Of a stretch of 64,000 bases of DNA, positions 1 through 64,000 are shown piece after piece. Each line of letters starts with the position of its first letter. Position 1 is the first letter of the stretch. Both the position numbers and the translations under genes were made by a program. Source of the DNA: a bacterium UBP2_UBA5202 (GTDB lineage Bacteria; Edwardsbacteria; AC1; EtOH8). The stretch covers positions 4-64,003 of the forward strand of contig DHVS01000038.1 in the NCBI GenBank assembly GCA_002412795.1. The letters are read 5' to 3'. The notes under the pieces are model-generated. The model worked only from the letters and a program-made list of their open reading frames with translations. It had not been told where the DNA came from and did no database searches.

Positions 1-78
1 AGACCACAGGGAATTGCAAGTTTAAGATAAAAGCCATCAGAATATCATATTCTATGGCATTCTTGATGCTTTTGCAAG

Positions 79-117
79 CAAAAAATAAGGCCGGAACACA
101 TCCTTGTGTTCCGGCCG
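79..117 (-). terminator. Rho-independent terminator for the minus-strand gene ending at 208
   Basis: GC-rich hairpin ggccggaacaca/tgtgttccggcc followed on the minus strand by a T-run (plus-strand aaaaaataa). Confidence 0.5.
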
Positions 118-207
118 GGGTACGGTTATTATCACCTAATAAAAAACATTAAAGTCACCGAAAAACCCGACTCTTTGGCGGCTAAATGTCGGGCCTTTAT
201 ATATGGG

Positions 208-840
208 TCACGGGGCCAGGCCCAAGCCGGCCACCAGACCCAGGGGCCGGATGTCTCCTCCCAACTGCAGGTAAAAGTAGCGCCCCAGTTTATAGTAAAC
301 GCCGCCGGTAATATTAAGATTTACTGTTGAGTTGGATTCATCTCTAACCCAATAAGACCCATCGGCACTTATACCCCCGGTATAAGGTTCACGGTACTGA
401 CGGTAAGCCTTGTGGAATGAAGCCCCCAGCCCCAGGTAGGAGCAGAAATGGTCGTTTATGGGCCAGGTGATCCCACCATTTACCGAGATCCAGGAATAGC
501 GTGAATCTTTTAACGTATCGGCGTAGAAGATAGTTTCCACGTCTTCTACGGTCAGGTTTTCGGATAAATAGGGAGCAATCTCCAGCGTGGTAAGGTCCAT
601 TTTATATTCCAAAAAAAGGCCCACGGCTTGGGGCCGGGAAACTCCAATGGTAACTCCAAGGTATTGATTGGGAATGTTGACGGCATACCCAAGTAGGAAC
701 CTGTTACCGGAATTGAAACCTGGCCCCCCGTCATCGTCGTAATTGTATTTTTCTACTTGGGCCCAGGCCGGGCTGTGAACCATTATCAAGACCAACAAAC
801 CTAAGATGAACGATGTTTTCCTCATGATTGCCATTATCAA
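208..840 (-). CDS. Secreted or outer-membrane beta-barrel-like hypothetical protein (signal peptide)
   Basis: N-terminal signal peptide ending in AWAQ. The protein is rich in Tyr/Gly and alternating beta-strand-like segments, and ends ...GLAP. The start could be the internal Met at 825. Confidence 0.45.
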   Translation of the reverse strand: MIMAIMRKTSFILGLLVLIMVHSPAWAQVEKYNYDDDGGPGFNSGNRFLLGYAVNIPNQYLGVTIGVSRPQAVGLFLEYKMDLTTLEIAPYLSENLTVEDVETIFYADTLKDSRYSWISVNGGITWPINDHFCSYLGLGASFHKAYRQYREPYTGGISADGSYWVRDESNSTVNLNITGGVYYKLGRYFYLQLGGDIRPLGLVAGLGLAP

Positions 841-876
841 TTAACCTTATTGTGATATTATTGTATTTGTTTCAAG

Positions 877-1851
877 CTAAACCATCCGGCCCCGGCCGGT
901 GTCCGAGATATCCACCAGCTCCCGGGGATAGGGTTCAAAGTAGGTCTGGAGCCCAAGGTACTTATCCTGAAAACGGGCCACCCAAGCTCCGATCAGCGTG
1001 GCAGCCGTGCTCAGCGGGATCTTATCCCGGCCCAGCAGATCCAGTTGTTCCAGAAAATATTTTTTCTCGGCCGGGGTCAGCTCGTCCTTGAAATAGCCCA
1101 GGGCATGCATCAGCACATTCAGGTGGGAGCGGGGCCGGGGGGTCCGGCCCAGGGCCTGCTCAAAATGCGCTTGATACCCGGCCGCCAGTTCTGTCCACTT
1201 TAACTCGTTTTGACGGGCCACCAATTTCCCCAGGACCCGCATCTCCTTCTGGTTGTAGGCCATCAGCTGCAGTTTGCGGGAGGAGTGGAACTCCACCAGT
1301 TTTTTTACCGGGCCGGAGTTCAAAGTATCCCTTAAACCGGCCAGGGCGAAGATCCTGGTCAAAAAATGTTCCCGGATGGCGGCGTTCTCCAGCCGTCCCT
1401 CGTCCTCTATAGCCCGGCCGGGGTAGAGCTCAAGCGCCAGGCCGCCGAAGAACCCGGAACTTTTGCCGGTGACCGGGGCCGTGCCCTTAAACGAACCGGG
1501 ATAGACCTTGACGTCATTGATGCCGCAGGAGGGGGAGCGGGTCTTAAGCAGAAAGCCGTCCACCGGTCCCAGGCCATTTAAAAAAATCCCGGCAAAGGCG
1601 TTCATCTCTGCCGTCACATCCCGGCCGGTGGCCGGCTGGTACAGGGAGCGGCGGCCCTTGGTTTCTACGATCCGGACTGGGTCGCGGGGCACGCCCAGGC
1701 CGATCTCCAGCTCCGGGCAGACAGGGACAAAGTCTACGTGGTCCTTAAGTTTCCGGACAAAAGGACTGGAGATTATCAGGCCGTTGTAGCGGCAGGCGGC
1801 GAAACCCAGGCACTTGCTGACCACTATCCGTGGTTTGAAAAATTTATTCAT
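877..1851 (-). CDS. DUF523 plus DUF1722 domain protein (YbgA/TudS-like)
   Basis: The N-terminus PRIVVSKCLGFAACRYNG matches the DUF523 Cys motif, and the C-terminal half resembles DUF1722. Confidence 0.65.
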   Translation of the reverse strand: MNKFFKPRIVVSKCLGFAACRYNGLIISSPFVRKLKDHVDFVPVCPELEIGLGVPRDPVRIVETKGRRSLYQPATGRDVTAEMNAFAGIFLNGLGPVDGFLLKTRSPSCGINDVKVYPGSFKGTAPVTGKSSGFFGGLALELYPGRAIEDEGRLENAAIREHFLTRIFALAGLRDTLNSGPVKKLVEFHSSRKLQLMAYNQKEMRVLGKLVARQNELKWTELAAGYQAHFEQALGRTPRPRSHLNVLMHALGYFKDELTPAEKKYFLEQLDLLGRDKIPLSTAATLIGAWVARFQDKYLGLQTYFEPYPRELVDISDTGRGRMV

Positions 1852-2458
1852 TTTGAATTGTATTGTTCTTTAGCGGATCAACTGGTTTGCCGAAATGAAA
1901 ATAAGCCAGGGTTCCGCTTAGCGGAGCAAGAATGACGGCGGCACTGGCAAAATTCCCTTCCCCTGTGGAAGCGGTTAAGACCGCCCCCAACCCTAATGTT
2001 AACACAATGCCACCAGCGGCGTACCAATAAGAACTATTACAGAATCGTTTGGCAGAATAGTGTATCCCCACCGTAGAGAGTGCCGTTGCCCCGGCCACAC
2101 CGCCCAAAACCACATAGGGAATAAGATCAAATCCAGCCCAATCATCAGTAGTATCAATAAATTGTTTGCCTATCAAACCGGCTACGGTACCGCCCAATAA
2201 ACCTCCACCTATATATAACATTGCTCCGGAAAATGCCGTTTTAACATATAATCTGGGAGGGTAGTGTTCAGGGTGTTTTGGTGTTGGGGCCATAACATTT
2301 GGCCTGTTCTCTCCAGTAACAGTAGCTTCAGGAGCAGACTGGTCGGCGGAAGTGTAAAATGGTGATAGCCTATAAGATAGCTGTTGCTCAATGGTCTGAG
2401 CCCGAACGCAAAAAGTAAAAACCTGAACCAGGGAAAACAGCAACAAAAATCTTTTCAT
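1844..2458 (-). CDS. Hypothetical secreted or membrane glycine-rich protein
   Basis: Signal peptide MKRFLLLFSLVQVFTFCVRAQ followed by Gly/Ala-rich hydrophobic segments. It overlaps the previous gene by 8 nt. Confidence 0.4.
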   Translation of the reverse strand: MKRFLLLFSLVQVFTFCVRAQTIEQQLSYRLSPFYTSADQSAPEATVTGENRPNVMAPTPKHPEHYPPRLYVKTAFSGAMLYIGGGLLGGTVAGLIGKQFIDTTDDWAGFDLIPYVVLGGVAGATALSTVGIHYSAKRFCNSSYWYAAGGIVLTLGLGAVLTASTGEGNFASAAVILAPLSGTLAYFHFGKPVDPLKNNTIQNE

Positions 2459-2495
2459 AAAATTGTTCCTTACTTGCTATATAACCGGTTGGGAA

Positions 2496-2744
2496 CTATT
2501 TCTGTTCCCGTTCCACCTTGACCGTGCACTCGGTCACTAATGCCGCCACCGCGCCGATGGCGGCCAGGGTGGGGGCAATCAGGGCGCCCACCACCCCGAT
2601 GGTCAGGGGAAAGGCCATGATGACCTTCCCGTCCCGGTCGATGATGGTGATGCGGCGGATGTTGCCCTCGCGCACCAGCTCCTTGACCTTGGCCAGCAGC
2701 TGTTCGCCGGATACTTTTATTTCCTCGGTGAATTGGCCGGACAT
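2496..2744 (-). CDS. DUF4342-family small protein
   Basis: An 82-aa protein with a charged N-terminus and a Gly/Ala-rich hydrophobic C-terminal half, typical of DUF4342. Confidence 0.5.
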   Translation of the reverse strand: MSGQFTEEIKVSGEQLLAKVKELVREGNIRRITIIDRDGKVIMAFPLTIGVVGALIAPTLAAIGAVAALVTECTVKVEREQK

Positions 2745-2773
2745 GGTGCTTCTCCTTTTGATAATGGATTGGA

Positions 2774-4258
2774 TCAGGAAACTTTTGTTCCGGTAATCAT
2801 CCCGGCCGCGATCCGTCCCGACTGGTAAATGGTCGGCAGACCCGAGCCGGGATGGGTGCCGCCGCCCACCAGGTAGCAGTTCCTGAATTCCTCAAAACGG
2901 TTGTGGGGTCTGAAGGACAGCATCTGGGTTATCTTGTGGCTGAGGTTGAAGGTGGCCCCGTTATAGATGTTGTATTCATGCTGCCAGTCGGCCGGGGTGA
3001 TCACCTTCTCCACCTCGATGTGCTGTTCCAGGTCCTTCAGCTCGGTCTTGTCCTGGATGATCCTGATCACCAGGTCGCGGAAGCCCTTCTTTTCCTTGGC
3101 CCAGTCTATCCCCGAGGTCTGATTGGCGATGGGCACCAGCACGTAGATGGCAGACTTCCCGGCCGGGGCCAGGGTGGGGTCGGTGATGCTGGCGTTCTGG
3201 ATGTAGACCGACGGGTCCCGGGGCAGGGTCTTGGTCCTGACTATCTCGTCCACGTTGTCCCGGTAGCTTTGGGCGAAGATCACGTTGTGGTGCGGGATGT
3301 CGTACTTCCTGTTCACCCCCAGGTAAAGCATGAAGGTGGAGCAGGAATACTCCATCTTCTTCAGCCTGGCGTCGGTGTATTTTTTCCGGTCCTCCGGCTT
3401 GACGATACTGCTCATGGCCCAGGCGAAATCGGGGTTGATGATCACCTGGTCGGCCTCTATGGACCGGCCGTTCTCCAGCAAAACGCCTTTGGCAGTGCGG
3501 TCCTTAACCTGCAATTGTTTCACCGGGGTGTTCAGGTGAATCCGTCCGCCGTCCTCCTGGATCACTTTGGCCATGGCTTCAGATATCTTATTGAGCCCGC
3601 CGATGGGGTGGTAGATGCCGAACTTGTGCTCGATGATCGACAATATGGTGAAGGTGGCCGGGCACTGCCAGGGCGACATCCCCAGGTACTTGGCCTGGAA
3701 GGTCATGGCGATCCGCAGGTCGTCGTGGGTGAAGTAGCTGGCCAGCCGGTCATAGACCGAGGCGAATGGATCCAGCCGGGGGATGGCTTTCAGGAAGCGC
3801 GGTTTCAGGTACGAGAGCAGGCTGTCATACGGCACCTTCAAACAGGGATAGACCCGGTCGAACTTCTTTCCCTCGTCCTTTTTGAACCGCAGATAATTCC
3901 GTCCGTCCCCGGGGAAGGCCCGCTCGACCTCCTCCACCATCCTTTTTTCATCGCCGGTGGGGAAGAAGTCCCTGCCGCCCTCGAACCGCAGGCGGTACAT
4001 GGGATCAATGCGTTTCAGGTCCAGGTACTTGTTCATGTCCCGGCCGGCGTCGGCGAAGGACTGCTCCAGCACCTCCAGCAGCATCAGGAAAGTGGGGCCG
4101 GTGTCAAAGGTGTACTGGTCCAGCCTGATGGCCTGGTTGCGGCCGCCCACCCGGCTGTCCTTTTCGAATATATCCACCTGATAGCCTTTGTTGGCCAGCT
4201 GCATGCCGGCGGTCAGCCCGCCCGGCCCGGCCCCGATGATGATGACTTTTTTGCTCAT
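2774..4258 (-). CDS. FAD-dependent oxidoreductase of the phytoene desaturase (CrtI) family
   Basis: N-terminal IIGAGPGGL dinucleotide-binding motif and a 494-aa length typical of CrtI-family amine oxidases. Confidence 0.75.
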   Translation of the reverse strand: MSKKVIIIGAGPGGLTAGMQLANKGYQVDIFEKDSRVGGRNQAIRLDQYTFDTGPTFLMLLEVLEQSFADAGRDMNKYLDLKRIDPMYRLRFEGGRDFFPTGDEKRMVEEVERAFPGDGRNYLRFKKDEGKKFDRVYPCLKVPYDSLLSYLKPRFLKAIPRLDPFASVYDRLASYFTHDDLRIAMTFQAKYLGMSPWQCPATFTILSIIEHKFGIYHPIGGLNKISEAMAKVIQEDGGRIHLNTPVKQLQVKDRTAKGVLLENGRSIEADQVIINPDFAWAMSSIVKPEDRKKYTDARLKKMEYSCSTFMLYLGVNRKYDIPHHNVIFAQSYRDNVDEIVRTKTLPRDPSVYIQNASITDPTLAPAGKSAIYVLVPIANQTSGIDWAKEKKGFRDLVIRIIQDKTELKDLEQHIEVEKVITPADWQHEYNIYNGATFNLSHKITQMLSFRPHNRFEEFRNCYLVGGGTHPGSGLPTIYQSGRIAAGMITGTKVS

Positions 4259-4697
4259 ATAATTTTACTTTTTCAAATAAGCTTGTTCTCGGTAAAACTG
4301 TAATACCCCAGCCTAACTATTATCAGATGATCCCATGCACTAATTGTAAGGGATAGGGCCAAGATGATTTTGCCCATTAACCAGTTAGCTGAACTGGGCC
4401 AGCAGCGGCAACCCAGAAACTATTATCTTCGGTGAATTGATTAGCCAATGTATTTTCCGTCAAGTGATAATTCTTATGCAGAAAAGTAAAAAACAATTAC
4501 ATTATTGCATTGAAACAAAGGAAGGTATTATTATTGCCGCAAAAAGCATACAGGAAACAAAGGCACCTAAAAACCAAACAAGCGCTTTTTTCTTTTCACC
4601 ATGCCTAATACATATTATGCCTTTTACTAAAGCATATACAAAAAATACAATAAATATTAATTGCATATATTTATCGTCTCCAATCTTTGTTAAATAT

Positions 4698-5378
4698 TCA
4701 TATCAACTTGTTTTCAGCGAAACTATAGTGCCCGGCCCTTCCCACTATGATGTGGTCCAGCACCCGGATGTCCAGCGCCTTGGCCACGCTGACGATGGAG
4801 TCGGTCAGCTGCCGGTCCTCCGGCGAGGGCTGGCAGTGCCCGCTGGGGTGGTTGTGCACCAGGATCAGCCCTGCGGCGTGGAGGTTCAGGGCCTCCTCGA
4901 TGATCCGCCGGGGATAGACCGCCGCCTTGTCCACCGTGCCCTGGTTGATGGTCTTGTATCTCAGCACCTCGTTCTTGGTGTTGAGATAGATGCAGAGGAA
5001 GGCCTCGTTGGGCAGTCCGGCCATCTTGGTCCGGGCGAAAGCCAGCACCGACTGGGGCGAGGAGAGGGCGTCCCTGGACATCATCCCGTCCGCCAGGTAC
5101 TGCTCGGACAGGTGCTTGGCCAGCTTGATCAGCACCGCCGGGGATGTTCCTATACCCTTGACCTTCTCCAGGTCTTCGGGGGTGGCGTCCAGCACTCCGG
5201 CCAGGCCGTCGAACCTGGCGATCAATTCCTTGGCCAAGGGCTTTACATCGCGGGGGGGCAGGGCGTAGGTCAGCAGCAGTTCCAGCAGCTCGTAGTCGTG
5301 CAGGCCTTCTCCGGCGGTCCGGCGGAACTTTTCCTTCAGTCTCTGGCGGTGCCCCGATGTCTGTTCTTTCTGGTCCAT
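4698..5378 (-). CDS. radC: RadC-family JAB domain protein
   Basis: HNHPSG JAMM motif and a helix-hairpin-helix N-terminal region. The start is placed at the internal Met (MDQKEQ...) rather than the ORF-track start at 5468. Confidence 0.75.
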   Translation of the reverse strand: MDQKEQTSGHRQRLKEKFRRTAGEGLHDYELLELLLTYALPPRDVKPLAKELIARFDGLAGVLDATPEDLEKVKGIGTSPAVLIKLAKHLSEQYLADGMMSRDALSSPQSVLAFARTKMAGLPNEAFLCIYLNTKNEVLRYKTINQGTVDKAAVYPRRIIEEALNLHAAGLILVHNHPSGHCQPSPEDRQLTDSIVSVAKALDIRVLDHIIVGRAGHYSFAENKLI

Positions 5379-5478
5379 GTTTCGTATTTTTAAATTCCCG
5401 TCCCGAAGCGGAAACCGGCTTGCATATTTGCCTGGTTTGTTATACAATTTGTCAGAACCATTTTTCAAACGGAGGCTT

Positions 5479-6117
5479 ATGTCAAACTATACCATTCTGG
5501 TGGTCGAGGATGAAGCCAACATGGCCCGCCTGCTGGAATTCCAGCTGCGGAGCGCCGGCTACCAGGTGATCCAGGCCAGGGATGGAAAGGACGGTCTGCA
5601 GGTGGCCAAAGAGAAACCGGTGGACCTGATCCTGACCGACATCATGATGCCGATGATGGACGGCTACGAACTGTGCCGGGCGGTCAAGCAGAGCCCGGAG
5701 CTGTGGCACATCCCGGTGATCATGCTTTCGGCCAAGTCCGACCGGGCCAGCATCATCCACGGTTATGCGGTGGGCGCCGCCCGCTACCTGACCAAGCCCC
5801 TCAAGCGCGAGGAACTGTACAAGGGGATAGACCTGCGGCTTAAATATTCCTACAAGGCCAAGGCCATGCTGGACCGCAAGGCCAAGGAGTGGGCCGGCCA
5901 GCTGGCGGGGGACAACGTGTTCACCGTGCTGGAGCTGTTCTCCATCGGCGGCTGGACCGGGAGGATAGACATCACCAATTCCCTGGGCCAGCACGGCTGC
6001 CTGCACCTGGCCGGCGGGTCCATTCTTAGCTGCAGCCTGGAGGGGCAGAGCAGTAATTTCAACATTTTCCTGGTGCTGTCCTGGGAGCAGGGCGAATTCA
6101 CTGCCTTCCGGTACTGA
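5479..6117 (+). CDS. Response regulator receiver domain fused to a DUF4388 domain
   Basis: GGAGG RBS 6 nt upstream of the ATG. The receiver domain is CheY-like (VVEDE...D...LTDIMMP...LSAK). The C-terminal FTVLELFSIGGWTGRIDI segment is typical of DUF4388. Confidence 0.7.
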   Translation: MSNYTILVVEDEANMARLLEFQLRSAGYQVIQARDGKDGLQVAKEKPVDLILTDIMMPMMDGYELCRAVKQSPELWHIPVIMLSAKSDRASIIHGYAVGAARYLTKPLKREELYKGIDLRLKYSYKAKAMLDRKAKEWAGQLAGDNVFTVLELFSIGGWTGRIDITNSLGQHGCLHLAGGSILSCSLEGQSSNFNIFLVLSWEQGEFTAFRY

Positions 6118-6825
6118 TCATTTGACCATGGCTTTTTTGCGCAACGTGGTCGGCATCTTCTCGATGGCATAGCGCAATGCCGTCCGGGGCATCGTATCCT
6201 TGTTCTTCATCACATAGCCGAAAATTTCCCGGGGAAATTTGACATAGGCCTCCTTAAGCAGCCAGCCATAGCCCTTTTGCACCAGGTAATGTTCATCGTT
6301 CAGCAGTGCGTCCGAAGTCTCAAGGATCTCCGGCAAGGCCCGGCCCAGTTTGGCGGGAGAGATCAATATCACCGCCGCCGCCCGGCGCAGGTGCCATTCC
6401 CGGGATCTGGTCCAGCGGAACACCTGGGGCAGGAATTGTGAATAACGGCAGATGAAATATCCCAAGGCCCGCCGGCAAAGGTCGTCCACCCCGCCCCAGT
6501 TGCTGACATGATTCTTTAGCCAGCGTTCCAGTATCTTGAAATCGGCCGGCTCAAACTGTCTGCGGAGCCGCCAGGCCCAGTCGAAGGCGATGGTGCGTTC
6601 CTCGCTGGTGTCGTACGAGAGCATCTTGTCGCACAGGGCAAAGATCTCAGATTTCCCCAAACCTTTTACTTGCCGATAGTATTTAGCCGAAATGGCCCGA
6701 ACCGCCGGCAGGCGCACCCCGTGCAGGACTATCCCTTCCTTGAAATAGTTCTGGGCGCCATTACGGTAGACTGGGTCCACGTTCTGCAGCAGCTCGGTCC
6801 GGATATTCTTAATTACTGTGTTCAT
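6118..6825 (-). CDS. DNA alkylation repair enzyme (AlkD/HEAT-repeat glycosylase family)
   Basis: HEAT-like repeats with the conserved W..W and VD positions of the PF08713 family. The start is taken at the internal MNTVIK, which overlaps the upstream GNAT stop by 4 nt. Confidence 0.65.
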   Translation of the reverse strand: MNTVIKNIRTELLQNVDPVYRNGAQNYFKEGIVLHGVRLPAVRAISAKYYRQVKGLGKSEIFALCDKMLSYDTSEERTIAFDWAWRLRRQFEPADFKILERWLKNHVSNWGGVDDLCRRALGYFICRYSQFLPQVFRWTRSREWHLRRAAAVILISPAKLGRALPEILETSDALLNDEHYLVQKGYGWLLKEAYVKFPREIFGYVMKNKDTMPRTALRYAIEKMPTTLRKKAMVK

Positions 6826-7244
6826 AGTTTTCTGCCGGATTGCATAACGCGGTGGCGGATCATCATCCCTGTGGCCTTTGACATTCCGTGCCGGAGATAG
6901 AACGGTTGCACACTTTTGTCGCACAGCAGATCTACCATATACAGGCCTTTTAATCTCTTCAGCATTCTTTTGACCAACTCCCTTCCGATGCCCTGATTCC
7001 GGTATTCGGGCAAGACCTCTAACAGCGGAATATAAGCGCATAGCACACAGTCGCTGATGGCGGTGATGAAGCCCACCACCCCATTCGTTCGCTCATCGAC
7101 TGCCAGGACAACTTGATCGCTGTTTTTTAACAAAAGCAAATGAGTCCGGGGCGAAGGCTTTTTAGGCCAGCCTTCAAAGAACCCCCGAAGCATAGAAGGG
7201 GTTATCCCTTTAAGTGATGATGTGTATGCAATCATAGGCATCAT
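6822..7244 (-). CDS. GNAT family N-acetyltransferase
   Basis: Acetyl-CoA binding motif RNQGIGRELV. A 4-nt ATGA overlap with the downstream AlkD-like gene suggests translational coupling. Confidence 0.7.
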   Translation of the reverse strand: MMPMIAYTSSLKGITPSMLRGFFEGWPKKPSPRTHLLLLKNSDQVVLAVDERTNGVVGFITAISDCVLCAYIPLLEVLPEYRNQGIGRELVKRMLKRLKGLYMVDLLCDKSVQPFYLRHGMSKATGMMIRHRVMQSGRKL

Positions 7245-7417
7245 ATAGGATATATTAAATCATAACAGGTCGTTATATGCAACTAAATAATGAAAAAATT
7301 TAGATCTTTTTACCATGATCAAAAGGCCCCGGTCCTCCGCCTCTTTCTATAATGTCTGGCGGGATAATAAATAAAACAACTGTTGACTTTTAAAGCCTCC
7401 ATCACTATAATAATCCC

Positions 7418-8548
7418 ATGAACAATTCTGAACGCCGCCTGTTCCCGTTCCCGGCCATCATCGGCCAGGACAAGCTGAAGACCGCCTATCTGGCCAACCT
7501 GGTCAACCCGCGCATAGGGGGTCTGCTGATCTCCGGGCCCAAGGGCACCGGCAAGAGCACCATTGTGCATTCTATTTCCTCTGTGCTGCCGGAATATCAC
7601 GCGGTGCAGGACTGCCCCTTCAACTGTGATCCGGCCGACCCGTCCCGGTTCTGTTCTCTGTGCCGGGAGAGGACCGCCCACCGGGCGCTGACCAGGCCGA
7701 TGCGGATTATCAACCTGCCGCTGTCCTGCAGCGAGGACCGGCTGGTGGGCAGCATCGACGTGGAGAAACTGCTCAAGACCGGCGAGAAGGCGGTGCTGCC
7801 GGGCATCCTGGGGGCGGCCAACGGCAACATCCTTTACGTGGACGAGGTCAACCTGCTGCCCGACCACTTGGTGGACGACATCCTGGACGCGGCGGCCTCG
7901 CACTGGAACACCATCGAGCGGGAGGGGGTGTCCGTCTCCCACCCGGCCGGCTTCGTGCTGGTGGGAACCATGAACCCGGAGGAGGGCGACCTGAGGCCCC
8001 AGATCCTGGACCGCTTCCCGCTCTGCGTCCGGATAGAGACGGTGAAGGACCCGGGACAACGGGTGGAGATAGTCCGGGCAAACCTGATGTTCGAGGACCA
8101 TCCGGAGGAATTCTTTAAGCGATACGAGACCCGGTCGGAAGCGCTGAAAGCCGCCATCATAACCGCCAGGGGACTGCTGCCGGGGGTGACGGCCGGCGAC
8201 GAGGCGGTGGCGGCGGTGGCCCGCTCCTGCGCCGAGCTGAAAGTGGACGGCCAGCGCCCGGACATAGTGATCATAAAGACCGGCCTGACCCTGGCCGCCC
8301 TCAACGGCCGCACCCAGGCCGCCCGCGAAGACATAATGCTGGCGGCCGAGCTGGCCCTGGTGCACCGCACCCGGGACGGCGGCCTGCTGGAACCGCCCTC
8401 GCCCGATGAGATAGCCCGTAGTTTCGGCAAACATGCGGCAGCGGTCCCGGCCGCCAAAGACCTGGCGGATGGGGACAGCACCCAGTCATCCGGACAACCG
8501 TCATCTGAGGCCGGTTCCGGCGCCGATGGCGTAAAAAAAAACAAATAA
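7418..8548 (+). CDS. ChlI/BchI-like AAA+ ATPase (Mg-chelatase subunit I family) with a Cys-rich insert
   Basis: Walker A GPKGTGKST, Walker B ILYVDEVN, and sensor motifs of the ChlI family. It carries a CPFNCD...CSLC four-Cys insertion. Confidence 0.8.
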   Translation: MNNSERRLFPFPAIIGQDKLKTAYLANLVNPRIGGLLISGPKGTGKSTIVHSISSVLPEYHAVQDCPFNCDPADPSRFCSLCRERTAHRALTRPMRIINLPLSCSEDRLVGSIDVEKLLKTGEKAVLPGILGAANGNILYVDEVNLLPDHLVDDILDAAASHWNTIEREGVSVSHPAGFVLVGTMNPEEGDLRPQILDRFPLCVRIETVKDPGQRVEIVRANLMFEDHPEEFFKRYETRSEALKAAIITARGLLPGVTAGDEAVAAVARSCAELKVDGQRPDIVIIKTGLTLAALNGRTQAAREDIMLAAELALVHRTRDGGLLEPPSPDEIARSFGKHAAAVPAAKDLADGDSTQSSGQPSSEAGSGADGVKKNK

Positions 8549-8586
8549 AGGCCAAACTGCAGGCACTGCAAACGGCCAGGCTTAAT

Positions 8587-9675
8587 GTGCAGCCGGGGAA
8601 TGCCGACAGGAATATCCTGAGGAGCCTCTTTAACAAGGTCAAACGCCGGTTCACCAAGCCCAAGAAAATCGCAGTAATTTCCCCGGGCCAGCCCATTCCG
8701 CTGTTCGACCCCTCCCGCAGCCTGACTGCCAAGCTCAAAGGCGGGTTCCTGAAATTCCTGAAAAAGATCGGAAAGACCAAGACCCGTTCGTTCAAGGGAA
8801 GCCCCAGGCGGAGGACCGTGGTAACCGAGCGCTCGGGACGCAACGTCAAGGAGGTGCGTTACCAGCCGGGCGAGAATACCTTGGCCCCGGTGCAGACCCT
8901 GATCAAGGCCGCCGGGCAGGGCAGGTACGAATTCAGATCCAGGCGGTTCTCCATCGGCAGCCGTGATCTGGTGGGCTGGGAAAAAGCGGAAAGGCAGAGC
9001 CTGACCCTGGTGCTGCTGGCCGACGTCAGCCATTCCACCCATCCCTATATCAACGTGATGGCCGAGATCATCAACTCGCTGACCGGCTATTTCCGGGTGA
9101 ACAAGGACCGGATCGGGTTGATCTCGCTGTCCGGCGCCCAGGCCCGGATCCTGAACCACCCCACCCACAATTACCGGGTGGTCACTAAAAGCCTGCTGTC
9201 GCTGGCCATCCAGGGGCAGACCCCGCTGGCCGACGGGATGCAGAAGGCCCTGGCCATGATCCGCCTACAGAAGCAACGTTCGCCGGGTTCCTCCAGCCTG
9301 GTGATCGCCCTGACCGACTGCTATCCCGAACCGCTGACCTTCCATTCACCCGACCCCTTCGACGAGCCGGCTTACCGGGAATCGGTGCGGGCCGCTAAGC
9401 TCTTCCGCAAGGGCAAGGTTCCGCTGCTGCTGATAAACCCGACCTTCAGTCATCATGAGGAGAAGGATTATTTTCCGGGGGAGAAGCTTTCGGTGATGAT
9501 CGAAAGCGAAAGCGGGGGGAGGCTGATAAAATTATACCGTCCCATGGAATTCGCCCAGACCCAGCCCAGCCAGGGAATTCCGCCCAGCCACCGCGACATT
9601 CTCCGGATCATCAGCGGGGTGGAGGAAATGATAGGCAGCCGTAAACTGGGGGAGGACCGCCGGATAGCGGGCTGA
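8587..9675 (+). CDS. vWA domain protein (ChlD C-terminal-like partner of the ChlI-like ATPase)
   Basis: The von Willebrand A fold is indicated by a MIDAS-like motif (LVLLADVSHST) and by the gene's position immediately downstream of the AAA+ gene. Confidence 0.65.
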   Translation: MQPGNADRNILRSLFNKVKRRFTKPKKIAVISPGQPIPLFDPSRSLTAKLKGGFLKFLKKIGKTKTRSFKGSPRRRTVVTERSGRNVKEVRYQPGENTLAPVQTLIKAAGQGRYEFRSRRFSIGSRDLVGWEKAERQSLTLVLLADVSHSTHPYINVMAEIINSLTGYFRVNKDRIGLISLSGAQARILNHPTHNYRVVTKSLLSLAIQGQTPLADGMQKALAMIRLQKQRSPGSSSLVIALTDCYPEPLTFHSPDPFDEPAYRESVRAAKLFRKGKVPLLLINPTFSHHEEKDYFPGEKLSVMIESESGGRLIKLYRPMEFAQTQPSQGIPPSHRDILRIISGVEEMIGSRKLGEDRRIAG

Positions 9676-9704
9676 GGGATCGTCCCCAAAACATAAATTT
9701 CAGG

Positions 9705-9742
9705 CAAATACAAAACCCCGCCGCTGGCGGGGTTTTGTTTGG
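9705..9742. terminator. Bidirectional rho-independent terminator
   Basis: Hairpin aaaaccccgccgctggcggggtttt with T-runs on both strands, between convergent genes. Confidence 0.6.
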
Positions 9743-9755
9743 CTATGGGCAACGC

Positions 9756-10313
9756 TTACTTGCCGGCGGTATTTTCTCCCAGGCTGGCCATGATCTTGGC
9801 GGCCTGTTCCTTGATCCCGGAGGCCTTGGTAACGGCTTCAAACAGATTACCGGCCTTGAATTCGTCCTGGGCCTGTTTCCAGGTTCCGGGCATGGCATTG
9901 ACGGCGGCTTTGGCATCGGCCAGCACAGATTTATCAACGCCTTTGGCATTGGCCACGGCGGTCTTGACACCGGCGATCAGCTTGGGCATCTCGGCTGACA
10001 GGGCCTTCCAATCCTGGGGCAGGGCGGCCTTTTTGGCCTCGATGGCGGTGCCCAGGTCCTGGACCTTGGCCGGAAGGTCCTTGGCGGAAGCCAAAGCGGC
10101 CTTGTAGTCACCCTTCTCAAATGCCTGTTTGGCCCCGGCCAGGGCGGCTTCCATCTCCGCCAGCTGTTCGGGCACGAACTTGGCGGCTTCGTTCCGGACG
10201 GTGTTCATGGCCTCCTCGGCGGTTTTGATGGCCAGCTGGGCCGGGGTCTTGCTCAGGCTGCAGGACATGGCCAGGAACGCAACGCAAAAAAGAACAGGGA
10301 TAAGTTTTTTCAT
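9756..10313 (-). CDS. Secreted Ala/Lys-rich lipoprotein-like protein
   Basis: Start at the internal MKKLIPVLFCVAFLAMSC (signal peptide plus Cys), preceded by an AGGAGAA RBS. The rest is low-complexity Ala/Lys/Glu-rich helical sequence. Confidence 0.5.
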   Translation of the reverse strand: MKKLIPVLFCVAFLAMSCSLSKTPAQLAIKTAEEAMNTVRNEAAKFVPEQLAEMEAALAGAKQAFEKGDYKAALASAKDLPAKVQDLGTAIEAKKAALPQDWKALSAEMPKLIAGVKTAVANAKGVDKSVLADAKAAVNAMPGTWKQAQDEFKAGNLFEAVTKASGIKEQAAKIMASLGENTAGK

Positions 10314-10390
10314 GTTTTCTCCTGATTGGTTTATTGTTGGGTTGATGTAAAAATTGAGTATATACCCGGAAACCGGGGTTGTCAAGATAA

Positions 10391-10741
10391 TTATTTCCGG
10401 TGCGGATCTTTTTGTTTTCTTTTGCTTTGTTTTAAGCCCGGCCCCGGCCACCGGAATCTTTCAAGATCAATATTTTCATGAAGGCCCAAAGCCACTCCTT
10501 CGCTTTCCAGCAGGGCCCGCTGTTCCTCGTAGCCGTATCCGGGTTTAAGGGAGATCGTTCCCCGGCTGTTGATCACCCTGTGCCAGGGAAGCTGTTCCTT
10601 GCCCGAGCTGGAATGAAGCAGCCAGATGACCGCCCGGGCGCCTCTGGGATTGCCGGCCAGGGCCGCGATCTGGCCGTAGGTGGCTACTTTGCCGCGGGGG
10701 ATGCGTTTGATGAGGGAGATTATCTGGGAGGAGAAGGTCAT
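10391..10741 (-). CDS. Alkyltransferase-like protein (ATL), a catalytically inactive MGMT-fold DNA damage sensor
   Basis: MGMT DNA-binding domain with PWHRV in place of the PCHRV active site, the hallmark of Atl1/YbaZ. Confidence 0.7.
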   Translation of the reverse strand: MTFSSQIISLIKRIPRGKVATYGQIAALAGNPRGARAVIWLLHSSSGKEQLPWHRVINSRGTISLKPGYGYEEQRALLESEGVALGLHENIDLERFRWPGPGLKQSKRKQKDPHRK

Positions 10742-10845
10742 GTGATATGCTGCGGTTTATTGTTGGGGTCCGGCAGTCCTTGTCCCTGTCTTTAGCGGGA
10801 TGCACAAAGCGGCGGCCATTGTTGGCCGCCGCTTCTGTTTTCCGT

Positions 10846-11607
10846 TTACACCTTCTTCTCGCCCTTGTCAATTATCTGGGCAAAATACTTCATGAACTCT
10901 ATGGGCAGGGGGAAGATGATGGTGGAATTCTTCTCCACTGCGATCTCGGTCAAAGTCTGGAGGTAGCGCAGCTGCACGGTCACCGGTTCCTGGGCCATGA
11001 TCGAAGCGGCATCCTTGAGCTTGGCCGAGGCCTGGAACTCGCCGTCGGCGTGGATCACCTTGGCCCGGCGTTCGCGCTCGGCCTCGGCCTGCTTGGCCAT
11101 GGCCCGGCGCATGCCCTCGGGCAGGTCAATGTCCTTGACCTCCACCGCCGAGACCTTGACGCCCCAGGGGTCGGTGCGCCCGTCTATCACCTTCTGCAGG
11201 GTCAGGTTGATCTTCTCCCGGTTGGTTAGCAGTTCGTCCAGTTCATGCTCGCCCAAAATGGAGCGGAGGGTGGTCTGACCCATCTGGCTGGTGGCGTACA
11301 TATAGTCCTCCACCGCGATGATGGCTTTGTCCGGCTGGAACACCTGGAAGTACATTACGGCGTTGACCTTCACCGAGACGTTGTCCTTGGTGATCACCTC
11401 CTGGGTGGGCACGTCCAGGGCGATGGTGCGCAGGGTCACCTTGACCATCTTCTCGAACAGGGGGATCAGGATGATCAGTCCCGGGCCCCGGGTGCCGACG
11501 TAGCGGCCCAGTCTAAAGACCACGCCCCGCTCGTATTCCCGCAGGATCTTGAAGGTGTTGAGCAGGATGAACAGGATGAAGATGATCAGAGCTATGGTAC
11601 CGGTCAT
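10846..11607 (-). CDS. SPFH/band-7 (stomatin-like) protein
   Basis: N-terminal TM helix followed by a prohibitin-homology domain and a coiled-coil ([11 protein letters not shown]). Confidence 0.85.
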
Positions 11608-11682
11608 GGTTGGTTCCTCCTTATGTTTGGTTGAAATTTACTAAGCGTAAAGCGTGAAGCGGATAGCGTCAAGCGTTAAGCA

Positions 11683-12054
11683 TTACGGGGTATTTTCCTT
11701 CAGACCAACGATCATTTTCCATAACATCCGGCCCACTTCCTGGGATAGGGCATATAACGTGTTAAAATCTTCAGTCTTGAGATATCCAATATCCTTTGCT
11801 AACATTAATTGGGTTTGGAATTCTGCCAGTGATCCGTTGGCGGTATAAAGAAATTGAATATATTCTTTTCTGTTTTTCCGGCCATAACCTTCCGCAATGT
11901 TTGAAGGAATTGAAACCGAGCACCTTCTGATCTGTGAGGTTAAACCATAATCTTCATTGGCTGGAAATAATTTGGTGATCTGGTATAAAGCTACACATAA
12001 TTTGTAGGACTTTTGCCACACTATCAGGTCGGCAAAACTCTTTGTTGGTTGCAT
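11683..12054 (-). CDS. Four-helix-bundle protein (23S rRNA intervening-sequence / Avd-like family), copy 1
   Basis: Family signature W....L......T..FP........QIRR...SI..NIAEG. It lies between the SPFH and NfeD genes. Confidence 0.8.
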   Translation of the reverse strand: MQPTKSFADLIVWQKSYKLCVALYQITKLFPANEDYGLTSQIRRCSVSIPSNIAEGYGRKNRKEYIQFLYTANGSLAEFQTQLMLAKDIGYLKTEDFNTLYALSQEVGRMLWKMIVGLKENTP

Positions 12055-12103
12055 ACAATCCTTATTCTATGCTCAAACAACGCTTTTCGCTAAACGCTGA
12101 CCG

Positions 12104-13381
12104 CTATACGCTCTTGGTTACCTTAAGCGTCATGCCTTTTACTTCCAATACCTTGATCTTGGTGCCTTCGGCGATCTCGGTCTCCGACCAGGCGCTCCAG
12201 TGGGTTCCTTCCACAAACACGCTTCCGCCGTCCTTGTTCACCAGGGTCCGGGCGTCGCCCTCCTGGCCCAGCAGGCCCTTGTCGCCGGAGACGGGTTTGG
12301 TCCTCAATGTCTTGATGGACAGCCAGACCCCGATGATGAAGAAGGCCGCGGTGGCCGCCACCACCGGGATGATAACCTGGAGCGAGGCCCGCAGGGCCGG
12401 GTCCGGCGAGTTGAACAGCATTACCGATCCAATGAACATGGCAACTATCCCTCCTATGCTAAGTATTCCGTGCGAGGCTATTTTGACGTCCAGGATAAAC
12501 AGCACGATGGCCAGTATTATCAGCAGCATTCCGGCGTAGCTGACCGAAAGGGTCTGGAAGGCGAAGAAGGCCAGGATCAGCGAGATGGCGCCCACCACCC
12601 CGGGCAGTATGGCCCCGGGATTGGAGAACTCAAAGTAAAGGCCCAGCAGCCCCAGCATGAAGAAGATGTAGGCGATGTTGGGATCGGAGATCACGGACAG
12701 GAACCTGTCCCGCCAGTTCATCTCTACTGTCACCGTTCGGGCCAGCTTGATGTTCAGGGTCACAGTGTCCCGGTCCATGGCTATCTTCCGGCCGTCCAGG
12801 GAATCCAACAGGGCGGAGGTGTTGGGGGCCACCAGGTCAATGACTTTGCGTTTTAAGGCCTCTGTCTCGGACAGAGAGACGCTGTGGCGGACGGCGGAGT
12901 CGGCCCAGGCCACGTTGCGGCCCCGTTTCTCGGCGATGGAGCGGATGTAGGCCGCGGCGTCATTTGTTACCTTGCCGGACATGGTGCTGTCCATCTGTCC
13001 GCTCTGCCCGATGGAGACCGGGTGGGCCGCCCCGATGCTGGTTCCCGGCGCCATGGCCGCCAGGTGGGCCGACATGGTGATGAAGGCCCCGGCCGAGGCC
13101 GCCCGCGATCCCTGGGGCGCCACGAACACTATCACCGGGACCGGCGAGGCCATGATGCTCTTGATCACCTGGCGCATGGACTGGTCCAGCCCGCCCGGGG
13201 TGTCCATCTCGATGATCAGGCACTCGGCCTGCTCCGCTTGGGCCCGTTCAACGGCCTGGACCATGAACCGGGCCGAGGCCGGGCTGACGGCGCTTTCCAC
13301 CCGGGCCACCAGTACCTGGGAGGCTTCGGCCATTCCGCTAACTAAAATTAGCGAAAGAACAAACAATAACAACTTCTTCAT
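12104..13381 (-). CDS. NfeD-family membrane-bound serine protease (ClpP-fold), partner of the SPFH protein
   Basis: N-terminal ClpP-like domain, central TM helices, and a C-terminal OB-fold NfeD domain. Confidence 0.8.
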   Translation of the reverse strand: MKKLLLFVLSLILVSGMAEASQVLVARVESAVSPASARFMVQAVERAQAEQAECLIIEMDTPGGLDQSMRQVIKSIMASPVPVIVFVAPQGSRAASAGAFITMSAHLAAMAPGTSIGAAHPVSIGQSGQMDSTMSGKVTNDAAAYIRSIAEKRGRNVAWADSAVRHSVSLSETEALKRKVIDLVAPNTSALLDSLDGRKIAMDRDTVTLNIKLARTVTVEMNWRDRFLSVISDPNIAYIFFMLGLLGLYFEFSNPGAILPGVVGAISLILAFFAFQTLSVSYAGMLLIILAIVLFILDVKIASHGILSIGGIVAMFIGSVMLFNSPDPALRASLQVIIPVVAATAAFFIIGVWLSIKTLRTKPVSGDKGLLGQEGDARTLVNKDGGSVFVEGTHWSAWSETEIAEGTKIKVLEVKGMTLKVTKSV

Positions 13382-13499
13382 AATATCCTCTTCTCATGAA
13401 TACTGAATACTGAAGATAGAATGCCAGCAAAAATCTGAGATCACAAAACTATTCTGTATTCAATATTCCAAATTCAGTCTTCTGTTTTGGTCTCGAGTG

Positions 13500-14273
13500 T
13501 CAGTACTGGAAGTGCTTGATCTTCTCGCCCATCTGGCCGATCTCGGTCATGCTTTCGATGCCGATGTCCAGGTGCAGTCTGCTGAACTTCTTGGTGACCT
13601 CCCGGTCGCTCCGGTCGGTCTTGATCCCGTGGGGCACCATCGGGATGTCCGAGACCAGCAGCAGGGCGCCCCGGGCGATCTGGTTGGCGTGGCCCACGAT
13701 GAACAGGGTGGCTGTTTCCATGTCGATGGCGATGGCCGTCAGCCTTTTCAGGTATTTCTTGAAAGGCTCGTCCCATTCCCAGACCCGGCGGTTGGCGGTG
13801 TAGATCACCCCGGTGCGGTAATCCAGGTTCCGCTCCTTAAGCTTTTCCGAAACGAACTTGTGCAGTTTAAAGGAGGGCAGGGCCGGCACCTCAGGCGGCA
13901 GGTAGTCGTTGCCGGTACCCTCGCCCCTGATGGCCCCGATGGGCAGGATGAAATGGCCCAGCTCGGTGGTCTTTTTAAGCCCTCCGCATTTTCCCAGGAA
14001 CAGCACCCCCTTGGGGTGCCGGGCCACCAGCAGGTCCATGATGGTGGCGATGTTGGGGCTGCCCATTCCCAGGTTCACTATCGACAGGCCCTTGCTGTTG
14101 GTGGCGGCCTGCATCGGCCGGCCCTGACCCTTGATCTCGCAGTTGAAACGCTCGGCGAAGCGCTGCAGGTAGTCGTCGAAGTTGGTCAGCAAAATGTAAT
14201 CGCCGAACTGGTCGATCTCCATCCCGGTGTAGCGGGGCAGCCAGTTCTTTGCTATGTCTAATTTTGTCTTCAT
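13500..14273 (-). CDS. Nucleoside phosphorylase-family protein (AMP nucleosidase-like)
   Basis: PNP/UDP phosphorylase-fold motifs (GMGSPNIA, IAIDMETA). Confidence 0.65.
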   Translation of the reverse strand: MKTKLDIAKNWLPRYTGMEIDQFGDYILLTNFDDYLQRFAERFNCEIKGQGRPMQAATNSKGLSIVNLGMGSPNIATIMDLLVARHPKGVLFLGKCGGLKKTTELGHFILPIGAIRGEGTGNDYLPPEVPALPSFKLHKFVSEKLKERNLDYRTGVIYTANRRVWEWDEPFKKYLKRLTAIAIDMETATLFIVGHANQIARGALLLVSDIPMVPHGIKTDRSDREVTKKFSRLHLDIGIESMTEIGQMGEKIKHFQY

Positions 14274-14536
14274 AGTATCCTTATTTCATTTTTTGCCACA
14301 GAGCGTTGCACTGAGTTTGCCGAAGTGACTCAGAGGCACAGAGATATTTTCGGTTGGTCTTGCGGTCATCGCGAGTTTTGCTATTCCTCCAGGACAAACG
14401 AAGCGATCTGCCCGGTGGTTGTTTACGGTTGGACTGCTTCGTTTGTTTGACAGGGGGCCGTTCCCTTCGTATGCTAAGCAAGTAACTCAACTCGGGACAT
14501 GCCTCGCAGTGACTGTTCCAGCCCAGGACCTGCCCG

Positions 14537-15313
14537 TCACTTCGTTATTCCCCGTTCCGAGCCCTCGATGAACTCCACCATGTGCTTTACCTCCGGGGTC
14601 AGCTCCATCGTCTCTTTGATCCGGGTCAGGGCCTGGGTGGTGTTCAGTCCCGACCGGAAGATGATGCGGTAGGCCTGGTCCATCAGGTCGCGCTGGGCCT
14701 GGGTAAAGCCCCGCCGGGACAACCCCAGGGTGTTCAGTCCGAACATCTTCAGCGGATTGCCGAAGGCCTTGGAGTAGGGCAGGACATCCTTCTGGACCGC
14801 CGAGGCCCCGCCCACTATGGTGTGGCAGCCCACCCGGGAGAACTGGTGGACCGGGGTCAGCCCGCCGATGATGGCAAAGTCCTCTATTATGGTGTGCCCG
14901 GCCAAAGTGGCCGAGTTGGCCAGGATCACGCTGTCGCCCACCGTGCACTCATGGGCCACGTGGGAGTAGGCCATCAGCAGGCAGTTGCTCCCGATCTTAG
15001 TCACCTGGTCCTCCAGTGTCGACAGGGTGACGGTGGCGAACTCCCTCACCACGGTCTTCTCGCCGATGACCACCTTGGTCTTTGCCCCCCGGTATTTCAG
15101 GTCCTGGGTGTCGCTTCCTATCGACGCTCCGTGCCAGACCTTGCAGCCGGCGCCCAGCTCGGTCCACTTGTGGATGGCCACCGAGTCGCCGATGACGCAG
15201 TTGTCGCCCAGCACGCACTCCGGGCCGATGATGGTGAAGGGGCCGACCATGACGTTGTCGCCCAGTCGGGCGGTGGGGTCGATGATGGCAGTGGGGTGGA
15301 TTTGATTAGGCAT
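14537..15313 (-). CDS. lpxA: Acyl-ACP--UDP-N-acetylglucosamine O-acyltransferase LpxA
   Basis: The N-terminus [25 protein letters not shown] and left-handed beta-helix hexapeptide repeats throughout are typical of LpxA. Confidence 0.9.
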   Translation of the reverse strand: MPNQIHPTAIIDPTARLGDNVMVGPFTIIGPECVLGDNCVIGDSVAIHKWTELGAGCKVWHGASIGSDTQDLKYRGAKTKVVIGEKTVVREFATVTLSTLEDQVTKIGSNCLLMAYSHVAHECTVGDSVILANSATLAGHTIIEDFAIIGGLTPVHQFSRVGCHTIVGGASAVQKDVLPYSKAFGNPLKMFGLNTLGLSRRGFTQAQRDLMDQAYRIIFRSGLNTTQALTRIKETMELTPEVKHMVEFIEGSERGITK

Positions 15314-15396
15314 GGGCTAAATGAAGTAAAGGTTGTAAAATTTTCGAAGGTTGTAAATGTAAAGGAAATAAACGTCAGGTTTGGTTGTGACTCATC

Positions 15397-15624
15397 TTAG
15401 ATGTCAACAATTAATTTACGGCATGCCTGACACCTATTGGCTTCAACTTTTGGCCTTCCCAGGCCCGCTCCTGTGCCTATTTTTATACCGCCTATTGCCC
15501 ATATCCCCAAAAGCAAGCTTTTTCCTTCCTGCAGCCATTTCAAAGCATATCTGTCTCCATATATGTGGCCCCTGGCCATCTCTACCTTGCAATAAGGACA
15601 TTTCATTTTGATTTGCCTTCCCAA
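15397..15624 (-). CDS. Small zinc-ribbon protein (CPYC...CQAC), hypothetical
   Basis: A 75-aa protein with two CxxC pairs, lying in the AT-rich insert between lpxA and its duplicated 5' fragment. Confidence 0.45.
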   Translation of the reverse strand: MGRQIKMKCPYCKVEMARGHIYGDRYALKWLQEGKSLLLGIWAIGGIKIGTGAGLGRPKVEANRCQACRKLIVDI

Positions 15625-15630
15625 ATATTT

Positions 15631-15810
15631 TTAAAGAGAAACGGAATATTCAACCCGTAAGTGGCTATTTGAAACTTTTGTCGGGTGTTTGACGCAGCCG
15701 TCGCCCAGCACGCACTCCGGGCCGATGATAGTGAAGGGGCCGACCGTAACGTTTTCGCCCAAGCGGGCGGTGGGGTCTATGATGGCGGTGGAGTGGATCA
15801 GATTAGGCAT
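15631..15810 (-). pseudogene. Diverged duplicate of the lpxA 5' end (first ~41 codons plus upstream leader), truncated
   Basis: Region 15685-15810 is about 85% identical to 15190-15313 ([37 protein letters not shown] vs the LpxA N-terminus). It then diverges into a short out-of-context tail. The leader repeat gttgtaaaggttgtaaagg is also duplicated. Confidence 0.6.
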
Positions 15811-15868
15811 GGTCGAAATTATGTAAAAGTTGTAAAGGTTGTAAAGGCAATATTTTCTATTAATATCT

Positions 15869-16333
15869 TTAAAGAAGTTGAAAAACTTCCTTAACTGTTT
15901 CCAAATTATCTGTTGCGCGTTTAACAATATCTAAATCAACCCAACGTGGCTTTTCAGCTTCCTCATCATCGACAGCGTTATCGTTCAACAAGGTAAAAGT
16001 TTTAGGCTGGCAGACATAGAAAAAGTTAAACATATGATAAGCCACATCACCAGGATCCCAGTAAAAAAATTGCTCTTTGAAGTATAAAAATTCCCCAACT
16101 TCTATTTCAATGCCTGTCTCTTCACGTACCTCTCTGACCAGTGCGTCTGATAATTTTTCGGCTTGATTAATCCCACCACCAGGGAAGAACAACTTTCCGT
16201 TGCTTTTATTGCTAAGCATAAGGATCTTGCTGTCGTGGATAATTACGCCATAGACGGATGGCCTAAAAACAAGCTTTTCCGCAGGAACGCTTATTTTACC
16301 ACCTTTTATGGAATTACATTCTACGTTGGTCAT
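15869..16333 (-). CDS. NUDIX hydrolase
   Basis: NUDIX box [25 protein letters not shown]. The gene is AT-rich relative to its neighbours. Confidence 0.75.
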
Positions 16334-16349
16334 TGGTATTGACCTATTT

Positions 16350-17660
16350 TTATGTTTTCCGGTCCACCACCGCCGCGGTCAGCTCGGCCTCGCAGACCAC
16401 CTGGCCGTCCACCAGGGCCTTGCCCTCCATCTTGCAGATGCCCCGCTTGAAGGAGACCAGGTCCAATTCGAACCTCAGCTGGTCCCCGGGCATCACCGGC
16501 TTGCGGAAGCGCACCTTGTCTATGGCCGCAAAGTAAAGCAGTTTCTGGTGGTAGTTCTCCACCGAATGCAGCACCATGAACGCCCCGGTCTGGGCCAGGG
16601 CCTCCACTATCAGCACCCCGGGGAACACCGGGTGGTCCGGGAAATGCCCCTGAAAGAACGGCTCGTTGATGGTGACGTTCTTAAGACCCACCACCCGCTT
16701 GCCCTCCTCCAGCTCCAGGATCCTATCCACCATCAAAAAGGGATAGCGGTGGGGCAGCATCCCGGCGATGGCGTTGATGTCGAACACCGGGCCCTTCTTC
16801 TGGCGCTCCACCTCGTCGTAGACCTTCTTCAGTTCCTGCACCAGCTTCACATTGGAGCGGTGGCCGGATTTGATGGAGATGACGTGGGCCCGCAGCGGCC
16901 GGCCCAGCAGGGTCAGGTCGCCCAGCAGGTCCAGGATCTTGTGCCGCACGAATTCGTCGGGGTAGCGCAAAGGCTCCTTGTTCTCGATCCCCTTTTCCCC
17001 GATCACCACCGCCGACTGCAGGCTGCCGCCCTTGATCAGGCCCTGGGCCCGCAAATGCTCCACGTCCCGGGCCAGGCAGAAGGTGCGGGCATCGGCCAGC
17101 TCCTTGTCAAAGGTCTCCCCGCTGATGGGGAAGGAGGCGTACTGGCTGCGCAGGATATGGTGCTCAAAGTCGATGGTAAAGCTGATCCTCAGCTCATTGC
17201 TGGGGCTGGCCACCAGCTGGACGCTGCCGTCGTTGACCGAGACCACCTTGGGCAGGTCAAAATACTGCCGGGGGGCGTCCAGCTCCACCGTGCCGGCCTT
17301 TTTCAGGATGTCCAAAAAGGGGCGGGAGGAGCCGTCGCCGATGGGCGGCTCGTTGTTGTCCATCTCCACCCGGATGTTGTCTATCTCCAGCGAGGCGATG
17401 GCCGCCAGTACGTGCTCCACGGTGTGGGCCTTCACCATCTGGCCGTTGAAATCCCTGCCCAAAGTGGTGCCCCGGGCGGTCTCCACCACGTACTCGATCA
17501 GGGCCGGGATCTCCGGGCTCTGGGGGATGTCGGTGCGGATGAAGCGGATCCCGGTATCGGCCGGGGCCGGCTTGAAGGTGAGGTTGGTCATGTTGCCGGT
17601 GTGGACCCCGACCCCGGAAAAACGGACCTCGCTGACTATTGTCTTCTGCAGTTTGGGCAT
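16350..17660 (-). CDS. lpxC: Bifunctional UDP-3-O-acyl-GlcNAc deacetylase LpxC / 3-hydroxyacyl-ACP dehydratase FabZ fusion
   Basis: The N-terminal 280 aa resemble LpxC (HTGN..., HTVEH...). The C-terminal 150 aa resemble FabZ (LPHRYPFLMVDRI...GHFP..P.FPGVL). The start is taken at the internal MPKLQKT. Confidence 0.85.
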   Translation of the reverse strand: MPKLQKTIVSEVRFSGVGVHTGNMTNLTFKPAPADTGIRFIRTDIPQSPEIPALIEYVVETARGTTLGRDFNGQMVKAHTVEHVLAAIASLEIDNIRVEMDNNEPPIGDGSSRPFLDILKKAGTVELDAPRQYFDLPKVVSVNDGSVQLVASPSNELRISFTIDFEHHILRSQYASFPISGETFDKELADARTFCLARDVEHLRAQGLIKGGSLQSAVVIGEKGIENKEPLRYPDEFVRHKILDLLGDLTLLGRPLRAHVISIKSGHRSNVKLVQELKKVYDEVERQKKGPVFDINAIAGMLPHRYPFLMVDRILELEEGKRVVGLKNVTINEPFFQGHFPDHPVFPGVLIVEALAQTGAFMVLHSVENYHQKLLYFAAIDKVRFRKPVMPGDQLRFELDLVSFKRGICKMEGKALVDGQVVCEAELTAAVVDRKT

Positions 17661-17726
17661 TAAAAAGCATCTCCTAAAATGGATGGTGTAAATATAATAA
17701 TACCCCAAAAACAGGGGGTTGTCAAA

Positions 17727-18012
17727 TGATTTTAGCATCTGTAATTCAGACAGTGGAGAGCTAATCGGGGCGGATTTGTCCAGAGGCATATATGCCAAGA
17801 ATAGAGCATATGGAAATACCCATTTGCAATTCCAAATTGCCACGAGCTTTAGCTCGTGGGTTAGGTTAGGATCTGGGAAATATCCTCCGGGGTTTTAACC
17901 CCTTTATCCTGGGGCTAAAGCCCAAATATCTGACTTTTTATTGCCACGACCTGAAGGTCGTGGCAATAAAATATATAGATCCCACTGCTGTCTGAATCAC
18001 TATTTTAGCATT
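17727..18012. other. Structured element of about 285 bp bounded by inverted repeats (MITE-like or structured ncRNA) in the lpxC / znuC divergent intergenic region
   Basis: ttttagcat direct repeats plus gtaattcagacagtgg / ccactgctgtctgaatcac inverted repeats enclose at least three internal GC hairpins (ccacgagctttagctcgtgg; gccacgacctgaaggtcgtggc; ggggttttaacccc). Confidence 0.4.
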
Positions 18013-18225
18013 TATTAGCTTGACAAAGACTGGTTTGTAAATTACAATAAATAATCCGGCCGCCCCGGCTGGGAAAGACAGGAGCTCCTCCGCTGAAGCT
18101 TTGGCGCTTGAAGGAGTCCGGCATTGAAGCGCAAGCGGATCAACATGATTAAATTTAATACCAGAGGAAATAAAAAATCCTGTAAATCCTGTCAAAAATG
18201 TTCCAATTAAATATCAAATAATTCA

Positions 18226-19056
18226 ATGAACGATACCGGACAGACAGCAACCCCCTCCTGCGGCTCCTGCTGCACCAAGCTGGTGCGGGTGGGGGTCAAG
18301 CTGGGCAACAACCCGGTGCTGGAGGACATCAACCTGCACCTGCACTGCGGCCAGCTGACGGCCATCGTCGGCCCCAACGGGGCCGGCAAGAGCACTTTGC
18401 TCAGGACCATTTTGGGCGAGGTCCCGCACTCCGGGCACGTCCATTTCCTGGACTCGGGCAAAAAGCGCCCCGACAAGCCCTTCATCGGCTATGTGCCCCA
18501 GCGGCTGGAGTTCGACCCCTCGGCGCCCCTGACGGTGGCCGACCTGTTCGGCGCGTCCCTGCAAAAACGCCCGGCCTGGATGGGTTTGGCCAAGGACCAG
18601 CGCAAAATTGTCGGGGAGGCGCTGAATGCGGCCGGGGCGGGGCACCTGTTGGACAGCAAGCTGGGCCAGCTTTCGGGCGGAGAACTGCAGCGGGTGATGC
18701 TGGCTTTGGCCTTGACCCCGCTGCCCGACCTGCTGCTTTTAGACGAGCCGGTCTCCGGGGTGGACATGGCCGGGGTGGACGCCTTTTACGAAATGGTGTC
18801 GCAGCTTCGGAAACGCTACCATCTGTCCATCATCCTGGTCACCCACGACCTGGCGGCGGTGGCCGGCTTCGCCGACCGGATGATATTCCTGAACAAAAAA
18901 ATAATCGCCCAGGGCTCGCCGGCCCAGGTGCTGGGCCATCCTTTGGTCCAGCAGATCTTCGGACGGCTGAAACCGGAGCTGAAACAGGGGGTCCCGGAGG
19001 CGGCCGAAAGTGTTCCCCACCACTGCATCGCCTGCGAACTGGAGGCCAAGCCATGA
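18226..19056 (+). CDS. Metal (Zn/Mn-type) ABC transporter ATP-binding protein, ZnuC-like, with a Cys-rich N-terminus
   Basis: Walker A GPNGAGKST, the LSGGE signature, and Walker B LLLDEP. The CGSCC N-terminal segment is unusual. Confidence 0.8.
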   Translation: MNDTGQTATPSCGSCCTKLVRVGVKLGNNPVLEDINLHLHCGQLTAIVGPNGAGKSTLLRTILGEVPHSGHVHFLDSGKKRPDKPFIGYVPQRLEFDPSAPLTVADLFGASLQKRPAWMGLAKDQRKIVGEALNAAGAGHLLDSKLGQLSGGELQRVMLALALTPLPDLLLLDEPVSGVDMAGVDAFYEMVSQLRKRYHLSIILVTHDLAAVAGFADRMIFLNKKIIAQGSPAQVLGHPLVQQIFGRLKPELKQGVPEAAESVPHHCIACELEAKP

Positions 19057-19886
19057 TGAGCTTTTGGCAGCAAATGATAGGGCTGCTGCCCTTCGAATGG
19101 GCAAAATTCGCCTTCATGCAGAACGCCCTGCTGGCGGCCCTGCTGGCCTCGCTGCTGCTGGGGGTGCTGGGCACCATGGTCATCAGCCGGCAGATGGCCT
19201 TCTTCTCCGATGCCATCGGGCACGCCGCCCTGACCGGGGTGGCCATCGGCGCGCTGCTGGGGCTGGGCGACCCGCTGTGGGCCATGCTGGTCTTCTCCGC
19301 CCTGCTGGCCCTGTCCTTCAGTTTCTTAAGGCAGCGGACCAAGGCCTCGTCCGACACCGTGATCGGGCTGATCATGTCCTTTGCGGTGGCGTTAGGGATA
19401 GTGATCCTTTCCCGGCGGGGCGGGTTCAACCGCTATTCCCAGTACCTGATCGGGGACATCCTGAGCGTGGGCCCGGCCGACATTGTAAAACTGCTGGTGC
19501 TGCTTTTGGCGGTGGCCGGATTCTGGTTTTTTTATTTCAACCAGATAATGCTGCTGAGCCTCAGCCCCTCGCTGGCCAAAAGCCGCCGGGTCAACACCGG
19601 CCTGGCCGAGGCGGCCTTCTCGGTGATGACCGCCCTGGTGGTGACGGTGGCCATCCAGTGGGTGGGCCTGCTGGTGATCAACGCCCTGCTGATACTGCCG
19701 GCGGCTTCGGCCCGCAACCTGGCCGGCAACATGAGGCAGTACCTGTGGCTCTCGGCGGGCTTCGGCCTGGCGGCCGCGCTGACCGGGCTGATAGCCTCGT
19801 ACTACTGGGCCACCGCCTCCGGCGCCACCATGGTGCTGACGGCCATGGGGTTCTATCTGCTGACCCTGGTGCTCAGGAAAAAATAG
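19053..19886 (+). CDS. Metal ABC transporter permease (ZnuB-like)
   Basis: The ATGA overlap with the upstream ATPase gene and an 8-TM hydrophobic profile are typical of ABC-3 permeases. Confidence 0.8.
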   Translation: MMSFWQQMIGLLPFEWAKFAFMQNALLAALLASLLLGVLGTMVISRQMAFFSDAIGHAALTGVAIGALLGLGDPLWAMLVFSALLALSFSFLRQRTKASSDTVIGLIMSFAVALGIVILSRRGGFNRYSQYLIGDILSVGPADIVKLLVLLLAVAGFWFFYFNQIMLLSLSPSLAKSRRVNTGLAEAAFSVMTALVVTVAIQWVGLLVINALLILPAASARNLAGNMRQYLWLSAGFGLAAALTGLIASYYWATASGATMVLTAMGFYLLTLVLRKK

Positions 19887-20021
19887 CGTGCCTTCTATCC
19901 TAAAACCGCCGGACCAACCACGGAAGCAGGGAACAGCTGAAAACGCGGAATGATTTTAAAATATTCGTCATTCGGTGATTCAGTGGTAAATGGAACATCA
20001 TAATTATAATGCGGGTAAACC

Positions 20022-21119
20022 ATGAAAAGAACACTCCTCCTGCTCTTGGTACTATTGCCACTGCTCTGGTCCTCCTCCGCCCTGGCCGACAGCCAATGCG
20101 CCCAATGCCGGAAGTGGATAACCTCCAAAGACAGTTACATTGAGCATGAAGGCAAGATATATTGCTCCCAAAAGTGCTTCGCCCGGGCCATGCCCAAGTG
20201 CGCCGCCTGCGGCAAGTCCATCGCCGAGGGCAAAGGGCTGGCGGGAGGATATGTCTACACCAAGGACAAATATTACTGCTCCGATGAATGCTTCCAGAAA
20301 TCCCTGCCCCTCTGCGCGGTCTGCGGTAAAAGTGTCCAGGGGGGCTTAAGGGACCAGCAGGACAAGAGCAAACTCTACTGCTCCCAGGAATGCTACCGGA
20401 CCACCCTGCCCAAATGCGCGCTGTGCGGCGCCGTCATGCAGTCCTGGACCGAGATCGAGGGCGTCAAGTTCTGCGGCCAGTGCGCCAGGCTGCCGGAATG
20501 CTTCAACTGCCAGATGCCGGGGGCCGGCCGGGAATCCAGGGACGGCCGGCGCTGGTGCGATTCCTGCCTGGCCCTGACGGTGATGGATCAGGCTGAGGCC
20601 CAAAAAATGTTTGACCAGGTGCGGCTGGACCTCAAAAGCCATCTGGGACTTTCCACTCCGGACACCATCGCCTTCCACATGGTGGACGCCGACAGCCTGG
20701 GCCGCCTGCTGGGGCACAAGAATTTTGCCGAGCGGGGCTTTTACAAGTACAATGTCCAGTACACGGTCAACAAGAAGAAACAGAAAAAAGTGACCCGGGA
20801 GCTGTTCGACATTTACATCCTCTCCGGACTCTCGCCCGAGAATTTCCGGGATGTGGCGGCCCACGAGCTGGCCCACGACATCAACTATCGCTACTTTCCC
20901 CGGGTCCAGGGTCAAAGGGAGGTGGAGGGCTTTGCCGAATATGTTTCGGCCTTGATGAACCAATACTGGGGCCAGGATAAGGTCAACGACACCAAATTGC
21001 GAAACCAGCAAAAGGAATATGCCGAGGCCTACAAGTACTTTTTGAAACTGGGGGAAAAGGGCGGATTGAAGGCGGTGTGGGAATACATGGAAGGAAAGAA
21101 TAAAACGGCAAGTAAGTAA
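20022..21119 (+). CDS. Secreted protein with five LIM-like zinc-finger repeats and a C-terminal DA1-like HExxH metallopeptidase-like domain
   Basis: Signal peptide, then five repeats of C..C-x17-20-YCS..C, then an AAHELAHD motif in a region resembling the DA1-like family. Confidence 0.55.
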   Translation: MKRTLLLLLVLLPLLWSSSALADSQCAQCRKWITSKDSYIEHEGKIYCSQKCFARAMPKCAACGKSIAEGKGLAGGYVYTKDKYYCSDECFQKSLPLCAVCGKSVQGGLRDQQDKSKLYCSQECYRTTLPKCALCGAVMQSWTEIEGVKFCGQCARLPECFNCQMPGAGRESRDGRRWCDSCLALTVMDQAEAQKMFDQVRLDLKSHLGLSTPDTIAFHMVDADSLGRLLGHKNFAERGFYKYNVQYTVNKKKQKKVTRELFDIYILSGLSPENFRDVAAHELAHDINYRYFPRVQGQREVEGFAEYVSALMNQYWGQDKVNDTKLRNQQKEYAEAYKYFLKLGEKGGLKAVWEYMEGKNKTASK

Positions 21120-21132
21120 AGTACAAGAGAAC

Positions 21133-21168
21133 AGAAGAGCCCCGCCAACGGCGGGGCTCTTCTGTTTG
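21133..21168 (+). terminator. Rho-independent terminator
   Basis: Hairpin agaagagccccgcc-aacg-gcggggctcttct followed by gttt. Confidence 0.7.
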
Positions 21169-21182
21169 GGGAACATTTCTAT

Positions 21183-21219
21183 CTGTAAAAACAAAAGCCC
21201 CGCCATCGGCGGGACTTTT
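21183..21219 (-). terminator. Rho-independent terminator for minus-strand micro-ORFs
   Basis: Hairpin aaagccccgcc-atc-ggcgggacttt with a minus-strand T-run. Confidence 0.6.
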
Positions 21220-21370
21220 GAAACTGTGTTAGGAAAACCCAGTTATTTCTTTTTCTTCTTGGCGGCTTTCTTCTTGGCTGGCATGATTAAACCTCCTTTC
21301 TCACCGGAATTCCTCCGGTACTTAAAATTGTGGTTTGTTCTGTTAGCGAGCCAGTAAATTTATGCCGATC

Positions 21371-21457
21371 TTACTTCTTTTTCTTCGCGACCTTCTTGAC
21401 GACCTTCTTCACTGCCTTCTTGACGACCTTCTTGGCGGGTTTTTTTGCGCAAGCCAT
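21371..21457 (-). CDS. Lysine-rich 28-aa micro-protein (MACAKKPAKKVVKKAVKKVVKKVAKKKK)
   Basis: A strong GGAGGTG Shine-Dalgarno sequence lies 7 nt upstream of the ATG. A second, 13-aa Lys-rich micro-ORF (MPAKKKAAKKKKK) with an identical SD lies at 21243-21284. Confidence 0.3.
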   Translation of the reverse strand: MACAKKPAKKVVKKAVKKVVKKVAKKKK

Positions 21458-21469
21458 TATTTTCACCTC

Positions 21470-21960
21470 CTTAAGAATCAAAGTATTAGTAACTTGTGTT
21501 AATTAAGTACAAATATACAACATATTGTATATTTGTCAAGAAAAAAAATAAAAATATTTTTTAGTGGATAACTTTTATTACATTGCAAAAAAATGAAAGT
21601 ATTCTAAAACCCTTTAAAATCAATGGTCTTAGAGCATTAAATAATGGTTGTTTGCCTATAGTAAAAAAAATATCCACAACACAATAGGTAGTGTTGTGGA
21701 TAACTAATTTACTGTTTTTTCAAAGATTTTTCAGGAAATGCGCTGGAAGCATTAAAAGACAAGGGTTTCAAAAGGTTCCCTTCTGAAAAAATTGTACAAC
21801 CCGCATAATCACTATTGTTTTCAAATCTCAAAATAATGAGCGGTGAAAAAAACATGATGGCCAAAAAATATTACAAAGGAAGTCAGCCGGTAATCTGCAG
21901 GCGGTATTTTTACTGGGCAGGATCATTCTCCTCCTGCTGATTTTTGCATTTAACCTATCG
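21470..21960. other. AT-rich (~25-30% GC) non-coding region of about 490 bp with DnaA-box-like sequences
   Basis: One perfect TTATCCACA (rc of 21696-21704) and two 8/9 matches (21670-21678; rc of 21565-21573). Two of them are arms of a perfect palindrome tatccacaacac/gtgttgtggata. Confidence 0.35.
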
Positions 21961-22833
21961 ATGCAATATCCGTTTGGCCAGGGCCGTGCCGCCGGCGCAC
22001 CAGTTCACCAGGCGGCTCCACAGGTCCTGCAGCCAGAACCAGGGGGAATCGTGGTCGATCTTGTGCTTCATGTCCCAGAGGAGGTCAGTGACATATACCC
22101 CGCAGCGGCGCAGGGCGTAATAATCGATGCTGCTGTTCTTGATCCCGGGCGAAAGACTGCAGGTAGAGAGGTATCCGGCATCCCGGGCGGCCTGCTTTAC
22201 CGCTTCATTATAAAGACCGAAGGGATAGGACAGGGCGGCCACCGGCAGGCCCAGGTTCTGCTCCATCACTTGGCGGGATCCCGCCAGCTCTTCCTTCAAC
22301 TTCTCCGGGCTTAAAGAACGAAGATCCCGGTGGCTTTTTCCGTGGGAGCCGAACTCGATCCCGCCGGCCTGCATCTCCTTCATCTGTTCCCAGCTCAGAT
22401 GCCCGAATTTCAAACCGCCCCAGTTGATGTCCCAGTCGTTCGTTCTCCCCGCGTAATCCGTGACCACAAAGACGGTAGCGGTGAAGCCGTATTCCCTGAG
22501 CAGGGGAAAGGCGTGCTGGTAAAGCCCGGCATAAGCGTCGTCAAAGGTCAGACAGAGGTATTTTTTGCCGCTGCTTTCTCCCTGCCGCATCAGCTCCACG
22601 GCCCGGGACAGGGTGACGCTTTGATAACCGTTCTTTCGGAAATAGTCCAAATGCCCGGCAAAACGCTTGGGGGAGATCATGGTTCCGCCCAACTCCAGCC
22701 GGGTGTCCACCTTATGGTAGGCCAGGATGGGAATGGAACTTTTGGCCGGCGGGCCGAAGCGGATCCTCCAGTAAAGGTAAAGCAGGGCGCCGGCCAGGGC
22801 GGCGGACATTATGAATACTGCGAATGTCTGCAT
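21955..22833 (-). CDS. Polysaccharide deacetylase family protein (NodB homology domain)
   Basis: N-terminal TM anchor and NodB motifs (LTFDDAY, HGKSH). Confidence 0.8.
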   Translation of the reverse strand: MQTFAVFIMSAALAGALLYLYWRIRFGPPAKSSIPILAYHKVDTRLELGGTMISPKRFAGHLDYFRKNGYQSVTLSRAVELMRQGESSGKKYLCLTFDDAYAGLYQHAFPLLREYGFTATVFVVTDYAGRTNDWDINWGGLKFGHLSWEQMKEMQAGGIEFGSHGKSHRDLRSLSPEKLKEELAGSRQVMEQNLGLPVAALSYPFGLYNEAVKQAARDAGYLSTCSLSPGIKNSSIDYYALRRCGVYVTDLLWDMKHKIDHDSPWFWLQDLWSRLVNWCAGGTALAKRILHR

Positions 22834-23030
22834 GGCCTGAATTTTACCGCTTAACGGCTCCGGTTGTCAATTAAAATATGGGTTATATTTTTTGGCAAAA
22901 CTCTTGACTTTTTATGTTCTTTGTGAAATAATTCACTTTCTGTGCCCCGAATATACCCGAACGGTCAACTGTTATCTTGTGACCCGGGTTTAAGGGGCCA
23001 TTAGTTCATTGTCAGACAGAGAACGTTTCT

Positions 23031-23112
23031 TCTTTTGCCACATAAAGCACATAAACCGTTATAACGTTACTACGTAATAACGTTAAACGTGGTGCTTAAA
23101 TTCGGTAAAGCC
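23031..23112 (+). promoter_or_regulatory. Shared upstream boxes: A (GCCACAnAAAGCACATAAA) and B (CTTAAATTCGGT), about 50 nt before the asrA-like start
   Basis: The same two boxes recur at 26301-26354, ahead of the first antiporter-like hydrogenase gene. Box B is 47-50 nt from the ATG in both places. Confidence 0.45.
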
Positions 23113-23152
23113 AATCAGCAATCATTTCAATCATACGTAAGGCAATAAAAAT

Positions 23153-24238
23153 ATGCCGGAAAAGACGGTTTATTCGCTGGCCAAGGCCCAGGTGCCGGAG
23201 CTGATCGCCAAACTGCTTAAGTCCCGGAACGAGGTCTGGGCGCCGGTGAAGGGCGAGGGCGGCGACACCTTTTTGGCGCAGATCGATTCGGCCAAGCAGA
23301 TAGCCCCCGAATATGTCAACGGGTTCCTGGGGGCCAAGCGCTATGTGTTCCCCCAGCTGGAGGAGCTGTTCCGCTTCAAGAAGGGCAAGAACGGAACCAC
23401 CCTGCAGACCGAGACGGATCAGCCCCGGGCGGTGATCTGGGGCATCCGGCCTTGCGACATGTCGGCGGTCAACTATTTCGACAGCTTCTTCGGCCAGGGC
23501 GCCAAGTCCGGCCCCGGCTGGAAATCGGGCGATCCGCTGCCTGACCCGCTGTACGAAAAGCGGCGGGAGCGGGTGGTGTTCATCACCCTGGCCTGCAACC
23601 AGGCCGGGCCGAAATGCTTCTGCGTCTGCACCGACTCCGGGCCGTTCCTCTCCAAGGGTTTTGACATCCAGCTGACCGACCTGGGAACCTATTATCTGGT
23701 GGAAGTGGGGAGCACCAAGGGGGAGGAGTTCGTCAAGGAATTCAAGACCCTGTTCGGGACCGGGAACGAGAACGACGTCAAGCTCCGCCGGAAACTGGAA
23801 ACGGAGGCCGAGAAGACCTTCCAGCAGCCGGTCAGTTTCTTCGCCAAGGCCATGCGCAAGCTGGACGGGGGCAAGGTGGACCAGAAGTTCTGGGAGAAGG
23901 TGGCCGGGTACTGCATCGGCTGCGGCGGCTGCATCTACGTCTGCCCCATGTGCAGTTGCTTTGACGTGGACGACAAAATGGAGTCCGATACCGATGGCCT
24001 GCGCTACCGGTCCTGGGACACCTGCGACTTTGCCGGGTTCACCCGCGAGGTCTCGGGACACAACCCCCGGGCCTCCAGGGCCGACCGCCGGAAACGCTGG
24101 TTCTACCACAAGCTGTCCATGGACTATCTGGAAAAGAACCCGGTGATCGGCTGCGTGGGCTGCGGCCGCTGCGTGGTCACCTGCCCCGGCGAGGTGGACA
24201 TGGCCACGGTGGTGAGGTGGATGCGAAAGGTCGAGTGA
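23153..24238 (+). CDS. 4Fe-4S dicluster protein of the AsrA / sulfhydrogenase beta-subunit family
   Basis: Two ferredoxin-type motifs (CIGCGGCIYVCPMC; CVGCGRCVVTCPG) and an N-terminal region typical of AsrA-like proteins. Confidence 0.7.
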   Translation: MPEKTVYSLAKAQVPELIAKLLKSRNEVWAPVKGEGGDTFLAQIDSAKQIAPEYVNGFLGAKRYVFPQLEELFRFKKGKNGTTLQTETDQPRAVIWGIRPCDMSAVNYFDSFFGQGAKSGPGWKSGDPLPDPLYEKRRERVVFITLACNQAGPKCFCVCTDSGPFLSKGFDIQLTDLGTYYLVEVGSTKGEEFVKEFKTLFGTGNENDVKLRRKLETEAEKTFQQPVSFFAKAMRKLDGGKVDQKFWEKVAGYCIGCGGCIYVCPMCSCFDVDDKMESDTDGLRYRSWDTCDFAGFTREVSGHNPRASRADRRKRWFYHKLSMDYLEKNPVIGCVGCGRCVVTCPGEVDMATVVRWMRKVE

Positions 24239-24382
24239 CCTCACCCGCCCGGGCTGCCCGCGAAAAACGAGAAAAGGGACGAAAAATAATTCATGGTATC
24301 TACCGGGGTTGCCCACGAAAAACACTAAAAGGCACGGAACATTTAAATTTTACGATGGCTTGAAAAAACGCGGATAAAGTAT

Positions 24383-24763
24383 ATGAAGGTCGAATTATTA
24401 TATAAAGATGAGAGTTATGCTATAGTAGGAGCATGTTTCAATGTATATAAAAATATGGGGAGTGGGTTTTTAGAGCCAGTTAATCAGGAATGTTTGGAGA
24501 TTGAATTTGAAAGACAAAAAATTCCATTTGAGCCGCAGAAAGAACTTGCCTTAAAATATCTGGACAGAACATTAAAGCAAAAGTATAAGCCGGACTTTGT
24601 TTGTTACGGAAAAATAGTGGTGGAGATCAAAGCGGTAGAAAAACTCATTGATGATCACAGGTCACAAATGTTGAATTACCTTAACGCCACCGGTTTTAAA
24701 TTGGGCTTGCTGGTTAATTTCGGCCACCACCCCAGGATGGAAAACGAAAGATTTATCCTTTAA
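24383..24763 (+). CDS. GxxExxY protein (PD-(D/E)xK-like, PF13366 family)
   Basis: Motif IVGACFNVYKNMGSGFLEPVNQECLEIEF. The gene is AT-rich and inserted between the asrA-like and asrB-like genes. Confidence 0.8.
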   Translation: MKVELLYKDESYAIVGACFNVYKNMGSGFLEPVNQECLEIEFERQKIPFEPQKELALKYLDRTLKQKYKPDFVCYGKIVVEIKAVEKLIDDHRSQMLNYLNATGFKLGLLVNFGHHPRMENERFIL

Positions 24764-24833
24764 ATCAAACTCCCGCTAAAAATAGAAAAATATTTTTTCG
24801 TGTATTTAGTGGGCAAAACCAAAAGTAAGAGCT

Positions 24834-25670
24834 ATGAATCCAAATATCTATGTTCCTTATATAGCCGAGATCACCGACATCAAGCAGGAGACCGGCGACA
24901 CCCGGACCTACGATGTCAGGATAAAGAACAAGGAAGAGGCCAGGCTGTTCCGTTCCCGGCCCGGCCAGTTCGTGGAGGCCTCGGTGTTCGGGGCCGGCGA
25001 GGCCCCCTTTGGGCTGACCACATCGCCCAAAGAGCCCGGCGTGATGACCTTCACCGTGCGGGCCTGCGGCAAGGTGACCAACGCCCTGGCCGAAATGAAG
25101 AAGGGCGACGAGATAGGCATCAAAGGCCCCCTGGGCAACAGCTTTTTGGACAAGATAGATTCCAAGGGCAAGGACATCCTGGTGATCGGGGGCGGCATCG
25201 GACTTCCGCCGCTGCGCTCCATGATCGACCACATCTTCAACAACCGGGCCGACTACCGGGAGTTCACCATCCTCTACGGCGCCAGGACCCCGGCCGACCG
25301 GGTCTACAAATACCAGTTGAGCGATTGGGAAAATAAGACCGACCTCAAGCTGATCCAGACGGTGGACGTGGCCGACAAGGACTGGACCGGCAACGTGGGG
25401 GTGGTCACCACTTTGTTCCCCAAGCTCAAGCTGGACATACCCAACACCGTGGTCTACACTTGCGGCCCGCCAATAATGATCAAGTTCGTGATCATTGAGC
25501 TTTTAAAGCTGGGTCTGCCGGAGAAGCAGATAGTGTCCACCTTGGAGCGCTACATGAAGTGCGGGGTGGGGAAATGCGGGCACTGCTGCATCGGGAACAA
25601 GTACGTCTGCACCGACGGGCCGGTGTTCGATTATACCGAGATCAAGGGGCTGGCCGAAGAGGCTTTCTAA
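24834..25670 (+). CDS. FAD/NAD(P)-binding plus 2Fe-2S oxidoreductase of the AsrB / sulfhydrogenase gamma / PyrK-like family
   Basis: Ferredoxin-reductase-type FAD and NAD binding (RTYD/S, GGGIGLPP) and a C-terminal C..C..C cluster (CGVGKCGHCC). Confidence 0.8.
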   Translation: MNPNIYVPYIAEITDIKQETGDTRTYDVRIKNKEEARLFRSRPGQFVEASVFGAGEAPFGLTTSPKEPGVMTFTVRACGKVTNALAEMKKGDEIGIKGPLGNSFLDKIDSKGKDILVIGGGIGLPPLRSMIDHIFNNRADYREFTILYGARTPADRVYKYQLSDWENKTDLKLIQTVDVADKDWTGNVGVVTTLFPKLKLDIPNTVVYTCGPPIMIKFVIIELLKLGLPEKQIVSTLERYMKCGVGKCGHCCIGNKYVCTDGPVFDYTEIKGLAEEAF

Positions 25671-25730
25671 CGATAGGGATTACGATAGGCCATACAATGG
25701 GGATTCGATAGCGATACAATTGCAGTCTCA

Positions 25731-26228
25731 ATGTATAACCATCGTATAGCAAAGGAAGCTATCGTGCATGACCTGATAGAGTACCTGCGCTCCCTGAACC
25801 AGAGCTCCCTGATCATCGGGGTGGGGAATCCGTTGCGGGGCGACGACGGGTTCGGCCCGGCGCTGATCGCAGGGCTTAACGGGCGGACCGGCATCAGGCT
25901 GCTGGACGCCGAGGAGATCCCGGAAGCCTTCCTTGACAAAGCGGTGGAAATGGCCCCGGACAAACTGCTGATCGCCGACGCGGTGGCCCTGGGCGGCCTG
26001 CCGGGGGAAGCGGCCCTGATGCCGCCGGAATCGCTGGGGCAGAAGATAGCCATCTCCACCCACAACCTGCCGCTGTTGATGTTCATCAAGTTCTTTAAGG
26101 AGAAATGCCCGAACACCGAGGTGATGCTGCTGGGGGTCCAGCCCAAGGGCATAGAGTTCGGAAAAGAGCTGAGCCCGGAGATAAAGAAGACCATAGACAG
26201 TTTGGTCAATATTCTGACAGCCAAGTAA
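25731..26228 (+). CDS. hycI: Hydrogenase maturation endopeptidase (HycI/HyaD family)
   Basis: LIIGVGNPLRGDDGFGP motif. It matches the C-terminal extension on the large-subunit gene at 31383. Confidence 0.8.
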   Translation: MYNHRIAKEAIVHDLIEYLRSLNQSSLIIGVGNPLRGDDGFGPALIAGLNGRTGIRLLDAEEIPEAFLDKAVEMAPDKLLIADAVALGGLPGEAALMPPESLGQKIAISTHNLPLLMFIKFFKEKCPNTEVMLLGVQPKGIEFGKELSPEIKKTIDSLVNILTAK

Positions 26229-26300
26229 AATATAAAAACAGGTAACTGGTAAACTACTCGTTCAGAGCAAGTCGAACCACTCTGGTACCACCTTTATTCA

Positions 26301-26378
26301 GATTTGGCCACAGAAAGCACATAAAACACAAAAATACATCTCTTAAATTCGGTTTGTGACCTTTGTGCCTTTTGTGGC
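26301..26378 (+). promoter_or_regulatory. Second copy of box A / box B, followed by a CACAAAGGCAC-type inverted motif
   Basis: GCCACAGAAAGCACATAAAAC ... CTTAAATTCGGT ... tttgtgacctttgtgccttttgtgg. Confidence 0.45.
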
Positions 26379-26403
26379 GGAATAGTAACAAAAATAGGAA
26401 TAT

Positions 26404-27858
26404 ATGCTGTTACCCATTCTACTATTCACAATGTTGCTGCTGCCCTTTGCCGGGGCGCTGGTCTCGCAGTGGCTGCCGGAGAAGAGGCAGGACGGCTTTG
26501 CCGCCGCCATAGTCAGCCTGGTGACCGCGGCCTCGCTGTGGGCGGTGTTCCTGGGCCTGAACCAAAAGGTGGACATCAACATCCTGCCCTGGCCCTGGCT
26601 GCCCCAGGGAACCCGGGTGCTGGGAGTCCACCTGGACCCGCTGTCCATAGTGCTGCTTTTGGTGACCACCATCATCGGGCTGGCGGTGACCTTCTACGCC
26701 CGGGACTACCTGACCCCCCAGAACAGGTATCACCCGATAGAGGGCGGCAAGCGGCGCTTTTACCTGTGGCACCTGCTGTTCGTGGGAGCCATGGTGGGGG
26801 TGGCCCTGTCGCCCAACTTCCTCCAGATGTTCATCTTCTGGGAACTGACCACCATCTGCTCCTGGGCGCTGATCTCCTACTACCATAATAACGAGTCGCT
26901 GGAGGCCGGGTTCGAGGCCCTGATCAAGACCTTTTTCGGGGGCATCTTCTTCCTGATCGCCCTGATAGTGATCTTCGTCAACACCGGCAGCTTCGGCTTC
27001 GACGCCATCACCCTGCTGACCCCCCAGGCCAAGACCCTGGTCTTCATCCTGTTCCTGATAGCGGCTTGGGCCAAGTCTTCCCAGATAGTCTTCTTTGCCT
27101 GGCTGCCCAACGCCATGGCCGCTCCCACCCCGGTCTCCTGCTACCTGCACGCGGCCGCCATGGTCAAGGCCGGTGTATATTTGATGGCCCGGGTGGCCAT
27201 CTCCACCGTGGGCTTCTCCTACGGGCTGGGCCTGCTGGTGGCCGTGTTTGCGGTGTTCACCATGCTGGCCGCGCTGTTCCTGTTCTTCTTCCAGACCGAC
27301 CTTAAAAAGTTCCTGGCCTATTCCACCATCGCCCACCTGGGATACATCTTCCTGGGAATAGGGCTGGGGGTGATGGGCAGCTACTACGGCTACCAGGGGG
27401 CCATCCTGCACATCATCTGCCACGCCCCGGCCAAGGCCCTGCTGTTCATCTGCGTGGGGAACATAGCCTATGCCACCGGCACCCGCAACATGGACGAGCT
27501 GGGCGGCCTGACCAAGACCATGCCTTTGACCTCCATCGCCTTCATCGTGGGAACTTTAGGCGTCACCGGCATCGCGCCGCTGTCCTGCTACTGGTCAAAG
27601 CTGTTCCTGATGGAGGGCGTGATAGAGATGGGCGGCAAGACGGCCGTCTTCCTGATCATCCCCTTCGTGGCCGAGATCATCATCGCCTTCGCCTGGTATT
27701 TCTTCATCGCCCACAAGGTGTTTTTCGGCGAGGCCTCGCCCCGGGTGAACCAGGCCCTTAGACTGCCCATGAACACCAAGGTCATTTTGATAGCGCTGAT
27801 GGCGCTGACCGTGATCGCCCCGTTGGTGGGATTGCCGCTGGTGAAGTTGGTACGGTAA
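26404..27858 (+). CDS. Antiporter-like proton-translocating membrane subunit (NuoL/M/N / MrpD / HyfD-like)
   Basis: A 484-aa polytopic membrane protein with motifs of the complex I antiporter-like family (WLP.A...P.SA..HAA). Confidence 0.8.
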   Translation: MLLPILLFTMLLLPFAGALVSQWLPEKRQDGFAAAIVSLVTAASLWAVFLGLNQKVDINILPWPWLPQGTRVLGVHLDPLSIVLLLVTTIIGLAVTFYARDYLTPQNRYHPIEGGKRRFYLWHLLFVGAMVGVALSPNFLQMFIFWELTTICSWALISYYHNNESLEAGFEALIKTFFGGIFFLIALIVIFVNTGSFGFDAITLLTPQAKTLVFILFLIAAWAKSSQIVFFAWLPNAMAAPTPVSCYLHAAAMVKAGVYLMARVAISTVGFSYGLGLLVAVFAVFTMLAALFLFFFQTDLKKFLAYSTIAHLGYIFLGIGLGVMGSYYGYQGAILHIICHAPAKALLFICVGNIAYATGTRNMDELGGLTKTMPLTSIAFIVGTLGVTGIAPLSCYWSKLFLMEGVIEMGGKTAVFLIIPFVAEIIIAFAWYFFIAHKVFFGEASPRVNQALRLPMNTKVILIALMALTVIAPLVGLPLVKLVR

Positions 27859-27936
27859 GCCCGACCCCTCCCTTGATCCCTCCCCGCTGCGGAGAGGGAT
27901 AATATGAAGGTTGAAAAGGTTATAACCTGAGTTAGG

Positions 27937-28130
27937 AAGGCTGTAACTACGGTTAGCAAGGTCCTGACCAAGGCCGGAAGGATTCTAACCAAGGTTAGCA
28001 AGGTTATTACCTAGGTCGGAAGGGTTATTACCTAGGTCGGAAGGGTTATTACCTGGGCCGGAAGGGTTATTACCTAGGTCGGAAGGGTTCTTACCTGGGT
28101 TACAAGGGTTATTACCATAGTTAGCAGCTT
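27937..28130. repeat. Array of about nine degenerate 21-bp tandem repeats (consensus aagggttattacctaggtcgg)
   Basis: Directly visible head-to-tail units. They are preceded by related AAGGTTG(A/T)AAAGGTT motifs at 27908-27925. Confidence 0.85.
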
Positions 28131-28229
28131 CCGTTAGTGAAGCCGATACGATAAGGCACCTAATGGGACGCGGATTTATTTTTAGGGTAGGCACTTTCCT
28201 GGCAGGAGAGGGAAATTTAATGAGGGCGT

Positions 28230-28766
28230 ATGAAATATTTCAAAGTATTTTTATCGTTGGTCATTGTCACTACTGGTTGTGCCAGCACAACCCGGAGAGT
28301 GACCCCAGCAAAAATTGAGTTGACGGAAACATTAATTGTTGAACAGCCTAAGGAAAATAAAATAAGTCAAGAGGCTTTTATAATAAAGGTTTCTGAATTA
28401 AAAGGGAAAATAAGGATTTTAAACAGCAGGCAGTCCAATTCGCAAATATTATCAATAAATGACCAATTAGATTCTTTAGTCGTTAGCGAAGATCTGGCAC
28501 GTGATAGGTCAATCAATAAAGGATTGGGGTGGGGTCTTGTTGCCGGCATTTTACCAGCGCCTTTTATTTATGTGAAAGAAAACGGCACTGAATTTGGGAG
28601 TTTAATATCAGTGGTTTCCATATCGTCTTTGATTTGGTTAGGTACTACTACCGGTTGGTTGATTGGTCAGCATAAATGTAAATACATTCAAAAAAGGACT
28701 TATCAAAAACTCATAGACATAATTAACGAGCACAACAGTTTGGTTGGTTGGCAAAATAAACCATAA
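28230..28766 (+). CDS. AT-rich hypothetical lipoprotein
   Basis: Signal peptide with an IVTTGC lipobox. The gene is low-GC and sits between two hydrogenase membrane-subunit genes. Confidence 0.45.
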   Translation: MKYFKVFLSLVIVTTGCASTTRRVTPAKIELTETLIVEQPKENKISQEAFIIKVSELKGKIRILNSRQSNSQILSINDQLDSLVVSEDLARDRSINKGLGWGLVAGILPAPFIYVKENGTEFGSLISVVSISSLIWLGTTTGWLIGQHKCKYIQKRTYQKLIDIINEHNSLVGWQNKP

Positions 28767-28797
28767 AGCATCATAATTCGTAATTTCAGATAAACAT

Positions 28798-30846
28798 ATG
28801 AGCCTTCAATTCATCATACTCCTTTCCATGGGCTGGCTGCTGGCCGGCGCGGCCATTACCCTGGCCATGCCCTACTCCCGGCGGACCATCGGCTGGGTCT
28901 CGCTCTTCTTCCAGACCCTGGCGGCGGGCGGGTTCGGCTACGTGGCCATCCAGGTGCTGGCCCACGGGACCTTCAGCCTGGACAAGCCTCTGTTCTCGGT
29001 GGCGGGGCTGGGGGCGGCCTTCCTGCTTAAGGTGGATGCGCTGTCGGCCATCTTCCTGCTGGCCATCACCATCGTCTCCTGGGCGGCCGGGCTGTACTCG
29101 GTGCAGTACATCAAGCATTACAAGGAATCGCTGGGCCGCTACTACCCGCTGTTCCTGCTGTTCCTGCTGGGGATGTACGGGGTGGTGGTGGTGCGCGACC
29201 TGTTCTTCTTCATCGTCTTCTGGGAATTCATGACCCTGACCTCTTATGGATTAGTGGTGTTTGAATGGGGCAACAAGCAAAGTGTCAACGCCGGTTTCAA
29301 GTATTTTTTAATGACCCACATCGGCACCGCCGGCATCATCATCGCCGCCAACACGCTGTACCACTATTCGCAGTCCTTCGACTTTGAGGCCCTGCGCCCG
29401 GTGATGGCCCTGTTGAGCAGCGAGAACCCGGCCCTGCTACACACTATCTTACTATTGTTCTTCGTGGGCTTCGCCACCAAGGCCGGCGTCTTTCCCTTCG
29501 GCGACTGGCTGCCCGACGCCCACCCGGCGGCCCCGGCCCCGGTCAGCGCCATCCTTTCCGGGGTGATGATCAAGATGGGCATCTACGGGATCCTGCGGGT
29601 CTTCCTGGGCATGCTGCCGGTGTCGGAGTTCTCCCATACTTGGGGCTACATCTTCGTGATCTTCGGCACGGTCTCGCTATTCATCGGCACCATGACCGCC
29701 ATGTTCCAGCACGACGCCAAGCGGGTGCTGGCCTTTCACTCCATCGGCCAGAACGGATACATCATGCTGGCTTTAGGGGCCGGGCTGATGCTGACCCGGA
29801 TCTCGCCGGCTTTGGCCACGGTGGCCATCATAGCCGGGCTGTTCCATTTGATAAACCACGCCGCCTTCAAGTCGCTGCTGTTCCTTACCGCCGGCTCGCT
29901 GCAATATAAGACCGGCCACCGCGACCTGGACAAGATGGGGGGCCTGGCCAAATACATGCCATGGACCGCGGCCGTGGCCCTGATCGCCGCCATGGGCATC
30001 TCCGGCATCCCGCCCTTCAACGGCTTCGCCAGCAAGTGGCTGATCTACCAGTCCACCATCAACGCCGGGTTCAACACACCCATCCTGCTTTTATGCGGAC
30101 TGATCGCCCTGTTCACCAGCCTTTTGACCCTGGCCAGCGTGATGATCAAGTACATCGGTCTGGCCTTTCTGGGCCAGCGTCTGCCCAACAATAAAGAGGT
30201 CAACAGCGATGTGCCCCGCTCCATGATCTGGGCCCAGGGGATCCTGGCGGCGGTGGTCATCCTGGAGGGTGTGCTGGCCGGATTCATCGTCCGCGGCCTG
30301 TACACGGCCGCTTCCGGGCTTTTGACCCCGGATTACTGGCCGCAGTTCTCTTCGCTGTTCCATACCGTCAACCTTGGCCTCCGTCTTAATTTTGGCGAGG
30401 GGCTGGTGGGTTTCTATAATCCGTTGTTCCTGCTGATCATATTAACCGGGCTGGCTTTGATCGCGGTGCTGTTCTGGTGGTCGGGCGGGGCCAAGCGCAA
30501 GGTGGTCTCCGAACTGTGGTACTCAGGCGAACTGCAGTCCCCGGCCTCGGTGCGCTATTCCTCCTACAGCTATTTCAAGACCTTCAAGCAGAATTTCAAC
30601 ATCCGGATCGGCAAGTACACCCAGGAGGGAGTCTATCCCAAATGGCCGACCATCAAGTTCAAACGGCCGTTCAAGATCAAATATCTGCTGGACGTGGACA
30701 GCTGGCTGTACCGGCCCCTGGCTTTCATTGGTCACAAGGCGCTGGAGATCTTCGCCGGAACCCACAGCGGGTTCCCCCAATGGTATCTGCTGTGGATGGT
30801 GATCGGCGCGGCCGCGGCCATGCTGGTGATGTTCTTGGTGCGCTAA
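28798..30846 (+). CDS. Large antiporter-like membrane subunit (HyfB / NuoL / MnhA-like)
   Basis: A 682-aa protein of the NuoL/HyfB family (conserved WLPDAHPAAPAPVSA region). Confidence 0.85.
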   Translation: MSLQFIILLSMGWLLAGAAITLAMPYSRRTIGWVSLFFQTLAAGGFGYVAIQVLAHGTFSLDKPLFSVAGLGAAFLLKVDALSAIFLLAITIVSWAAGLYSVQYIKHYKESLGRYYPLFLLFLLGMYGVVVVRDLFFFIVFWEFMTLTSYGLVVFEWGNKQSVNAGFKYFLMTHIGTAGIIIAANTLYHYSQSFDFEALRPVMALLSSENPALLHTILLLFFVGFATKAGVFPFGDWLPDAHPAAPAPVSAILSGVMIKMGIYGILRVFLGMLPVSEFSHTWGYIFVIFGTVSLFIGTMTAMFQHDAKRVLAFHSIGQNGYIMLALGAGLMLTRISPALATVAIIAGLFHLINHAAFKSLLFLTAGSLQYKTGHRDLDKMGGLAKYMPWTAAVALIAAMGISGIPPFNGFASKWLIYQSTINAGFNTPILLLCGLIALFTSLLTLASVMIKYIGLAFLGQRLPNNKEVNSDVPRSMIWAQGILAAVVILEGVLAGFIVRGLYTAASGLLTPDYWPQFSSLFHTVNLGLRLNFGEGLVGFYNPLFLLIILTGLALIAVLFWWSGGAKRKVVSELWYSGELQSPASVRYSSYSYFKTFKQNFNIRIGKYTQEGVYPKWPTIKFKRPFKIKYLLDVDSWLYRPLAFIGHKALEIFAGTHSGFPQWYLLWMVIGAAAAMLVMFLVR

Positions 30847-30947
30847 ACCGGGGAAACCGGTTGAAAAGGTTGGACGAACATACGGTTGAAGATGTTGAAA
30901 AAGTTGATGTGTCGTTCTGATGAAAATGGTGAGGTGATTGAAAAAAC

Positions 30948-31367
30948 ATGACGGTTAAGAGATTTGAGGATCTGAAAATCTGGCAACAGGCCAAAGAGCT
31001 GGCCAACTTGATTTATGATTTAACCGGAACAAACGCTTTCAAAGGCGACAGGAGTCTTACAGATCAATCCCGCCGGGCGGCAGTTTCGGTAATGGCCAAT
31101 ATTGCCGAGGGATTTGAGAGAGGCAGCAACAAAGAATTCATTCAGTTTTTGTTTATTGCAAAAGGTTCGTGCGGAGAACTGAGAAGCCACCTGATATTAG
31201 CTCAAGACCGCTGTTATATAACCCCGGTACAACATACGCAAGCCAGAGAAATGGCTTTAGGGATTTCCACGATGGTGTATAACTTCATCACATATTTACA
31301 AAACACTAAAGTTAAAGGCAAGAGGTGCCAAACCTCTTCAACAATTTCAACAAAAGCAACATCTTAA
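30948..31367 (+). CDS. Four-helix-bundle protein (IVS/Avd-like), copy 2
   Basis: The same family signature as copy 1 (IWQQA...RAAVSVMANIAEGFERGS). Confidence 0.8.
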   Translation: MTVKRFEDLKIWQQAKELANLIYDLTGTNAFKGDRSLTDQSRRAAVSVMANIAEGFERGSNKEFIQFLFIAKGSCGELRSHLILAQDRCYITPVQHTQAREMALGISTMVYNFITYLQNTKVKGKRCQTSSTISTKATS

Positions 31368-31382
31368 ACATTCAGGGATACA

Positions 31383-33062
31383 ATGACCAAACAGGAAATC
31401 CTTTCTTTACTAAAGGCCAAGCTGGGCGCCGGATTCATCGCCCACACCGAGCCTATCCCCGACCAGCTGTGGGTGGAGGTCAAGCCCCAGGCCTCGGTCC
31501 AGGCCGTGGAACTGCTGCACCGCACCACCAAGGCCCGCTATTTAGTGAGCGTGGGCTCGGACGAGCGGGAGCTTAAAAAGCGCTTCGGGGTCTACCACCT
31601 GTTCAGCTTTGACAAGGAGCACTTCTTCGTCACCATCGACGTCTCGGCCGATCCCCACCAGCCGGTGCTTCCCTCCATCACCAATGTCATCGCCGGGGCC
31701 AACTGGTCGGAGCGGGAGATCCGCGACCTTTTGGGAGTGCAGTTCGAGGGCCATCCCGATCCCCGGCGCCTGGTGCTGGCCGATGACTGGCCGAACGAGG
31801 TCTATCCGCTGCGCCGAGATTTTGACTACAGTTCCAAGCCGCCCTCCAACCCGGAGAACGCCTATCCCTTCAAGGACAATCCGCCCAACACCACGGTGGT
31901 GGCCATGGGCCCGTATTTTCCGGTGTTCGAGGAAGCCACCTATTTCCGGCTGTACGTCGAGGGCGAGAAGGTGGTGGACGTGGACTACCGCGGCTTTTAC
32001 GCCCACCGGGGGATAGAAAAACTGGGCGACGCCTCGCTGACCTACAACCAGATACCATTCATCGCCGAGCGGATCTGCGGCATCTGCGGCTTTGTGCACA
32101 ACGTCTCCTTCTGCAAATTAGTGGAGCACGCGGCCGGGATCAAGGTCCCGCGCCGGGCCGACTATATAAGAACCATCATGCTGGAGCTGGAGCGGATCCA
32201 TTCCCACGCCCTGTGGCTGGGGGTGGCCGGGCACATCATCGGCTTTGACACCGTGCTGATGCAGACCTGGCGGATGCGGGAGCCCATCATGTGGCTGTGC
32301 GAAAAGCTGACCGGAAACCGCAAGACCTACGGCATGAACCTGATCGGCGGGGTGCGCCGGGACATCACCAAAGCCCAGGTGCCCGAGGTCCGCAAAAAGA
32401 TCGACGCCATGGACAAGGAATGGCAGGCGGTGCTGGACGCCGTCAAGGACGACACCACATTAAGAATGAGATTAGAGAAGGTGGGGATCCTCAACCGCGA
32501 GCAAAGCCACGAGTGGGCGGCGGTGGGCCCGGTGGCCCGGGCGGCCGACATCGACATGGACTCCCGCAAGGACCATCCCTACTGCGCCTACGACGCGGTG
32601 GATTTCAAGGTGATCACCGCCGACACCAACGACGTCTGGGGCCGGACCGTGGTCCGGATCCTGGAGACCATAGAATCGTTCAAGATCGTCCGCCAGTGCC
32701 TGGACGCTTTAATGGAACTGCCGGAGGGCGACATCATCACCGAGATCCGGGACGAGATCCCGGCCGGCCGGATAGCCATTTCCGCTGTCGAGGCGCCCCG
32801 GGGCGAGGATGTCCATTTCCTTTTAACCGGCGGAGACAACCGGCCCTACCGCTGGCGGGTGCGGTGCCCAACCTACCCCAATCTGCCCACCGTGCAGGTG
32901 ATGGTCAAGGGCGAACAGGTGGCCGACGTCCCGATCATCCTGGGCTCCATAGATCCCTGCTTCAGCTGCACCGAGCGGATGGAGGTGGCGGACGTCAACA
33001 CCGGGAAGATCAGGGTTTACTCACAGGAAGAACTGTTTAACTGGACAAAACGCAAGGCTTGA
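31383..33062 (+). CDS. hycE: Group-4 [NiFe]-hydrogenase large subunit fused to a NuoC-like domain (HycE/HyfG-type)
   Basis: The N-terminus resembles the NuoC 30-kDa subunit. The NiFe ligand motifs RICGICGFVH and DPCFSCTER are present. A C-terminal extension follows the second motif, consistent with HycI processing. Confidence 0.9.
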   Translation: MTKQEILSLLKAKLGAGFIAHTEPIPDQLWVEVKPQASVQAVELLHRTTKARYLVSVGSDERELKKRFGVYHLFSFDKEHFFVTIDVSADPHQPVLPSITNVIAGANWSEREIRDLLGVQFEGHPDPRRLVLADDWPNEVYPLRRDFDYSSKPPSNPENAYPFKDNPPNTTVVAMGPYFPVFEEATYFRLYVEGEKVVDVDYRGFYAHRGIEKLGDASLTYNQIPFIAERICGICGFVHNVSFCKLVEHAAGIKVPRRADYIRTIMLELERIHSHALWLGVAGHIIGFDTVLMQTWRMREPIMWLCEKLTGNRKTYGMNLIGGVRRDITKAQVPEVRKKIDAMDKEWQAVLDAVKDDTTLRMRLEKVGILNREQSHEWAAVGPVARAADIDMDSRKDHPYCAYDAVDFKVITADTNDVWGRTVVRILETIESFKIVRQCLDALMELPEGDIITEIRDEIPAGRIAISAVEAPRGEDVHFLLTGGDNRPYRWRVRCPTYPNLPTVQVMVKGEQVADVPIILGSIDPCFSCTERMEVADVNTGKIRVYSQEELFNWTKRKA

Positions 33063-33287
33063 TGGAAATGTCCGGCAGGAAGCAACGATGACGATGGAGA
33101 AGCAATAATATAAGCAGGGCAACGTTGGAGAGGTCCAACAGGGAGGCAGGCAACGATAAACGTTCCATCGTTGAGCGGCTTCCAAAGCAAGACTTCTCAA
33201 ACATTGCAATACCGGAAATATGGCATCTCCATCAAATAAAGTTAAGAAGAACAGATCTTTTTATAAATAATACAAGTTAAAAGCGAT

Positions 33288-34187
33288 ATGCAGTCATTAG
33301 TAAAAATGATCATCATGGTGGCGCTGCTGCTCTTCGTCTCGCCGCTGCTGGAAGGCATCCTGCGCAAGTTCAAGGCGCTGGTGCATTCCCGGATCGGGCC
33401 GCCGTTGTTGCAGCCGTACTGGGACATCCTTAAGCTGCTGGGCAAGGACGACGTCCGCTCGCCCCACTCCTTTCTGGGGCCGCTGCCGGCCTTTCTGGGC
33501 CTGGCCGCCATCCTGGCCGCCGGCCTGCTGGTGCCGCTGGGAAACAGCGCGCCCTTCGCCAGCGGGGACCTGTTCCTGTTCCTCTACCTGATCAGCTTCG
33601 CCTCGGTCTGCGTGATGCTGGCCGGCATGGACTCAGGCTCGCCCTACGGATTTTTGGGCACCGCCCGGGAGATGATGACCTCTTTCGTGGTGGAACCGGT
33701 GCTGTTCATCGCCCTGATCACCGTGGCCATCAAGACCCACAACTTCCGTTTCTCCGACATGGCGGCCTACCAGCAGATCTCCGGGGCCTCGCTTTCCACC
33801 ATCATCTCCGGGCTGGCCCTGTTCCTGGGGATCCAGGCACAGCTTTCCAAACTGCCGTTCGACATCCCCGAGGCCGAGGGCGAGCTGATGGGCGGCACCT
33901 TTGCCGAGATGTCCGGCCCGACCTTTGCCCTGTACCGCTGGGGCTTCATCGCCAAACAGGTGATATTCTCCATGATCCTGGCCCAGCTGTTCTTCCCCTG
34001 GCCGTTGGGGTTGGTTGGCCTGTGGGCGGTGGTGGCCCAGATAGCCAAAGTGATCCTGATCGTGGTGCTGGTGGGGCTGATAGACGCGGTCAACCCCCGG
34101 CTACGGATAGACCAGGCGCTCGTTTATTACTTCGGGGTTATTCTGATGGCGATCGTCGGTTTGGTCTTTGCGCTGGTCGGAGCCTGA
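33288..34187 (+). CDS. hycD: NuoH/HycD-like membrane subunit (formate hydrogenlyase subunit 4 family)
   Basis: A 299-aa, 8-TM protein with the complex I subunit-1 family N-terminus (...EGILRKFKALVHSRIGP). Confidence 0.85.
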   Translation: MQSLVKMIIMVALLLFVSPLLEGILRKFKALVHSRIGPPLLQPYWDILKLLGKDDVRSPHSFLGPLPAFLGLAAILAAGLLVPLGNSAPFASGDLFLFLYLISFASVCVMLAGMDSGSPYGFLGTAREMMTSFVVEPVLFIALITVAIKTHNFRFSDMAAYQQISGASLSTIISGLALFLGIQAQLSKLPFDIPEAEGELMGGTFAEMSGPTFALYRWGFIAKQVIFSMILAQLFFPWPLGLVGLWAVVAQIAKVILIVVLVGLIDAVNPRLRIDQALVYYFGVILMAIVGLVFALVGA

Positions 34188-34243
34188 GGCATTTACAATT
34201 CGGGATTTACCATTTGGAAACTTTCCGGTGGAGAGAAGAGTAA

Positions 34244-34657
34244 ATGGCGACTTTTAAGAAATTTGAAGAAGTGGATATTTGGATAAAAGCGCGTGAATTG
34301 ACCAAGCGGATTTACGAAGCCTCTCGCAAAGGGGCTTTTGCCAAGGATTATTCTTTGGGCGACCAGATGAGGCGGGCATCGGTGTCGATCATGTCAAATA
34401 TTGCCGAGGGTTTTAATCGTGGCGGGAACAAAGAGCTTGTCCAATATTTGGCAATCGCCAAAGGATCTGCGGCAGAGATACAAAGCCAGTTATATGTCGC
34501 ACTTGACCAACAGTATATACCCAAAGAAGTATTTAACGATTTGTACAATTTAACAGACCAAATTGCAGCCGGAATATTTTCTTTTATAATTTATCTCAAT
34601 AAAAGCAATATCAAAGGGATAAAATATAAATACGCCCAAATTCCAAATGGTAAATAA
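34244..34657 (+). CDS. Four-helix-bundle protein (IVS/Avd-like), copy 3
   Basis: Family signature (DIWIKA...[19 protein letters not shown]). Confidence 0.8.
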
Positions 34658-34679
34658 ATAGCAGGAAAGAATTGCTAAC

Positions 34680-35135
34680 ATGATCATATCCAAATTGAAA
34701 GAGGCATTGATCTGCTTCAAGAACCTGAGGGTCACCTTTCCCTATCCCCTGAAGCGGAACATCGAGGCCCTTCCGGTGGAGGGCTTCCGGGGCAAGTTGA
34801 CCATAGACGTGTCCAAGTGCATCGGCTGCGCCGGCTGCGCCAACGTCTGCCCATCGCGGCTGATCATCGTCACCGACAAGAAGGCGGTGCGCCGGCTGGA
34901 CTTTTACCTGGAGCGCTGCACTTACTGCGGGCGCTGCGCCGACGTCTGCCCGGAGAAGGCCATCACCATGACCCAGGAGTTCGAGACCGCCACCAACGAC
35001 GTCCACAACGACATGCACATCAGCGCCGAGGTCTACATGGGAACCTGCCAGCGCTGCGGAAGATGTTTCGAGACCCAGACCATCCTGGACAAGATGATGA
35101 CGGTGGGGTTCCGGAACAACCAAACTACCGAATAA
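34680..35135 (+). CDS. hycF: 2x[4Fe-4S] ferredoxin subunit (NuoI/HycF-like)
   Basis: CIGCAGCANVCP and CTYCGRCADVCP motifs in a 151-aa protein. Confidence 0.85.
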   Translation: MIISKLKEALICFKNLRVTFPYPLKRNIEALPVEGFRGKLTIDVSKCIGCAGCANVCPSRLIIVTDKKAVRRLDFYLERCTYCGRCADVCPEKAITMTQEFETATNDVHNDMHISAEVYMGTCQRCGRCFETQTILDKMMTVGFRNNQTTE

Positions 35136-35145
35136 ACCACAAAGA

Positions 35146-35202
35146 CACAAAGGCACTATTTTCGTAATCGTAAATTATTTTGTGTCTTAGTGCCTTAGTG
35201 GT
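35146..35202. promoter_or_regulatory. Inverted-repeat motif ACACAAAGGCACT...AGTGCCTTAG in the hycF / hyfE-like gap
   Basis: It recurs at 40635-40685, and in degenerate form at 26353-26378. Confidence 0.4.
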
Positions 35203-35221
35203 GAAAATAATAAGGAAGAAT

Positions 35222-35884
35222 ATGGGTGATCTAATCACAACCTTAATGGTCTGCCACTTCATAGCCTCGGTGGGCGCGGCCGAGATCAGGAATCTGAAGA
35301 CCTCCACCATTTTCCTGATGCTGCAGTCCCTGCTGCTGGCCCTGATCATCGCGGCCTTTGCCGGGCGCAGCCAGAACTACTCGCTTTACTGGTGGGTGGC
35401 CCTGACCGTGGTCACCAAGGTCATCATCATACCCGGGCTGCTGTGGGTCCACATCAAGAAGACCCAGGTGATGGAGATAAAACCGCTGGTCAGCTTTGTG
35501 GTCTCGTTCATAGTGCTGGCCATCTTCCTGGTGGCCTTCTACCAGATGGTCCACACCTACGCCGGCTTCGTGGCCCCCACCGCGGCGGCGGCGGTGGAAC
35601 CGGCCCGCTCGGCCCTGGCCCTGTCATTCACCATCTTCGTGCTGGGCCTTTACGTGCTGGTGATCCACCGGGACGCGGTCAAGATCATCATCGGCCTCCA
35701 TTTAATAGAGAACGGCGTCCACCTGGCCCTGGTGACCTTGGTTCCCCAACTGCCGGTATCCACGGTCTTCGGGATTGTATCCAATGTGGTGTTTGCCGCG
35801 GTGATGCTGCTTTGGCTGACGGATAATATTTACAAGGCCTTCGGGTCCTCCGACACCATGAAACTTTCCAGCCTTAAGGGCTGA
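35222..35884 (+). CDS. HyfE-like small membrane subunit of group-4 hydrogenase (NuoK-like fold)
   Basis: A 220-aa, 6-7 TM protein placed between hycF and another antiporter-like subunit. The start is at MGDL, with an AGGAAG RBS. Confidence 0.6.
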   Translation: MGDLITTLMVCHFIASVGAAEIRNLKTSTIFLMLQSLLLALIIAAFAGRSQNYSLYWWVALTVVTKVIIIPGLLWVHIKKTQVMEIKPLVSFVVSFIVLAIFLVAFYQMVHTYAGFVAPTAAAAVEPARSALALSFTIFVLGLYVLVIHRDAVKIIIGLHLIENGVHLALVTLVPQLPVSTVFGIVSNVVFAAVMLLWLTDNIYKAFGSSDTMKLSSLKG

Positions 35885-35953
35885 TCCGGTTCCCGCTGGA
35901 CGGTCCGGCCTGGGTCAATAAAGAACGTTTAACGTTTGAAAGGAGCCCGGCAA

Positions 35954-36430
35954 ATGACAGACAAAAATATCCTTAAAAACATCTCGCTGTTTTCCGATTT
36001 TTCAGATAAGGAGATCGAGAAGATGGCGGCCCTGTTTTCCGAACGGTCATTCAAGGAAAACGAAGTGCTGATCCCGGAGCAGTCCGAAAACCTCGAGCTG
36101 ATGATCCTTTTGGAGGGCAGCGTGGCGGTGGAGGTGGGACTGAGCCTTTCGGCCAGCGCCGAAAAACTGATGCTGACCTCCGAGGATTCCCCCGGCCGGA
36201 TCATCGAATGGTCCTCGGCCATCGACACCACCAAGAGCGGCGGCACCGCCTCGGCCCGGGCCCTAAAGCCCACCAAAGTGCTGGTGGCCGACGGGCAGGA
36301 ACTGGTAAACCTCTTCAAGTCGGAGAAGGAGCTGGGCTACAAGCTGATGCATAGAATCCTGCTGGTTATAGCCTCCCGGCTGAAGGACACCAGGCTGCAG
36401 CTGATCAGCATGGCGGCCCAGTGCCGGTAA
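35954..36430 (+). CDS. Cyclic-nucleotide-binding (cNMP) domain protein without a DNA-binding domain
   Basis: The Crp/PKA-like effector-domain pattern (FSDFSDKEIEKMAALFSERSFKENEVL... GE.AL) is present and there is no HTH. The start is MTDKN, preceded by an AAAGGAG RBS. Confidence 0.6.
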   Translation: MTDKNILKNISLFSDFSDKEIEKMAALFSERSFKENEVLIPEQSENLELMILLEGSVAVEVGLSLSASAEKLMLTSEDSPGRIIEWSSAIDTTKSGGTASARALKPTKVLVADGQELVNLFKSEKELGYKLMHRILLVIASRLKDTRLQLISMAAQCR

Positions 36431-36597
36431 CTGAGAACGTCATCGCGAGAAGGGCAGGCAATGTGACGAATGAAGCGATCTAACTGTAAACAAGTCAGAT
36501 TACTTCGTTTGTCCGGCAAGTTGTCATACTCGCAATGACATGGTGCAATGATAATAGTTTTGAAAACAGTACAAAAGCAATAAAATAGAGATTTCAT

Positions 36598-38124
36598 ATG
36601 GTCGTTACTATCAATCCCACCGCGGTCTCGATCCTGCCGTTCCTGGTGTTCATGGTTCCCCTGTTCTTCGGGGGCCTGATCTTCGCCCTGGGACGCTACG
36701 GCAAGTTCTTCCGGCAGGGTCTGGCCCTGATCGGGATCTTCGCCACCTTGGCCATCTCGATCATGATGACCGGACGGGTGCTGGGCGGCGAGGTGCTGAC
36801 CTGGTGGAACAATAACTTCTACATCGACGGCTTGGCCACCCTGATGGAACTGGCGGCCAGCGGGCTGGGGGCCATAGTGGTGGTCTACTCCATCTACTAT
36901 TTCTCGGAGAAGACCGAGGCGGCCGAGGCCCACCCCTACACCAGCATGACCAGTTACTATGGGCAGATCATGGTCTTTCTGGGGCTGATGAACTGGACCT
37001 GCGCCACCAACAACATCATCATGATGTACGTCTCGCTGGAGTTCACCACCCTGGCCACGGTCTTTTTGGTGACCTTCCACTGGAACAAGCAGGCACTGGA
37101 AGCCGGTTACAAATATCTTCTATTGGTGACTGTGGGGGTGATCTTCGCCCTGCTGGGCTCGGTCCTTTTATACGCCGCGGCCATTCCCTACCTGCCGGTG
37201 TCGAGGGTCCTGCTTTTGACCGAGCTGGGGACCATTGCCACCAAGATACCCACCAACATAGTGCTGCTGGCCTCGGCCTTCTTAGTCGTCGGTTTCGGCA
37301 CCAAGGCCGGCCTGGTGCCCTTTCACGCCTGGCTGCCGGATGCCCACGCCGAGGCCCCGGCCCCGGTAAGCGCCCTGCTCTCCGGCATCGTCATCAAAGT
37401 GGGGGCCTACGCCCTGGCCAGGACCATCTCGGTCTTTGCCCCGCACTACGGCACCATCCCGCTGTTCATCGCCATTCTCTGTTCCATCTCCATGATCGTG
37501 GGAATGATGATGGCCATGATCCAGGACGACCTGAAGCGGATGCTGGCCTACTCCTCGGTCGCCCAGATCGCCTACGTGATCGAGGGCCTGGGAATGGGCA
37601 CCTACCTGGGGATCTACGGCGGCCTGATGCACCTGCTGAACCACTCCATCGTCAAGGGCCTGCTGTTCCTGGCGGTGGGGGCGCTGATCTACGCCACCGG
37701 CAAGCGCAAGGTGTCCGAGTTGTCAAAGATCAAATTGAACATGCCCATCACCGCCTTCGCCTTTTTCGTGGGAATATTCGCCCTATCCGGGATGCCGCCC
37801 TTCAACGGCTTCGTCTCAAAATTCACCCTGTTTTTGGCGGTGGGCCAGGCCAATCTTTTGTGGGCGGCCATCATCGGCATCATCACCTCGCTGTTCACCC
37901 TGGTTTGTTTCTTTAGGGCCGGATACAAGATATTCTGGTCGCCGAAAGAAAGTTATTCCGTCGGGGCTGAAACAACCACCGCCGCCGAGGTCCCGGCCGG
38001 GATGTGGGTGGGCATGGTGATCCTGGCCGTGGCGGCCATAGCGTTGGGGGTATTTCCCCAGATCGTGCACCCGCTTTTGGACAGCGCCACCAAGTGCATA
38101 CTGAGGATATTGATCGGGGGCTGA
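36598..38124 (+). CDS. Antiporter-like membrane subunit (HyfF / NuoN / MrpD-like)
   Basis: A 508-aa protein of the NuoM/N family (WLPDAHAEAPAPVSALLSG). Confidence 0.8.
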   Translation: MVVTINPTAVSILPFLVFMVPLFFGGLIFALGRYGKFFRQGLALIGIFATLAISIMMTGRVLGGEVLTWWNNNFYIDGLATLMELAASGLGAIVVVYSIYYFSEKTEAAEAHPYTSMTSYYGQIMVFLGLMNWTCATNNIIMMYVSLEFTTLATVFLVTFHWNKQALEAGYKYLLLVTVGVIFALLGSVLLYAAAIPYLPVSRVLLLTELGTIATKIPTNIVLLASAFLVVGFGTKAGLVPFHAWLPDAHAEAPAPVSALLSGIVIKVGAYALARTISVFAPHYGTIPLFIAILCSISMIVGMMMAMIQDDLKRMLAYSSVAQIAYVIEGLGMGTYLGIYGGLMHLLNHSIVKGLLFLAVGALIYATGKRKVSELSKIKLNMPITAFAFFVGIFALSGMPPFNGFVSKFTLFLAVGQANLLWAAIIGIITSLFTLVCFFRAGYKIFWSPKESYSVGAETTTAAEVPAGMWVGMVILAVAAIALGVFPQIVHPLLDSATKCILRILIGG

Positions 38125-38153
38125 AACTTAAACTGTTTGAACCGAGAAATGAC

Positions 38154-38510
38154 ATGAATAAGACAAAATATAACCAGTCATTTTGGAGTGCTTTAGATAC
38201 ATTGCTTAAATCATGCGAAGTTATTGTTGACCGACCGAAAGGAGCTCAACACCCAAGATACCCTGGTTGTATTTATCCTCTTGATTATGGTTATTTAAAA
38301 GGAACACTATCCTTGGACAATTCAGGAATTGATATTTGGAAAGGCAGCAACAATAAGAACAGTATAAATGGAATACTCTGCACTATTGATTTGCATAAAA
38401 AGGATTCGGAGATAAAGATAATGATTGATTGCACTCAGGATGAAAAAAGTAAAATATTAGATTTTCACAATGAGAATAATATGTATGCAATTTTAATTGA
38501 TCGCGAATAA
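38154..38510 (+). CDS. AT-rich hypothetical protein (119 aa)
   Basis: The ORF is low-GC relative to its surroundings. The start is taken at MNKTKYNQ; the ORF-track N-terminal extension overlaps the upstream gene. Confidence 0.4.
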   Translation: MNKTKYNQSFWSALDTLLKSCEVIVDRPKGAQHPRYPGCIYPLDYGYLKGTLSLDNSGIDIWKGSNNKNSINGILCTIDLHKKDSEIKIMIDCTQDEKSKILDFHNENNMYAILIDRE

Positions 38511-38568
38511 CCCTATTTTAATCACAGATAGACGTTTAAAAATAAACATATACCGGATAAATAATGAA

Positions 38569-38700
38569 GAAATCTTTGACATTGATCTTATGTACGGCAT
38601 TGGCGATTCCCTTTGCCGTAACTTCCTGCGGGCCGGGCGGCCAGCAGATCAAGATCGGGGTGGCCGGGGGCAATAAGCGCCAAATTTAAACCGGGGAGAA
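38569..38700 (+). pseudogene. Truncated diverged copy of the 5' end of the downstream LivJ-like SBP gene
   Basis: MKKSLTLILCTALAIPFAVTSCGPGGQQIKIGVAG... The 45 nt at 38625-38669 are nearly identical to 39508-39552. The frame stops after GGNKRQI. Confidence 0.5.
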
Positions 38701-38705
38701 ATATC

Positions 38706-39035
38706 ATGACACATCAAGAAACAAAGGAACATATCGCAGCGGTCATCCGCGATGAGTTCAAAGAAAAAAACATCGCAATAAAAAACATGATCCTCTTTGG
38801 AAGCCAGGCGCGGCAGAATGCCGGGCCCGGCAGCGACTGGGATTTTATGGTAAGCGTGGCGGAAGAATTGGGGTTCATTGAAAAATCAAAAATAACAACC
38901 AGCATTCAAAGAAAGCTGGCGGCAAAGCATCTCTCGGCCGATATCATCATCAAATCCGAAATGAAAATGAATCAGGAGCGCAATAACGTCGGCTTCATAA
39001 CTTATTACGCGCTTAAAGATGGAGTCCCGGCATGA
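38706..39035 (+). CDS. Minimal nucleotidyltransferase (MntA-like antitoxin component)
   Basis: FGSQARQNAGPGSDWD motif (GS-x9-13-DxD). Confidence 0.8.
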   Translation: MTHQETKEHIAAVIRDEFKEKNIAIKNMILFGSQARQNAGPGSDWDFMVSVAEELGFIEKSKITTSIQRKLAAKHLSADIIIKSEMKMNQERNNVGFITYYALKDGVPA

Positions 39036-39427
39036 ATGAAGAGATCGTAAAATTGTGGCTCCTAAAAACGGATAACGATTTTAAAACCGGCAAGGATGAA
39101 CTGGCTACGGAAAGCCCGGCAACGGATACCATTTGCTTTCATATGCAACAGTGCGTGGAAAAACATCTTAAGGCATTTCTGGTTTCCAAAGGCGTGGAAA
39201 TATCAAAATCCCACAATCTATCCCTTATCCTGCAGCAGTGCGCCGACGTTGATCCTGATTTTGAAAAACTTAAATCCAGCGGAGCTGATGAATTAACCCC
39301 ATATGCAGTAAATGCCAGATACCCGGATGATTTTTATATGCCGTCTCAGGAAGAAACTCAGAATGCCGTCCGGATGGCGGAAAAAGTGAATACCTTTGTC
39401 CTTGCAAAAATAAAACCATCAACATGA
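39032..39427 (+). CDS. HEPN domain protein (HepT-like toxin component)
   Basis: A 4-nt overlap with the NT gene. A HEPN-fold helix set with a conserved ARY...Y segment. Confidence 0.7.
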   Translation: MNEEIVKLWLLKTDNDFKTGKDELATESPATDTICFHMQQCVEKHLKAFLVSKGVEISKSHNLSLILQQCADVDPDFEKLKSSGADELTPYAVNARYPDDFYMPSQEETQNAVRMAEKVNTFVLAKIKPST

Positions 39428-39443
39428 AATCAGGCGCATTAAA

Positions 39444-40604
39444 ATGAAAAAATCAGTTGCAATGTTTCTAACGGTCAGCGTTCTGATAACGCTGGTGTTC
39501 TTCGGCTGCGGGCCGGGCGGCCAGCAGATCAAGATCGGGGTGGCCGGGCCGCTGACCGGCGAGCAGGGCAAGGCCGGGCAGGACCTGCTGCACGGGGTGC
39601 AGCTGGCGGTCTCCGAGTGCAACGCCCGGGGCGGGGTGCTGGGCAAGCGGGTGGTGATCATCGCCGGGGACGACCGGGCTGATGAGAAGGAGGCCAATGT
39701 CATAGCCCAGCGGCTGTGCGACCAAGGGGTGGCCGGAGTGGTGGGGCACTACAACAGCCACTGCTCCATAGCCGGCAGCCGGATCTACAACCAGAGGATG
39801 ATCCCCCAGATCACCCCTTCGTCCACCAACCCCAAGTTCACCCGGCAGGGGTTTGTCAACGTCTTCCGGACCTGCGGCCGCGACGACCAGCAGGGCAGGA
39901 TAGCCGCCGACTACGCCTTCAACACAATGAAGGTCAAGAAAGTGGCCATCTTCTCCGACGGCACTACCTACGGGCTGGGGCTGGCCGAGGAATTCAAGAA
40001 ATCCATCCTGTCGTACAACCAGCCGAAGAAGGTCGAAGTGACCATTGTGGCCGAGGCCCAGCTGCCGCTGATCACCGAGGGCAAGGCCCCGGACTACGGC
40101 CCGCTGTTGGATCCCCTGATCAGCTACCAGCCCGACCTGATCTATTTCGGCGGCAGCTATCCCGAAGGGGCCATGCTGATCCGGCAGATCAAGGAACGCC
40201 GGCTGGCGGCGGCTTTCATGACCGGGGACGCCATAGCCAACTCGGAGCTGATCAAACGGGGCGGGGTGGCCACCGAGGGAATATTATTCACCTTCGGGCC
40301 GGCGGTGGAGGACATGCCCCAGGCCGGCAGGTTCTACGATTCCTTCAAGGCCCGCTACGGCGAGCTGGGCCCCTACTCGGTTTACGCCTACGACGCGGCC
40401 ACCGTGCTGCTGAAAAGCATTGAGCTGGCCGGGACCACCGGCGGGGATTCCCTGGTCAAGGTGATCCATTCCGCCAAATTCTCCGGAGCCATGGGCGAGC
40501 TGGAATTTGACGAGACGGGTGACATCAGGGCCGCTCCCTATGTGCTGTGGACGGTGAAGGGCGGGGAGTTCCGGCCGGTCAGGGCGGAGACTACGTTAAA
40601 ATAG
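39444..40604 (+). CDS. Periplasmic-binding-protein type I (LivJ/LivK-like branched-chain amino acid) solute-binding lipoprotein, orphan
   Basis: Signal peptide plus FFGC lipobox, then the IKIGVAGPLTG start typical of Leu/Ile/Val-binding proteins. No permease or ATPase genes lie nearby. Confidence 0.75.
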   Translation: MKKSVAMFLTVSVLITLVFFGCGPGGQQIKIGVAGPLTGEQGKAGQDLLHGVQLAVSECNARGGVLGKRVVIIAGDDRADEKEANVIAQRLCDQGVAGVVGHYNSHCSIAGSRIYNQRMIPQITPSSTNPKFTRQGFVNVFRTCGRDDQQGRIAADYAFNTMKVKKVAIFSDGTTYGLGLAEEFKKSILSYNQPKKVEVTIVAEAQLPLITEGKAPDYGPLLDPLISYQPDLIYFGGSYPEGAMLIRQIKERRLAAAFMTGDAIANSELIKRGGVATEGILFTFGPAVEDMPQAGRFYDSFKARYGELGPYSVYAYDAATVLLKSIELAGTTGGDSLVKVIHSAKFSGAMGELEFDETGDIRAAPYVLWTVKGGEFRPVRAETTLK

Positions 40605-40634
40605 CCACCCTTCGAGAAACTCAGGGTAAACTCC

Positions 40635-40685
40635 AACACAAAGGCACCAAGGGTTAATTAATTTGTGTCTTGGTGTCTTAGCGGC
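40635..40685. promoter_or_regulatory. Second copy of the ACACAAAGGCAC ... TTTGTGTCTTGGTGTCTTAG motif ahead of the hydrogenase small-subunit gene
   Basis: Sequence similarity to 35146-35202. Confidence 0.4.
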
Positions 40686-40721
40686 AAACCATTCTGACAT
40701 TATAAGATTAAGAGTGAAAAG

Positions 40722-41204
40722 ATGTTTCTGAAAAAACTTTGCGCCAAGGCCTTTCCCAAGTCGCTGTGGATCTATCACGTCAACACCGGGTCCTGCAACG
40801 GATGCGACATCGAGATCGTGGACGTGATCACACCCTACTACGACGCCGAGCGCTTTGGCATCAAGCTGGCCGGAAGCCCGCGCCATGCCGACATCATGCT
40901 GGTGTCCGGGCCGGTGACCCGGCAGGCCCTGCCGTCCTTAAAGCGGGCCTACCAGGCCATCCCCGACCCCAAGATCGTGATCGTGGTGGGCTCCTGCGGG
41001 GCCGGCGGCAACCTGTGGTTTGACACCTACAACGTCACCGGCGGGGTGGACAAGGTGATCCCGGTCAACTACTACATCCCGGGCTGCCCGCCCCGGCCCG
41101 AGGCCATCCTCTATGGCGTGGCAGTAGCCCTGGGGCTGGCCCCCAAGAAGGTCAAGGCCGAGGAATCGGTGGAAGGCCCGATAAGGGAGGGAATGTGGAA
41201 ATGA
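40722..41204 (+). CDS. hycG: Group-4 [NiFe]-hydrogenase small subunit (NuoB/HycG-like)
   Basis: CNGCD, GSCGAGG and PGCPPRPE cluster-binding motifs in a 160-aa protein. Confidence 0.9.
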   Translation: MFLKKLCAKAFPKSLWIYHVNTGSCNGCDIEIVDVITPYYDAERFGIKLAGSPRHADIMLVSGPVTRQALPSLKRAYQAIPDPKIVIVVGSCGAGGNLWFDTYNVTGGVDKVIPVNYYIPGCPPRPEAILYGVAVALGLAPKKVKAEESVEGPIREGMWK

Positions 41205-42106
41205 TGACGCTGAATATAAAATCAGAAAGCAAAAGGCGGAATAATCTGCTCACAGTGGGTTTGGCTTTTCTGCTTTCATCTTTCAGCCTTATGCTTTTCG
41301 CCAGCTGCGGAAACCTTTCCCGGGGCAGCCTCAGCCAGGAAGCGGTCAAGATGGCGGTGCTGCCGGCCTATTCCACCGCTTTGACCAGCCATAAATACCT
41401 GCCACTACTGAACTACCTCTCCCGGGAGACCGGTTACGAGGTCCAGTACATCTGGGGCCAGAGCTACTCCGGGCTGGGCGCCGCCATCGAGACCTCCGGG
41501 GCCGACTTCGTGATCTGCGACCCGCTAGCCTACCTGACCCTGCAGAAGACCCACCGGGCCAGGCTGCTGGTGATCAGCGTTGGGGCGGACGGCCAGAGCG
41601 AGGCGCCGGGAATGATATTCGTTCCGCAAGGTTCACCGATCACAGATCCCCGGTCCCTGAAAGGGAAGCTGGTGGCCTGCGCCTCAATGCAGTCTTCCGA
41701 GGGATTCATATCCCAGGCCGTTTACCTGAAGTCCCTGGGGCTTTTGGCCGGCAGGGATTACCGGCTGCTGGTCTGCGGCACCATGGACGAGGCGGTCAAA
41801 AAAGTGGCCGAAGGCAAGGCCCAGGCCGGTTTCGGCGGCCCGGACTGCCTGGATCCCGCAATGACCGGCCAGCTGATCCCCCTGGCCGGCACCGATCCGG
41901 TGCCGGGCTGGCTTTGCCTGAGCCTGAAGGGCGACAATTACGAGGTGGAAGAAAAACTGACCCAGGCTTTCTTAAGACTGGGCCTTGAAAATACGGAGCA
42001 TAAAAAAGTGCTGGAAGGCCTGGGATATAATGGTTTTGCCATTCCCCAGGAGGCCGGTCTCAAGGGGCTGGAGGAAATGGCCAAGGGCCTGAAAGTCCCA
42101 TTTTAA
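41195..42106 (+). CDS. PhnD/SsuA-family (phosphonate-type) periplasmic solute-binding lipoprotein, orphan
   Basis: Signal peptide with FASCG lipobox and a PBP type II fold. It overlaps the hycG stop and has no ABC permease or ATPase partner. Confidence 0.55.
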   Translation: MEMMTLNIKSESKRRNNLLTVGLAFLLSSFSLMLFASCGNLSRGSLSQEAVKMAVLPAYSTALTSHKYLPLLNYLSRETGYEVQYIWGQSYSGLGAAIETSGADFVICDPLAYLTLQKTHRARLLVISVGADGQSEAPGMIFVPQGSPITDPRSLKGKLVACASMQSSEGFISQAVYLKSLGLLAGRDYRLLVCGTMDEAVKKVAEGKAQAGFGGPDCLDPAMTGQLIPLAGTDPVPGWLCLSLKGDNYEVEEKLTQAFLRLGLENTEHKKVLEGLGYNGFAIPQEAGLKGLEEMAKGLKVPF

Positions 42107-42144
42107 ATTGACCCAAATACTCCGACCAATAACATAAAGATGAT

Positions 42145-43932
42145 ATGAAACAGACCTTTACCATTTGCCCCCATTGCGGCTGCGGCTGCGGCCTTTACCT
42201 GGTGCAGCAGGACGGCAGGACCGGCGGGGTCACCGCCAGCCAGGAGCATTATTTTTCGGCCGGACAACTTTGCGCCCGGGGCTGGACCGGTTACCAGTTG
42301 TTATGGTCGCCGCTACGGATAAAGACCCCGCTCTATAAAAAGAACGGCGGACTGGCCCCCATCGGTTACGACAAGGGGCTGGAGGCCGCCGGCAAAAAAC
42401 TTAAGTCCATCAGGGAAAAGCACGGTCCCCAGAGCATCGGCATCATCGCTTCCTCCCGGCTGACGGTGGAGGAGGCCCAGGCCCTGCGCTCGTTCGCCAA
42501 AGACATCCTGGAGACCCCCAATTGCGACAGCGCCGCCCGGCTGGGCTACCTGCCGCTGGAATTCCCTAAAACAGCCGCCACCACGGACATTGCCGGGGCC
42601 GACCTGATCATAGCGCTGGGGACCAATCTGATGGAAGAGAACCCCATGCTGGGCGCCCGGGTGGTCTCGGCCTGCAAGCCGGAGGCCGACCGGCCCTACC
42701 AGTCGGCCGACCTGAGCCACGTCATTGCCGGCCAGCCCGCACGGCTGGCGGTGATGGACAGCCGCAAAAGCGCGCTGGCCGATGCGGCGGAATTGTTCCT
42801 AAAGACCATTCCCGGCCAGGAGGCCGGGGTGCTGCTGGCCCTGCTTAAAGTATTGATCGAAAAATACCAGCTGGAATCCAAGGATCCGGCTTTCCGCAAG
42901 GTCAAGGAAGTTTTGGCCAAGATGACCTGGGAGAACCTGTTGTCCAACACCGGGCTGGTGCTGCCGAACCTGGAACAGCTGGGAGCCATTATTGTATCCG
43001 CTAAGTCGCCGCTGTTGATATTCGGGCGCAGCCTGTTCACCGGGCACGATGCGGCGGCGGCCCGTTCAGCCCTGACCGGCCTGTCGCTGCTGCTGCCGGA
43101 AAAGCTCTCGGTGCTCCAGACTAGCGCCGCCGCCAACGACTGGGGATGCGCCCGGATCCTGCATCCGGACAAGGGCCAAAGCTATCTGGAGATGGTGGAA
43201 TCGCTGGCCTCCGGGAAAATAAAAGCCCTGGTGCTGGTGGGCGAGGATCCCCTGAAGACGCTGGGCGGAAAAGATGAGGCGGCCCAGGCCCTGGCCCAGG
43301 CCGAGCTGGTGGTTGCCTTCGATCATTTTGTCTCCGAGAGCCATCAGTACGCCGAGGCGGTTTTCCCGCTGGCCCTTTCCTTTGAAAAGGAAGGTTCGTT
43401 CTGCAACTTGGACGGGAAAAGACAGAGATTTGAACAGTCAGTCAAGCCGGACTTTGAGATCAAACCGTTGGAAGAATCCTTGAAGGCCATGGCCTCGGTG
43501 ATCGGCGGAAAACTGGACCCCAAGGACGAGTTCAACCAGCCGGCCAAGGCCGGGTGGGATGCGGCCTTCGATCTGTCCAAGGCGGCTCCCCAGGGTTATG
43601 TGCTGGAACTGGGCACGGCCTACCCCCATCTATACGGGGACGACCAGCTGACCTTCAACAGTTATCACCTGACCCGGGAATTTGCCGGCGGTTTTGTGGA
43701 GCTGCATCCCGAAGACATCAAGGAATTGGGGGTCAGGGCGGGCTGGAAGGTCAAGGTCAGCTCGGCCACCGGAAGTCTGGTGGTGGTGGCCCGGGCCAAT
43801 CCCGATCTGGTGAAAAAGACCGCCTTCATGCCGATACATTTCGGCGGCAACCTGCTGGCCCCAGCCAAGCCCAATCACCATCTGAAGACCCCGCAGTTGA
43901 GGGGCATAGCGGTCAAGATAGAAAAGACTTGA
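42145..43932 (+). CDS. fdhF: Formate dehydrogenase H-like molybdopterin oxidoreductase catalytic subunit (Cys-type, no selenocysteine)
   Basis: N-terminal 4Fe-4S motif CPHCGCGCG and the MopB superfamily architecture with a molybdopterin-binding C-terminal domain. There is no in-frame TGA. Confidence 0.8.
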   Translation: MKQTFTICPHCGCGCGLYLVQQDGRTGGVTASQEHYFSAGQLCARGWTGYQLLWSPLRIKTPLYKKNGGLAPIGYDKGLEAAGKKLKSIREKHGPQSIGIIASSRLTVEEAQALRSFAKDILETPNCDSAARLGYLPLEFPKTAATTDIAGADLIIALGTNLMEENPMLGARVVSACKPEADRPYQSADLSHVIAGQPARLAVMDSRKSALADAAELFLKTIPGQEAGVLLALLKVLIEKYQLESKDPAFRKVKEVLAKMTWENLLSNTGLVLPNLEQLGAIIVSAKSPLLIFGRSLFTGHDAAAARSALTGLSLLLPEKLSVLQTSAAANDWGCARILHPDKGQSYLEMVESLASGKIKALVLVGEDPLKTLGGKDEAAQALAQAELVVAFDHFVSESHQYAEAVFPLALSFEKEGSFCNLDGKRQRFEQSVKPDFEIKPLEESLKAMASVIGGKLDPKDEFNQPAKAGWDAAFDLSKAAPQGYVLELGTAYPHLYGDDQLTFNSYHLTREFAGGFVELHPEDIKELGVRAGWKVKVSSATGSLVVVARANPDLVKKTAFMPIHFGGNLLAPAKPNHHLKTPQLRGIAVKIEKT

Positions 43933-43994
43933 GACATCTTTTCAAACAGGCCCCCGGTCTCGAAACATAACCACCGTCTACAATTTTATCATTT

Positions 43995-44040
43995 GGTGCG
44001 GGCAGCTGCAAAGGCAAGCCTGTCCGCACCGTTTCTATAC
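43995..44040 (+). terminator. Rho-independent terminator after the fdhF-like gene
   Basis: Hairpin ggtgcgggcag...ctgtccgcacc followed by a U-rich tract. A TTGACA-type promoter-like sequence follows at about 44071. Confidence 0.55.
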
Positions 44041-44099
44041 CCTTAAGGGAACCAGGTATTTTTCCTGGTTGACATGAGGGCTTATTTGTATTATCCTTA

Positions 44100-44460
44100 T
44101 GGCTCACAATATTAAGGTGGCGCACTAAGGAAACCTCGGTTTTACTCTGTTATGTTCTTTTTCTTGTTTGTGCCGCCAACTAAGAAAAAGAACCAAAAAG
44201 AAAAAAGCTCGTCGCAAAATACTATCCGGGCCACGCTTACGCCAAGGCTTCAGCGGACCCGCGCTGAGCTTCTCGTCGCCGGCGGGCTTGTCTGAACTCG
44301 GGCTTTGCCAGCCCTCAAACATGCAGACAAGCTATTAACCGCCGTCAACTGCGATGCTCACTGATAGTATTTAACGCGACAACCAGGGTTGGTCCCGGGT
44401 GATCAATGGATTACCTGAGATAATTGGATAATCATTTGGTTCATCTATAAAACATAATCA
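44100..44460 (+). other. Unassigned GC-rich structured non-coding region upstream of gatE
   Basis: It carries no ORF of 60 aa or more with coding features. Long-range complementarity is visible (gcttgtctg 44288-44296 with cagacaagc 44326-44334), along with several local hairpins. Confidence 0.25.
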
Positions 44461-44478
44461 AGCTAAATAAACATTTTC

Positions 44479-46446
44479 ATGAGCTCAAAGTTAAATCCGC
44501 AGGACAACTACCGGGCCACCCTGGCCTCCACCGGCTATGTTCCGATCAAACAGGCCACCCAGGCCACCTACGACGCCATCGGCTTCATGTCGGGGCTGGA
44601 GGTGCACCAGCAGCTGCTGACCGACCAGAAGCTGTTCTGCCGCTGTCCGGCCGGGCGCTTCCAGAAGTCAGACGACTACGACGCCGAGATCGTCCGCCAC
44701 ATGCGGCCCACCCTTTCGGAGCTGGGGGAATACGACGGCACCGCTTTGATGGAGTTCCGGACCCGGAAGAACATAGTCTACCGCATCAAGAGCCCCACCG
44801 CCTGCACCTACGAGGTGGACGACACCCCGCCCTTCCCCCTGAACCGTCAGGCGCTGGAGATCGCCATCGAGATCGCCCTGCTTTCCAAGCTGAACCTGGT
44901 GGGCGAGGTCCACATCGCCCGCAAGCAGTACCTGGACGGCAGCATCCCCACCGGGTTCCAACGCACCGCCATCATCGGGGTGGAGGGCTCGATCCCGCTG
45001 AAGCACAAGAAGGTCCGCCTGATCCAGCTGTCGCTGGAGGAGGACTCCTGCCGCGAGGTCTCCGACATCGGCCACCTCCGGATCTACCGCACCGACCGGC
45101 TGGGGATGCCGCTGATAGAGACCGTGACCTATCCCGACATGAAGAACCCGGACGAGGTGAAGGAGGCCTGCGACTACATCCGCTTTTTGAACCGCAGCAC
45201 CGGCAAGGTCCGCACCGGCATCGGGGCGGCCCGCCAGGACGTCAACGTCTCCTGCCGGGGCGGCACCCGGGTGGAGCTGAAGGGCGTCTCCCACACCAAG
45301 TGGATACCGCTTTTGACCCACAATGAATGCTTCCGCCAGTGGGCCCTGCTGAACATCCGTGATCTGCTCAAGAACAAGGTGAAACAGCCCAAGGACTGGA
45401 AGATGGCTTCCGAGCCGCTGAAACCCGTATCCGGAAAGCTGGAGAGCCCCCGGGCCAGGGAGCTTTTCAGCAACGGGAACAAGGTAATGGCGGTGAACCT
45501 GCCGGGGTTCCACGGCATCCTGTCGCATTTCACCCAGCCGGGCAAATGCTTCGCCGATGATTTCTCGGAACGGCTGAAGGTGATCGCCTGCATCGAAAAA
45601 CCGAACATGACCAGCTCCGAGGCGCTGGAGCCGGTGCTTTCGGACAAAGACTGGGACCAGGTCCGGACCCTGCTCCGATCTTCTGACAACGACGCCCAGC
45701 TGGTGTTCTGGGGGCCGGAGGACGACATCAAGACCGCTTTGGAGACCATCGAGGAACGCTGCAAAATGGCCTTTGCCGGGGTTCCCAACGAGACCAGAAA
45801 AACATTCGAGGACGGGAGCACCATCTTCGAGCGGGTGCTGCCCGGGGCCGACCGGATGTACCCCGACACCGATTCCAAGCCCATCCCGCTGGATGATTCC
45901 CGGATCGAGGAGATCAGGAAGGGCGTGCCCACCGAGGTGGCCGACCGCTACCGGCAGTTAAAGGACTGGGGCGTGCCGGAGGATTGCTATACCTACCTCT
46001 TCGTCCGCAACCTGTATCCGGTGATCGAGAAGATAGTCAAAGAGCTGGGGCAGGATCCCAAGACCGTGGGCGGCGTGTTTGGACATCTTTTGAGGAATAT
46101 CGAGGGGCATTACAAAAAATCTCCGGACTTCACTTACGACCGCATCTACGATCTCTATAAATATATAGTTGACGGCAAGCTGGATGGGGAGATAGTCAAA
46201 ACCATGCTGCCGGTGGTCTACCAGTATCCCAAGATGGACTTTGATTCGGTGCTGGTGAACCTTGAATTCAAGCGGTTCTCCAAGGAGGAGATAGTTTCCA
46301 AGATCCAGTTCTTGAAAGACAAATACAAAAGCATCAGGACATCGAAAGATCCACTGGCGGAAAAGCATTGGATAATGGGGCAGTTGAGGAAACCGGCATT
46401 GGGGAACCTTAAGCTGGCCGAACTTTGGAATATGATCAAAGACTAA
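44479..46446 (+). CDS. gatE: Archaeal-type Glu-tRNA(Gln) amidotransferase subunit E (GatE)
   Basis: GLEVHQQL...KLFCRCP N-terminal motif of the GatB/E family. The 655-aa length with an inserted domain matches GatE, and the next gene is the asparaginase-like GatD. Confidence 0.7.
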   Translation: MSSKLNPQDNYRATLASTGYVPIKQATQATYDAIGFMSGLEVHQQLLTDQKLFCRCPAGRFQKSDDYDAEIVRHMRPTLSELGEYDGTALMEFRTRKNIVYRIKSPTACTYEVDDTPPFPLNRQALEIAIEIALLSKLNLVGEVHIARKQYLDGSIPTGFQRTAIIGVEGSIPLKHKKVRLIQLSLEEDSCREVSDIGHLRIYRTDRLGMPLIETVTYPDMKNPDEVKEACDYIRFLNRSTGKVRTGIGAARQDVNVSCRGGTRVELKGVSHTKWIPLLTHNECFRQWALLNIRDLLKNKVKQPKDWKMASEPLKPVSGKLESPRARELFSNGNKVMAVNLPGFHGILSHFTQPGKCFADDFSERLKVIACIEKPNMTSSEALEPVLSDKDWDQVRTLLRSSDNDAQLVFWGPEDDIKTALETIEERCKMAFAGVPNETRKTFEDGSTIFERVLPGADRMYPDTDSKPIPLDDSRIEEIRKGVPTEVADRYRQLKDWGVPEDCYTYLFVRNLYPVIEKIVKELGQDPKTVGGVFGHLLRNIEGHYKKSPDFTYDRIYDLYKYIVDGKLDGEIVKTMLPVVYQYPKMDFDSVLVNLEFKRFSKEEIVSKIQFLKDKYKSIRTSKDPLAEKHWIMGQLRKPALGNLKLAELWNMIKD

Positions 46447-46492
46447 GGCCAATAAAGTAAACCTGAAAACAGCAATTGAGAACCAGACGATA

Positions 46493-47878
46493 ATGAACGA
46501 CGATTTATTCCAAGGCTACAAAGGCGGGGGGCTGGAGGTCCTCAAGAAACACAACGTCCGGGTGTGGGGCCAGGCCGAAGTGCTTACCAGCCGCGGGCCC
46601 TTCAAGGGCACGGTACTGCCCCGGGCCGACCAGGACGACGACCAGCACATAGTGCTGAAGATCGCCACCGGCTACAACGTGGGCATAGACATCAAGACCA
46701 TCACCGGGATGACCGAGACCGGCTACAAGAAAGCCAACTACAAGATCCCGGAGAAGGAGTTCCCCATCACCCCGGGCCTGCCCAAGGTCAAGCTGCTGGG
46801 GACCGGGGGCACCATCGCCAGCCGGCTGGACTACCGCACCGGCGCGGTGATCCCGGCCTTCACTCCGGGCGAGCTTTACGGTGCGGTGCCGGAGCTGGCC
46901 GACATCTGCAACCTGAGCACCGAAAAATTGTTCGCGGTCTTTTCCGAGAACATGGGGCCGGAGCAGTACAAGAAGCTGGCGGTGGCTATCGGCAAGGAGA
47001 TCGAGAACGGGATCGACGGCATCGTGATCGGCCACGGCACCGACACCCTGCACTACACCGCGGCCGCCCTGACCTACATGGTCCAAAACCCCCCGGTACC
47101 GATCGTTTTGGTGGGCTCCCAGCGCTCCTCCGACCGCCCCAGCTCCGATGCCGCCCTGAACCTGATGCATGCCACCACCGCCGCTGGGCACGGGGACATC
47201 GCAGAGGTGATGGTCTGCATGTTCGGCCCCACCTCGGATGAATACGGCTTTTTGCACCGGGGCACCCGGGTCCGCAAGATGCACTCCTCCTACCGTTCCA
47301 CCTTCCGCACCATCGGGGATACCCCGCTGGCCACGGTCACCCGCCAGGGGGTCAAGCCCATCAAGCAGGATTACCATCCCCGGCGCAAGGACCGGAACGT
47401 CAAGATCATGCCCTACTTCGAGGAGAAGGTGGGGATGATCTACTACTATACCAACATGCAGCCGGACATGATAGATTCCATGGTGGACAACGGCTACAAG
47501 GGGATCATCATTATCGGCACCGGATTGGGGCACGTCAACAAGCCGCTGTACCCGGCCATCGAGCGGGCGGTGAAAAAGGGCGTAGCCATTTACATGACGG
47601 TCCAGACCCTGTGGGGCTATGTTCACATGTTCGTCTACGACACCGGCCGCGACCTGATGGCCCAGGGGGTGGTGCCGGCCGAAAACATGCTGCCCGAGGC
47701 GGCCTACATCAAGTTAGGCTGGGCGCTGGGGCAGACCTCGGATCTGGAGAAGGTCCGGGAAATAATGATGACGCCCATCAACGACGAGACCACGCCCCGG
47801 GAACCGTACAACGGGTATTTGATCTACCAGGGCGGGGTGCCCGAGGTGGAGGAGTTCATCAAAAAGGTACACAAGTAA
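46493..47878 (+). CDS. gatD: Archaeal-type Glu-tRNA(Gln) amidotransferase subunit D (GatD), asparaginase fold
   Basis: L-asparaginase motifs (GTGGTIAS, HGTDTL) preceded by the N-terminal extension typical of GatD. Confidence 0.75.
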   Translation: MNDDLFQGYKGGGLEVLKKHNVRVWGQAEVLTSRGPFKGTVLPRADQDDDQHIVLKIATGYNVGIDIKTITGMTETGYKKANYKIPEKEFPITPGLPKVKLLGTGGTIASRLDYRTGAVIPAFTPGELYGAVPELADICNLSTEKLFAVFSENMGPEQYKKLAVAIGKEIENGIDGIVIGHGTDTLHYTAAALTYMVQNPPVPIVLVGSQRSSDRPSSDAALNLMHATTAAGHGDIAEVMVCMFGPTSDEYGFLHRGTRVRKMHSSYRSTFRTIGDTPLATVTRQGVKPIKQDYHPRRKDRNVKIMPYFEEKVGMIYYYTNMQPDMIDSMVDNGYKGIIIIGTGLGHVNKPLYPAIERAVKKGVAIYMTVQTLWGYVHMFVYDTGRDLMAQGVVPAENMLPEAAYIKLGWALGQTSDLEKVREIMMTPINDETTPREPYNGYLIYQGGVPEVEEFIKKVHK

Positions 47879-47900
47879 TCTGTTTATAATTTATCGTTTT

Positions 47901-48509
47901 ATGCAAAATACGGAAATGATATTGTTCAAGATTGCTGGTGCAGTGTTAAGCACAGCAGTGATATTCACATTCGGTTATTTAATCAGGAATGATTTCAAAC
48001 ACATGTCAATGATGAGGCCTGAAAAAGATATCCTGATTAAAACAACGCCAGATATGCCTTGGACATATATTATTGTTATTGCTGCTCCTATTCTCTATTT
48101 ATGGTATATAGTTGGACCTTGGGAATATCAATATCTGCTTCTAATTCTCTGCGGGTTCCTAGTTCTGATAACATTATTTGGGTATATCATACTGCGCAAT
48201 ACTAAGAACAGTTTAAACAATAAATACCTCGCATTGTGTTTGCAAAAAGGTGTAACCTTTATTCCCGCTGGACTGAATAGTAAACCAGTGATCAAAGATA
48301 AACCCTGGTGTGATGGACGCTATCAAGACGCGCTATTTGTTGGCACACAAGGGGCAACTGATGATGCTTTTCGGCAATACGAAACAAAGGAAAACAGTCG
48401 ACCGCAGGTTGCCAAAGGCCTTTTACTGGTTATTGGCATATGTATTTTTATGTACATTCTTTGGCTTGTCGCACAAATCCTGGCATTTGGAAAGATACTC
48501 GAAAGGTGA
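47901..48509 (+). CDS. AT-rich hypothetical membrane protein
   Basis: Several predicted TM helices. The gene is low-GC. Confidence 0.4.
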   Translation: MQNTEMILFKIAGAVLSTAVIFTFGYLIRNDFKHMSMMRPEKDILIKTTPDMPWTYIIVIAAPILYLWYIVGPWEYQYLLLILCGFLVLITLFGYIILRNTKNSLNNKYLALCLQKGVTFIPAGLNSKPVIKDKPWCDGRYQDALFVGTQGATDDAFRQYETKENSRPQVAKGLLLVIGICIFMYILWLVAQILAFGKILER

Positions 48510-48598
48510 TATACAAAATATGCTATGAAGCCTCGTTAACACGAGGCTTTTAATTTATTCATCAAAGCTAAAATTCCTAATCAACAATTAATAAAAAC

Positions 48599-50245
48599 AT
48601 GGCAACTCAGAATAGAATCTCATTTATAGTAGACGGCTGGCACCCCTATGCCTGGCTGGCGGCGGCAGGCTTTGCGCTGTACGCCCAGACCCTGTTCTTC
48701 GGGCTTAGCGGCTACGACGACACCCTGCTGATCACCAAACATTTTTACCTGATCAAGGACATCACCAAGGTCCCGGCGGCCTTTCTGAACGACGTGGCCT
48801 GGGGCCAAAGCCAGCAGTTCTACCGGCCGGTGCTGACGCTGTCCTTCATGTTCAATGCCATCCTGGGCGGAAAGAACATCTGGTTCTATCACCTGACCAA
48901 TGTGTTGATGCACCTGGGCTCCATCCTGCTGGTATTCTGGCTGCTCAAAAAACTGACCGGAGGGCGTGGTTCTGCTTTCGTGCTGGCACTGCTCTTTGCC
49001 GTCCACCCGGCCCTGGCTCCGGCGGCGGCCTGGCTGCCGGGGCGCAACGACCCACTGCTGGGGCTTTTCATTTTTAGCTCGCTGGCGGCCCTGGTTCGCT
49101 ACCGGGAAAAGGAGACTTTGGGGTGGTACGCCCTGCATCTGTTCCTGTTCCTGGGCGCACTGTTCACCAAGGAGACCTCGACGGCCATCCCGGCGGTTTT
49201 CATTATGTTCCTTTTACTGGTTTACGGCCAACAGAAGGCAAAACCATACATTATTCTGGCTGCCGGCTGGCTGGCCTGTCTGGCCGGGTATTTCAGCCTA
49301 AGGCTCTCGGTGCTGCCCCGGGTGCCACCGGTGATGAACACCGCTTCCGAGAACGCGCTGGGCCTGCTGGGGTACCTCGGCAAGCTGATATTTCCGGCAA
49401 ACCTCTCAGTGATGCCCCTGCCCCAGGATACCCATTGGTTCTTTGGAACGGCGGCCCTGGGTTTGTTCACCGCCCTGTTCGCGCTGAAAGGCATCCGGAG
49501 CAAGGGGATATTCCTGGCCGGCCTGGTCTGGTTCGGGGTGTTCCTGGTCCCCACCGTCTTCAGGATCACCGATTTTGCCAACATGCTGGAACACAGGCTG
49601 TACGTGCCTTTCCTGGGACTCTTGCTGATCGTTTCCCAGGCGGAGGCGATTTACAGTTATAAAAAAACCTTTTTGTCCTTGGCCGCCGGGCTGTTCATCG
49701 TCTTCAGTTTATTCTCCGTCCGGCACAGCCGGGACTTTAAGGACCCGCTGTCCTTCTGGCAGAACGCGGTTAAGACCTCGCCCCACTGTTCGCTGGCCCA
49801 CCGGTCACTGGGAATGATGTATATTAACCAGAAGGATCCGGGCGGGGCGGCCGCACAGTTCCAGGCGGGTTTAAGATACGACCCCAAAAACCCCGGGCTG
49901 TTGAACGGCCTGGCGCTGTCATATTTGGACATGGGAAAGGTCGAACCTGCCATACAGTTATTCAAGGAAGCGATACAAACAGAGCCAGGCAATCCCTTCA
50001 GCCACGATAATCTGGGGACAGCATGGCTTAGGGCCGGGAACACGGCGGAGGCCGGGAAAGAATACCGGCAGGCGTTCCTGCTGAAACCGGACGACCCGAT
50101 GATAATGGTCAATTTTTCCTATGCCCACTATCTGCTGAAGGATATTGACTCGGCATCTTACTATTACGAACTGGCGTTGAGGAACGGGCTGGTCAGGGAT
50201 GCAGGGATAGAGGGAAGGCTGAAGGGTGCGGGTGTTCTAAAATAA
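48599..50245 (+). CDS. TMTC-like protein (DUF1736 multi-TM domain plus C-terminal TPR repeats), putative protein O-mannosyltransferase-like
   Basis: An N-terminal polytopic domain of about 400 aa followed by TPR motifs (AHRSLGMMYINQKD..., LKPDDP). Confidence 0.6.
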   Translation: MATQNRISFIVDGWHPYAWLAAAGFALYAQTLFFGLSGYDDTLLITKHFYLIKDITKVPAAFLNDVAWGQSQQFYRPVLTLSFMFNAILGGKNIWFYHLTNVLMHLGSILLVFWLLKKLTGGRGSAFVLALLFAVHPALAPAAAWLPGRNDPLLGLFIFSSLAALVRYREKETLGWYALHLFLFLGALFTKETSTAIPAVFIMFLLLVYGQQKAKPYIILAAGWLACLAGYFSLRLSVLPRVPPVMNTASENALGLLGYLGKLIFPANLSVMPLPQDTHWFFGTAALGLFTALFALKGIRSKGIFLAGLVWFGVFLVPTVFRITDFANMLEHRLYVPFLGLLLIVSQAEAIYSYKKTFLSLAAGLFIVFSLFSVRHSRDFKDPLSFWQNAVKTSPHCSLAHRSLGMMYINQKDPGGAAAQFQAGLRYDPKNPGLLNGLALSYLDMGKVEPAIQLFKEAIQTEPGNPFSHDNLGTAWLRAGNTAEAGKEYRQAFLLKPDDPMIMVNFSYAHYLLKDIDSASYYYELALRNGLVRDAGIEGRLKGAGVLK

Positions 50246-50430
50246 ATGATGTCATTAGGCAAAGCCGGTCTGACGACCGGTTTTTTTTATTCCCCCCCCC
50301 AATACCTCTTAAAAATATATTCAATAAATTGCTTGCTTAAAACAGCTTATTGATATAAAATATACTGTTAGACTCCGTAACTCCGCCTGCATAAAAATCC
50401 CAAAATATACCCCAAACAAGGAGGTATCCC

Positions 50431-52101
50431 ATGCCGCCAGCCAGAAAAAAACCGGGGCTTTTGCCGGCCAGGCCCGCCAGGGCCGCGCTGCTGCCCACCG
50501 CCAAGAGCGAGCTCTCCAGCCTTAAGATGAAGCTCAAGGTGCTCCAGCGGGTCAACGAGATCGCCGCCAGCACCTTCGACGTCCAGCCCCTGCTGGACCG
50601 GGCCATGGACCTGGTGACCGAGATCGCCCCCTCGGAAGCCGGGTCGCTGCTGCTGCTGTCCTCCGACCGCAGCTACCTGAAATTCTCCATCGTCAAGGGG
50701 CCGGCCGCCCACAAACTGGAGGGACTGGAGATCCCGGTGGGGCAGGGCATCGCCGGCTGGGTGGCCAAGACCGGGATCCCGCTGACGGTCAATGACGTTC
50801 AGAGCGAGCCCAAGTGGAAGAAGGAGATTGCCGACAACGTGGATTTCCCCACCCGGAGCATCCTCTGCGTCCCCCTGAAATCCAGGGCCGAGGTGATCGG
50901 GGTGGTGGAGCTGATCAACAAGCTGAGGGGCGAGGATTACAACGACGACGACCTGGAGATCATCGAACTATTAGGCGCCCATCTTTCCACCCTGATCGAG
51001 AACAGCCGGCTCTATTCCGAGGCCCGGGAGAAGGTGGAGAGGATCACCGCCATGGCCGAGACCAGCGCCCTGATCTCCTCGTCGCTGGACGTCAAGCGGG
51101 TGCTGGAGACGGTGATGACGGTGGCCAAGGACGTGATCGACGCCGAGGCCTCCTCCATCTTCTTGTACAACGAGGAGAAGAACGACTTCTATTTTGAGAT
51201 AGCCACCGGCGACGCCGGCGATGCGGTCAAGCAGATCCGGGTGCCCTGGGGCAAGGGGATGGTGGGCTGGGCGGCCGAGCACATGCAGACCCTGCTGGTC
51301 CCCGACGTCACCAAGGACCCCCGGTTCTATGCCAAGGTGGACGAGAAATCGAAGTTCCAGACCCGCAACGCCATCACCGTTCCCTTAAAGCCCAAGAACA
51401 AGCTGATCGGGGTGGCCCAGGTGCTCAATAAAAAGGGCGGGCTGTTCACCCGCGAGGATGTGGAGCTGTTCGAGACTTTGGCCCGCCAGGCGGCGGTGGC
51501 CATCGAGAACGCCAGCCTTTACACCGATCTCCAGGAGCTGTTCCTGAACTCCATCCGGACGGTGGTTTCGCTGATCGACGCCAAGGACGACTACACCGCC
51601 GGCCATTCCTCCCGGGTCACCAAGTATTCCATGATGATCGCCGACCAGCTGGGCTTTTCGGCCGAGGACCGCAAGCGGCTGGAGCTGGCGGCCCTGCTGC
51701 ACGACGTGGGCAAGATCGGGATGCCGGATGCCATCCTCAAGAAACCGTCGGGGCTGACCCCCGAGGAATTCGCCATAGTCAAGGACCATCCCAACAAGGG
51801 GGCCGAGGCGCTGGAGCCCATCAAGCAGATGAAGGACATCATCCCCGGGGTGCGCCACCACCACGAGAAGCTGGACGGACGGGGCTACCCGGCCGGGCTG
51901 GCCGGCGACCAGGTGCCGATGGACGCCCAGATCATCTGCGTGGGGGATTCCTACGACGCCATGAACTCCGACCGTCCCTATAGAAAAGGCCTGGGGATGG
52001 AGGAATCGGTCAAACGCCTGCGCCAGGATTCCGGGACCCAGTTCAACCCGGCCCTGGTGGAGGCCTTCGTCAAAGCTTTGGAGAAGGAGGCAAAAAAATG
52101 A
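50431..52101 (+). CDS. Tandem GAF domains fused to an HD-GYP phosphodiesterase
   Basis: HDVGKIG ... HHEKLDGRGYP motifs. There is a strong AAGGAGG RBS. Confidence 0.8.
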   Translation: MPPARKKPGLLPARPARAALLPTAKSELSSLKMKLKVLQRVNEIAASTFDVQPLLDRAMDLVTEIAPSEAGSLLLLSSDRSYLKFSIVKGPAAHKLEGLEIPVGQGIAGWVAKTGIPLTVNDVQSEPKWKKEIADNVDFPTRSILCVPLKSRAEVIGVVELINKLRGEDYNDDDLEIIELLGAHLSTLIENSRLYSEAREKVERITAMAETSALISSSLDVKRVLETVMTVAKDVIDAEASSIFLYNEEKNDFYFEIATGDAGDAVKQIRVPWGKGMVGWAAEHMQTLLVPDVTKDPRFYAKVDEKSKFQTRNAITVPLKPKNKLIGVAQVLNKKGGLFTREDVELFETLARQAAVAIENASLYTDLQELFLNSIRTVVSLIDAKDDYTAGHSSRVTKYSMMIADQLGFSAEDRKRLELAALLHDVGKIGMPDAILKKPSGLTPEEFAIVKDHPNKGAEALEPIKQMKDIIPGVRHHHEKLDGRGYPAGLAGDQVPMDAQIICVGDSYDAMNSDRPYRKGLGMEESVKRLRQDSGTQFNPALVEAFVKALEKEAKK

Positions 52102-54374
52102 GCGAGGCCAACCGCAGCAAGAAATCAGTGGGGGCCCTGGTGGGGATCGGGGTGGTGGCCGCGGTGCTGGCCATCTCCTATCTGGTGCCGGGCCTGTTCC
52201 AGGGGATGGAGAACAAGAGCTACGACCTGCGCTACCGTTTAAGGGTGGGGCAGACCAACGAACAGGACATAGAGGACGTGGTGATCGTGGACATAGACGA
52301 TACCTCGCTTTACCAGCTGGGCCGCTTCCAGAACTGGCCCCGGCTGTACCATGCCAAGGTGGCCGATTACCTGGCCCAGGGCGGGGCGTTGGCGGTGGCC
52401 TTCGACATCTTCTTCGTGGAGAGCGACAGCCTAAAGCCGGAGATGGTCCAGCTGTACCAGGATGCCAAGGGGGAGCAGATCAGGGAAAAACTTTTACAGA
52501 GCAAGCCCTTTAAGCCGGCGGCCGAAAACACCCCGGAGCTGATCAGCACCGTGCTGGAGAGCTGGGGCTACGACCAGGATTTTGGGGCGGCCACCGCCCA
52601 GGCCGGCATAGCCTACTTCCCCTTCTATTTCACCACCGGCAAGCTTAAGGACAGCTCGGATCTGACGGCCCGGCAATGGTCCTATGCCCTTTCTCCGGCG
52701 GCCACCGAAAAATACCAGTACATCAAATCACAGGGCGACCTTTACCAGGTGGGGCAGATGACCGCGCCGATACCGGTGCTGCTGGGTTCGGCCCGGGGAA
52801 CGGGGTACTACAACATCGAGCCCGATGACGACGGGGTGGCCCGGAGGCAGCCGTTGTTCCTGGCCCTGGGAGGCCGCTCTTATCCCTCGATGGACTTTCA
52901 GATAGTGTTGGATAAACTGGGGGTCAAGAAGGAAGATGTCACTGTGGAACTGGGCAAGTACATCAAGGCCGGTGACAAGCTGAATATTCCGGTGGATAAG
53001 GACGGGCGGACCCTGATCACCTATTTCGGGCAGTTCAAGAAATTCCGCTACATCTCCTACTCCGACGTGCTGACCGAGCAGGTGCCGGCCGAGTATTTCA
53101 AGGACAAGATAGTGATTGTCGGAGCCACCGCCGCCGGACTGATGGACCTGCGGGTGGTGCCGTTCTCCAACGTCTTTCCCGGGCCGGAGATCCACGCCAA
53201 CATAATGCAGACCCTGCTGACCGGAAAATTCGTGCAAGTTGTTCCCTGGCACATCCAGCTGGTCATTTTGGTGCTGATCGGGCTGTTGACGGTGTTCGTC
53301 TCCCTGCATTTCAAGCCGTTGGTGGCCGGATTGGTCCTGTCCGGGATGGTGGTGGCCTATTTCGTCACCGCCACTGTGATGTTCGACAAATCGCTGATCT
53401 GGGTGGAGATGGTGCGGCCCCTGGCGGTGGTGCTGTTCACCAACATGGCCATCCTGGGCTACCGCTACCTGACCGAGGAAAAGCAGAAGGTCTGGATCAA
53501 GAACATGTTCCAGGGCTACATGTCCAAGGATCTGGTGGACAAGATCATGGCCAACCCCGACATGCTGCTGATGGGCGGAGACAAGAAGGAGGTCACCGTC
53601 TTTTTCTCGGACATCAAGGGCTTCTCCTCGTTCTCCGAAAAACTGGGGACCCCGGAACGCCTGATCGCCCTGATCAACGAATACCTGGGGGCCATGTCCG
53701 ACGTGGTGCTGGAATACGGCGGCTATATCAGCAAGTACGAGGGCGACGCCATCATGGCCTTCTGGGGCGCCCCCACCGACGACCCCAGGCACGCCGAGAC
53801 CTGCATCAAGTGCGTCTGGGCCATGAACCAGCGCCTGCAGACACTCAACGCCGACCTGGCCAAGCGCAACATGCCAAATCTTTTCACCCGGTTCGGGATG
53901 AACACCGGCATGGTGACCGTGGGCAACGTGGGCTCGGAAAAGAAGAAGAGCTACACCGCCATGGGCGATTCCATCAACCTGGGCTCGCGGCTGGAGGGGG
54001 CCAACAAGGAATACGGCACGGCCATCATGATGTCGGAGTTCACCTACGCCAAGGTCAAGGGCCTGTACCCGGTGCGGGAGCTGGACATGCTGAGGGTGGT
54101 GGGCAAGGAACAGCCGGTGCGGGTCTACGAGCTGCTGGGGCTGTCCGAGGCCGACGTCAGCGAAAAGAAAAAGAAGGCGGTGGAGATCTACCTGAAGGGC
54201 CTGGAGCTCTATCGTTCCAAGCAGTGGGACCAGGCCGAGGCCGTGTTCCGGCAGGCTTTGGAAGTGGACCCCGACGACGGGCCCAGCCAGGCATACATCG
54301 ACCGCTGCGAGGACTTCAAGGTGCTGCCGCCGCCGGAGAACTGGGACGGAGTGTTCGTGATGAAGACGAAATAG
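52098..54374 (+). CDS. CHASE2-sensor class III adenylate/guanylate cyclase with a C-terminal TPR-like region
   Basis: ATGA overlap with the HD-GYP gene. Periplasmic CHASE2 domain, TM helices, and a cyclase core (VTVFFSDIKGFSSFSE...GDAIMAFWGAP). Confidence 0.8.
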   Translation: MSEANRSKKSVGALVGIGVVAAVLAISYLVPGLFQGMENKSYDLRYRLRVGQTNEQDIEDVVIVDIDDTSLYQLGRFQNWPRLYHAKVADYLAQGGALAVAFDIFFVESDSLKPEMVQLYQDAKGEQIREKLLQSKPFKPAAENTPELISTVLESWGYDQDFGAATAQAGIAYFPFYFTTGKLKDSSDLTARQWSYALSPAATEKYQYIKSQGDLYQVGQMTAPIPVLLGSARGTGYYNIEPDDDGVARRQPLFLALGGRSYPSMDFQIVLDKLGVKKEDVTVELGKYIKAGDKLNIPVDKDGRTLITYFGQFKKFRYISYSDVLTEQVPAEYFKDKIVIVGATAAGLMDLRVVPFSNVFPGPEIHANIMQTLLTGKFVQVVPWHIQLVILVLIGLLTVFVSLHFKPLVAGLVLSGMVVAYFVTATVMFDKSLIWVEMVRPLAVVLFTNMAILGYRYLTEEKQKVWIKNMFQGYMSKDLVDKIMANPDMLLMGGDKKEVTVFFSDIKGFSSFSEKLGTPERLIALINEYLGAMSDVVLEYGGYISKYEGDAIMAFWGAPTDDPRHAETCIKCVWAMNQRLQTLNADLAKRNMPNLFTRFGMNTGMVTVGNVGSEKKKSYTAMGDSINLGSRLEGANKEYGTAIMMSEFTYAKVKGLYPVRELDMLRVVGKEQPVRVYELLGLSEADVSEKKKKAVEIYLKGLELYRSKQWDQAEAVFRQALEVDPDDGPSQAYIDRCEDFKVLPPPENWDGVFVMKTK

Positions 54375-54498
54375 GTATTATTAGCCACGTCCTTCCTCCT
54401 ACGCTAAAGCTTCCGCCTTCGCACCTGCTACGGCGGACAGGTCGGCGGATAAACAAGGGCTGGGCTATTAAAGAACGATCATATCAGTTTAATAATAA

Positions 54499-55752
54499 AT
54501 GACCAACAACGCCCGGGCTTACGACGTACTTAAAATAGCCGACTTCCGGAAATTCCTGTTCGGACGCTTCTTCGTGGTCGTCTCCATCCAGATGGTGTCG
54601 GTGATAGTGGGCTGGCAGATCTACGAGCTGACCCGCGACCCGCTGGCCCTGGGGCTGATCGGTTTGGCAGAGGCCCTGGCCTTCTTTTCGGCGGCCCTGT
54701 TCGGAGGGCATTACGCCGACAGCCACGACCGCCAGCGGACCATGGCCGTGACCTCGGCCCTGCTGACCCTGTGCGCCGGGACACTACTGTGGCTTTCCTG
54801 GCGCTGCGGGGTCCTTCTTACCAGAACAACCCTTCCGATCTACGGCGTGATAGCCCTGATGGGTTTGATCCGGGCCTACCTGGCGCCTTCCACCATGGCC
54901 CTGTCGGCCCAGATAGTCCCCCGCGAGCTGTACGCCAGGATGTCGGCCTACAACAGCCTGGTGTTTCAGATCGGAGCGGTGGGCGGTCCGGCGGTGGCGG
55001 GGCTGATCTACGGTTTTTTCGGGGTACGGGCAGCCTATGCCACCGCCCTGGCCATGGGGATCATCGGCTCGGCCGCGGTGTTCCTGATAAAGTCACAGGG
55101 GGTGCCCCGTCGTAACCTGGAGGAACCGGTGATGACCAGCCTGGCCAGCGGGGTGAAGTTCGTGTTCGGAAATCCCATAGTTCTGCCGGCCATGAGCCTG
55201 GACATGTTCGCGGTGCTGTTCGGCGGCGCCACCGCCATGCTGCCGATGGTGGCCGACACCATTTTGCACGTCGGGCCCAAGGGGCTGGGCTTCCTGCGAG
55301 CGGCCCCGGCCGCCGGGGCGGCGATCATGGCCTTAACCCTGGCCCACCGGCCCCCGCTGCATAATGCGGGGAAGAAACTGCTGTGGGTGGTGGCTGGCTT
55401 CGGGGCCTGCATGATGATCTTCGCCCTGTCCCGCAATTTCTGGCTGTCGATGGCGGCCCTGGCCCTCTCCGGAGCGGTGGACAACATCAGCGTGGTGATC
55501 CGCCAGACCATCGTCCAGCTTTACACCCCGGACCAGATGCGGGGGCGGGTGTCGGCGGTCAACAGCGTATTCATCGGCTCCGCCAACGAGATCGGAGCCT
55601 TCGAGTCCGGGGTGGTGGCCAAGCTGATGGGCCTGGTGCCTTCGCTGGTGTTCAACAGCGGGATGACCTTTATCACCGCTGGTGCGGTGGCTTGGGCCGC
55701 GCCCAAGCTGAGGAGGCTGGACCTGAGTCAGCACATGGAACAGAAAGAATAA
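54499..55752 (+). CDS. MFS transporter
   Basis: 12-TM hydrophobic profile and MFS signature loops. Confidence 0.8.
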   Translation: MTNNARAYDVLKIADFRKFLFGRFFVVVSIQMVSVIVGWQIYELTRDPLALGLIGLAEALAFFSAALFGGHYADSHDRQRTMAVTSALLTLCAGTLLWLSWRCGVLLTRTTLPIYGVIALMGLIRAYLAPSTMALSAQIVPRELYARMSAYNSLVFQIGAVGGPAVAGLIYGFFGVRAAYATALAMGIIGSAAVFLIKSQGVPRRNLEEPVMTSLASGVKFVFGNPIVLPAMSLDMFAVLFGGATAMLPMVADTILHVGPKGLGFLRAAPAAGAAIMALTLAHRPPLHNAGKKLLWVVAGFGACMMIFALSRNFWLSMAALALSGAVDNISVVIRQTIVQLYTPDQMRGRVSAVNSVFIGSANEIGAFESGVVAKLMGLVPSLVFNSGMTFITAGAVAWAAPKLRRLDLSQHMEQKE

Positions 55753-55816
55753 TTCTGCCACGGAGCGTGGCACGGAGACACAGAGATTAACTGCTATTAA
55801 AGAAGCAAGAAAATAT

Positions 55817-56491
55817 TTGATGAAAAAAAGAATAGCCATATTGATAATATTTCCTTTTCTAATATTCTCAGTCATTTTTTCTTTTGCAGAGGATAAAGGA
55901 ATGGTTAAAGGAATGGTGGCCGACAATAATACACTTGAACCAATTCAGGGTGTACGTGTTGGTATTTTAGGCACAACAGTATATAATATAACTGATAAAA
56001 ATGGCAACTTTACAATAAAAAATATTTCTTTAGGCGCCTGGTCAGTTCAGGCACAAAAAAGTGGTTATGAAGCAGAAAGCTTATCAATTGATACAAACAG
56101 GCTCTCATACATTTCAGGAAAAATCAACAGAAGGGATACAACTAATAAGCGAATTAATATTTACATAAAAAGCCTGGTTTTTCGTGGAAGAAAACATGTA
56201 AACAAATATGACTATGGTGGCACCATAAAAGGCACAGTTAGAGATAGAGATACTTATGAACGTATTGACGGGGCTAATTTATACATTTTGGGTACCAGCA
56301 TAAAGACCACCACAAAAAATGGGGAATGTATTCTAAAAAATATGCCGACAGGTACATATTCTATAAAGGTGAAGAACGATAAATATGAATCTCAGACAAA
56401 AGCTAGTGTGAAATCAGTAATTGGTGTTGATACTGAATGCAATTTTAAAATACGGAAGATGGATAAAATCAAATATATACCGAGTTATTAA
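55817..56491 (+). CDS. AT-rich secreted protein with two carboxypeptidase-regulatory-like (CarbopepD_reg) domains
   Basis: Signal peptide, then a twice-repeated G.V.D..T..P..GA.V.ILGT motif. Confidence 0.45.
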   Translation: MMKKRIAILIIFPFLIFSVIFSFAEDKGMVKGMVADNNTLEPIQGVRVGILGTTVYNITDKNGNFTIKNISLGAWSVQAQKSGYEAESLSIDTNRLSYISGKINRRDTTNKRINIYIKSLVFRGRKHVNKYDYGGTIKGTVRDRDTYERIDGANLYILGTSIKTTTKNGECILKNMPTGTYSIKVKNDKYESQTKASVKSVIGVDTECNFKIRKMDKIKYIPSY

Positions 56492-56535
56492 AGCCGAAAA
56501 AGAAACAATTAAGTTCTAGGAGTAAAAAAAAAGCA

Positions 56536-57285
<750 letters not shown>

Positions 57286-57358
57286 GGATCATTGCGGTAC
57301 ATAAGGAGGGCCCTGGCTTGGGAATCTCAGTATGTTATGCGGAAGCATTTGTGATCTG

Positions 57359-58549
57359 ATGAACTTTGGACGAACCAAACATATCATTCTTGTCCTGGCC
57401 TTGCTTTGGTCCGGCTTCTTTTCTCCGGCCTTAAGCCAGGAGACGGACTCCCAGGAGGGCCAGCTCAAGGCCATCCGCCAGAAGCTGGCCCAGGCAAGGG
57501 AACGGGCCCAGGAACTGAAGGGCCAGGAGAAGAACCTCCTGGGCCAGATGGAACGGATGGCCGAACAGATCAACCTGACCCGCCAGGTGCTGAACGCCCT
57601 CAGGGAAAAGGAGGCCCGGCTCAATTCCGAGGTCAGGAAGCTGGACGGCCAGATGCTGAAGGCCGAATCCCAGATGAGCAGGCGCCAGGCCCTGATGGAG
57701 ACCCGGATCCGGCAGATGTACAAGCAGGGCCGGCTGTACGAATGGGAGGTGCTGGTAACCCGGGACAGTTTCACCGACATCATCAAACGCTACAAGTATC
57801 TCAGGCTCTTTTCCCTTCAGGACCGCAGGCTTTACGAGACCATCAAGGAAGAACGGACCCAGATATCCCGGGACAAGGCCGACCGCCAGGAACGGCTGAT
57901 CACCCTGGCCCAGGTGCGGGGCGAGACCGAACTGGAGATGGTGAACCTGAAGGCTGACGAACAGCAGCAGAAAAAACTATTGGACAGGGTCCGCCAGGAG
58001 AAGGCCTCCAAGGAAGCGCTGGTGAAAGAGCTGGCGGCGGCCGCCAAAAAACTTCAGAACCTGATAGACGACCTGGAGCGGCAGCGTAAGGCCGAGCTGC
58101 AGAAACGCCGGAAGACGGTTCCTGCCCCCGGCACCACCGTGTTGGAGCGCAAGCAGGGCGGCTTGTTATGGCCGGCCGAGGGGAAACTATACTCCACTTT
58201 CGGGCTTAAGAAGCACTCCAAGTACAACACCTACATCCAGAACAACGGCATTGACATCTATTCCTCCTACGGCTCAACGGTGGTGGCGGTGGCCCCGGGC
58301 AAGGTGGTCTACGCCGAGCGGTTCCTGGGTTACGGCAACGTCATCCTGATAGACCACGACGGGGGATACTACACCCTTTACGGTAACCTGACCGACATGA
58401 TGGTCTTCACCGGCTCGTCGGTGGCCGAGGGCCAGGTGATCGCCAGGGTGGGGGGCAACGTGGACGGGCCGATCATGCATTTTGAGGTGCGAAACGGCGG
58501 CAAGCCGGTGGACCCGGTCCAATGGCTTAAAAGAAAAAAGGGGAACTAA
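57359..58549 (+). CDS. M23 family peptidase with an N-terminal coiled-coil (EnvC/NlpD-like murein hydrolase activator)
   Basis: Signal peptide, long coiled-coil, and a C-terminal M23 domain (GIDI...HFEVR). An alternative start lies at 57332. Confidence 0.8.
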   Translation: MNFGRTKHIILVLALLWSGFFSPALSQETDSQEGQLKAIRQKLAQARERAQELKGQEKNLLGQMERMAEQINLTRQVLNALREKEARLNSEVRKLDGQMLKAESQMSRRQALMETRIRQMYKQGRLYEWEVLVTRDSFTDIIKRYKYLRLFSLQDRRLYETIKEERTQISRDKADRQERLITLAQVRGETELEMVNLKADEQQQKKLLDRVRQEKASKEALVKELAAAAKKLQNLIDDLERQRKAELQKRRKTVPAPGTTVLERKQGGLLWPAEGKLYSTFGLKKHSKYNTYIQNNGIDIYSSYGSTVVAVAPGKVVYAERFLGYGNVILIDHDGGYYTLYGNLTDMMVFTGSSVAEGQVIARVGGNVDGPIMHFEVRNGGKPVDPVQWLKRKKGN

Positions 58550-59012
58550 GTGGGCAAGTGCCGGAAATGCGGGTTTGAGAACCAGGGTAACATGGAATTT
58601 AGCGGCGATTTCAGGAACCGGCTCGAGCAGTCTGGAGGCTCTCTGACGGCTATGACAGTTTAGGGCCTTCCGCCTGCCGGCTGTGACCGAGATACTTTTG
58701 GGCGAAAGAGGTCCGGCCGAAGAGCCCTCTCCAAAAAATCGGCCGAGCTGATCTGCAGGTTCTGCGGCCAGCTGGATGAAGAGATGCAGGCCAATTACAG
58801 GGCCAAAGCGGATATCAGCGAGATTCTGGATTTTTGAAAGCAGCTGGGAACATAAATGCTGAAGGACCAGTCCGATAAAGAACCCTGTTCCATGGTTTTC
58901 TGGTGGTAAAAATAGGAAAAGTTTTTGTCAAAGTCCGCTGCCCGGAAGGTCATAGATATGGGAAGGATGCTTTAAAAAATAACCCAAAAATGAAATCAAC
59001 GGGATCACCGTC

Positions 59013-60383
59013 ATGAATTACGAAGAAAACCGGGCCGGGGAATTAGAAGAGGCCTTTAAAATTGCCGATCAGCTCAACACCCTTAACTGGGTGGACCTGG
59101 CGGTGGAAGTTTTGACCAGGGCCAAATGCTTTGCCGGCGACCAGGAGCAGGAGGCCTCTTTGTTCTCCAAGCTTGGGGAATACTACATCAAGAAGGGCAG
59201 TTATGAGCTGGCGGTCATCCAGCTGGAGAACGCCATGGGGAGGCTGTGGCAGCGTCCTGAGTCGCTGGAGTTGTTTTATGTTTACCGCAACATTGCCTGG
59301 ACCTTTTGGCGGCAGGGATATCTGGACCGGGCGGACAGCTACACCGAAGGGGCCAAAGCGGTCATTGAGGCCAGGGGACAGCACCAGGACAACGACACCA
59401 ACAAGGCCCGGGCCTGTCTCTTTCATCTTCAAGCCCTGTTGGCCGGGGCCAGGGGGGACAACCAGACGGCGGTAGAGTATTACAAAAAAGAAACAGAGAT
59501 ACTGGAACTCTACAACTTTAGCGATAAGCTGGCGGCGGTCTACGGTAACCTGTGCGGGATATACCGCACCACCGGAAATTATTCCCAGGCCATAGAATAC
59601 CAGGTTAAATCCATAGAGATCGCGGAAAAGCAGGGGGACCTGCTGACGGTAGGCATCGGCTGCAACAACCTGGGGGAGATCTACCAGAACCTGGGGAATT
59701 TCCAAAAAGCGGAATTATATTTCAACCGGTATCTGGAGATCAACAGCCGCATTGACAACCCCCTGGGGGATTCCTTTGCCTTGGCCGGCATGGCCCGCCT
59801 GCACACCGAATGGAAAGACTATACCCGGGCCGAAGCCCTGTACCGGAGAGCCCTGGTGAGAGCCATGGCCATAAAAAGCAAAGTCCGGGAATCCGGCATC
59901 CTGGCCAACCTGGCCCTGCTTTACCTTGCGTCGGGCAATACCGACCAGGCCCTGCAACAGGCGGATAAGGCCATAGAGATATGCCAACAGACCGGACGGC
60001 TCATCCCCCAAAGGTACCAGATCATCAGGGCCTGGATCTTATATAAGATGGCGGAGCAGGAGCCGGAAAGGAAGGATGACGCTTTTTTCCTTTTGGAACA
60101 GACCGTCTCCCAGCCGATAATCACTGATGATGAACAGGACCTGTCTTCCCAGGAAATAGCCCTGGAAGCCTATACCCTGCTGGCCAGGATAGGTTTGGAT
60201 AAAAACGATATCGTTCTGACAAAGGAATATTTGAAAAAGGCCAGGTTCTTCATAGACCAGCTGATGCAGAATATCCCGGCCGAACTGCAGACCACCTTCC
60301 TGTCAAAATCACTTATTAAGCACATCAGTGAGATGGAAGAAAAAGTAAAGGAACTTTCCGGCCCGGATACGGTTCCAACCTAA
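59013..60383 (+). CDS. Tetratricopeptide repeat protein
   Basis: Multiple TPR-like helical repeats. Confidence 0.65.
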   Translation: MNYEENRAGELEEAFKIADQLNTLNWVDLAVEVLTRAKCFAGDQEQEASLFSKLGEYYIKKGSYELAVIQLENAMGRLWQRPESLELFYVYRNIAWTFWRQGYLDRADSYTEGAKAVIEARGQHQDNDTNKARACLFHLQALLAGARGDNQTAVEYYKKETEILELYNFSDKLAAVYGNLCGIYRTTGNYSQAIEYQVKSIEIAEKQGDLLTVGIGCNNLGEIYQNLGNFQKAELYFNRYLEINSRIDNPLGDSFALAGMARLHTEWKDYTRAEALYRRALVRAMAIKSKVRESGILANLALLYLASGNTDQALQQADKAIEICQQTGRLIPQRYQIIRAWILYKMAEQEPERKDDAFFLLEQTVSQPIITDDEQDLSSQEIALEAYTLLARIGLDKNDIVLTKEYLKKARFFIDQLMQNIPAELQTTFLSKSLIKHISEMEEKVKELSGPDTVPT

Positions 60384-60439
60384 TCTGGCAAAACGATCCG
60401 GTAATCCGGCAAGGGAAATAACCGAACTGGTATAATAGA

Positions 60440-60500
60440 AAGCCCCCCGCCACACTTAGACCAAGCTTAGTGTCCGGCAGGGGGGCTTTATTGTTTCCAG
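60440..60500. terminator. Bidirectional terminator hairpin between the TPR and leuD genes
   Basis: aagccccccgcc ... ggcaggggggctt stem followed by tattgtttcc. Confidence 0.6.
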
Positions 60501-60585
60501 GAAAAAGGAGCGGTTTTCGTTTGTTTCGTGTCCTTTCGTGCCTGCGCGCTGAAGCGCTTTGGCGCGCAAGCGTGGGAAGGGTATC

Positions 60586-61080
60586 CTATTTCTTTCCATC
60601 CATGATCATCTTCTTGGTATAAGGTATCAGCCCTCCGGCGTCGATGATGGCCTGGCGGGCCTGGGGCAAGGGCACGATGTCAAAGCTCTTGCCGGTGGTC
60701 TTGTTCACTACTTTGTTGTTCTCGATCGCCAGTTCGTCGCCTTCGCTGGCCTCGATATTGGGGCAGATCACCATGTACAGTCCGACATTGATGGAGTTTT
60801 GCAAAAATATCCGGGAAAAATTCTTGGCTATCACCTTCAATCCCCAGCCCACCAGGCAGGAGGCGGCCTGTTCCCGTGAGGATCCGCAGCCGAAGTTCTT
60901 GTCGGCCACGATAAAACTGCCGGGCTCGATCTGCTTGGCCTTGAGTTTTTTGTTGAACTCGGCATCGTCCACGAAGGCGAACTGGGGGGTCTCGGTGGGG
61001 AGTACCGTGGCCATGAAGCGGCCGGGATAGATGATATCGGTGGAGATATCGGCGCCCAATTTCAATACGACTTTACCCAT
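60586..61080 (-). CDS. leuD: 3-isopropylmalate (or homo/methylmalate) dehydratase small subunit, archaeal-type short LeuD
   Basis: Aconitase swivel-domain motif GSSREQA in a 164-aa protein, immediately downstream of leuC. Confidence 0.85.
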   Translation of the reverse strand: MGKVVLKLGADISTDIIYPGRFMATVLPTETPQFAFVDDAEFNKKLKAKQIEPGSFIVADKNFGCGSSREQAASCLVGWGLKVIAKNFSRIFLQNSINVGLYMVICPNIEASEGDELAIENNKVVNKTTGKSFDIVPLPQARQAIIDAGGLIPYTKKMIMDGKK

Positions 61081-61082
61081 TT

Positions 61083-62471
61083 TTATTTCCTCCCTTTCTT
61101 GGCCGGCTTCTTCACTATCTTTGTTTTCGTTTTCTGCTTTTTGACTTTCGGCTTAACAGCCTTGCTTTTGGCCTTCGGCGCCGGGCTCACCGTGCGGGGG
61201 TCGGTGATCTCTCCCGTTATGGCCGAAGCCGCGGCGGTGGCCGCCGAGCACAGGTAGACCTCGGCGTTGGGGTTGCCCATCCGTCCCTTGAAATTCCGGT
61301 TGGTGGTGGCCAAAGCCTTGTCGCCGTCGGCCAAGGCGCCCTGGTGCACGCCCAGGCAGGGGCCGCAGCCGGAATTCATCACCACCGCGCCGGCCTGCAT
61401 GAAGGTTGCCACGTAGCCTTTCTTCAGGGCCTGCTGATAGATCCTGGTGGAAGCCGGGAACACCAGCATCCGGACGCTGCGGGCCACTTTCTTGCCCTTG
61501 AGGATGGAAGCCGCGATGGCCAGGTCGTCCAGCCGGCCGTTGGTGCAGGAGCCGATAACTATCTGCTGGATCTTGATGCCGCGGGCGGCGCCCACCGGCT
61601 TGACGTTGTCCACGGTGTGGGGGAAGGCGATCTGGGGCTCCAGCTTGGAGGCGTCGATCTCCACAACCTGTTCGTAGGCCGCATCTGGATCCGGCCCGAA
61701 CAATTCGGGGATATTCCTGACCCCGGCTTCCTGCTTAAGGTAGCGGACGGTCTCCGCATCCGGCGGGACGATGCCGCCGGTGGCCCCGGCCTCCACCGTC
61801 ATGTTACAGAGCACCAGGCGGCCGGAGGTGGACATCTTCTTGATGGTCTCGCCGTGGAACTCGATCACCTTGAAATTGGCGCCCTCGGCGGACAGCTTGC
61901 CGATCAGGTTCAGGATTATGTCCTTGGGCTCGACGTATTTCGGAAGCACCCCGTTGACCACCACCTTGATGGTCCCCGGCACTTCCACGTTCAGGATCTT
62001 TCCCAGGGCCCAGACCGCGGCCATTTCGGTGGCCCCGATGCCGAAGGAGAAGGCGCCCAAGGCCCCGTGGCTGGTGGTGTGGCTGTCGGTGCCCACCAGG
62101 ACCGAACCCGGCAGGACGTAGCCGTTCTCCGGCAGTATCTGGTGGCAGATCCCGCCCTCGTCGCCACGGATGTCGTGGAACTTGGTGATGCCCTGCTTGG
62201 CCACGAACTCGCGGATCTTCTTCTGGTTCCCGGCGGTCTTGGAGCTCTCGGCCGGCACCCGGTGGTCAAAGATGATGGCGATGCGGGACGGGTCCCACAC
62301 TTTGGCCTCAATCCCGGTGCCCTGGTAGATGTCCGAGAACTGGTTGATCACCAGCGCGCCGTTCTCGTGGGACATGGCCAGGCTGACCTTGGGCTCGACC
62401 ACGTCGTTCACTTTGACTGATGCCTGGCCGGTGGCTTTGGCCAGGATCTTTTGGACCATTGTCATTCCCAT
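61083..62471 (-). CDS. leuC: 3-isopropylmalate dehydratase large subunit (aconitase family) with a Lys-rich C-terminal tail of about 40 aa
   Basis: Aconitase catalytic-domain motifs (CNMTVEAGA, SCTNGR) and a C-terminal KAKSKAVKPKVKKQKTKTKIVKKPAKKGRK tail. Confidence 0.85.
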   Translation of the reverse strand: MGMTMVQKILAKATGQASVKVNDVVEPKVSLAMSHENGALVINQFSDIYQGTGIEAKVWDPSRIAIIFDHRVPAESSKTAGNQKKIREFVAKQGITKFHDIRGDEGGICHQILPENGYVLPGSVLVGTDSHTTSHGALGAFSFGIGATEMAAVWALGKILNVEVPGTIKVVVNGVLPKYVEPKDIILNLIGKLSAEGANFKVIEFHGETIKKMSTSGRLVLCNMTVEAGATGGIVPPDAETVRYLKQEAGVRNIPELFGPDPDAAYEQVVEIDASKLEPQIAFPHTVDNVKPVGAARGIKIQQIVIGSCTNGRLDDLAIAASILKGKKVARSVRMLVFPASTRIYQQALKKGYVATFMQAGAVVMNSGCGPCLGVHQGALADGDKALATTNRNFKGRMGNPNAEVYLCSAATAAASAITGEITDPRTVSPAPKAKSKAVKPKVKKQKTKTKIVKKPAKKGRK

Positions 62472-62599
62472 TCGGGCTCTCCTTATATTACCGTTTATGA
62501 TGTAAAGCTTCTCATCCGCAGATTAACGCAGATATTTCAATAATCATATGTGTCTCGGTGTCACTTCGATAAGCTCGGTGCAACTCTCTGCGGCCAATC

Positions 62600-63235
62600 T
62601 TAGATCTCCCTGGCCGGGGTCAGCACCTGCTCAAAGTAAAACTTGATGGCGCTCATGGCCTGGTTCCTATAACTCCCGGACACGCCCTTCTCGCCGCTCA
62701 GGTATTCCAGGTAAGCCTTGATCTCCGCCGGACCCAGTTCCTGGGGCGGCCGGTGCCCAGTATGGGCCAGCAGCAAATTAAAATGAGACACATAGACCCG
62801 GATGGTGGCCTCGCTGTAATTGCGCTGGCGGAGCTGTTCCAGGTACTCCGGCGGCAGGGCCGGGCTTTGGGACGATGAACGCCTTCTTTTTCTCCCGTCC
62901 GTCCGGGGCCCGTCAGCGCTCCGTCTGGCCCGCCGGCCGGGCGGGGGAGAGTCGCTTACTTCGGCCAGGCCGTCCAGCTTGGCTTGCAGGAAGGCCAGCC
63001 AGTTATCCCGCCAGGGCATCAGGCCCTCATGGGATCCGGCCCGCCAGTGCAGGCTGGGCAGCCTCTTTTTGATCTCGGCTAACGAGATCTCATCAGCGAT
63101 GTCCAGCTTGATCCATTTCCGGCCCAGATGGGTGATGGGTTCGCAGTAGATGGTCATCCGGCCAGCCGCTTGCTCTGGTTGGGTTCCGGGGATGTCGTGA
63201 GTTCCGTCGTTCATTATATTCTTCGTATCCGTCAT
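62600..63235 (-). CDS. Protein with a C-terminal phage-integrase N-terminal SAM-like (core-binding) domain only and an Arg/Ser-rich linker
   Basis: The C-terminus YSEATIRVYVSHFNLLL...IKAYLEYL...YRNQAMSAIKFYFEQV resembles the XerC/D N-terminal domain. There is no catalytic domain downstream. Confidence 0.45.
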   Translation of the reverse strand: MTDTKNIMNDGTHDIPGTQPEQAAGRMTIYCEPITHLGRKWIKLDIADEISLAEIKKRLPSLHWRAGSHEGLMPWRDNWLAFLQAKLDGLAEVSDSPPPGRRARRSADGPRTDGRKRRRSSSQSPALPPEYLEQLRQRNYSEATIRVYVSHFNLLLAHTGHRPPQELGPAEIKAYLEYLSGEKGVSGSYRNQAMSAIKFYFEQVLTPAREI

Positions 63236-63238
63236 TAA

Positions 63239-64000
63239 TTAAATTGCCGCTTTTTCCTTCATGGCCTTGATCTCTTCCGCGGTGTAGCCCAGCTGGGTCA
63301 GGATCTCCTGCTGGTGCTGGCCCAGGGTCGGGGGCGGGGCGTCAATGCTGGCCGGGGTGGCCGAGAACTTGGCCGACAGGTTGAACAGCTTCAGCTCGCC
63401 CAGGTCCGGGTCCCTGATGGTCTCGATGGTCTTGCGGTACTTCACCTGCTCGGCATTGAGCGCCTTTTCCAAGCTGTAAATGTCGCCCGAGGGGACGCCC
63501 TTGGCGTTGAGAACCTCGACCCAGTGCTCGGTGGTCTGGGTTTTCAATTTTTCCTCCAGCAGCGGGGTCAGCAGTTTTCGGTTCTTCTTGCGGGTGTCCC
63601 GCTCCTGGAAACGGGGATCGGTCAAGAGTTCCGGCACGCCCAGCACGGTGGCCAGATCCTCCCACTGCTTCTGCTGGTTGGCCGCGATGTTGATGTAGCC
63701 GTCCTTGGTGACGAAAGTGCCCGAGGGGGCTGCGGTGAAGTTGTCGTTGCCCATCACCACCGGCTGCTGCCCGCCGATCAACAGATTGGCGGCCACCCAG
63801 CCCATCAGCGGCATGATGGAATCCAATAATGCGATGTCTATGAACTGGCCCTCGCCGGTCTTCTCCCGGTAATACAGGGCGGCCATGATGGCGAAGGCGG
63901 CGTTAAGCCCGCCCACCGTGTCGCAGACCGGGAAGCCGGCCCGCAAGGGGTGCAGGCGCTCGTCGCCGTTGACGTCCATCTCGCCTGACAGGCCCTGGAT
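63239..64000 (-). CDS. CoA-transferase family III (CaiB/BaiF/Frc-like) protein, partial; the N-terminus lies beyond the window end
   Basis: The C-terminal two-thirds of family III CoA-transferases (...GQFIDIALLDS..., active-site Asp region). The open reading frame continues past 64000. Confidence 0.75.
   Translation of the reverse strand: MQGLSGEMDVNGDERLHPLRAGFPVCDTVGGLNAAFAIMAALYYREKTGEGQFIDIALLDSIMPLMGWVAANLLIGGQQPVVMGNDNFTAAPSGTFVTKDGYINIAANQQKQWEDLATVLGVPELLTDPRFQERDTRKKNRKLLTPLLEEKLKTQTTEHWVEVLNAKGVPSGDIYSLEKALNAEQVKYRKTIETIRDPDLGELKLFNLSAKFSATPASIDAPPPTLGQHQQEILTQLGYTAEEIKAMKEKAAI

Follow-up and report, generated by a model that had tools for sequence, protein, structure and literature searches.

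Inverted nine-nucleotide repeat arrays around a four-helix-bundle gene in a hydrogenase operon of Candidatus Edwardsbacteria

Why does a small gene for a four-helix-bundle protein lie between two subunit genes of a group-4 [NiFe] hydrogenase operon, and what are the short repeats on either side of it? The question arises in a 64,000-nucleotide stretch of contig DHVS01000038.1 (phylum UBP2, Candidatus Edwardsbacteria), which is referred to here as the window. It touches on functional puzzles that are about 30 years old, namely the ORF-bearing IVSs of 23S rRNA, the STRR or heptamer hairpins of cyanobacteria and Xanthomonas, and the abundant hypothetical proteins called "four helix bundle" and "GxxExxY". 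One architecture may link these three puzzles: a small gene in a hairpin loop, with arms that are inverted arrays of a 6–9-nt unit, placed between co-directional genes. The features of the locus, here called FHB2, are as follows.

28798–30846, + strand: HyfB-like antiporter subunit of the group-4 [NiFe] hydrogenase, the upstream host gene (Pfam Proton_antipo_M, 2.3e-61, and Proton_antipo_N)
30846–30862, + strand: predicted local stem-loop AACCGG-GGAAA-CCGGTT, right after the hyfB stop codon (paired in the MFE and centroid structures of a 551-nt fold and in mini-constructs)
30858–30907, + strand: 5′ arm, a period-9 array, CGGTTGAAAAGGTTG ... CGGTTGAAGAT GTTGAAAAA GTTGATG (repeat family D1, inverted pairs I1–I6, TRF)
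30928–30937, + strand: putative Shine-Dalgarno-like GGTGAGGTGA, read from the sequence, inside the loop and 10 nt before the FHB2 start
30948–31367, + strand: FHB2, four-helix-bundle protein gene (23S_rRNA_IVP / TIGR02436), 139 aa
31320–31338, + strand: predicted local hairpin AAGAGGT-GCCAA-ACCTCTT in the ORF tail (full fold and mini-constructs)
31331–31369, + strand: 3′ arm, an inverted GTTGAAnnn array, AACCTCTTC AACAATTTC AACAAAAGC AACATCTTAAAC (inverted pairs I1–I6; conserved in orthologues)
31374–31385, + strand: putative hyfG ribosome-binding site (AGGGA) and ATG, directly 3′ of the arm
31383–33062, + strand: hyfG, a fused large-subunit gene (matches to Complex1_30kDa, Complex1_49kDa and NiFeSe_Hases)

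The FHB2 gene and its repeat arms

The initial annotation placed a four-helix-bundle ORF between the HyfB-like and large-subunit genes, and both the ORF, with its extent and the hyfG ATG at 31383, and its family assignment are upheld. FHB2 matches PF05635 (E = 6.6e-33, 113.6 bits, cut-off 33.8) and TIGR02436 (E = 1.1e-31, 109.3 bits, cut-off 24), in both cases above the curated cut-off. It is also matched by XCC0516 (PDB 2GSC; E = 4.9e-12), a relative whose structure has been solved as a pentameric four-helix bundle. The GxxRxxxSxxxNxxE motif, a conserved surface motif of the family (PMC3936711), is present and reads QSRRAAVSVMANIAEG. Proteins of this fold assemble into homopentamers that carry positive charge (bioRxiv 2023.10.23.563531; PDB 2GSC). 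The domain match ends at about residue 111–118, and a KGKR motif extends to about residue 126. Beyond it, the final ~12 codons (QTSSTISTKATS) amount to the TTCAAC array in translation. Comparison of FHB2 with its orthologue in operon L009 gives codon-position identities of 96/96/78 %, which indicates purifying selection on the protein.

The cassette is a discrete low-GC insert, as supported by a GC content of ~0.43 against ~0.60 in the adjoining genes. FHB2 has the same orientation as hyfB and hyfG. Promoter and terminator signals in and around it do not exceed the level expected by chance. From the sequence we infer that FHB2 is co-transcribed with hyfB and hyfG.

The two flank sequences that the initial annotation quoted lie where it had placed them. 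It described them as inverted copies of a tandem motif, GTTGAARNGTTGAA. The inversion is confirmed; the literal motif is not, having 0 matches even when 1 mismatch is allowed, and the real unit is GTTGAAnnn with a period of 9. Three to four copies occur on the + strand at 30858–30907, with GTTGAA at 30860, 30885, and 30894 and a degenerate GTTGAT at 30903, and TRF calls period 9 at 30885–30907. The 3–4 inverted copies occupy 31331–31369, with GTTGAA on the minus strand at 31337–31342 and 31346–31351 and a degenerate GTTGCT adjoining. The arms are ~425 nt apart. The 3′ arm covers the last 12 FHB2 codons and the stop codon (31365–31367), and hyfG begins 14 nt past it. The right arm does therefore overlap the 3′ end of the ORF, where a cassette boundary had been suggested, but it belongs to the cassette and does not delimit it. 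Operon L007, a diverged deletion derivative in a near-identical strain, lacks the gene body and retains a diverged right arm together with the ORF tail.

Predicted pairing of the arms and comparison of orthologous operons

GTTGAA is clustered in the left flank (Poisson P ~4e-6) and in the right flank (2e-4). The best local alignment between the left flank and the reverse-complemented right flank scores 22, a score reached by 27 of 1000 dinucleotide shuffles (p ~0.03) and lying under the strict 99th-percentile cut-off of 23.8 that was used for the family census. Pairing energies are no better than those of shuffled sequences, either for the two flanks in RNAduplex (z = +0.46) or for the whole 551-nt fold (z = −0.33). 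The initial annotation had made its flank similarity answerable to shuffled controls. Measured in this way, the duplex and fold energies are those of chance, and the motif clustering and the alignment are not. With the energy tests not significant, the motif, alignment, and comparative tests were used to judge the significance of FHB2.

The MFE and centroid structures of the 551-nt fold both close the cassette through pairing of 30885–30897 with 31357–31369. The longest unbroken helix between the arms is ~13 bp, and the hairpin at 31320–31338, which has the same form in operons L031, L009, L013, and L033, competes with the long-range pairing. Taken by itself, the FHB2 copy is a borderline case, and it becomes convincing through its orthologues and the pattern across the family.

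Such a borderline copy could be explained as a by-product of two independent simple tracts that resemble each other in inversion and have no joint function, the leader being rich in purines and T and the tail in A and C. The non-significant duplex and fold energies, and an alignment score below the census cut-off, would be expected on this explanation. It does not account for one hexamer being clustered on opposite strands at the two ends, for the retention of the arms in six orthologues, or for the sharing of the architecture by most of the family. It is at odds with the comparative data, and we regard it as disfavoured and very improbable.

Four hyf junctions are variably occupied across 11 orthologous operons. 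At the hyfB–hyfG junction, GTTnAA/TTnAAC arms are kept in L031, L009, L013, L033, and L008; both arms of L008 share a variant peculiar to it, ACGTTC/GAACGT. The arm alignment scores in L031 (31) and L009 (33) are higher than that of the window. The hyfB–hyfG spacer in L014, L015, and L020 consists of 57–86 nt of unrelated sequences. In L007, whose flanking proteins are 98–99 % identical to those of the window, the FHB2 gene body is missing and the junction has mismatched arrays, CGGATT-type on the left and TTCAAC-type on the right. OMP beta-barrel genes also occur as cargo at this junction, and in L009 and L013 such genes are likewise flanked by arrays. The same junction in L012 holds a HEPN+NTase pair, with the 3′ end of hyfB (~33 nt) duplicated; a link to HEPN was set aside, as the four-helix-bundle family is unmentioned in the HEPN survey paper.

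FHB2 is encoded on 12 contigs, all representing one locus. Its DNA is 90 % identical to that of the L009 copy, against 72–87 % for the flanks. Recent transfer between the window and L009 lineages was rejected as the cause: third-codon identity is 78 %, compared to 66–76 % in hyfG, and the difference is attributed to purifying selection. A third-codon divergence close to that of hyfG points to long vertical residence.

These comparisons bear on a further proposal, in which the arms serve either as terminal inverted repeats, bounding a DNA mobile element of the foldback or MITE type, or as recombination substrates. They would allow cassettes to be inserted, excised, or swapped at operon junctions, with RNA pairing being incidental. 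Presence, absence, and replacement at one junction among relatives agree with this proposal, as do the other cargo at the hyfB–hyfG junction, the low GC, and the lack of a strand-specific wobble bias (see the next section). Furthermore, the mismatched arrays of L007 would be expected if a deletion had spanned two cassettes. The proposal is hard to reconcile with the absence of a second FHB2 copy among the 12 contigs and with paralogues in the window (FHB1, FHB2, and FHB3) that are only 36–46 % identical. No transposase, integrase, or reverse transcriptase is encoded nearby, the one related item being a truncated Phage_int_SAM_4 ORF 31 kb off, and no target-site duplication could be defined by empty-site comparison with L007, L014, L015, and L020. 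In addition, relic terminal repeats should decay, whereas the arms of old orthologues still match after long vertical residence. We consider a DNA element of this type unlikely. A transposable element in the strict sense (IS or MITE) was rejected, given the single locus, the divergent paralogues, and the lack of a transposase and of a definable target-site duplication.

Our preferred proposal is that FHB2 is an IVS-type mini-cassette in an mRNA operon, in which a functional gene occupies the loop of a long, imperfect hairpin with the inverted GTTGAAnnn arrays as its arms; we give it about an even chance of being correct. In this proposal, the arms would pair in the polycistronic hyfB-FHB2-hyfG transcript and the cassette would be looped out. 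Pairing would put the hyfB stop codon and the hyfG ribosome-binding site at the base of one stem. As in the homologous 23S rRNA cassette of Coxiella, the two arms would probably form a stem of the RNase III type, a double-stranded RNA that RNase III could cleave. The cassette might thereby reside in, enter, or leave operon junctions with the operon unbroken. The arrays would turn over fast by slippage, both arms retaining one unit.

Inverted arrays across the gene family

The census was drawn from Edwardsbacteria operons and diverse metagenomes and comprised 85 distinct PF05635/TIGR02436 genes. Significantly inverted short-tandem-repeat flanks were found for 55 of these; in the remaining cassettes, arrays were in direct orientation only (11/85) or no significant arrays were present (19/85). 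The Nostoc, Anabaena, and Riemerella plasmid copies, examined separately, have the same inverted-array flanks, and GxxExxY genes are flanked by arrays of the same build. The median arm is 31 nt long and has 26 matching positions; the arms end ~19 nt before the ATG and resume ~394 nt after it. Array copy numbers are typically 3–10, and the repeat period, which is 7, 8, or 9, is equal in both arms in all 24 of the strong cases. Cognate left and right arms rank 1–2 in most of the operon cassettes (n = 23), and the mean arm score at the metagenome loci (n = 66) is 29 for cognate arms vs 17 for non-cognate ones. Both neighbours are co-oriented with the cassette gene at 19 of 23 loci. The presence of this build around the family across many phyla suggests a widespread, poorly described mini-cassette that lodges in operons.

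Arm mismatches in 46 cassettes show no excess of G·U (56 G·U in the sense RNA vs 66 A·C), and in 7 cassettes the unit variants of one arm do not follow each other in the mirror order of the other arm (mean z = −0.36). The unmirrored order indicates that complementarity is a property of the unit consensus and not of one specific helix. Both tests were designed to demonstrate an RNA helix; with their neutral or negative outcome they weaken a strict RNA-helix model and keep protein-binding arrays and DNA-level roles live.

It has to be considered, then, that the arrays are putative recognition sites of a multimeric protein, most naturally the ring-shaped FHB pentamer, which would act like TRAP or Hfq on short repeats at even spacing. 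Binding of the protein to its own flanks, at the RNA or the DNA level, could serve in autoregulation, protection, or mobilisation. Complementarity at the level of the unit rather than of register, without G·U excess, is what such sites would be expected to show. Left and right arrays of equal period, copy numbers of 3–10, and the cassettes with arrays in direct orientation are also consistent with binding sites, as are the positively charged homopentameric fold and the contacts of Avd with RNA stem-loops in the DGR RNP. On the other hand, like arrays flank the unrelated GxxExxY and OMP beta-barrel genes, or no gene at all, and the units differ wholly among the cassettes of one genome while the GxxRxxxSxxxNxxE surface motif stays constant. 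We judge that recognition by such a protein is improbable as the main role of the arrays.

The window contains other cassettes, as follows.

11643–12112, − strand: FHB1 sister cassette, ORF 11683–12054, with heptamer arms AGCGnnn x4 / CGCTnnn x5 (z = −4.1)
24309–24819, + strand: GxxExxY (PDDEXK_3) cassette, ORF 24383–24763 (0/1000 shuffles)
34205–34655, + strand: FHB3 sister cassette, ORF 34244–34657 (z = −3.7; 0/1000 shuffles)

The FHB1 cassette interrupts an nfeD–SPFH gene pair. The arms of FHB3 form a perfect 15-nt inverted repeat, ATTTACCATTTGGAA, at 34205–34219 and 34641–34655, and those of the GxxExxY cassette are CAC..AAA-type inverted arms at 24309–24337 and 24793–24819. The idea that the three four-helix-bundle copies have flanks in common had to be abandoned: the arm units are GTTGAAnnn in FHB2, ATTTACCATTTGGAA in FHB3, and AGCGnnn/CGCTnnn in FHB1.

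Relation to known systems and a possible cassette class

FHB2 resembles the 23S rRNA IVSs of Leptospira and Coxiella burnetii in encoding a PF05635 protein, in having the ORF in the predicted loop of a putative inverted-repeat stem, in the tandem repeats just upstream of the ORF (of strain-variable copy number in Coxiella), and in a GC content below that of its host. The Coxiella IVS has an S23p ORF, preceded by three to four copies of GACAGAT, and a 28-bp terminal stem; its 5′ arm, too, begins in tandem heptamers. Experiments have demonstrated that RNase III cuts it at the first of the repeats (PMC4990558). The host of FHB2 differs, being a protein-coding operon spacer and not helix 9, 25, or 45 of 23S rRNA; no rRNA match was found in 22900–38700 or in 20 related loci. 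FHB2 further differs from the Coxiella IVS in its 9-nt repeat unit and in the purifying selection on its protein; for the Coxiella ORF, decay and a lack of expression have been reported.

A homologous four-helix-bundle pentamer is Avd of the diversity-generating retroelements (DGRs). Avd binds structured RNA, and segments up- and downstream of the template pair (bioRxiv 2023.10.23.563531). FHB2 was not matched in the search with the Avd model, and FHB1 matches NF033474 at 1.5e-10, which is under the cut-off of the Avd equivalog. DGR membership was rejected because no reverse transcriptase domain was found in the scanned window ORFs and no template/variable repeat pair was seen in the window.

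Like integron cassettes, the FHB2 cassette is a promoter-less, small, co-oriented gene with GTT.../...AAC imperfect inverted repeats, and its cargo varies among relatives. However, integron cassettes have one compact attC site, located 3′ of the ORF and ending in a GTTRRRY core, while the FHB2 arms are on opposite sides of the ORF, with hyfG directly next. Moreover, the cassettes are scattered over operon junctions instead of forming one array, intI, attI, and Pc are lacking, and a scan of 50 window ORFs detected no catalytic domain of an integrase. The arm positions and the lack of an integrase led us to reject an integron cassette.

Correia elements of Neisseria are co-transcribed MITEs, and in mRNA their terminal inverted repeats fold into substrates of RNase III; they are non-coding and have many near-identical copies. 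Free-standing homing-endonuclease genes sit between conserved phage genes and have no flanking inverted arrays. The FHB2 cassette is like both in being a small, selfish insert between co-directional genes that is present or absent among close relatives. FHB proteins are not known to act as nucleases. Searches against Rfam and PADLOC gave no match to a known RNA family or defence system.

It is tempting to propose that the FHB and GxxExxY genes are cargo of one widespread, undescribed class of hairpin-bounded mini-cassettes. The 23S rRNA IVS would then be merely its best-known landing site, and its empty or cargo-less forms would be the STRR hairpins of cyanobacteria and the paired heptamer arrays known from Xanthomonas. 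The self-renewing arms would be the functional module, an insulator recognised by RNase III and/or FHB and also a recombination handle, by means of which cassettes could colonise operon junctions, persist there, and be exchanged from one junction to another in Cyanobacteria, Bacteroidota, FCB candidate phyla, and others. Taken as a whole, this proposal is tentative, and we consider it possible but rather doubtful.

If the link is true, it provides a testable model of how selfish small genes live in essential operons (hydrogenase, nfeD-SPFH, cas) without polar damage, and it supplies candidate cis-elements for an Avd-like pentamer outside the DGRs. It would also account for many spurious low-complexity ORF tails and for hypothetical proteins of the "NSTNSTN" type. 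Cassette arms also give rise to artefacts in the assembly and annotation of MAGs, so that it is of practical use to recognise them.

The STRR hairpins between hupS and hupL have been proposed to act in transcript stabilisation or translational coupling (PMC2670836). The two FHB2 arms are arrays of one 9-nt unit, inverted in an intra-operon spacer, which agrees with STRR-type hairpins and their paired arrays of a 6–9-nt unit. Both the cyanobacterial STRR (PMC2670836) and the paired GGGAATC arrays of Xanthomonas (PMC4692102) share with FHB2 an intra-operon location and inverted, short tandem arms that change fast in length and sequence while their position is conserved. The FHB2 class differs from the Xanthomonas and STRR heptamers in having periods of 8–9 besides 7, and in the host phylum. 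In the published reports, the arrays are without cargo and unlinked to four-helix-bundle or GxxExxY genes, whereas the arrays of FHB2 and of the Nostoc and Anabaena plasmid copies bracket such a gene. The hydrogenase operon of the window also has the following gene-less hairpins of the same build.

26308–26377, + strand: spacer between HycI and HyfD, CACAnAAAn x4 / TTTGTGnCC x3 (9/1000 shuffles)
35137–35201, + strand: spacer between HyfH and HyfE, CCACAAAGACACAAAGGCACTA / TTTTGTGTCTTAGTGCCTTAGTGG (4/1000 shuffles)

Both fit the description of the STRR and Xanthomonas arrays.

The FHB2 gene and its host operon

The overall GC content of the window is 0.56. On the + strand, roughly 23153-41204, lies a [NiFe] hydrogenase operon of group 4 and the Hyf/Hyc type. 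Its members include an AsrA/sulfhydrogenase-beta-like protein, a FAD/NAD reductase, the HycI protease, three antiporter-like subunits, homologues of HyfC, HyfH and HyfE, a cNMP-binding protein, and the large and small subunits. The four-helix-bundle gene FHB2 and its flanking arrays, or arms, lie between the HyfB-like gene and hyfG, as follows.

30858-30907, + strand: left (5′) array, GTTGAAAAG GTTGGACGA ... GTTGAAGAT GTTGAAAAA GTTGATGTG
30948-31367, + strand: FHB2, 139 aa
31331-31369, read on the - strand: right (3′) array, GTTGCTTTT GTTGAAATT GTTGAAGAG GTT
31383-33062, + strand: hyfG, large subunit, a 30 kDa + 49 kDa fusion
40722-41204, + strand: 20 kDa small subunit, farther downstream

FHB2 matches PF05635 (23S_rRNA_IVP, 6.6e-33) and TIGR02436 (‘four helix bundle protein’, 1.1e-31). 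By sequence, XCC0516 of Xanthomonas campestris (PDB 2GSC, E = 4.9e-12) is its one relative with a solved structure; the literature, as cited in PMC4990558 and PMC3936711, describes XCC0516 as a homopentamer of four-helix bundles. The GC content of the insert is 0.39-0.47 versus about 0.60 in hyfB and hyfG. Between the window and the related locus L009, identity at codon positions 1/2/3 is 96/96/78% for FHB2 and 85-90/91-95/66-76% for hyfG. From the FHB2 values, the protein is under strong purifying selection and the gene functional and long-resident. Since its synonymous divergence is similar to that of the flanking gene, the comparison argues for vertical co-inheritance over recent transfer. 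The exact protein is present on 12 contigs, at one and the same locus throughout. The cassette, that is, the gene with its arms, shares the orientation of its neighbors, and promoter- or terminator-like sites in and around it, scanned by sequence, are no more frequent than expected by chance.

Inverted arms of FHB2 and its relatives

The initial annotation described inverted tandem repeats flanking FHB2, and both flank sequences it quoted are found. The motif it named, GTTGAARNGTTGAA, has zero matches with one mismatch allowed; the true unit has a period of 9, which TRF reports at 30885-30907 in the left arm. A repeat search links the two arrays by six overlapping inverted pairs of 12-21 nt, 81-92% complementary, and the arms can therefore pair in several registers. 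The hexamer GTTGAA, with 38 occurrences on both strands of the 64-kb window, is found three times in the 101-nt left spacer (Poisson P ~4e-6) and, inverted, twice in the 63-nt right region (P ~2e-4). Aligned locally, the left flank and the reverse complement of the right flank give a top score of 22, which 27 of 1000 dinucleotide shuffles attain. The RNAduplex energy is not better than that of shuffles (z = +0.46), because flanks that are purine/T-rich and A/C-rich pair equally well when shuffled. The 551-nt fold around FHB2 suggested as a check gave z = -0.33 versus shuffles. In this fold, the cassette is closed by 30885-30897 : 31357-31369 in MFE and centroid alike, and a local hairpin at 31320-31338, within the tail of the ORF, rivals the long-range pairing for part of the right arm. 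Judged on this copy alone, the inverted arms are borderline: the repeats are real, with details mis-stated and weak statistics for a single copy. The proposal of a cassette whose ends overlap the ORF tail was partly right, in that inverted arrays are present and the 3′ arm reaches the last codons. Such overlap is common and accounts for the odd C-terminal tail noticed earlier.

A tblastn search found two FHB2 paralogues in the window, FHB3 (46% identity) and FHB1 (36%). Comparison of the three copies’ flanks did not reveal a shared motif; GTTGAA is absent from FHB3 and FHB1, and each has its own inverted arms. A fourth gene, of the GxxExxY type, is built likewise.

34244-34657, + strand: FHB3, flanked at 34205-34219 and 34641-34655 by a perfect inverted repeat of 15 nt, ATTTACCATTTGGAA
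11683-12054, - strand: FHB1, with AGCGnnn x4 upstream and CGCTnnn x5 downstream
24383-24763: GxxExxY/PDDEXK_3 gene, low-GC, within the operon, with CAC..AAA-type inverted arms on both sides

For each of these three cassettes, none of 1000 shuffles scored as high in arm alignment, and the arm duplex z-scores are -3.7 (FHB3), -4.1 (FHB1) and -2.3 (GxxExxY). The FHB1 cassette (11643-12112, - strand) splits the gene pair nfeD (12104-13381) and SPFH/Band-7 (10846-11607); its AGCG heptamer arm overlaps the stop codon of nfeD.

A metagenome scan yielded 80 loci with FHB2 relatives (43-94% identity). In the 66 with enough flank, the inverted-arm score averages 29 for cognate versus 17 for non-cognate arms. 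The most striking examples are L059, with (GAGTTCRTW)x8 upstream and (WAYGAACTC)x10 downstream, and L055, with (GGTTCAA)x5 inverted on each side. None of the 20 strongest metagenome loci has rRNA flanks.

Flank classes in a pooled census of 85 distinct cassettes (cut-off, 99th percentile of shuffles)
Significant inverted flanks only: 52/85
Inverted and direct flanks: 3/85
Direct flanks only, A/C-rich period-9 arrays on both sides: 11/85 (13%)
Neither class: 19/85, including the FHB2 copy (score 22 versus cut-off 23.8)

Arm geometry was taken from the 57 cassettes whose inverted-arm alignment scores 24 or more; they were chosen apart from the census and include four plasmid copies. The median arm is 31 nt with 26 matches, and the 5′ arms are G-rich and C-poor (552 G versus 162 C). 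Between the 5′ arm and the start codon lie about 19 nt, enough for a ribosome-binding site; the 3′ arm starts about 394 nt past the start codon and therefore often overlaps the final codons. Both arms have an equal repeat period (9, 7 or 8) in 24/24 strong cases, and both neighboring genes are co-oriented at 19 of 23 evaluable loci.

The same organization is found in annotated genomes of cultured organisms, namely Nostoc sp. ATCC 53789 (GGGAAAA / TTTTCCC), N. punctiforme (GGGTGTA / TACACCC), Anabaena sp. 90 (GGTGACA / TGTCACC, between cas6 and cas4) and Riemerella (GGTTCAAG / CTTGAACC). GxxExxY genes of Bacteroides finegoldii (CACAGAGGA / TCCTCTGTG), Bernardetia and Treponema have this build as well; the flanks of a Prevotella GxxExxY copy are direct. 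At metagenome loci L076, L083, L084, L090, L098, L100, L105 and L109, the FHB gene lies between long A/C-rich direct period-9 arrays of up to 14 copies (e.g., AAACCAGAG, AACCCAACA), and more such arrays part the neighboring genes. L098 has one G/T-rich array followed by two A/C-rich arrays, giving alternative pairing partners.

Known systems and possible action of the arrays

The element is a cassette of the S23p type, IVS-like and situated in an operon spacer; its arms resemble the short tandemly repeated repeats (STRR) of cyanobacteria. Coxiella burnetii’s 23S rRNA intervening sequence (IVS) carries an ORF of the same family, has a GC content below that of the genome, and has three to four tandem heptamers, GACAGAT, upstream of the ORF, their number differing between strains; RNase III excises this IVS, and the 5′ cut falls where the first repeat begins (PMC4990558). 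Operon spacers of filamentous cyanobacteria, hupS-hupL for one, contain hairpins formed by STRR heptamer arrays, with proposed roles in transcript stability or translational coupling (PMC2670836). Xanthomonas genomes have 70-75 paired convergent GGGAATC arrays each, with positions conserved between species and fast length turnover (PMC4692102). FHB family members have been noticed inside cas loci (PMC3936711). We found no publication linking arrays to four-helix-bundle/GxxExxY genes, or describing these genes as hairpin-bounded operon cassettes, in a search of incomplete coverage that yields absence of evidence only. Integrons, DGRs and IS/MITE elements were each rejected, as the element lacks a defining feature of each. 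The wider pattern exposed by the FHB2 element merits follow-up.

The best-supported reading, by analogy, is that the FHB2 element would be an IVS-type cassette in an mRNA. By inference from the homologous rRNA element, the arms would pair in the polycistronic RNA, placing the stop codon of hyfB (30844-30846) and the ribosome-binding site of hyfG (31374-31378) at the base of one stem and forming an RNase III-type substrate. Two tests were designed to prove an RNA helix, and neither did. No excess of G·U in the sense transcript was seen among 285 mismatches in 46 arm alignments (56 G·U versus 66 A·C, p = 0.42), and no mirrored order of unit variants in seven cassettes with long arrays (mean z = -0.36). 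Arm complementarity is thus preserved at unit-consensus level, and this permits pairing in any register.

Since complementarity is at this level only and 13% of cassettes are direct-flanked, two other proposals stay alive. A multimer, possibly the FHB pentamer itself, may recognize the arrays as sites set at even intervals; Avd, the DGR accessory variability determinant and an FHB relative, binds a structured RNA whose upstream and downstream segments pair (bioRxiv 2023.10.23.563531). Alternatively, the arrays may act at the DNA level, as recombination handles for cassette gain, loss and swapping. RNA pairing, multimer binding and DNA-level action are not mutually exclusive.

Variation among related operons and other spacers

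The related operons come from UBP2 / ‘Candidatus Edwardsbacteria’ MAGs. FHB genes are at variable junctions across 11 orthologous loci, as follows.

hyfB–hyfG: occupied in the window, L008, L009, L013 (frameshifted) and metagenome loci L031 and L033; degenerate in L011 and L012; unrelated 57-86-nt spacers in L014, L015 and L020
hyfG–hyfC: occupied in L008-L012 and L014; unoccupied in the window and L013
hyfC–hyfH: occupied in every locus spanning the junction; two copies in L016
hyfH–hyfE: a distant FHB family member in L009 and L011; not in the remaining loci

FHB2 orthologues at hyfB–hyfG have GTTnAA arrays upstream and TTnAAC arrays downstream in 6/6 cases. Divergence is faster in the arms (62-80% DNA identity) than in the coding sequence (66-90%), and L008 has its own variant, ACGTTC/GAACGT, on both sides. 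In a matrix comparing the arms of all 23 operon cassettes, the cognate left and right arms mostly take rank 1 or 2 relative to every non-cognate partner.

The hyfB–hyfG spacer of L007 is only 141 nt, though its flanking proteins are 98-99% identical to those of the window. A virgin site was rejected, as the spacer retains the ORF tail (~65% identical) and a TTCAAC array, after an unrelated CGGATT-type array. Because the gene body and left arm are gone and these parts are kept, L007 is a diverged deletion or replacement derivative. Other left-type arrays stand in the short spacers of L007 (1466-1604, CACGGATTT CCCTGGATT GATACGGATT) and L015 (3283-3368, ACAGATTTCC ACAGATCCGA); their lack of a matching inverted partner suggests chimeric remnants of two adjacent cassettes. 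Other cargo at this junction includes OMP beta-barrel genes in L009, L010 and L013, with GTTnAA arrays ahead of each, and a HEPN + nucleotidyltransferase pair in L012 (7047-7738), accompanied by a duplicate of hyfB’s final ~33 nt with 3 mismatches. At 5836-8001 of L011, a 98%-identical relative, the full hyfG has a partial duplicate (residues 1-438) upstream, and the FHB2 remnant is riddled with indels; the cause may be either an artefact of long-read assembly or a genuine rearrangement.

Two gene-less hairpins in the window share the build of the cassettes and resemble the cyanobacterial STRR hairpins.

26308-26377, HycI–HyfD spacer: inverted short tandem units CACAnAAAn / TTTGTGnCC
35137-35201, HyfH–HyfE spacer: inverted short tandem units CCACAAAGACACAAAGGCAC / GTGTCTTAGTGCCTTAGTGG

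The low-GC, 225-nt HyfG–HyfC spacer (33063-33287), where six orthologous operons have an FHB cassette, holds ACTTCTCAAAC and GGCATCTCC, resembling arms of distant FHB cassettes (L009:12131, L011:12184), and is possibly a cassette remnant. The HyfD–unk178 spacer (27916-28116) is filled by a 21/42-nt tandem repeat (~9.6 / 3.5 copies, GGTCGGAAGGGTTATTACCTA-like). Ahead of it, GGTTGAAAAGGTT at 27909-27921 is identical to 30859-30871 in the FHB2 left arm; after it comes a low-GC ORF (28230-28766, 178 aa) with a lipoprotein-like N-terminus and zero matches in Pfam, NCBIfam and PADLOC. The cNMP–HyfF spacer (36428-36600) has an inverted repeat, GTCATCGCGAG ... CTCGCAATGAC, with a loop of ~90 nt. Upstream of the first operon gene, 23040-23100 contains a CACATAAAG/CACATAAAC pair and then a period-8 CGTTATAA array (x4.4) with internal palindromes (AACGTT). 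A nucleotidyltransferase + HEPN pair (38706-39427) after hyfF parts it from the small-subunit gene. Outside the operon, the C-terminal end of a 211-aa ORF (62600-63235, - strand) is the SAM-like domain found N-terminally in phage-type integrases (PF13495, 7.5e-15), the sole integrase part present; the ORF is a truncated or stand-alone recombinase fragment, the catalytic domain being absent because an aconitase gene starts at 62471.

Follow-up and report, generated by a model that had tools for sequence, protein, structure and literature searches.

Genes of the kind considered here are best known from inside ribosomal RNA. The intervening sequences (IVSs) of Leptospira, Coxiella burnetii and Xanthomonas 23S rRNA carry an ORF for a PF05635 protein in the loop of a stem formed by flanking inverted repeats, occur sporadically, and also exist in versions without an ORF (PMC4990558). 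In the Coxiella IVS, tandem heptamers lie upstream of the S23p ORF and RNase III cuts the stem; the ORF itself was reported as decaying and probably untranslated (PMC4990558). Questions about what S23p/IVS proteins do, and how rRNA intervening sequences originated, date back to the early 1990s.

Intercistronic stem-loops in the early mRNA of phage T7 are cut by RNase III, yielding stable and translatable messages. Uptake hydrogenase operons of cyanobacteria contain, between hupS and hupL, hairpins of short 7-bp tandem repeats (STRR), for which roles in stabilisation or translational coupling have been proposed (PMC2670836). RNase III binds, and can cleave, the RNA hairpins formed by Correia repeat-enclosed elements (PMC2649163). 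Here we describe a locus, and a family of loci, that shares features with each of these systems.

An array-flanked gene fills the hycD-hycF spacer

The window analysed here is a 64-kb stretch (64,000 nt) of an Edwardsbacteria (UBP2) contig. It contains a small gene, which we call IVP3, between a HycD-like and a HycF-like gene (Table 1). IVP3 and its flanking repeats fill the spacer between these genes entirely, and the HycD-like stop codon lies 3 nt upstream of the first 5' repeat unit. The flanks form a perfect 15-nt inverted repeat (ATTTACCATTTGGAA / TTCCAAATGGTAAAT), whose left arm (34205-34219) is the last 15 nt of the 5' array and whose right arm (34641-34655) takes in codons 133-137 (IPNGK) as well as the stop codon's first base. 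Both arms are made of degenerate tandem heptamers, with four ATTTNNN units on the 5' side and three NNNAAAT units on the 3' side.

An earlier, sequence-only reading of this locus had described a 414-bp four-helix-bundle ORF between hycD and hycF, which the NADHdh and Fer4 neighbours bear out, surrounded by a 15-nt inverted repeat. The repeat is real, at coordinates 8 and 6 nt lower than those proposed for its arms (34213-34228 and 34647-34662). It does not bracket the ORF exactly, as had been thought: the ATG begins 24 nt past the end of the left arm, and the right arm sits within the last codons.

The repeat score at IVP3 was reached in 0 of 200 shuffles (z ~7), and its 15-mer, allowing up to two mismatches, occurs at two sites only in the 64 kb, with 0.18 expected. 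Of the 63 ORFs in the window, four have flanking repeats at z>=4: IVP1, IVP3, a GxxExxY gene and a further ORF. The IVP3 ORF also differs in base composition from its surroundings (GC 0.39 and GC3 0.41, with GC3 of ~0.86 in the flanking genes).

Searches for other signals returned little. A promoter and terminator consensus scan inside the cassette gave nothing convincing, no target-site duplication was seen in the sequence beside the arms, and no long direct repeat pair of the template/variable type was found nearby. The ORFs scanned (the genes at 24-44 kb and other larger ORFs of the window) include no transposase, integrase or reverse transcriptase; for the last of these, the sequence-only reading had said the same. 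No Rfam family, LSU rRNA included, matched anywhere in the window, and the insertion site is between two protein-coding genes, not in helix 25 or 45 of 23S rRNA. PADLOC anti-phage defence models matched neither the three IVPs of the window nor the GxxExxY protein.

Table 1. Positions of the array-flanked genes, ORF-less hairpins and neighbouring genes in the window
Feature	Position	Strand	Description
IVP1 cassette	11644-12112	-	ORF 11686-12054, between NfeD and SPFH genes; five AGCGNNN heptamers per arm
GxxExxY cassette	24309-24816	+	GxxExxY / PD-(D/E)XK-like ORF 24383-24763; 22-nt 86% inverted repeat, CAC(N)AAA units
ORF-less hairpin	26302-26383	+	CACANAAA units, between hycI and NuoN-like gene; -28.5 kcal/mol, z -4.5
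IVP2 cassette	30885-31369	+	ORF 30948-31367, between HycC-like and HycE-like genes; GTTGAANNN 9-mer arrays
HycD/NuoH-like membrane subunit, group-4 [NiFe] hydrogenase	33288-34187	+	PF00146 NADHdh, E 7e-53; GC3 0.87
IVP3 5' repeat array	34191-34219	+	ATTTACA ATTCGGG ATTTACC ATTTGGA (+A); four heptamer-like units, read from sequence
IVP3 spacer, 5' arm to ATG	34228-34243	+	Shine-Dalgarno-like GGTGGAGAGAAG, GGAG-type ribosome-binding site
IVP3 ORF	34244-34657	+	414 bp including stop, 137 aa; four-helix-bundle protein, 23S-rRNA-IVS (S23p) / Avd-like family
IVP3 3' repeat array	34635-34659	+	CCCAAAT TCCAAAT GGTAAAT AAAT; reverse complement of ATTTNNN units
HycF/NuoI-like 2x[4Fe-4S] subunit gene	34680-35135	+	Fer4 families; ATG 24 nt past 3' arm
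ORF-less hairpin	35126-35203	+	CACAAAG(A/G) unit arms, spacer between hycF and next gene; -22.2 kcal/mol, z -3.7
ORF-less hairpin	40637-40680	+	CAC(A/C)AAG units, spacer before hycG

IVP3 is a relative of the IVS proteins

The IVP3 protein scores 117.9 bits against PF05635 23S_rRNA_IVP (cut-off 33.8) and 109.2 bits against TIGR02436 'four helix bundle protein' (cut-off 24), and its sequence matches PDB entry 2GSC, the Xanthomonas member of the IVS family, at E 1e-11. An AlphaFold model built from the single sequence (pLDDT 79.5) has predicted helices at residues 11-28, 36-58, 62-88 and 94-121, arranged as an up-down four-helix bundle like Xcc0516 and BT_0352. When this model was searched with Foldseek, 2GSC (TM 0.74/0.86, rmsd 1.9 A) and 2RLD (TM 0.69/0.87) were best, followed by Avd of diversity-generating retroelements (DGRs; 8UB7 and 4DWL, target-normalised TM 0.74-0.79). 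Residues 122-137 form a predicted disordered tail, part of which is encoded by the 3' array. The Avd equivalog models did not match IVP3, and IVP1, at 41.2 bits, stayed below the NF033474 cut-off of 80; IVP1 does match the Avd PHROG at E 6e-12. The original placement of these proteins in the IVS-protein/Avd-like family therefore stands.

Related cassettes and ORF-less hairpins in the window

As first noted from the letters of the sequence, three paralogous genes occur within the 64 kb, IVP2 and IVP1 being 45.5% and 38.5% identical to IVP3, and all three lie between co-directional operon genes and have flanking inverted repeats. Those of IVP1 (11644-11677 / 12079-12112) match over 34 nt at 76% (z 6.7-7.6), with an overlap between the 5' arm and the stop codon of NfeD. 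IVP2 has two pairs of arms, 30885-30905 / 31331-31351 and 30885-30897 / 31357-31369; the first of these pairs, 21 nt at 81%, is weak, with z of only 2.6-3.2 and a score reached in 1 of 200 shuffles.

The GxxExxY gene is likewise enclosed by inverted arrays and is a second cassette type that shares the anatomy of the IVP cassettes. In addition, three spacers contain hairpins of tandem units with no ORF (Table 1). A strain 99.7% identical to the window carries a fourth IVP cassette at the position of the hairpin that follows hycF, and the spacer before hycG holds an IVP gene in four relatives. In other genomes, the unit of ORF-less hairpins is also the unit of the neighbouring IVP cassette. ORF-less derivatives exist. 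The suggestion that each gene has its own private repeats was right in that the arms of the three copies are mutually unrelated, with cross-pair scores at background except for near-identical arms of orthologous copies. It was wrong in that all follow one design of tandem 7-9-nt units, a CAC(N)AAA unit is common to four elements of the window, and hairpins and cassettes elsewhere share units.

For each of the three IVP cassettes, the MFE fold and the centroid fold alike contain a long-range closing stem, and that of IVP3 is a perfect 15 bp in both. Fold energies of the three whole regions are unexceptional (z -0.1 to -1.8). Mismatches between arms show no excess of sense-strand G:U-compatible pairs (93 vs 107, p=0.36), and the stems are of nearly equal stability on the sense (-37.4 kcal/mol) and antisense (-36.3 kcal/mol) strands; on these measures, therefore, a stem in RNA and a repeat acting in DNA look alike. 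At only 15 bp, the IVP3 stem is short for an RNase III substrate of the classical kind, which usually spans about two helical turns.

Inverted arrays flank most homologs in unrelated loci

For a census beyond this contig we used 80 unrelated metagenome loci, which supplied 71 testable IVP homologs and 186 control ORFs. The 5' flank of each gene was locally aligned to the reverse complement of its 3' flank, and the score was judged against shuffles and against the real-gene controls. RNA duplex energies between 130-nt flanks had been considered as a statistic and were dropped because duplex folding pairs almost everything.

Inverted arrays at z>=4 flank 51 (72%) of the 71 IVP homologs and 10 (5%) of the 186 control ORFs, and most of these ten controls adjoin a cassette. 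The sequence-only reading had staked its proposal on most copies having such repeats, and its view of a cassette rather than an ordinary regulator holds, therefore, as a property of the whole family. The median z for the homologs is 9.3, and the median score is 36 for inverted and 16 for direct alignments. Orientation is clearly inverted in 45 copies and ambiguous in 20; the other six have direct arrays instead, or palindromic units that score both ways.

The arrays consist of 7-9-nt units, most often with a 7-nt period (28 of 36 cassettes), and their anatomy repeats that of IVP3. Arms have a median length of 33 nt; the median gap from 5' arm to ATG is 24 nt, the very distance seen in IVP3, and the 3' arm begins at the stop codon, starting inside the ORF in 49% of copies, as it does in IVP3. 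ORF GC is below flank GC at 68 of the 71 loci. None of the 80 loci contains rRNA, and an Rfam scan of them found one cobalamin riboswitch and no other known RNA family. Only 24 of the 42 copies having two called neighbours are co-directional with both, so embedding in an operon is not universal. Named array-flanked examples include Riemerella anatipestifer and Nostoc sp. ATCC 53789, whose four-helix-bundle gene has GGGAAAA arrays on its flanks; an example from Gemmatirosa has direct CTCCTGC arrays on both sides of the gene.

Cassettes that have a repeat unit in common encode IVPs that are 53-68% identical, compared with a mean of 43%, and their genomic flanks are unrelated. The arms are thus inherited together with the ORF.

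Stability and turnover in Edwardsbacteria

The hycD-hycF junction carries an IVP copy in all nine related Edwardsbacteria lineages examined, and IVP copies within this group cluster by junction. IVP dN/dS is 0.06-0.22, similar to that of host genes (0.06 for IVP3 and its L013 copy). Given its occupancy in nine of nine lineages and purifying selection, the hycD-hycF copy is old, functional and mostly vertically inherited. Orthologs at this junction keep the flanking repeat despite changes in its sequence, and the L013 ortholog also has an ATTTNNN array; IVPs of sister clades in adjacent spacers go with related repeat units. Change in the arms proceeds through turnover of units, and in many copies the 3' arm is coding sequence. 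Repeats at z>=4 are found in only 14 of 28 Edwardsbacteria IVP copies.

Neighbouring junctions are less stable, with gain, loss and allele swapping of cassettes, and strains with 99.7% and 94% identity differ in the presence or absence of a cassette. The L013 copy shares 81% identity with IVP3 and the L011 copy 57%, and the flanking genes give the opposite affinity. Mobility is visible only in this turnover and in the like-unit cassettes of unrelated contexts. Comparing L002 and L007 with the window revealed replacement of the whole spacer or partial deletion of the cassette, and no precise insertion/empty-site pair. There are no recent duplicates: identity among paralogs is 38-45% within the window and reaches no more than 73% on one contig. 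The expectation of selfish, non-syntenic copies with empty sites in relatives was thus borne out in part. Junctions next to hycD-hycF vary and presence/absence differences occur; the hycD-hycF copy is syntenic in every lineage examined and is not a recently mobile selfish element, and clean empty sites were not seen.

Comparison with described elements

IVP3 resembles the 23S rRNA IVSs in its PF05635 protein, its ORF in the loop of a repeat-formed stem, and, for Coxiella, tandem heptamers directly 5' of the ORF; IVP cassettes also share their ORF-less versions and sporadic distribution. Unlike them, IVP3 resides in a protein-coding operon, within a window and a census set that are both free of rRNA. 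The Coxiella ORF is decaying, whereas IVP3 is under purifying selection, and RNase III excision, demonstrated for the rRNA elements, is inferred for IVP3.

The STRR hairpins share with IVP3 the inverted arrays of ~7-nt tandem units in a hydrogenase operon spacer, and the three ORF-less hairpins of the window match them; they were described without an ORF in the loop, and in cyanobacteria rather than Edwardsbacteria. We found no literature linking STRR hairpins to four-helix-bundle genes. Correia elements and MITEs are, like IVP cassettes, short inverted-repeat elements between co-transcribed genes that vary among strains (PMC2649163). MITE copies have one terminal-repeat sequence and target-site duplications, whereas the arms of IVP cassettes differ per copy, consist of tandem arrays and show no duplication; many IVP elements, moreover, carry a conserved protein gene. 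An integron gene cassette was rejected, with repeats on both sides of the ORF rather than a single 3' attC, and no integrase among the scanned ORFs. DGR Avd is a homologous four-helix bundle, but IVP3 has neither a reverse transcriptase nor a template/variable repeat pair nearby; with no RVT family among the scanned genes and no Avd-model match, a DGR was rejected for IVP3. A toxin-antitoxin module was considered for IVP3 and rejected. The TAACTGA repeats of Beggiatoaceae, direct repeats upstream of start codons, are a different phenomenon.

A candidate looped-out cassette and competing explanations

The likeliest reading, at about even odds, is that IVP3 is an IVS-type cassette lodged in a messenger operon, not in 23S rRNA, and looped out of the transcript by its stem. 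The unit would comprise a short tandem-repeat array, a ribosome-binding site, the IVP ORF and an inverted array, all transcribed with the operon. Pairing of the arms in the polycistronic RNA would loop out the ~420-nt ORF, so that the stop codon of hycD and the ribosome-binding site of hycF meet at the foot of a single stem. RNase III might then cut this stem, by analogy with the 23S rRNA elements, or the stem may simply have a stabilising or insulating role between the cistrons; in both cases the host operon would be undisturbed and the IVP message released or separately expressed. T7 RNase III sites offer a parallel as intercistronic stem-loops that cut a polycistronic transcript, although the T7 hairpins are local, with a gene-free loop and no tandem units. 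Because the unit sequence is conserved within cassette lineages, the Avd-like protein, presumably a pentamer, is likely to recognise the arrays that flank its own gene; this is the weakest step. It strikes us as improbable that IVP genes with inverted heptamer arrays are, more broadly, widespread autonomous 'intervening cassettes' for any transcript, self-recognised and excised or propagated with a host factor. Under such a generalisation, 23S rRNA would be just the first place where the cassettes were noticed, the Avd-like pentamer would recognise, in RNA or in DNA, the unit from which its own arms are built, the host factor would be RNase III, or else a recombinase or reverse transcriptase acting in trans, and STRR-like ORF-less hairpins would be non-autonomous derivatives.

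Coincidence might also place an inverted repeat at an ordinary small gene, with AT-rich, low-complexity spacers giving spurious matches. This would be compatible with the shortness of the 15-bp IVP3 stem and the marginal IVP2 repeat, and simple shuffles may inflate significance in repetitive sequence. It is nevertheless very improbable, given the few positive ORFs in the window, the rate among real control ORFs, the gap between inverted and direct scores, and the retention of the repeat by orthologs at the IVP3 junction despite sequence change; the census effectively refutes it. The cassettes might instead be DNA-level mobile elements, their arrays serving as terminal inverted repeats or hairpin/cruciform ends for machinery that acts in trans or involves the IVP. 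ORF-less hairpins would then be MITE-like non-autonomous derivatives, and RNA pairing a by-product. The arms without an RNA-specific (G:U) signature, the unit sequences kept across unrelated genomic contexts, the ORF-less arrays adjoining ORF-bearing ones with a like unit, the differences between near-identical strains, the low ORF GC and the conflict between IVP and host-gene genealogies would all fit. We nonetheless regard this as unlikely: transposase, integrase and reverse transcriptase are absent from the scanned ORFs, the four-helix bundle is not known to have catalytic activity, the arms show no target-site duplication, whole-spacer replacement rather than clean insertion separates occupied from empty alleles, and recent duplicates are lacking. 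With copies clustering by junction and the hycD-hycF site occupied in all nine relatives, transposition is therefore rare at best.

The arrays could also be iterated sites for an IVP oligomer, in autoregulation or in an Avd-like ribonucleoprotein assembly, making IVP3 a resident gene with its own control region; the inverted layout would then reflect binding symmetry, not a stem. Unit sequence is indeed conserved, beyond complementarity, among IVPs 53-68% identical, the predominance of a 7-nt period points to a recognition element in repeated copies, a minority of copies (such as that of Gemmatirosa) have direct arrays on both sides, the protein is under strong purifying selection, and DGR particles contain Avd bound to both RNA and reverse transcriptase (PDB 8UB7). 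Such a module seems rather improbable, as it leaves unexplained why the ORF has an array at each end, that at the 3' end falling at the stop codon or inside it, why ORF-less inverted arrays form strong hairpins, and why rRNA-borne relatives are excised by their stem (PMC4990558).

Implications

Our results suggest that array-flanked IVP genes are a widespread and apparently undescribed gene cassette. We found no description of such genes outside rRNA in the literature, although our coverage of it was incomplete and novelty is unproven. The evidence ties together IVS proteins, rRNA intervening sequences and STRR heptamer hairpins: most relatives of IVS proteins lie outside rRNA, with the same stem-plus-ORF design of tandem heptamers, and ORF-less heptamer hairpins populate the spacers of IVP-bearing operons. 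The vague label 'four helix bundle protein' would thereby become a defined genetic element, for which RNase III is predicted to cut at the arms, the IVP to bind its own repeat unit, and the stoichiometry of operon products to be affected. For annotation, these cassettes split operons, give ORFs array-encoded tails, and vary between near-identical strains.

A probable intervening-sequence-type gene cassette within a hydrogenase operon

IVP3, the gene for a 23S rRNA-intervening-sequence-type four-helix-bundle protein (IVP) at the hycD/hycF junction, is flanked by genes of a group-4 hydrogenase/formate-hydrogenlyase-like operon in a metagenome-assembled genome (MAG) of the UBP2 / Candidatus Edwardsbacteria lineage. 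Its product belongs to Pfam PF05635, "23S rRNA-intervening sequence protein" (117.9 bits; cut-off 33.8), and to NCBIfam TIGR02436, "four helix bundle protein" (109 bits; cut-off 24), and the nearest solved structure by sequence is Xanthomonas Xcc0516 (PDB 2GSC, E 1e-11). A single-sequence AlphaFold model (pLDDT 79.5) predicts that residues 11-121 form four long helices and that 122-137 are a disordered tail. Foldseek ranked 2GSC first for this model, followed by 2RLD (Bacteroides "S23 ribosomal protein family") and then Avd, the accessory protein of diversity-generating retroelements (DGRs; 8UB7, 4DWL).

The perfect inverted repeat described in the sequence-only reading exists, at positions 8 nt (left) and 6 nt (right) lower than reported there. 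It does not bracket the ORF exactly, because a 24-nt gap with a GGAG-type ribosome-binding site lies between the left arm and the ATG, and the right arm falls within the ORF, where it spans codons 133-137 plus the stop codon's first base. None of 200 shuffles reached the score of this repeat (z ~7), the 15-mer has no third occurrence in the 64 kb with up to two mismatches allowed, and a flanking repeat at z>=4 was found for 4 of 63 window ORFs (IVP3, its paralog IVP1, a GxxExxY gene and a polysaccharide deacetylase gene); the repeat is therefore not due to chance. In RNA folds, both minimum-energy and centroid, the long-range stem was present for all three window cassettes, including that of the paralog IVP2, whose repeat is weaker. 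The repeats of the three cassettes are private in sequence, as had been proposed, but their design of short tandem units is common to all.

The GxxExxY gene has the cassette anatomy of the IVP genes: CAC(N)AAA units make up its flanking inverted repeat (22 nt, 86%), and a direct repeat at 55-nt spacing lies upstream; its ortholog in the closest species-level relative (L011) keeps the repeat. The polysaccharide deacetylase gene is the sole non-cassette ORF of the window at z>=4, with arms 1 kb apart.

Features of the window (array units read from the sequence)
Feature	Coordinates	Strand	Details
IVP1 ORF, between NfeD and SPFH genes	11686-12054	-	arms AGCGNNN x5
Polysaccharide deacetylase gene	21955-22833		15-nt 93% repeat GCCAAAAAATATTAC, 21860-21874 / 22882-22896
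GxxExxY / PD-(D/E)XK-like gene (TIGR04256)	24383-24763		element 24309-24816
ORF-less hairpin	26302-26383		CAC(N)AAA unit, z -4.5
21-nt tandem repeat	27916-28116		AAGGTTATTACCTAGGTAGG, ~9.6 copies
IVP2 ORF, hycC/hycE junction	30948-31367		arms GTTGAANNN 9-mers; repeat 21 nt, 81%, z 2.6-3.2
hycE/hycD spacer	33063-33287		225 bp, AT-rich
NuoH/HycD-like subunit, upstream of IVP3	33288-34187		
IVP3 upstream array			ATTTACA ATTCGGG ATTTACC ATTTGGA
IVP3 left arm	34205-34219		15 nt, ATTTACCATTTGGAA
IVP3 ORF	34244-34657	+	137 aa
IVP3 right arm	34641-34655		15 nt
IVP3 downstream array			CCCAAAT TCCAAAT GGTAAAT
2x[4Fe-4S] HycF-like subunit, downstream of IVP3	34680-35135		
ORF-less hairpin, hycF/next-gene spacer	35126-35203		CACAAAG units, -22.2 kcal/mol, z -3.7
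Weak cNMP-binding gene	35936-36430		
Low-GC ORF without assignment	38004-38510		
Nucleotidyltransferase/HEPN pair, periplasmic binding protein	within 38706-39427, 39444-40604		
ORF-less hairpin	40637-40680		CAC(N)AAA unit

Tandem arrays flank most family members in metagenomes

JGI metagenome contigs were scanned with an alignment of IVPs, yielding 80 loci with homologs 36-57% identical; no rRNA was found in these loci. Among the 71 genes with sufficient flank, 51 (72%) reached z>=4 for an inverted repeat in their flanks (median z 9.3), compared with 10 of 186 control ORFs from these loci, mostly adjoining a cassette or an ORF-less array. Most copies on these contigs thus have the repeats, and the same anatomy in 72% of homologs both supports and extends the earlier interpretation as a cassette family. 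Orientation was clearly inverted in 45 of the 71; six had direct or palindromic units scoring both ways, and 20 were ambiguous.

Nearly all arms consist of tandem arrays (such as GTTTCTA x7 vs CGAAACC x16; AGTGCTG x4; GCAGAAG x6). The repeat period in the 5' arrays of 36 cassettes was 7 nt in 28, 8 nt in five, 9 nt in one and 14 nt in two. Arms have a median length of 33 nt, the 5' arm ends a median of 24 nt before the ATG, and the 3' arm starts at the stop codon, lying within the ORF in 49%. The IVP3 cassette is a weak member of this set with typical geometry. Similar arrays accompany IVP genes of Nostoc sp. ATCC 53789 (GGGAAAA, z 14.6) and Riemerella anatipestifer (GTTCAAG, z 10.8); in a minority of IVP genes one heptamer array flanks both sides in direct orientation (L115, a Gemmatirosa plasmid with CTCCTGC on both sides; L097, L037 and L060).

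Cassettes with the same unit encode proteins 53-68% identical, against a mean of 43%, in unrelated genomic contexts. Arms and ORF are therefore moved, or inherited, together, and conservation extends to the sequence of the repeat unit. In 68 of 71 census loci the ORF was poorer in GC than its flanks, and GC3 of the IVP3 ORF is 0.41 vs 0.86 for the host. This low GC persists even where a junction has been filled since the ancestor of the lineage, and suggests either repeated replacement of alleles or selection that keeps GC low.

Inheritance and turnover among Edwardsbacteria

We compared the operon across nine related Edwardsbacteria genomes or strains (HycE 83-99% identical). All nine carry an IVP gene at hycD/hycF. 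Occupancy elsewhere varied: hycC/hycE, four occupied and three or more empty; hycE/hycD, six occupied, with the window and one other empty; hycF/next gene, three occupied and seven empty; and before hycG, four occupied and the other five, the window among them, empty. In a neighbour-joining tree IVPs group by junction, and clades from adjacent junctions are sisters with related repeat units. Because of this clustering, the full occupancy and an IVP dN/dS of 0.06-0.22, similar to that of host genes, the hycD/hycF copy is old, functional and mainly inherited vertically. Of the two observations that the sequence-only reading took to count against it, repeat-less copies and syntenic vertical inheritance, the second was made for this copy, and a selfish, mobile nature finds little support there.

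Despite this inheritance, IVP cassettes do change. Where the window holds 104 unrelated bases, a strain with 99.6-99.8% identity to it has a fourth cassette, and a 94%-identical relative lacks the hycC/hycE ORF and 5' arm but retains the 3'-arm region. Window IVP3 shares 81% identity with the copy in the related locus L013 and 57% with the one in L011, and the flanking genes give the opposite kinship. Arms at one junction vary by sub-clade, both arms together (ATTTACC/ATTTGGA, GATTTGG, GTTTACA, GTTCCGN).

Three relatives have a prolyl-tRNA synthetase gene between the hycD/hycF cassette and hycF (L010, 13541-14998; L012; L016); in L016 it is flanked by two IVP genes, and an apparent frameshift there is not meaningful because of masked N runs. 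L011 has a partial tandem duplication (8361-11677) of the IVP2 3' end and two-thirds of hycE, followed by full hycE, either real or an assembly artefact. L007, a contig labelled Candidatus Latescibacterota, has hycC-hycE DNA 94% identical to the window, which suggests that this MAG was misbinned or mislabelled. In the window itself, the cNMP-binding, low-GC, nucleotidyltransferase/HEPN and periplasmic-binding-protein genes also interrupt the hydrogenase operon, and hycG comes only after them. The 21-nt repeat separates a NuoN-like gene from a 178-aa ORF of low GC with no family match.

ORF-less hairpins in operon spacers

The CAC(N)AAA unit of the GxxExxY arms is common to three ORF-less hairpins of the window, two of which are at junctions where relatives have an IVP gene; the one following hycF is also present in L013. 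With such hairpins at "empty" junctions, stem-loop elements, some enclosing a gene and some not, occupy nearly every intercistronic spacer of the hydrogenase operon. ORF-less inverted arrays are likewise common on census contigs, several with the unit of a neighbouring cassette. The hycE/hycD spacer, where six relatives have an IVP cassette, has an unusually stable fold (-42 kcal/mol, z -3.3) and could be a cassette remnant.

A model for the cassette in the operon transcript

Known classes did not accommodate the IVP3 element. It is not in rRNA and so is not a 23S intervening sequence (IVS); the protein scored below the Avd model cut-off and no reverse transcriptase was among the scanned window ORFs, excluding a DGR Avd. 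A classical MITE or IS was rejected since arms are not common to copies, no duplication was seen and the scanned ORFs included no transposase. The window gene scan excluded an integron cassette, and no catalogued defence system matched.

The closest precedent is the Coxiella 23S rRNA IVS, in which an S23p ORF follows three or four tandem heptamers in a stem, the first heptamer being the site of RNase III cleavage (PMC4990558). The STRR hairpins, built of 7-bp repeats, that separate hupS from hupL in cyanobacteria (PMC2670836) provide a precedent for the ORF-less hairpins, and Correia elements for RNase III action on inverted-repeat insertions in mRNAs (PMC2649163). On these precedents, the IVP3 element is most likely an IVS-type cassette inside the operon transcript. 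The 5' array begins 3 nt past the stop codon of hycD, and 24 nt separate the end of the 3' arm from the ATG of hycF. Pairing of the arms in operon RNA would loop out the ORF and bring the hycD stop codon and hycF ribosome-binding site to the stem base; RNase III, or structure alone, would then insulate the operon from the insertion. Anatomy, conservation and distribution of the cassette are observed; co-transcription, in-vivo pairing and cleavage are inferred, with RNase III processing plausible.

The main caveat to this model is that arm mismatches showed no G:U bias (93 vs 107). The arms may instead act in DNA, as terminal repeats or a cruciform, or may be iterated protein-binding sites. The conserved unit sequence speaks for some factor that recognises it specifically. 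Our literature search, whose coverage was incomplete, found no papers on array-flanked IVP genes outside rRNA. An IVS-type cassette in the hydrogenase transcript would extend the IVS design to messenger operons and tie it to STRR-like hairpins.

Follow-up and report, generated by a model that had tools for sequence, protein, structure and literature searches.

A predicted GatDE-type amidotransferase resident in a bacterial family that also encodes GlnRS

How does a bacterium come to carry, side by side, genes for the two subunits of GatDE, an amidotransferase described as archaeal, and what might it do with them? Reviews (PMC2330236, PMC8007984, PMC9499178) call GatDE archaea-only and derive from this their scenarios for LUCA, for how GatDE and archaeal tRNA(Gln) evolved together and for why archaea have no GlnRS. 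The window analysed here, a 64-kb stretch of bacterial DNA, contains open reading frames that coincide exactly with the adjacent GatE-like and asparaginase-fold GatD-like proteins, in E-then-D order, described in an initial annotation made from the sequence alone (Table 1). The two genes lie on the same strand, 46 nt apart, and both of the GatE motifs that had been quoted are present, GLEVHQQL beginning at residue 39 and FCRCP occupying residues 53–57.

Table 1 Features of the gatE-gatD locus and of the lipid A gene fusion in the window
Feature	Coordinates	Strand	Description
lpxC-fabZ fusion	16350-17843	-	LpxC 326 bits, FabA-like 131 bits
Sigma-70-like promoter match, TTGACA-17-TATCCT	44069..44097	+	In the 546-nt gap 5' of gatE; weak
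gatE	44479-46446	+	655 aa; catalytic cradle, inserted domain, helical and tail domain; predicted kinase/amidotransferase and tRNA-binding subunit
gatD	46493-47878	+	461 aa; predicted asparaginase-type amidase subunit, from profile and alignment
Predicted membrane ORF	47901..48509	+	202 aa; 23 nt 3' of gatD; low G+C (0.386)
Terminator-like hairpin with T-rich tail	48527..48550	+	3' of the 202-aa ORF; weak

The identity of the two proteins was judged by NCBIfam equivalog cut-offs and, for GatE, also by a score clearly above those of models for GatB, which is a paralogue of GatE. GatE scores 457.6 bits against NF003107, barely above the cut-off of 456, and 409 bits against TIGR00134 (cut-off 319.55), while GatB models reach 114–118 bits against cut-offs of 315–338 (118 against 338 for the best of them). 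GatD scores 497.9 bits against NF003217 (cut-off 310) and 497.6 bits against TIGR02153 (cut-off 324), and is composed of the Pfam domains GatD_N (41.9 bits), Asparaginase (193 bits) and Asparaginase_C (117 bits). These scores rule out GatB or a plain asparaginase and, as judged by profile, identify the pair as a true GatE and GatD.

Comparison with the archaeal enzymes of Methanothermobacter thermautotrophicus (PDB 2D6F, with tRNA(Gln)) and Pyrococcus abyssi (PDB 1ZQ1) reveals the same two subunits with colinear domain order, GatE residues 31–610 aligning with chain C of 2D6F (E 5.6e-89) and GatD residues 35–443 with chain A of 1ZQ1 (E 1.3e-117). A profile of 13 bacterial GatE sequences was also compared with one built from 14 that fall among the classical archaea in the trees, six of them named archaeal by their source, and the two were colinear over 612 columns (29–644 versus 5–621; probability 100%). 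Conserved positions are shared as well. In an alignment of 103 GatE sequences (77 bacterial, 8 Asgard-type and 18 classical archaeal-type), 21 of 22 checked core positions are identical throughout, except for one gapped row at two positions, and the remaining one is E in 99 sequences and D in 4; the GatD residues T107, T183, D184 and K262 are invariant in all 72 aligned GatD sequences. The GatE core matches Pfam GatB_N with 155.4 bits, and an insertion of the expected size and place, colinear with the archaeal profile, stretches GatB_N positions 3–276 over residues 38–476.

It is through its helical and tail domains that archaeal GatE reads the D-loop and tells tRNA(Gln) apart from tRNA(Asn), and these are the parts in which the window protein differs most from the classical archaeal-type set, with an identity of 0.15–0.16 as opposed to 0.41 in the cradle. 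The window GatE gives no match to Pfam GAD even at E values up to 10 and only 22.7 bits to GatB_Yqey in its tail (cut-off 27), whereas on the same models a Heimdall-type GatE scores 41.2 bits for GAD and 83.6 bits for the YqeY-like tail; an N-terminal extension of about 30 residues is mostly missing from the archaeal and Asgard-type proteins compared. In these alignments, the tRNA-binding domains of GatE are strongly diverged. Both genes are under purifying selection, with within-genus dN/dS values of 0.14–0.16 for gatE and 0.05–0.15 for gatD; individual GatE domains, helical and tail domains included, range from 0.03 to 0.51, and the tail, which is colinear with archaeal tails, from 0.12 to 0.21.

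The host is bacterial, as had been claimed from the co-occurrence of lpxA, lpxC-fabZ and scpA in the window. lpxA scores 341 bits (cut-off 226) and the lpxC-fabZ fusion is present, both on a contig of 201,856 bp from a genome rated 100% complete with 1.32% contamination; the scpA-like gene is also there, its best score of 258 bits being under its equivalog cut-offs. The archaeal reputation of GatDE in reviews is the one point in favor of reading the pair as contamination by an archaeal contig or as an island newly gained from elsewhere, and this reading is refuted by the results that follow. The contig carries the lipid A genes; the gene upstream of the pair is common to two genomes of the same genus; the GC3 of the pair (0.84 and 0.89) is similar to that of neighboring genes; and, among the matches listed, the closest relatives (53–94% identity) are labeled bacterial or unspecific. 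GatE, moreover, occurs in all 17 species genomes of the host family, over cut-off in 16 of them, and the GatDE pair in all 17. Two further genomes make up the rest of the phylum, and neither has GatE. GatDE is thus vertically resident in the host family, intact and of long standing.

The host family is one of many. Species-representative genomes hold at least 598 relatives (598 of 600 matched stretches encode them), none of the best 80 of which bears an archaeal label, and source databases already name such relatives GatE. The clade includes cultured Bacteroidota, namely Marinifilum flexuosum DSM 21950, Perlabentimonas gracilis and Labilibaculum sp. K2S. The notion that GatDE is essentially archaeal-specific, from which the initial annotation started, therefore describes the reviews but not the databases, and the window represents, in an ordinary and unexceptional way, a bacterial GatDE clade that is large and already labeled in databases. 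Among the papers since 2019 listed as mentioning GatDE, none appears, by title and abstract opening, to deal with the bacterial enzyme.

In three trees, the archaeal group nearest to bacterial GatE is the Heimdall/Asgard-type (support 94 with FastTree, 96 and 96 with IQ-TREE), which includes the protein P0275 and about 30 related clusters labeled Heimdallarchaeota or Asgard group and is 39% identical to the window GatE. The trees thereby favor an old transfer from Asgard-like archaea. This sister relation is not secured, because an approximately unbiased (AU) test does not reject a single clade of all archaeal GatE (p = 0.44). As that topology places bacterial GatE outside all archaeal GatE, bacterial GatDE may instead descend from an early bacterial GatDE. 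The horizontal acquisition that had been proposed would accordingly be ancient at best, and the neighbor-like GC3 speaks against a recent one. The stem branch leading to the subclade that holds the window is long (0.68–0.74 changes per column). The trees are of GatE, and it is gene adjacency that suggests a congruent history for GatD.

In gene order, too, the pair differs from the archaeal GatDE systems: E precedes D, and gatD lies downstream of gatE in 68 of 80 related loci. When 814 flanking ORFs from these loci and the window were clustered, gatE was found in 79 of the 81 sources and gatD in 66, and the next commonest cluster in 8. Of the 53 nearby ORFs on the same strand, 44 were scanned with Pfam; their functions are unrelated to one another, although NUDIX turned up repeatedly in Bacteroidales, in several cases. 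The 9 tRNA genes detected across 89 loci, which span 1.14 Mb, do not include one for tRNA-Gln. Neither the window nor the 80 related loci offered a link to glutamine metabolism in the form of a neighboring gene, tRNA-Gln or RNA element. At the window locus, the promoter match upstream of gatE agrees with 10 of 12 consensus positions, in a region with 8 such matches where shuffled sequences gave 3.4. The gap upstream of gatE gave chance-level Rfam matches only, of which a microRNA model scored highest with 30 bits (cut-off 90), and no Rfam family reached its gathering score anywhere in the window. The ORF downstream of gatD, for which a search found no family match, may be co-transcribed with gatD, though its product probably does not belong to the GatDE enzyme. 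The hairpin beyond it is a mere pattern match, since two such sites were found where shuffles gave 5.6.

To ask what the enzyme would be needed for is to ask which other routes to Gln-tRNA and Asn-tRNA the host possesses. A search for GlnRS and gatCAB in the rest of the genome, which the initial annotation had proposed, gave a clear answer. The host encodes a full GlnRS (695.8 bits, model positions 1–524), AsnRS (460 bits), one GluRS of bacterial type (517.5 bits), AsnB and one glutamine synthetase; a profile search for GatA found no match, and the GatB model matched at the gatE locus alone (84 bits, cut-off 314.8). GatCAB, which catalyzes the same overall reaction with an amidase-fold GatA and GatC, where GatDE has an asparaginase-fold GatD and no GatC, is thus absent from the host genome. 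The same holds for the host family, all 17 genomes of which have a GlnRS match and none a GatA match.

This pattern extends across the clade. Among 50 GatDE carriers, chosen for taxonomic spread from the 80 related loci, GlnRS is over cut-off in 45, AsnRS in 47 (with partial matches in 2 more) and GatA in 9, GatCAB being missing from the other 41. A clear case with neither GlnRS nor GatCAB does not occur among the 50. The five carriers without a full GlnRS match are three with partial matches, one complete chromosome that has GatA (G065) and one genome (G060) that is probably incomplete, as it matches neither GlnRS nor GluRS. GlnRS alone may suffice, since a genome of a sister lineage of the phylum (G018, 87% complete) has GlnRS and neither amidotransferase. 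Given the direct enzymes of the host and of most carriers, GatDE is an extra route rather than the sole one, and an argument from necessity, with GatDE as the forced route, fails. Its substrate cannot be deduced from necessity either, because no sampled carrier clearly depends on it. The indirect Gln-tRNA pathway of archaeal type that had been suggested is thus possible, but not as a required route. The GluRS sequence is of little help in this respect. The residue that aligns with R358 of Thermus thermophilus is Arg, which we take to be a marker residue of discriminating GluRS; the GluRS of PDB 4GRI, presumably that of Borrelia, a GatCAB user, also has Arg there, so this residue is uninformative on discrimination.

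An amidotransferase alongside both direct enzymes has precedents in Deinococcus radiodurans, Thermus thermophilus and Bdellovibrio bacteriovorus, in which GatCAB coexists with GlnRS and AsnRS (PMC4206432). The apparent redundancy resembles that of our host, but the enzyme there is GatCAB. Redundant GatCAB in those bacteria is explained by tRNA-dependent asparagine synthesis in organisms without asparagine synthetase, whereas the window host has AsnB.

The tRNA genes of the host also set it apart from archaea. Both tRNA-Gln genes have U1-A72 and G73, as does tRNA-Asn, and in other genomes with GatDE, 17 tRNA-Gln genes were recovered, of which 16 have U1-A72. According to PMC2330236, the first-base-pair determinant of archaeal GatDE is A1-U72, a pair absent from both host tRNA-Gln genes, while bacterial GatCAB recognizes U1-A72 for both of its substrates. 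The same pair in host tRNA-Asn and tRNA-Gln invites the reading that bacterial GatDE is GatCAB-like, adapted to U1-A72, and amidates Asp-tRNA(Asn) besides or instead of Glu-tRNA(Gln). The concentration of divergence in the helical and tail domains of GatE and the lack of GatCAB in most carriers and in the whole host family would fit such an enzyme. We nevertheless consider it unlikely, as AsnRS in the host and in nearly all carriers, together with AsnB, leaves no visible need for tRNA-dependent Asn synthesis; a search for carriers without AsnRS gave matches over cut-off in 47 of the 50 and partial ones in 2. Archaeal GatDE, in addition, does not use Asp-tRNA(Asn) (PMC2330236).

On balance, we consider that the resident gatE-gatD operon probably encodes a GatDE-type amidotransferase that serves as a second, non-essential route and most likely converts Glu-tRNA(Gln). 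By analogy with the archaeal enzyme, GatD would hydrolyze glutamine or asparagine by means of a Thr nucleophile in a Thr-Lys-Asp triad, and the ammonia released would pass to GatE. GatE would bind the acceptor end of Glu-tRNA(Gln) and use ATP to activate the glutamyl side chain, the amidation of which would yield Gln-tRNA(Gln). The Glu-tRNA(Gln) would be formed by the single bacterial GluRS of the host, and its conversion may serve to clear mischarged tRNA or, at low levels of free glutamine, to sustain the supply of Gln-tRNA. The diverged tRNA-recognition modules would fit recognition of the bacterial U1-A72 pair in place of A1-U72. Both the substrate, which presupposes a GluRS of relaxed specificity, and the physiological role in the host are what we infer here.

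The same divergence could be read in another way, namely that the pair has been recruited outside routine decoding, keeping GatDE chemistry but not the classical substrate, for instance to amidate another aminoacyl-tRNA or a carboxylate or to provide Gln-tRNA for a non-ribosomal process. Nearly all carriers have the direct enzymes, beside which GatDE is redundant, and yet it is under purifying selection, and its long stem branch and barely recognizable GAD and YqeY profiles are what such a change of role might leave behind. All GatE domains, however, are conserved and colinear with those of archaeal GatE, and the loci have no conserved neighbor that would point to a new pathway, making recruitment improbable in our estimation. 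It is also conceivable, if rather doubtful, that bacterial GatDE constitutes an old and distinct subfamily with tRNA-reading modules rebuilt for U1-A72, and that most carriers keep it beside GlnRS and AsnRS for a task of which those two enzymes are incapable. The candidate modules are the inserted, helical and tail domains, and candidates for the additional task are converting Glu-tRNA(Gln), possibly along with Asp-tRNA(Asn), formed by synthetases of relaxed specificity, or supplying amide aminoacyl-tRNA when free glutamine is scarce.

The wider interest lies in the clade rather than in this locus. Its members nearly always combine GatDE with GlnRS and AsnRS, possess tRNAs without the archaeal identity pair and raise the question of where bacterial GatDE came from, and all three matters can be tested in cultivable strains. 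Descent from an early bacterial GatDE, if true, would call for a change to the published view that bacteria either lost GatDE or never possessed it.

The window genes are a genuine, selected and vertically inherited GatDE of a large bacterial clade. Both ORFs that the initial annotation had described as adjacent GatE-like and GatD-like genes are present on the same strand, with exactly the boundaries it had assigned, and both exceed equivalog cut-offs. GatE scores 457.6 bits on NF003107 (cut-off 456) and 409 bits on TIGR00134 (cut-off 319.55), and its residues 31-610 align with chain C of the solved structure 2D6F (E 5.6e-89); GatD scores 497.9 and 497.6 bits on its two equivalogs (cut-offs 310 and 324), with residues 35-443 aligning with chain A of the solved structure 1ZQ1 (E 1.3e-117). 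A GatB identity for the 655-aa protein was rejected, as GatB models score it at only 114-118 bits (cut-offs 315-338). Relative to same-genus orthologues, gatE has a dN/dS of 0.14-0.16 and gatD one of 0.05-0.15; taken by domain, every part of GatE, the helical domain and tail included, lies at 0.03-0.51. Across 103 sequences, 21 of the 22 GatE core positions checked hold the same residue, and the remaining one holds E or D. GatD residues T107, T183, D184 and K262, which we take to be the Thr nucleophile and Thr-Lys-Asp triad, are invariant (72/72 sequences). A Thr nucleophile and Thr-Lys-Asp triad are described for GatD in the available text of PMC2330236.

Features of the window and of two further loci of the host genome
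Feature	Sequence	Coordinates	Strand	Remarks
LpxC-FabZ fusion	window	16350-17843	-	
A+T-rich hairpin	window	44139-44210		in the 546-nt gap 5' of gatE
gatE	window	44479-46446	+	655 aa; NCBIfam equivalogs NF003107, TIGR00134
gatD	window	46493-47878	+	461 aa; two GatD equivalogs; Pfam GatD_N and both asparaginase domains
membrane ORF (predicted)	window	47901-48509	+	202 aa; begins 23 nt 3' of gatD
gltX (GluRS) and glnS (GlnRS)	contig C37	15154-18381		adjacent
AspRS gene, split	contig C42 (locus L120)	~49352-51092	-	two overlapping frames, 234 aa and 415 aa

The bacterial nature of the host, argued in the initial annotation from lpxA, lpxC-fabZ and scpA, is borne out, as LpxA (341 bits, cut-off 226), the LpxC-FabZ fusion and a ScpA-like protein are all encoded in the window, as are further bacterial genes, among them one for an M23 murein-hydrolase-activator-like protein. 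The contig carrying the window (C12) is 201,856 bp long; the assembly totals 2.52 Mb over 42 contigs, with completeness rated at 100% and contamination at 1.32%. The nearest named GatE homologues bear the labels 'candidate division TA06 bacterium' (94%) and 'Candidatus Edwardsbacteria' (73%). Among the 19 species genomes of the phylum, GatE occurs in 17/17 of the host family (the host counted; 16 over cut-off, one split) and was not found in the remaining two genomes, which belong to the other two families. The GC3 values of gatE (0.84) and gatD (0.89) fall inside the span seen in neighbouring genes (0.74-0.89). The contamination check proposed earlier excludes an archaeal contaminant as well as a recent foreign island.

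The molybdopterin-oxidoreductase gene upstream of the window pair is also present there in two same-genus genomes, and in seven family genomes from other genera gatE-gatD alone recurs within ~8 kb. The gatE-gatD gap at four loci from other genera of the family (L121, L122, L123, L125) is ~380-500 nt, versus 46 nt in the window. The predicted membrane ORF 3' of gatD has a G+C of 0.386 (genome 0.549) and a GC3 of 0.369, matches no Pfam family, and may have been inserted recently between gatD and a terminator-like hairpin. More widely, the commonest flanking protein cluster, gatE and gatD aside, was seen in 8/81 sources, the functions of close same-strand neighbours are unrelated, and none of 89 loci scanned holds a tRNA-Gln gene. 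A search of the window and of the gap 5' of gatE yielded no Rfam family; in that gap the A+T-rich hairpin gives only chance matches to microRNA models (best 30 bits, gathering score 90).

GatDE is presented as confined to archaea in the available text of three reviews (PMC2330236, PMC8007984, PMC9499178), and the initial annotation had likewise called it essentially archaeal-specific. This does not hold for sequence databases. A pattern scan covering prokaryotes at one genome per species matched at least 600 stretches, of which at least 598 (598/600 among the matches listed) encode relatives, and none of the best 80 of these carries an archaeal label. The labels of the best 80 include Bacteroidales, Marinilabiliales, Ignavibacteria, Zixibacteria, Aminicenantes, Omnitrophota, Cloacimonadota, WOR-3, Acidobacteriota, Planctomycetota, others and plain 'bacterium' or 'metagenome', with Marinifilum flexuosum DSM 21950, Perlabentimonas gracilis and Labilibaculum sp. 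K2S as cultured carriers. In 68 of the 80 loci gatD lies 3' of gatE; of the 12 where no gatD was seen, eight stop shortly past gatE and four (L026, L030, L038, L101) extend more than 7 kb 3' of gatE with no gatD there. Sequence sources already name such bacterial proteins 'GatE'; a literature search covering sources other than subscription journals found no paper on bacterial GatDE.

In GatB-rooted trees (FastTree, 153 rows; two IQ-TREE runs under LG+C20 PMSF with a short search, 55 and 64 rows), with taxon labels as given by database records and clusters, bacterial GatE forms one clade in all three (support 100, 100 and 97), a group partly defined after seeing the tree, since four unnamed rows among its 22-24 were assigned by first-tree position. 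A Heimdall/Asgard-labelled group adjoins it (support 94, 96 and 96). Forcing the 36 archaeal rows into one clade costs 3.0 log-likelihood units (AU test, p = 0.44), so nesting of bacterial GatE inside archaea is not established; the horizontal acquisition suggested initially would be an ancient one at most. A long stem (0.68-0.74) subtends the window subclade, which also holds Bacteroidota, Ignavibacteria, Zixibacteria, Aminicenantes, Omnitrophota, Cloacimonadota, Acidobacteriota and WOR-3 sequences. In the third tree, one protein labelled 'Thermoplasmata archaeon' (P0399) takes a basal position in the bacterial clade (support 100); it is recorded on a 5.16-Mb contig, seemingly very large for Thermoplasmata, and its label is doubtful. 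A second kind of GatDE, in the order D then E, occurs at L017 (genome G032, contig C4, filed as bacterial). Its GatE is 33% identical to the window GatE, scores 558 bits on the archaeal GatE model and branches among the classical archaeal-type sequences; G032 also has GatB, and the pair is either a separate transfer or on a misbinned contig.

Compared with 18 classical archaeal-type GatE sequences, the window protein is 0.41 and 0.46 identical in the first and second cradle segments, with values of 0.20 for the inserted domain, 0.15 for the helical one and 0.16 for the tail. Pfam detects no GAD domain in it and scores its YqeY-like tail at 22.7 bits (cut-off 27), whereas one Heimdall-type GatE reaches 41.2 and 83.6 bits on these models. 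A stretch of some 30 N-terminal residues has 99% coverage in the near bacterial clade, versus 12-23% in archaeal and Asgard-type sets. A profile of 13 bacterial GatE is nevertheless colinear with one of 14 classical archaeal-type sequences, six of them named archaeal (probability 100%, 612 columns), and the predicted domain architecture is kept.

The suggested search for GlnRS and gatCAB found a full-length host GlnRS (695.8 bits, model positions 1-524), no match to the GatA model and gatE as the sole match to the GatB model. An archaeal-type indirect Gln-tRNA pathway is therefore possible as an auxiliary route and not as the sole one. The glnS gene adjoins the only GluRS gene (517.5 bits); in more than 10 of 50 GatDE carriers the two genes share a contig and are no more than a few kb apart. 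The host also encodes AsnRS (460 bits), AsnB (474.9 bits) and one glutamine synthetase; AsnA was not found in its genome. Its sole AspRS gene, an essential one, is split at a CCCC run within the conserved ...FYALPQSP... stretch, most likely through a sequencing or assembly error. The phylum shows three solutions: GlnRS with GatDE in the host family (each 17/17, GatCAB 0/17), GatCAB without GlnRS or GatDE in a genome of another family (G017), and GlnRS alone in a third (G018, 87% complete). The 50 carriers, chosen from the 80 loci for taxonomic spread, comprise 34 with titles not suggesting Bacteroidales-type MAGs and 16 Bacteroidales or Marinilabiliales. GlnRS exceeds its cut-off in 45 (three others are partial, one has a C-terminal fragment alone, one has none), AsnRS in 47 and GatA in nine, so carriers hardly ever depend on GatDE alone for either amide aminoacyl-tRNA. 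Judged from sequence, the function of GatDE would most likely be to amidate Glu-tRNA(Gln), an auxiliary route alongside GlnRS and a reading we favour with some reserve; a dual specificity like that of GatCAB seems unlikely, and a new substrate equally so.

Both host tRNA-Gln genes (UUG and CUG) and tRNA-Asn carry U1-A72 and G73, and tRNA-Gln(UUG) has C2-G71. BLAST with the CUG isoacceptor found matches in 17/50 carrier genomes, and U1-A72 is present in 16 of the 17 tRNA-Gln genes recovered (four acceptor ends read by eye). The lone exception, a tRNA-Gln(UUG) with A1-U72 in a Bacteroidetes MAG (L139; genome G078, contig C13), belongs to an array of eight tRNA genes that lack an encoded CCA; the array resembles a tRNA cluster of a mobile element or phage. 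According to the available text of PMC2330236, archaeal GatDE reads A1-U72 and the D-loop, and bacterial GatCAB reads U1-A72. Given the U1-A72 of the host tRNA-Gln, bacterial GatDE must read tRNA differently, which would fit the diverged helical and tail domains. The window pair is an ordinary member of a clade already annotated in databases, and questions of role, tRNA recognition and origin are matters of the whole clade, not of the window locus.
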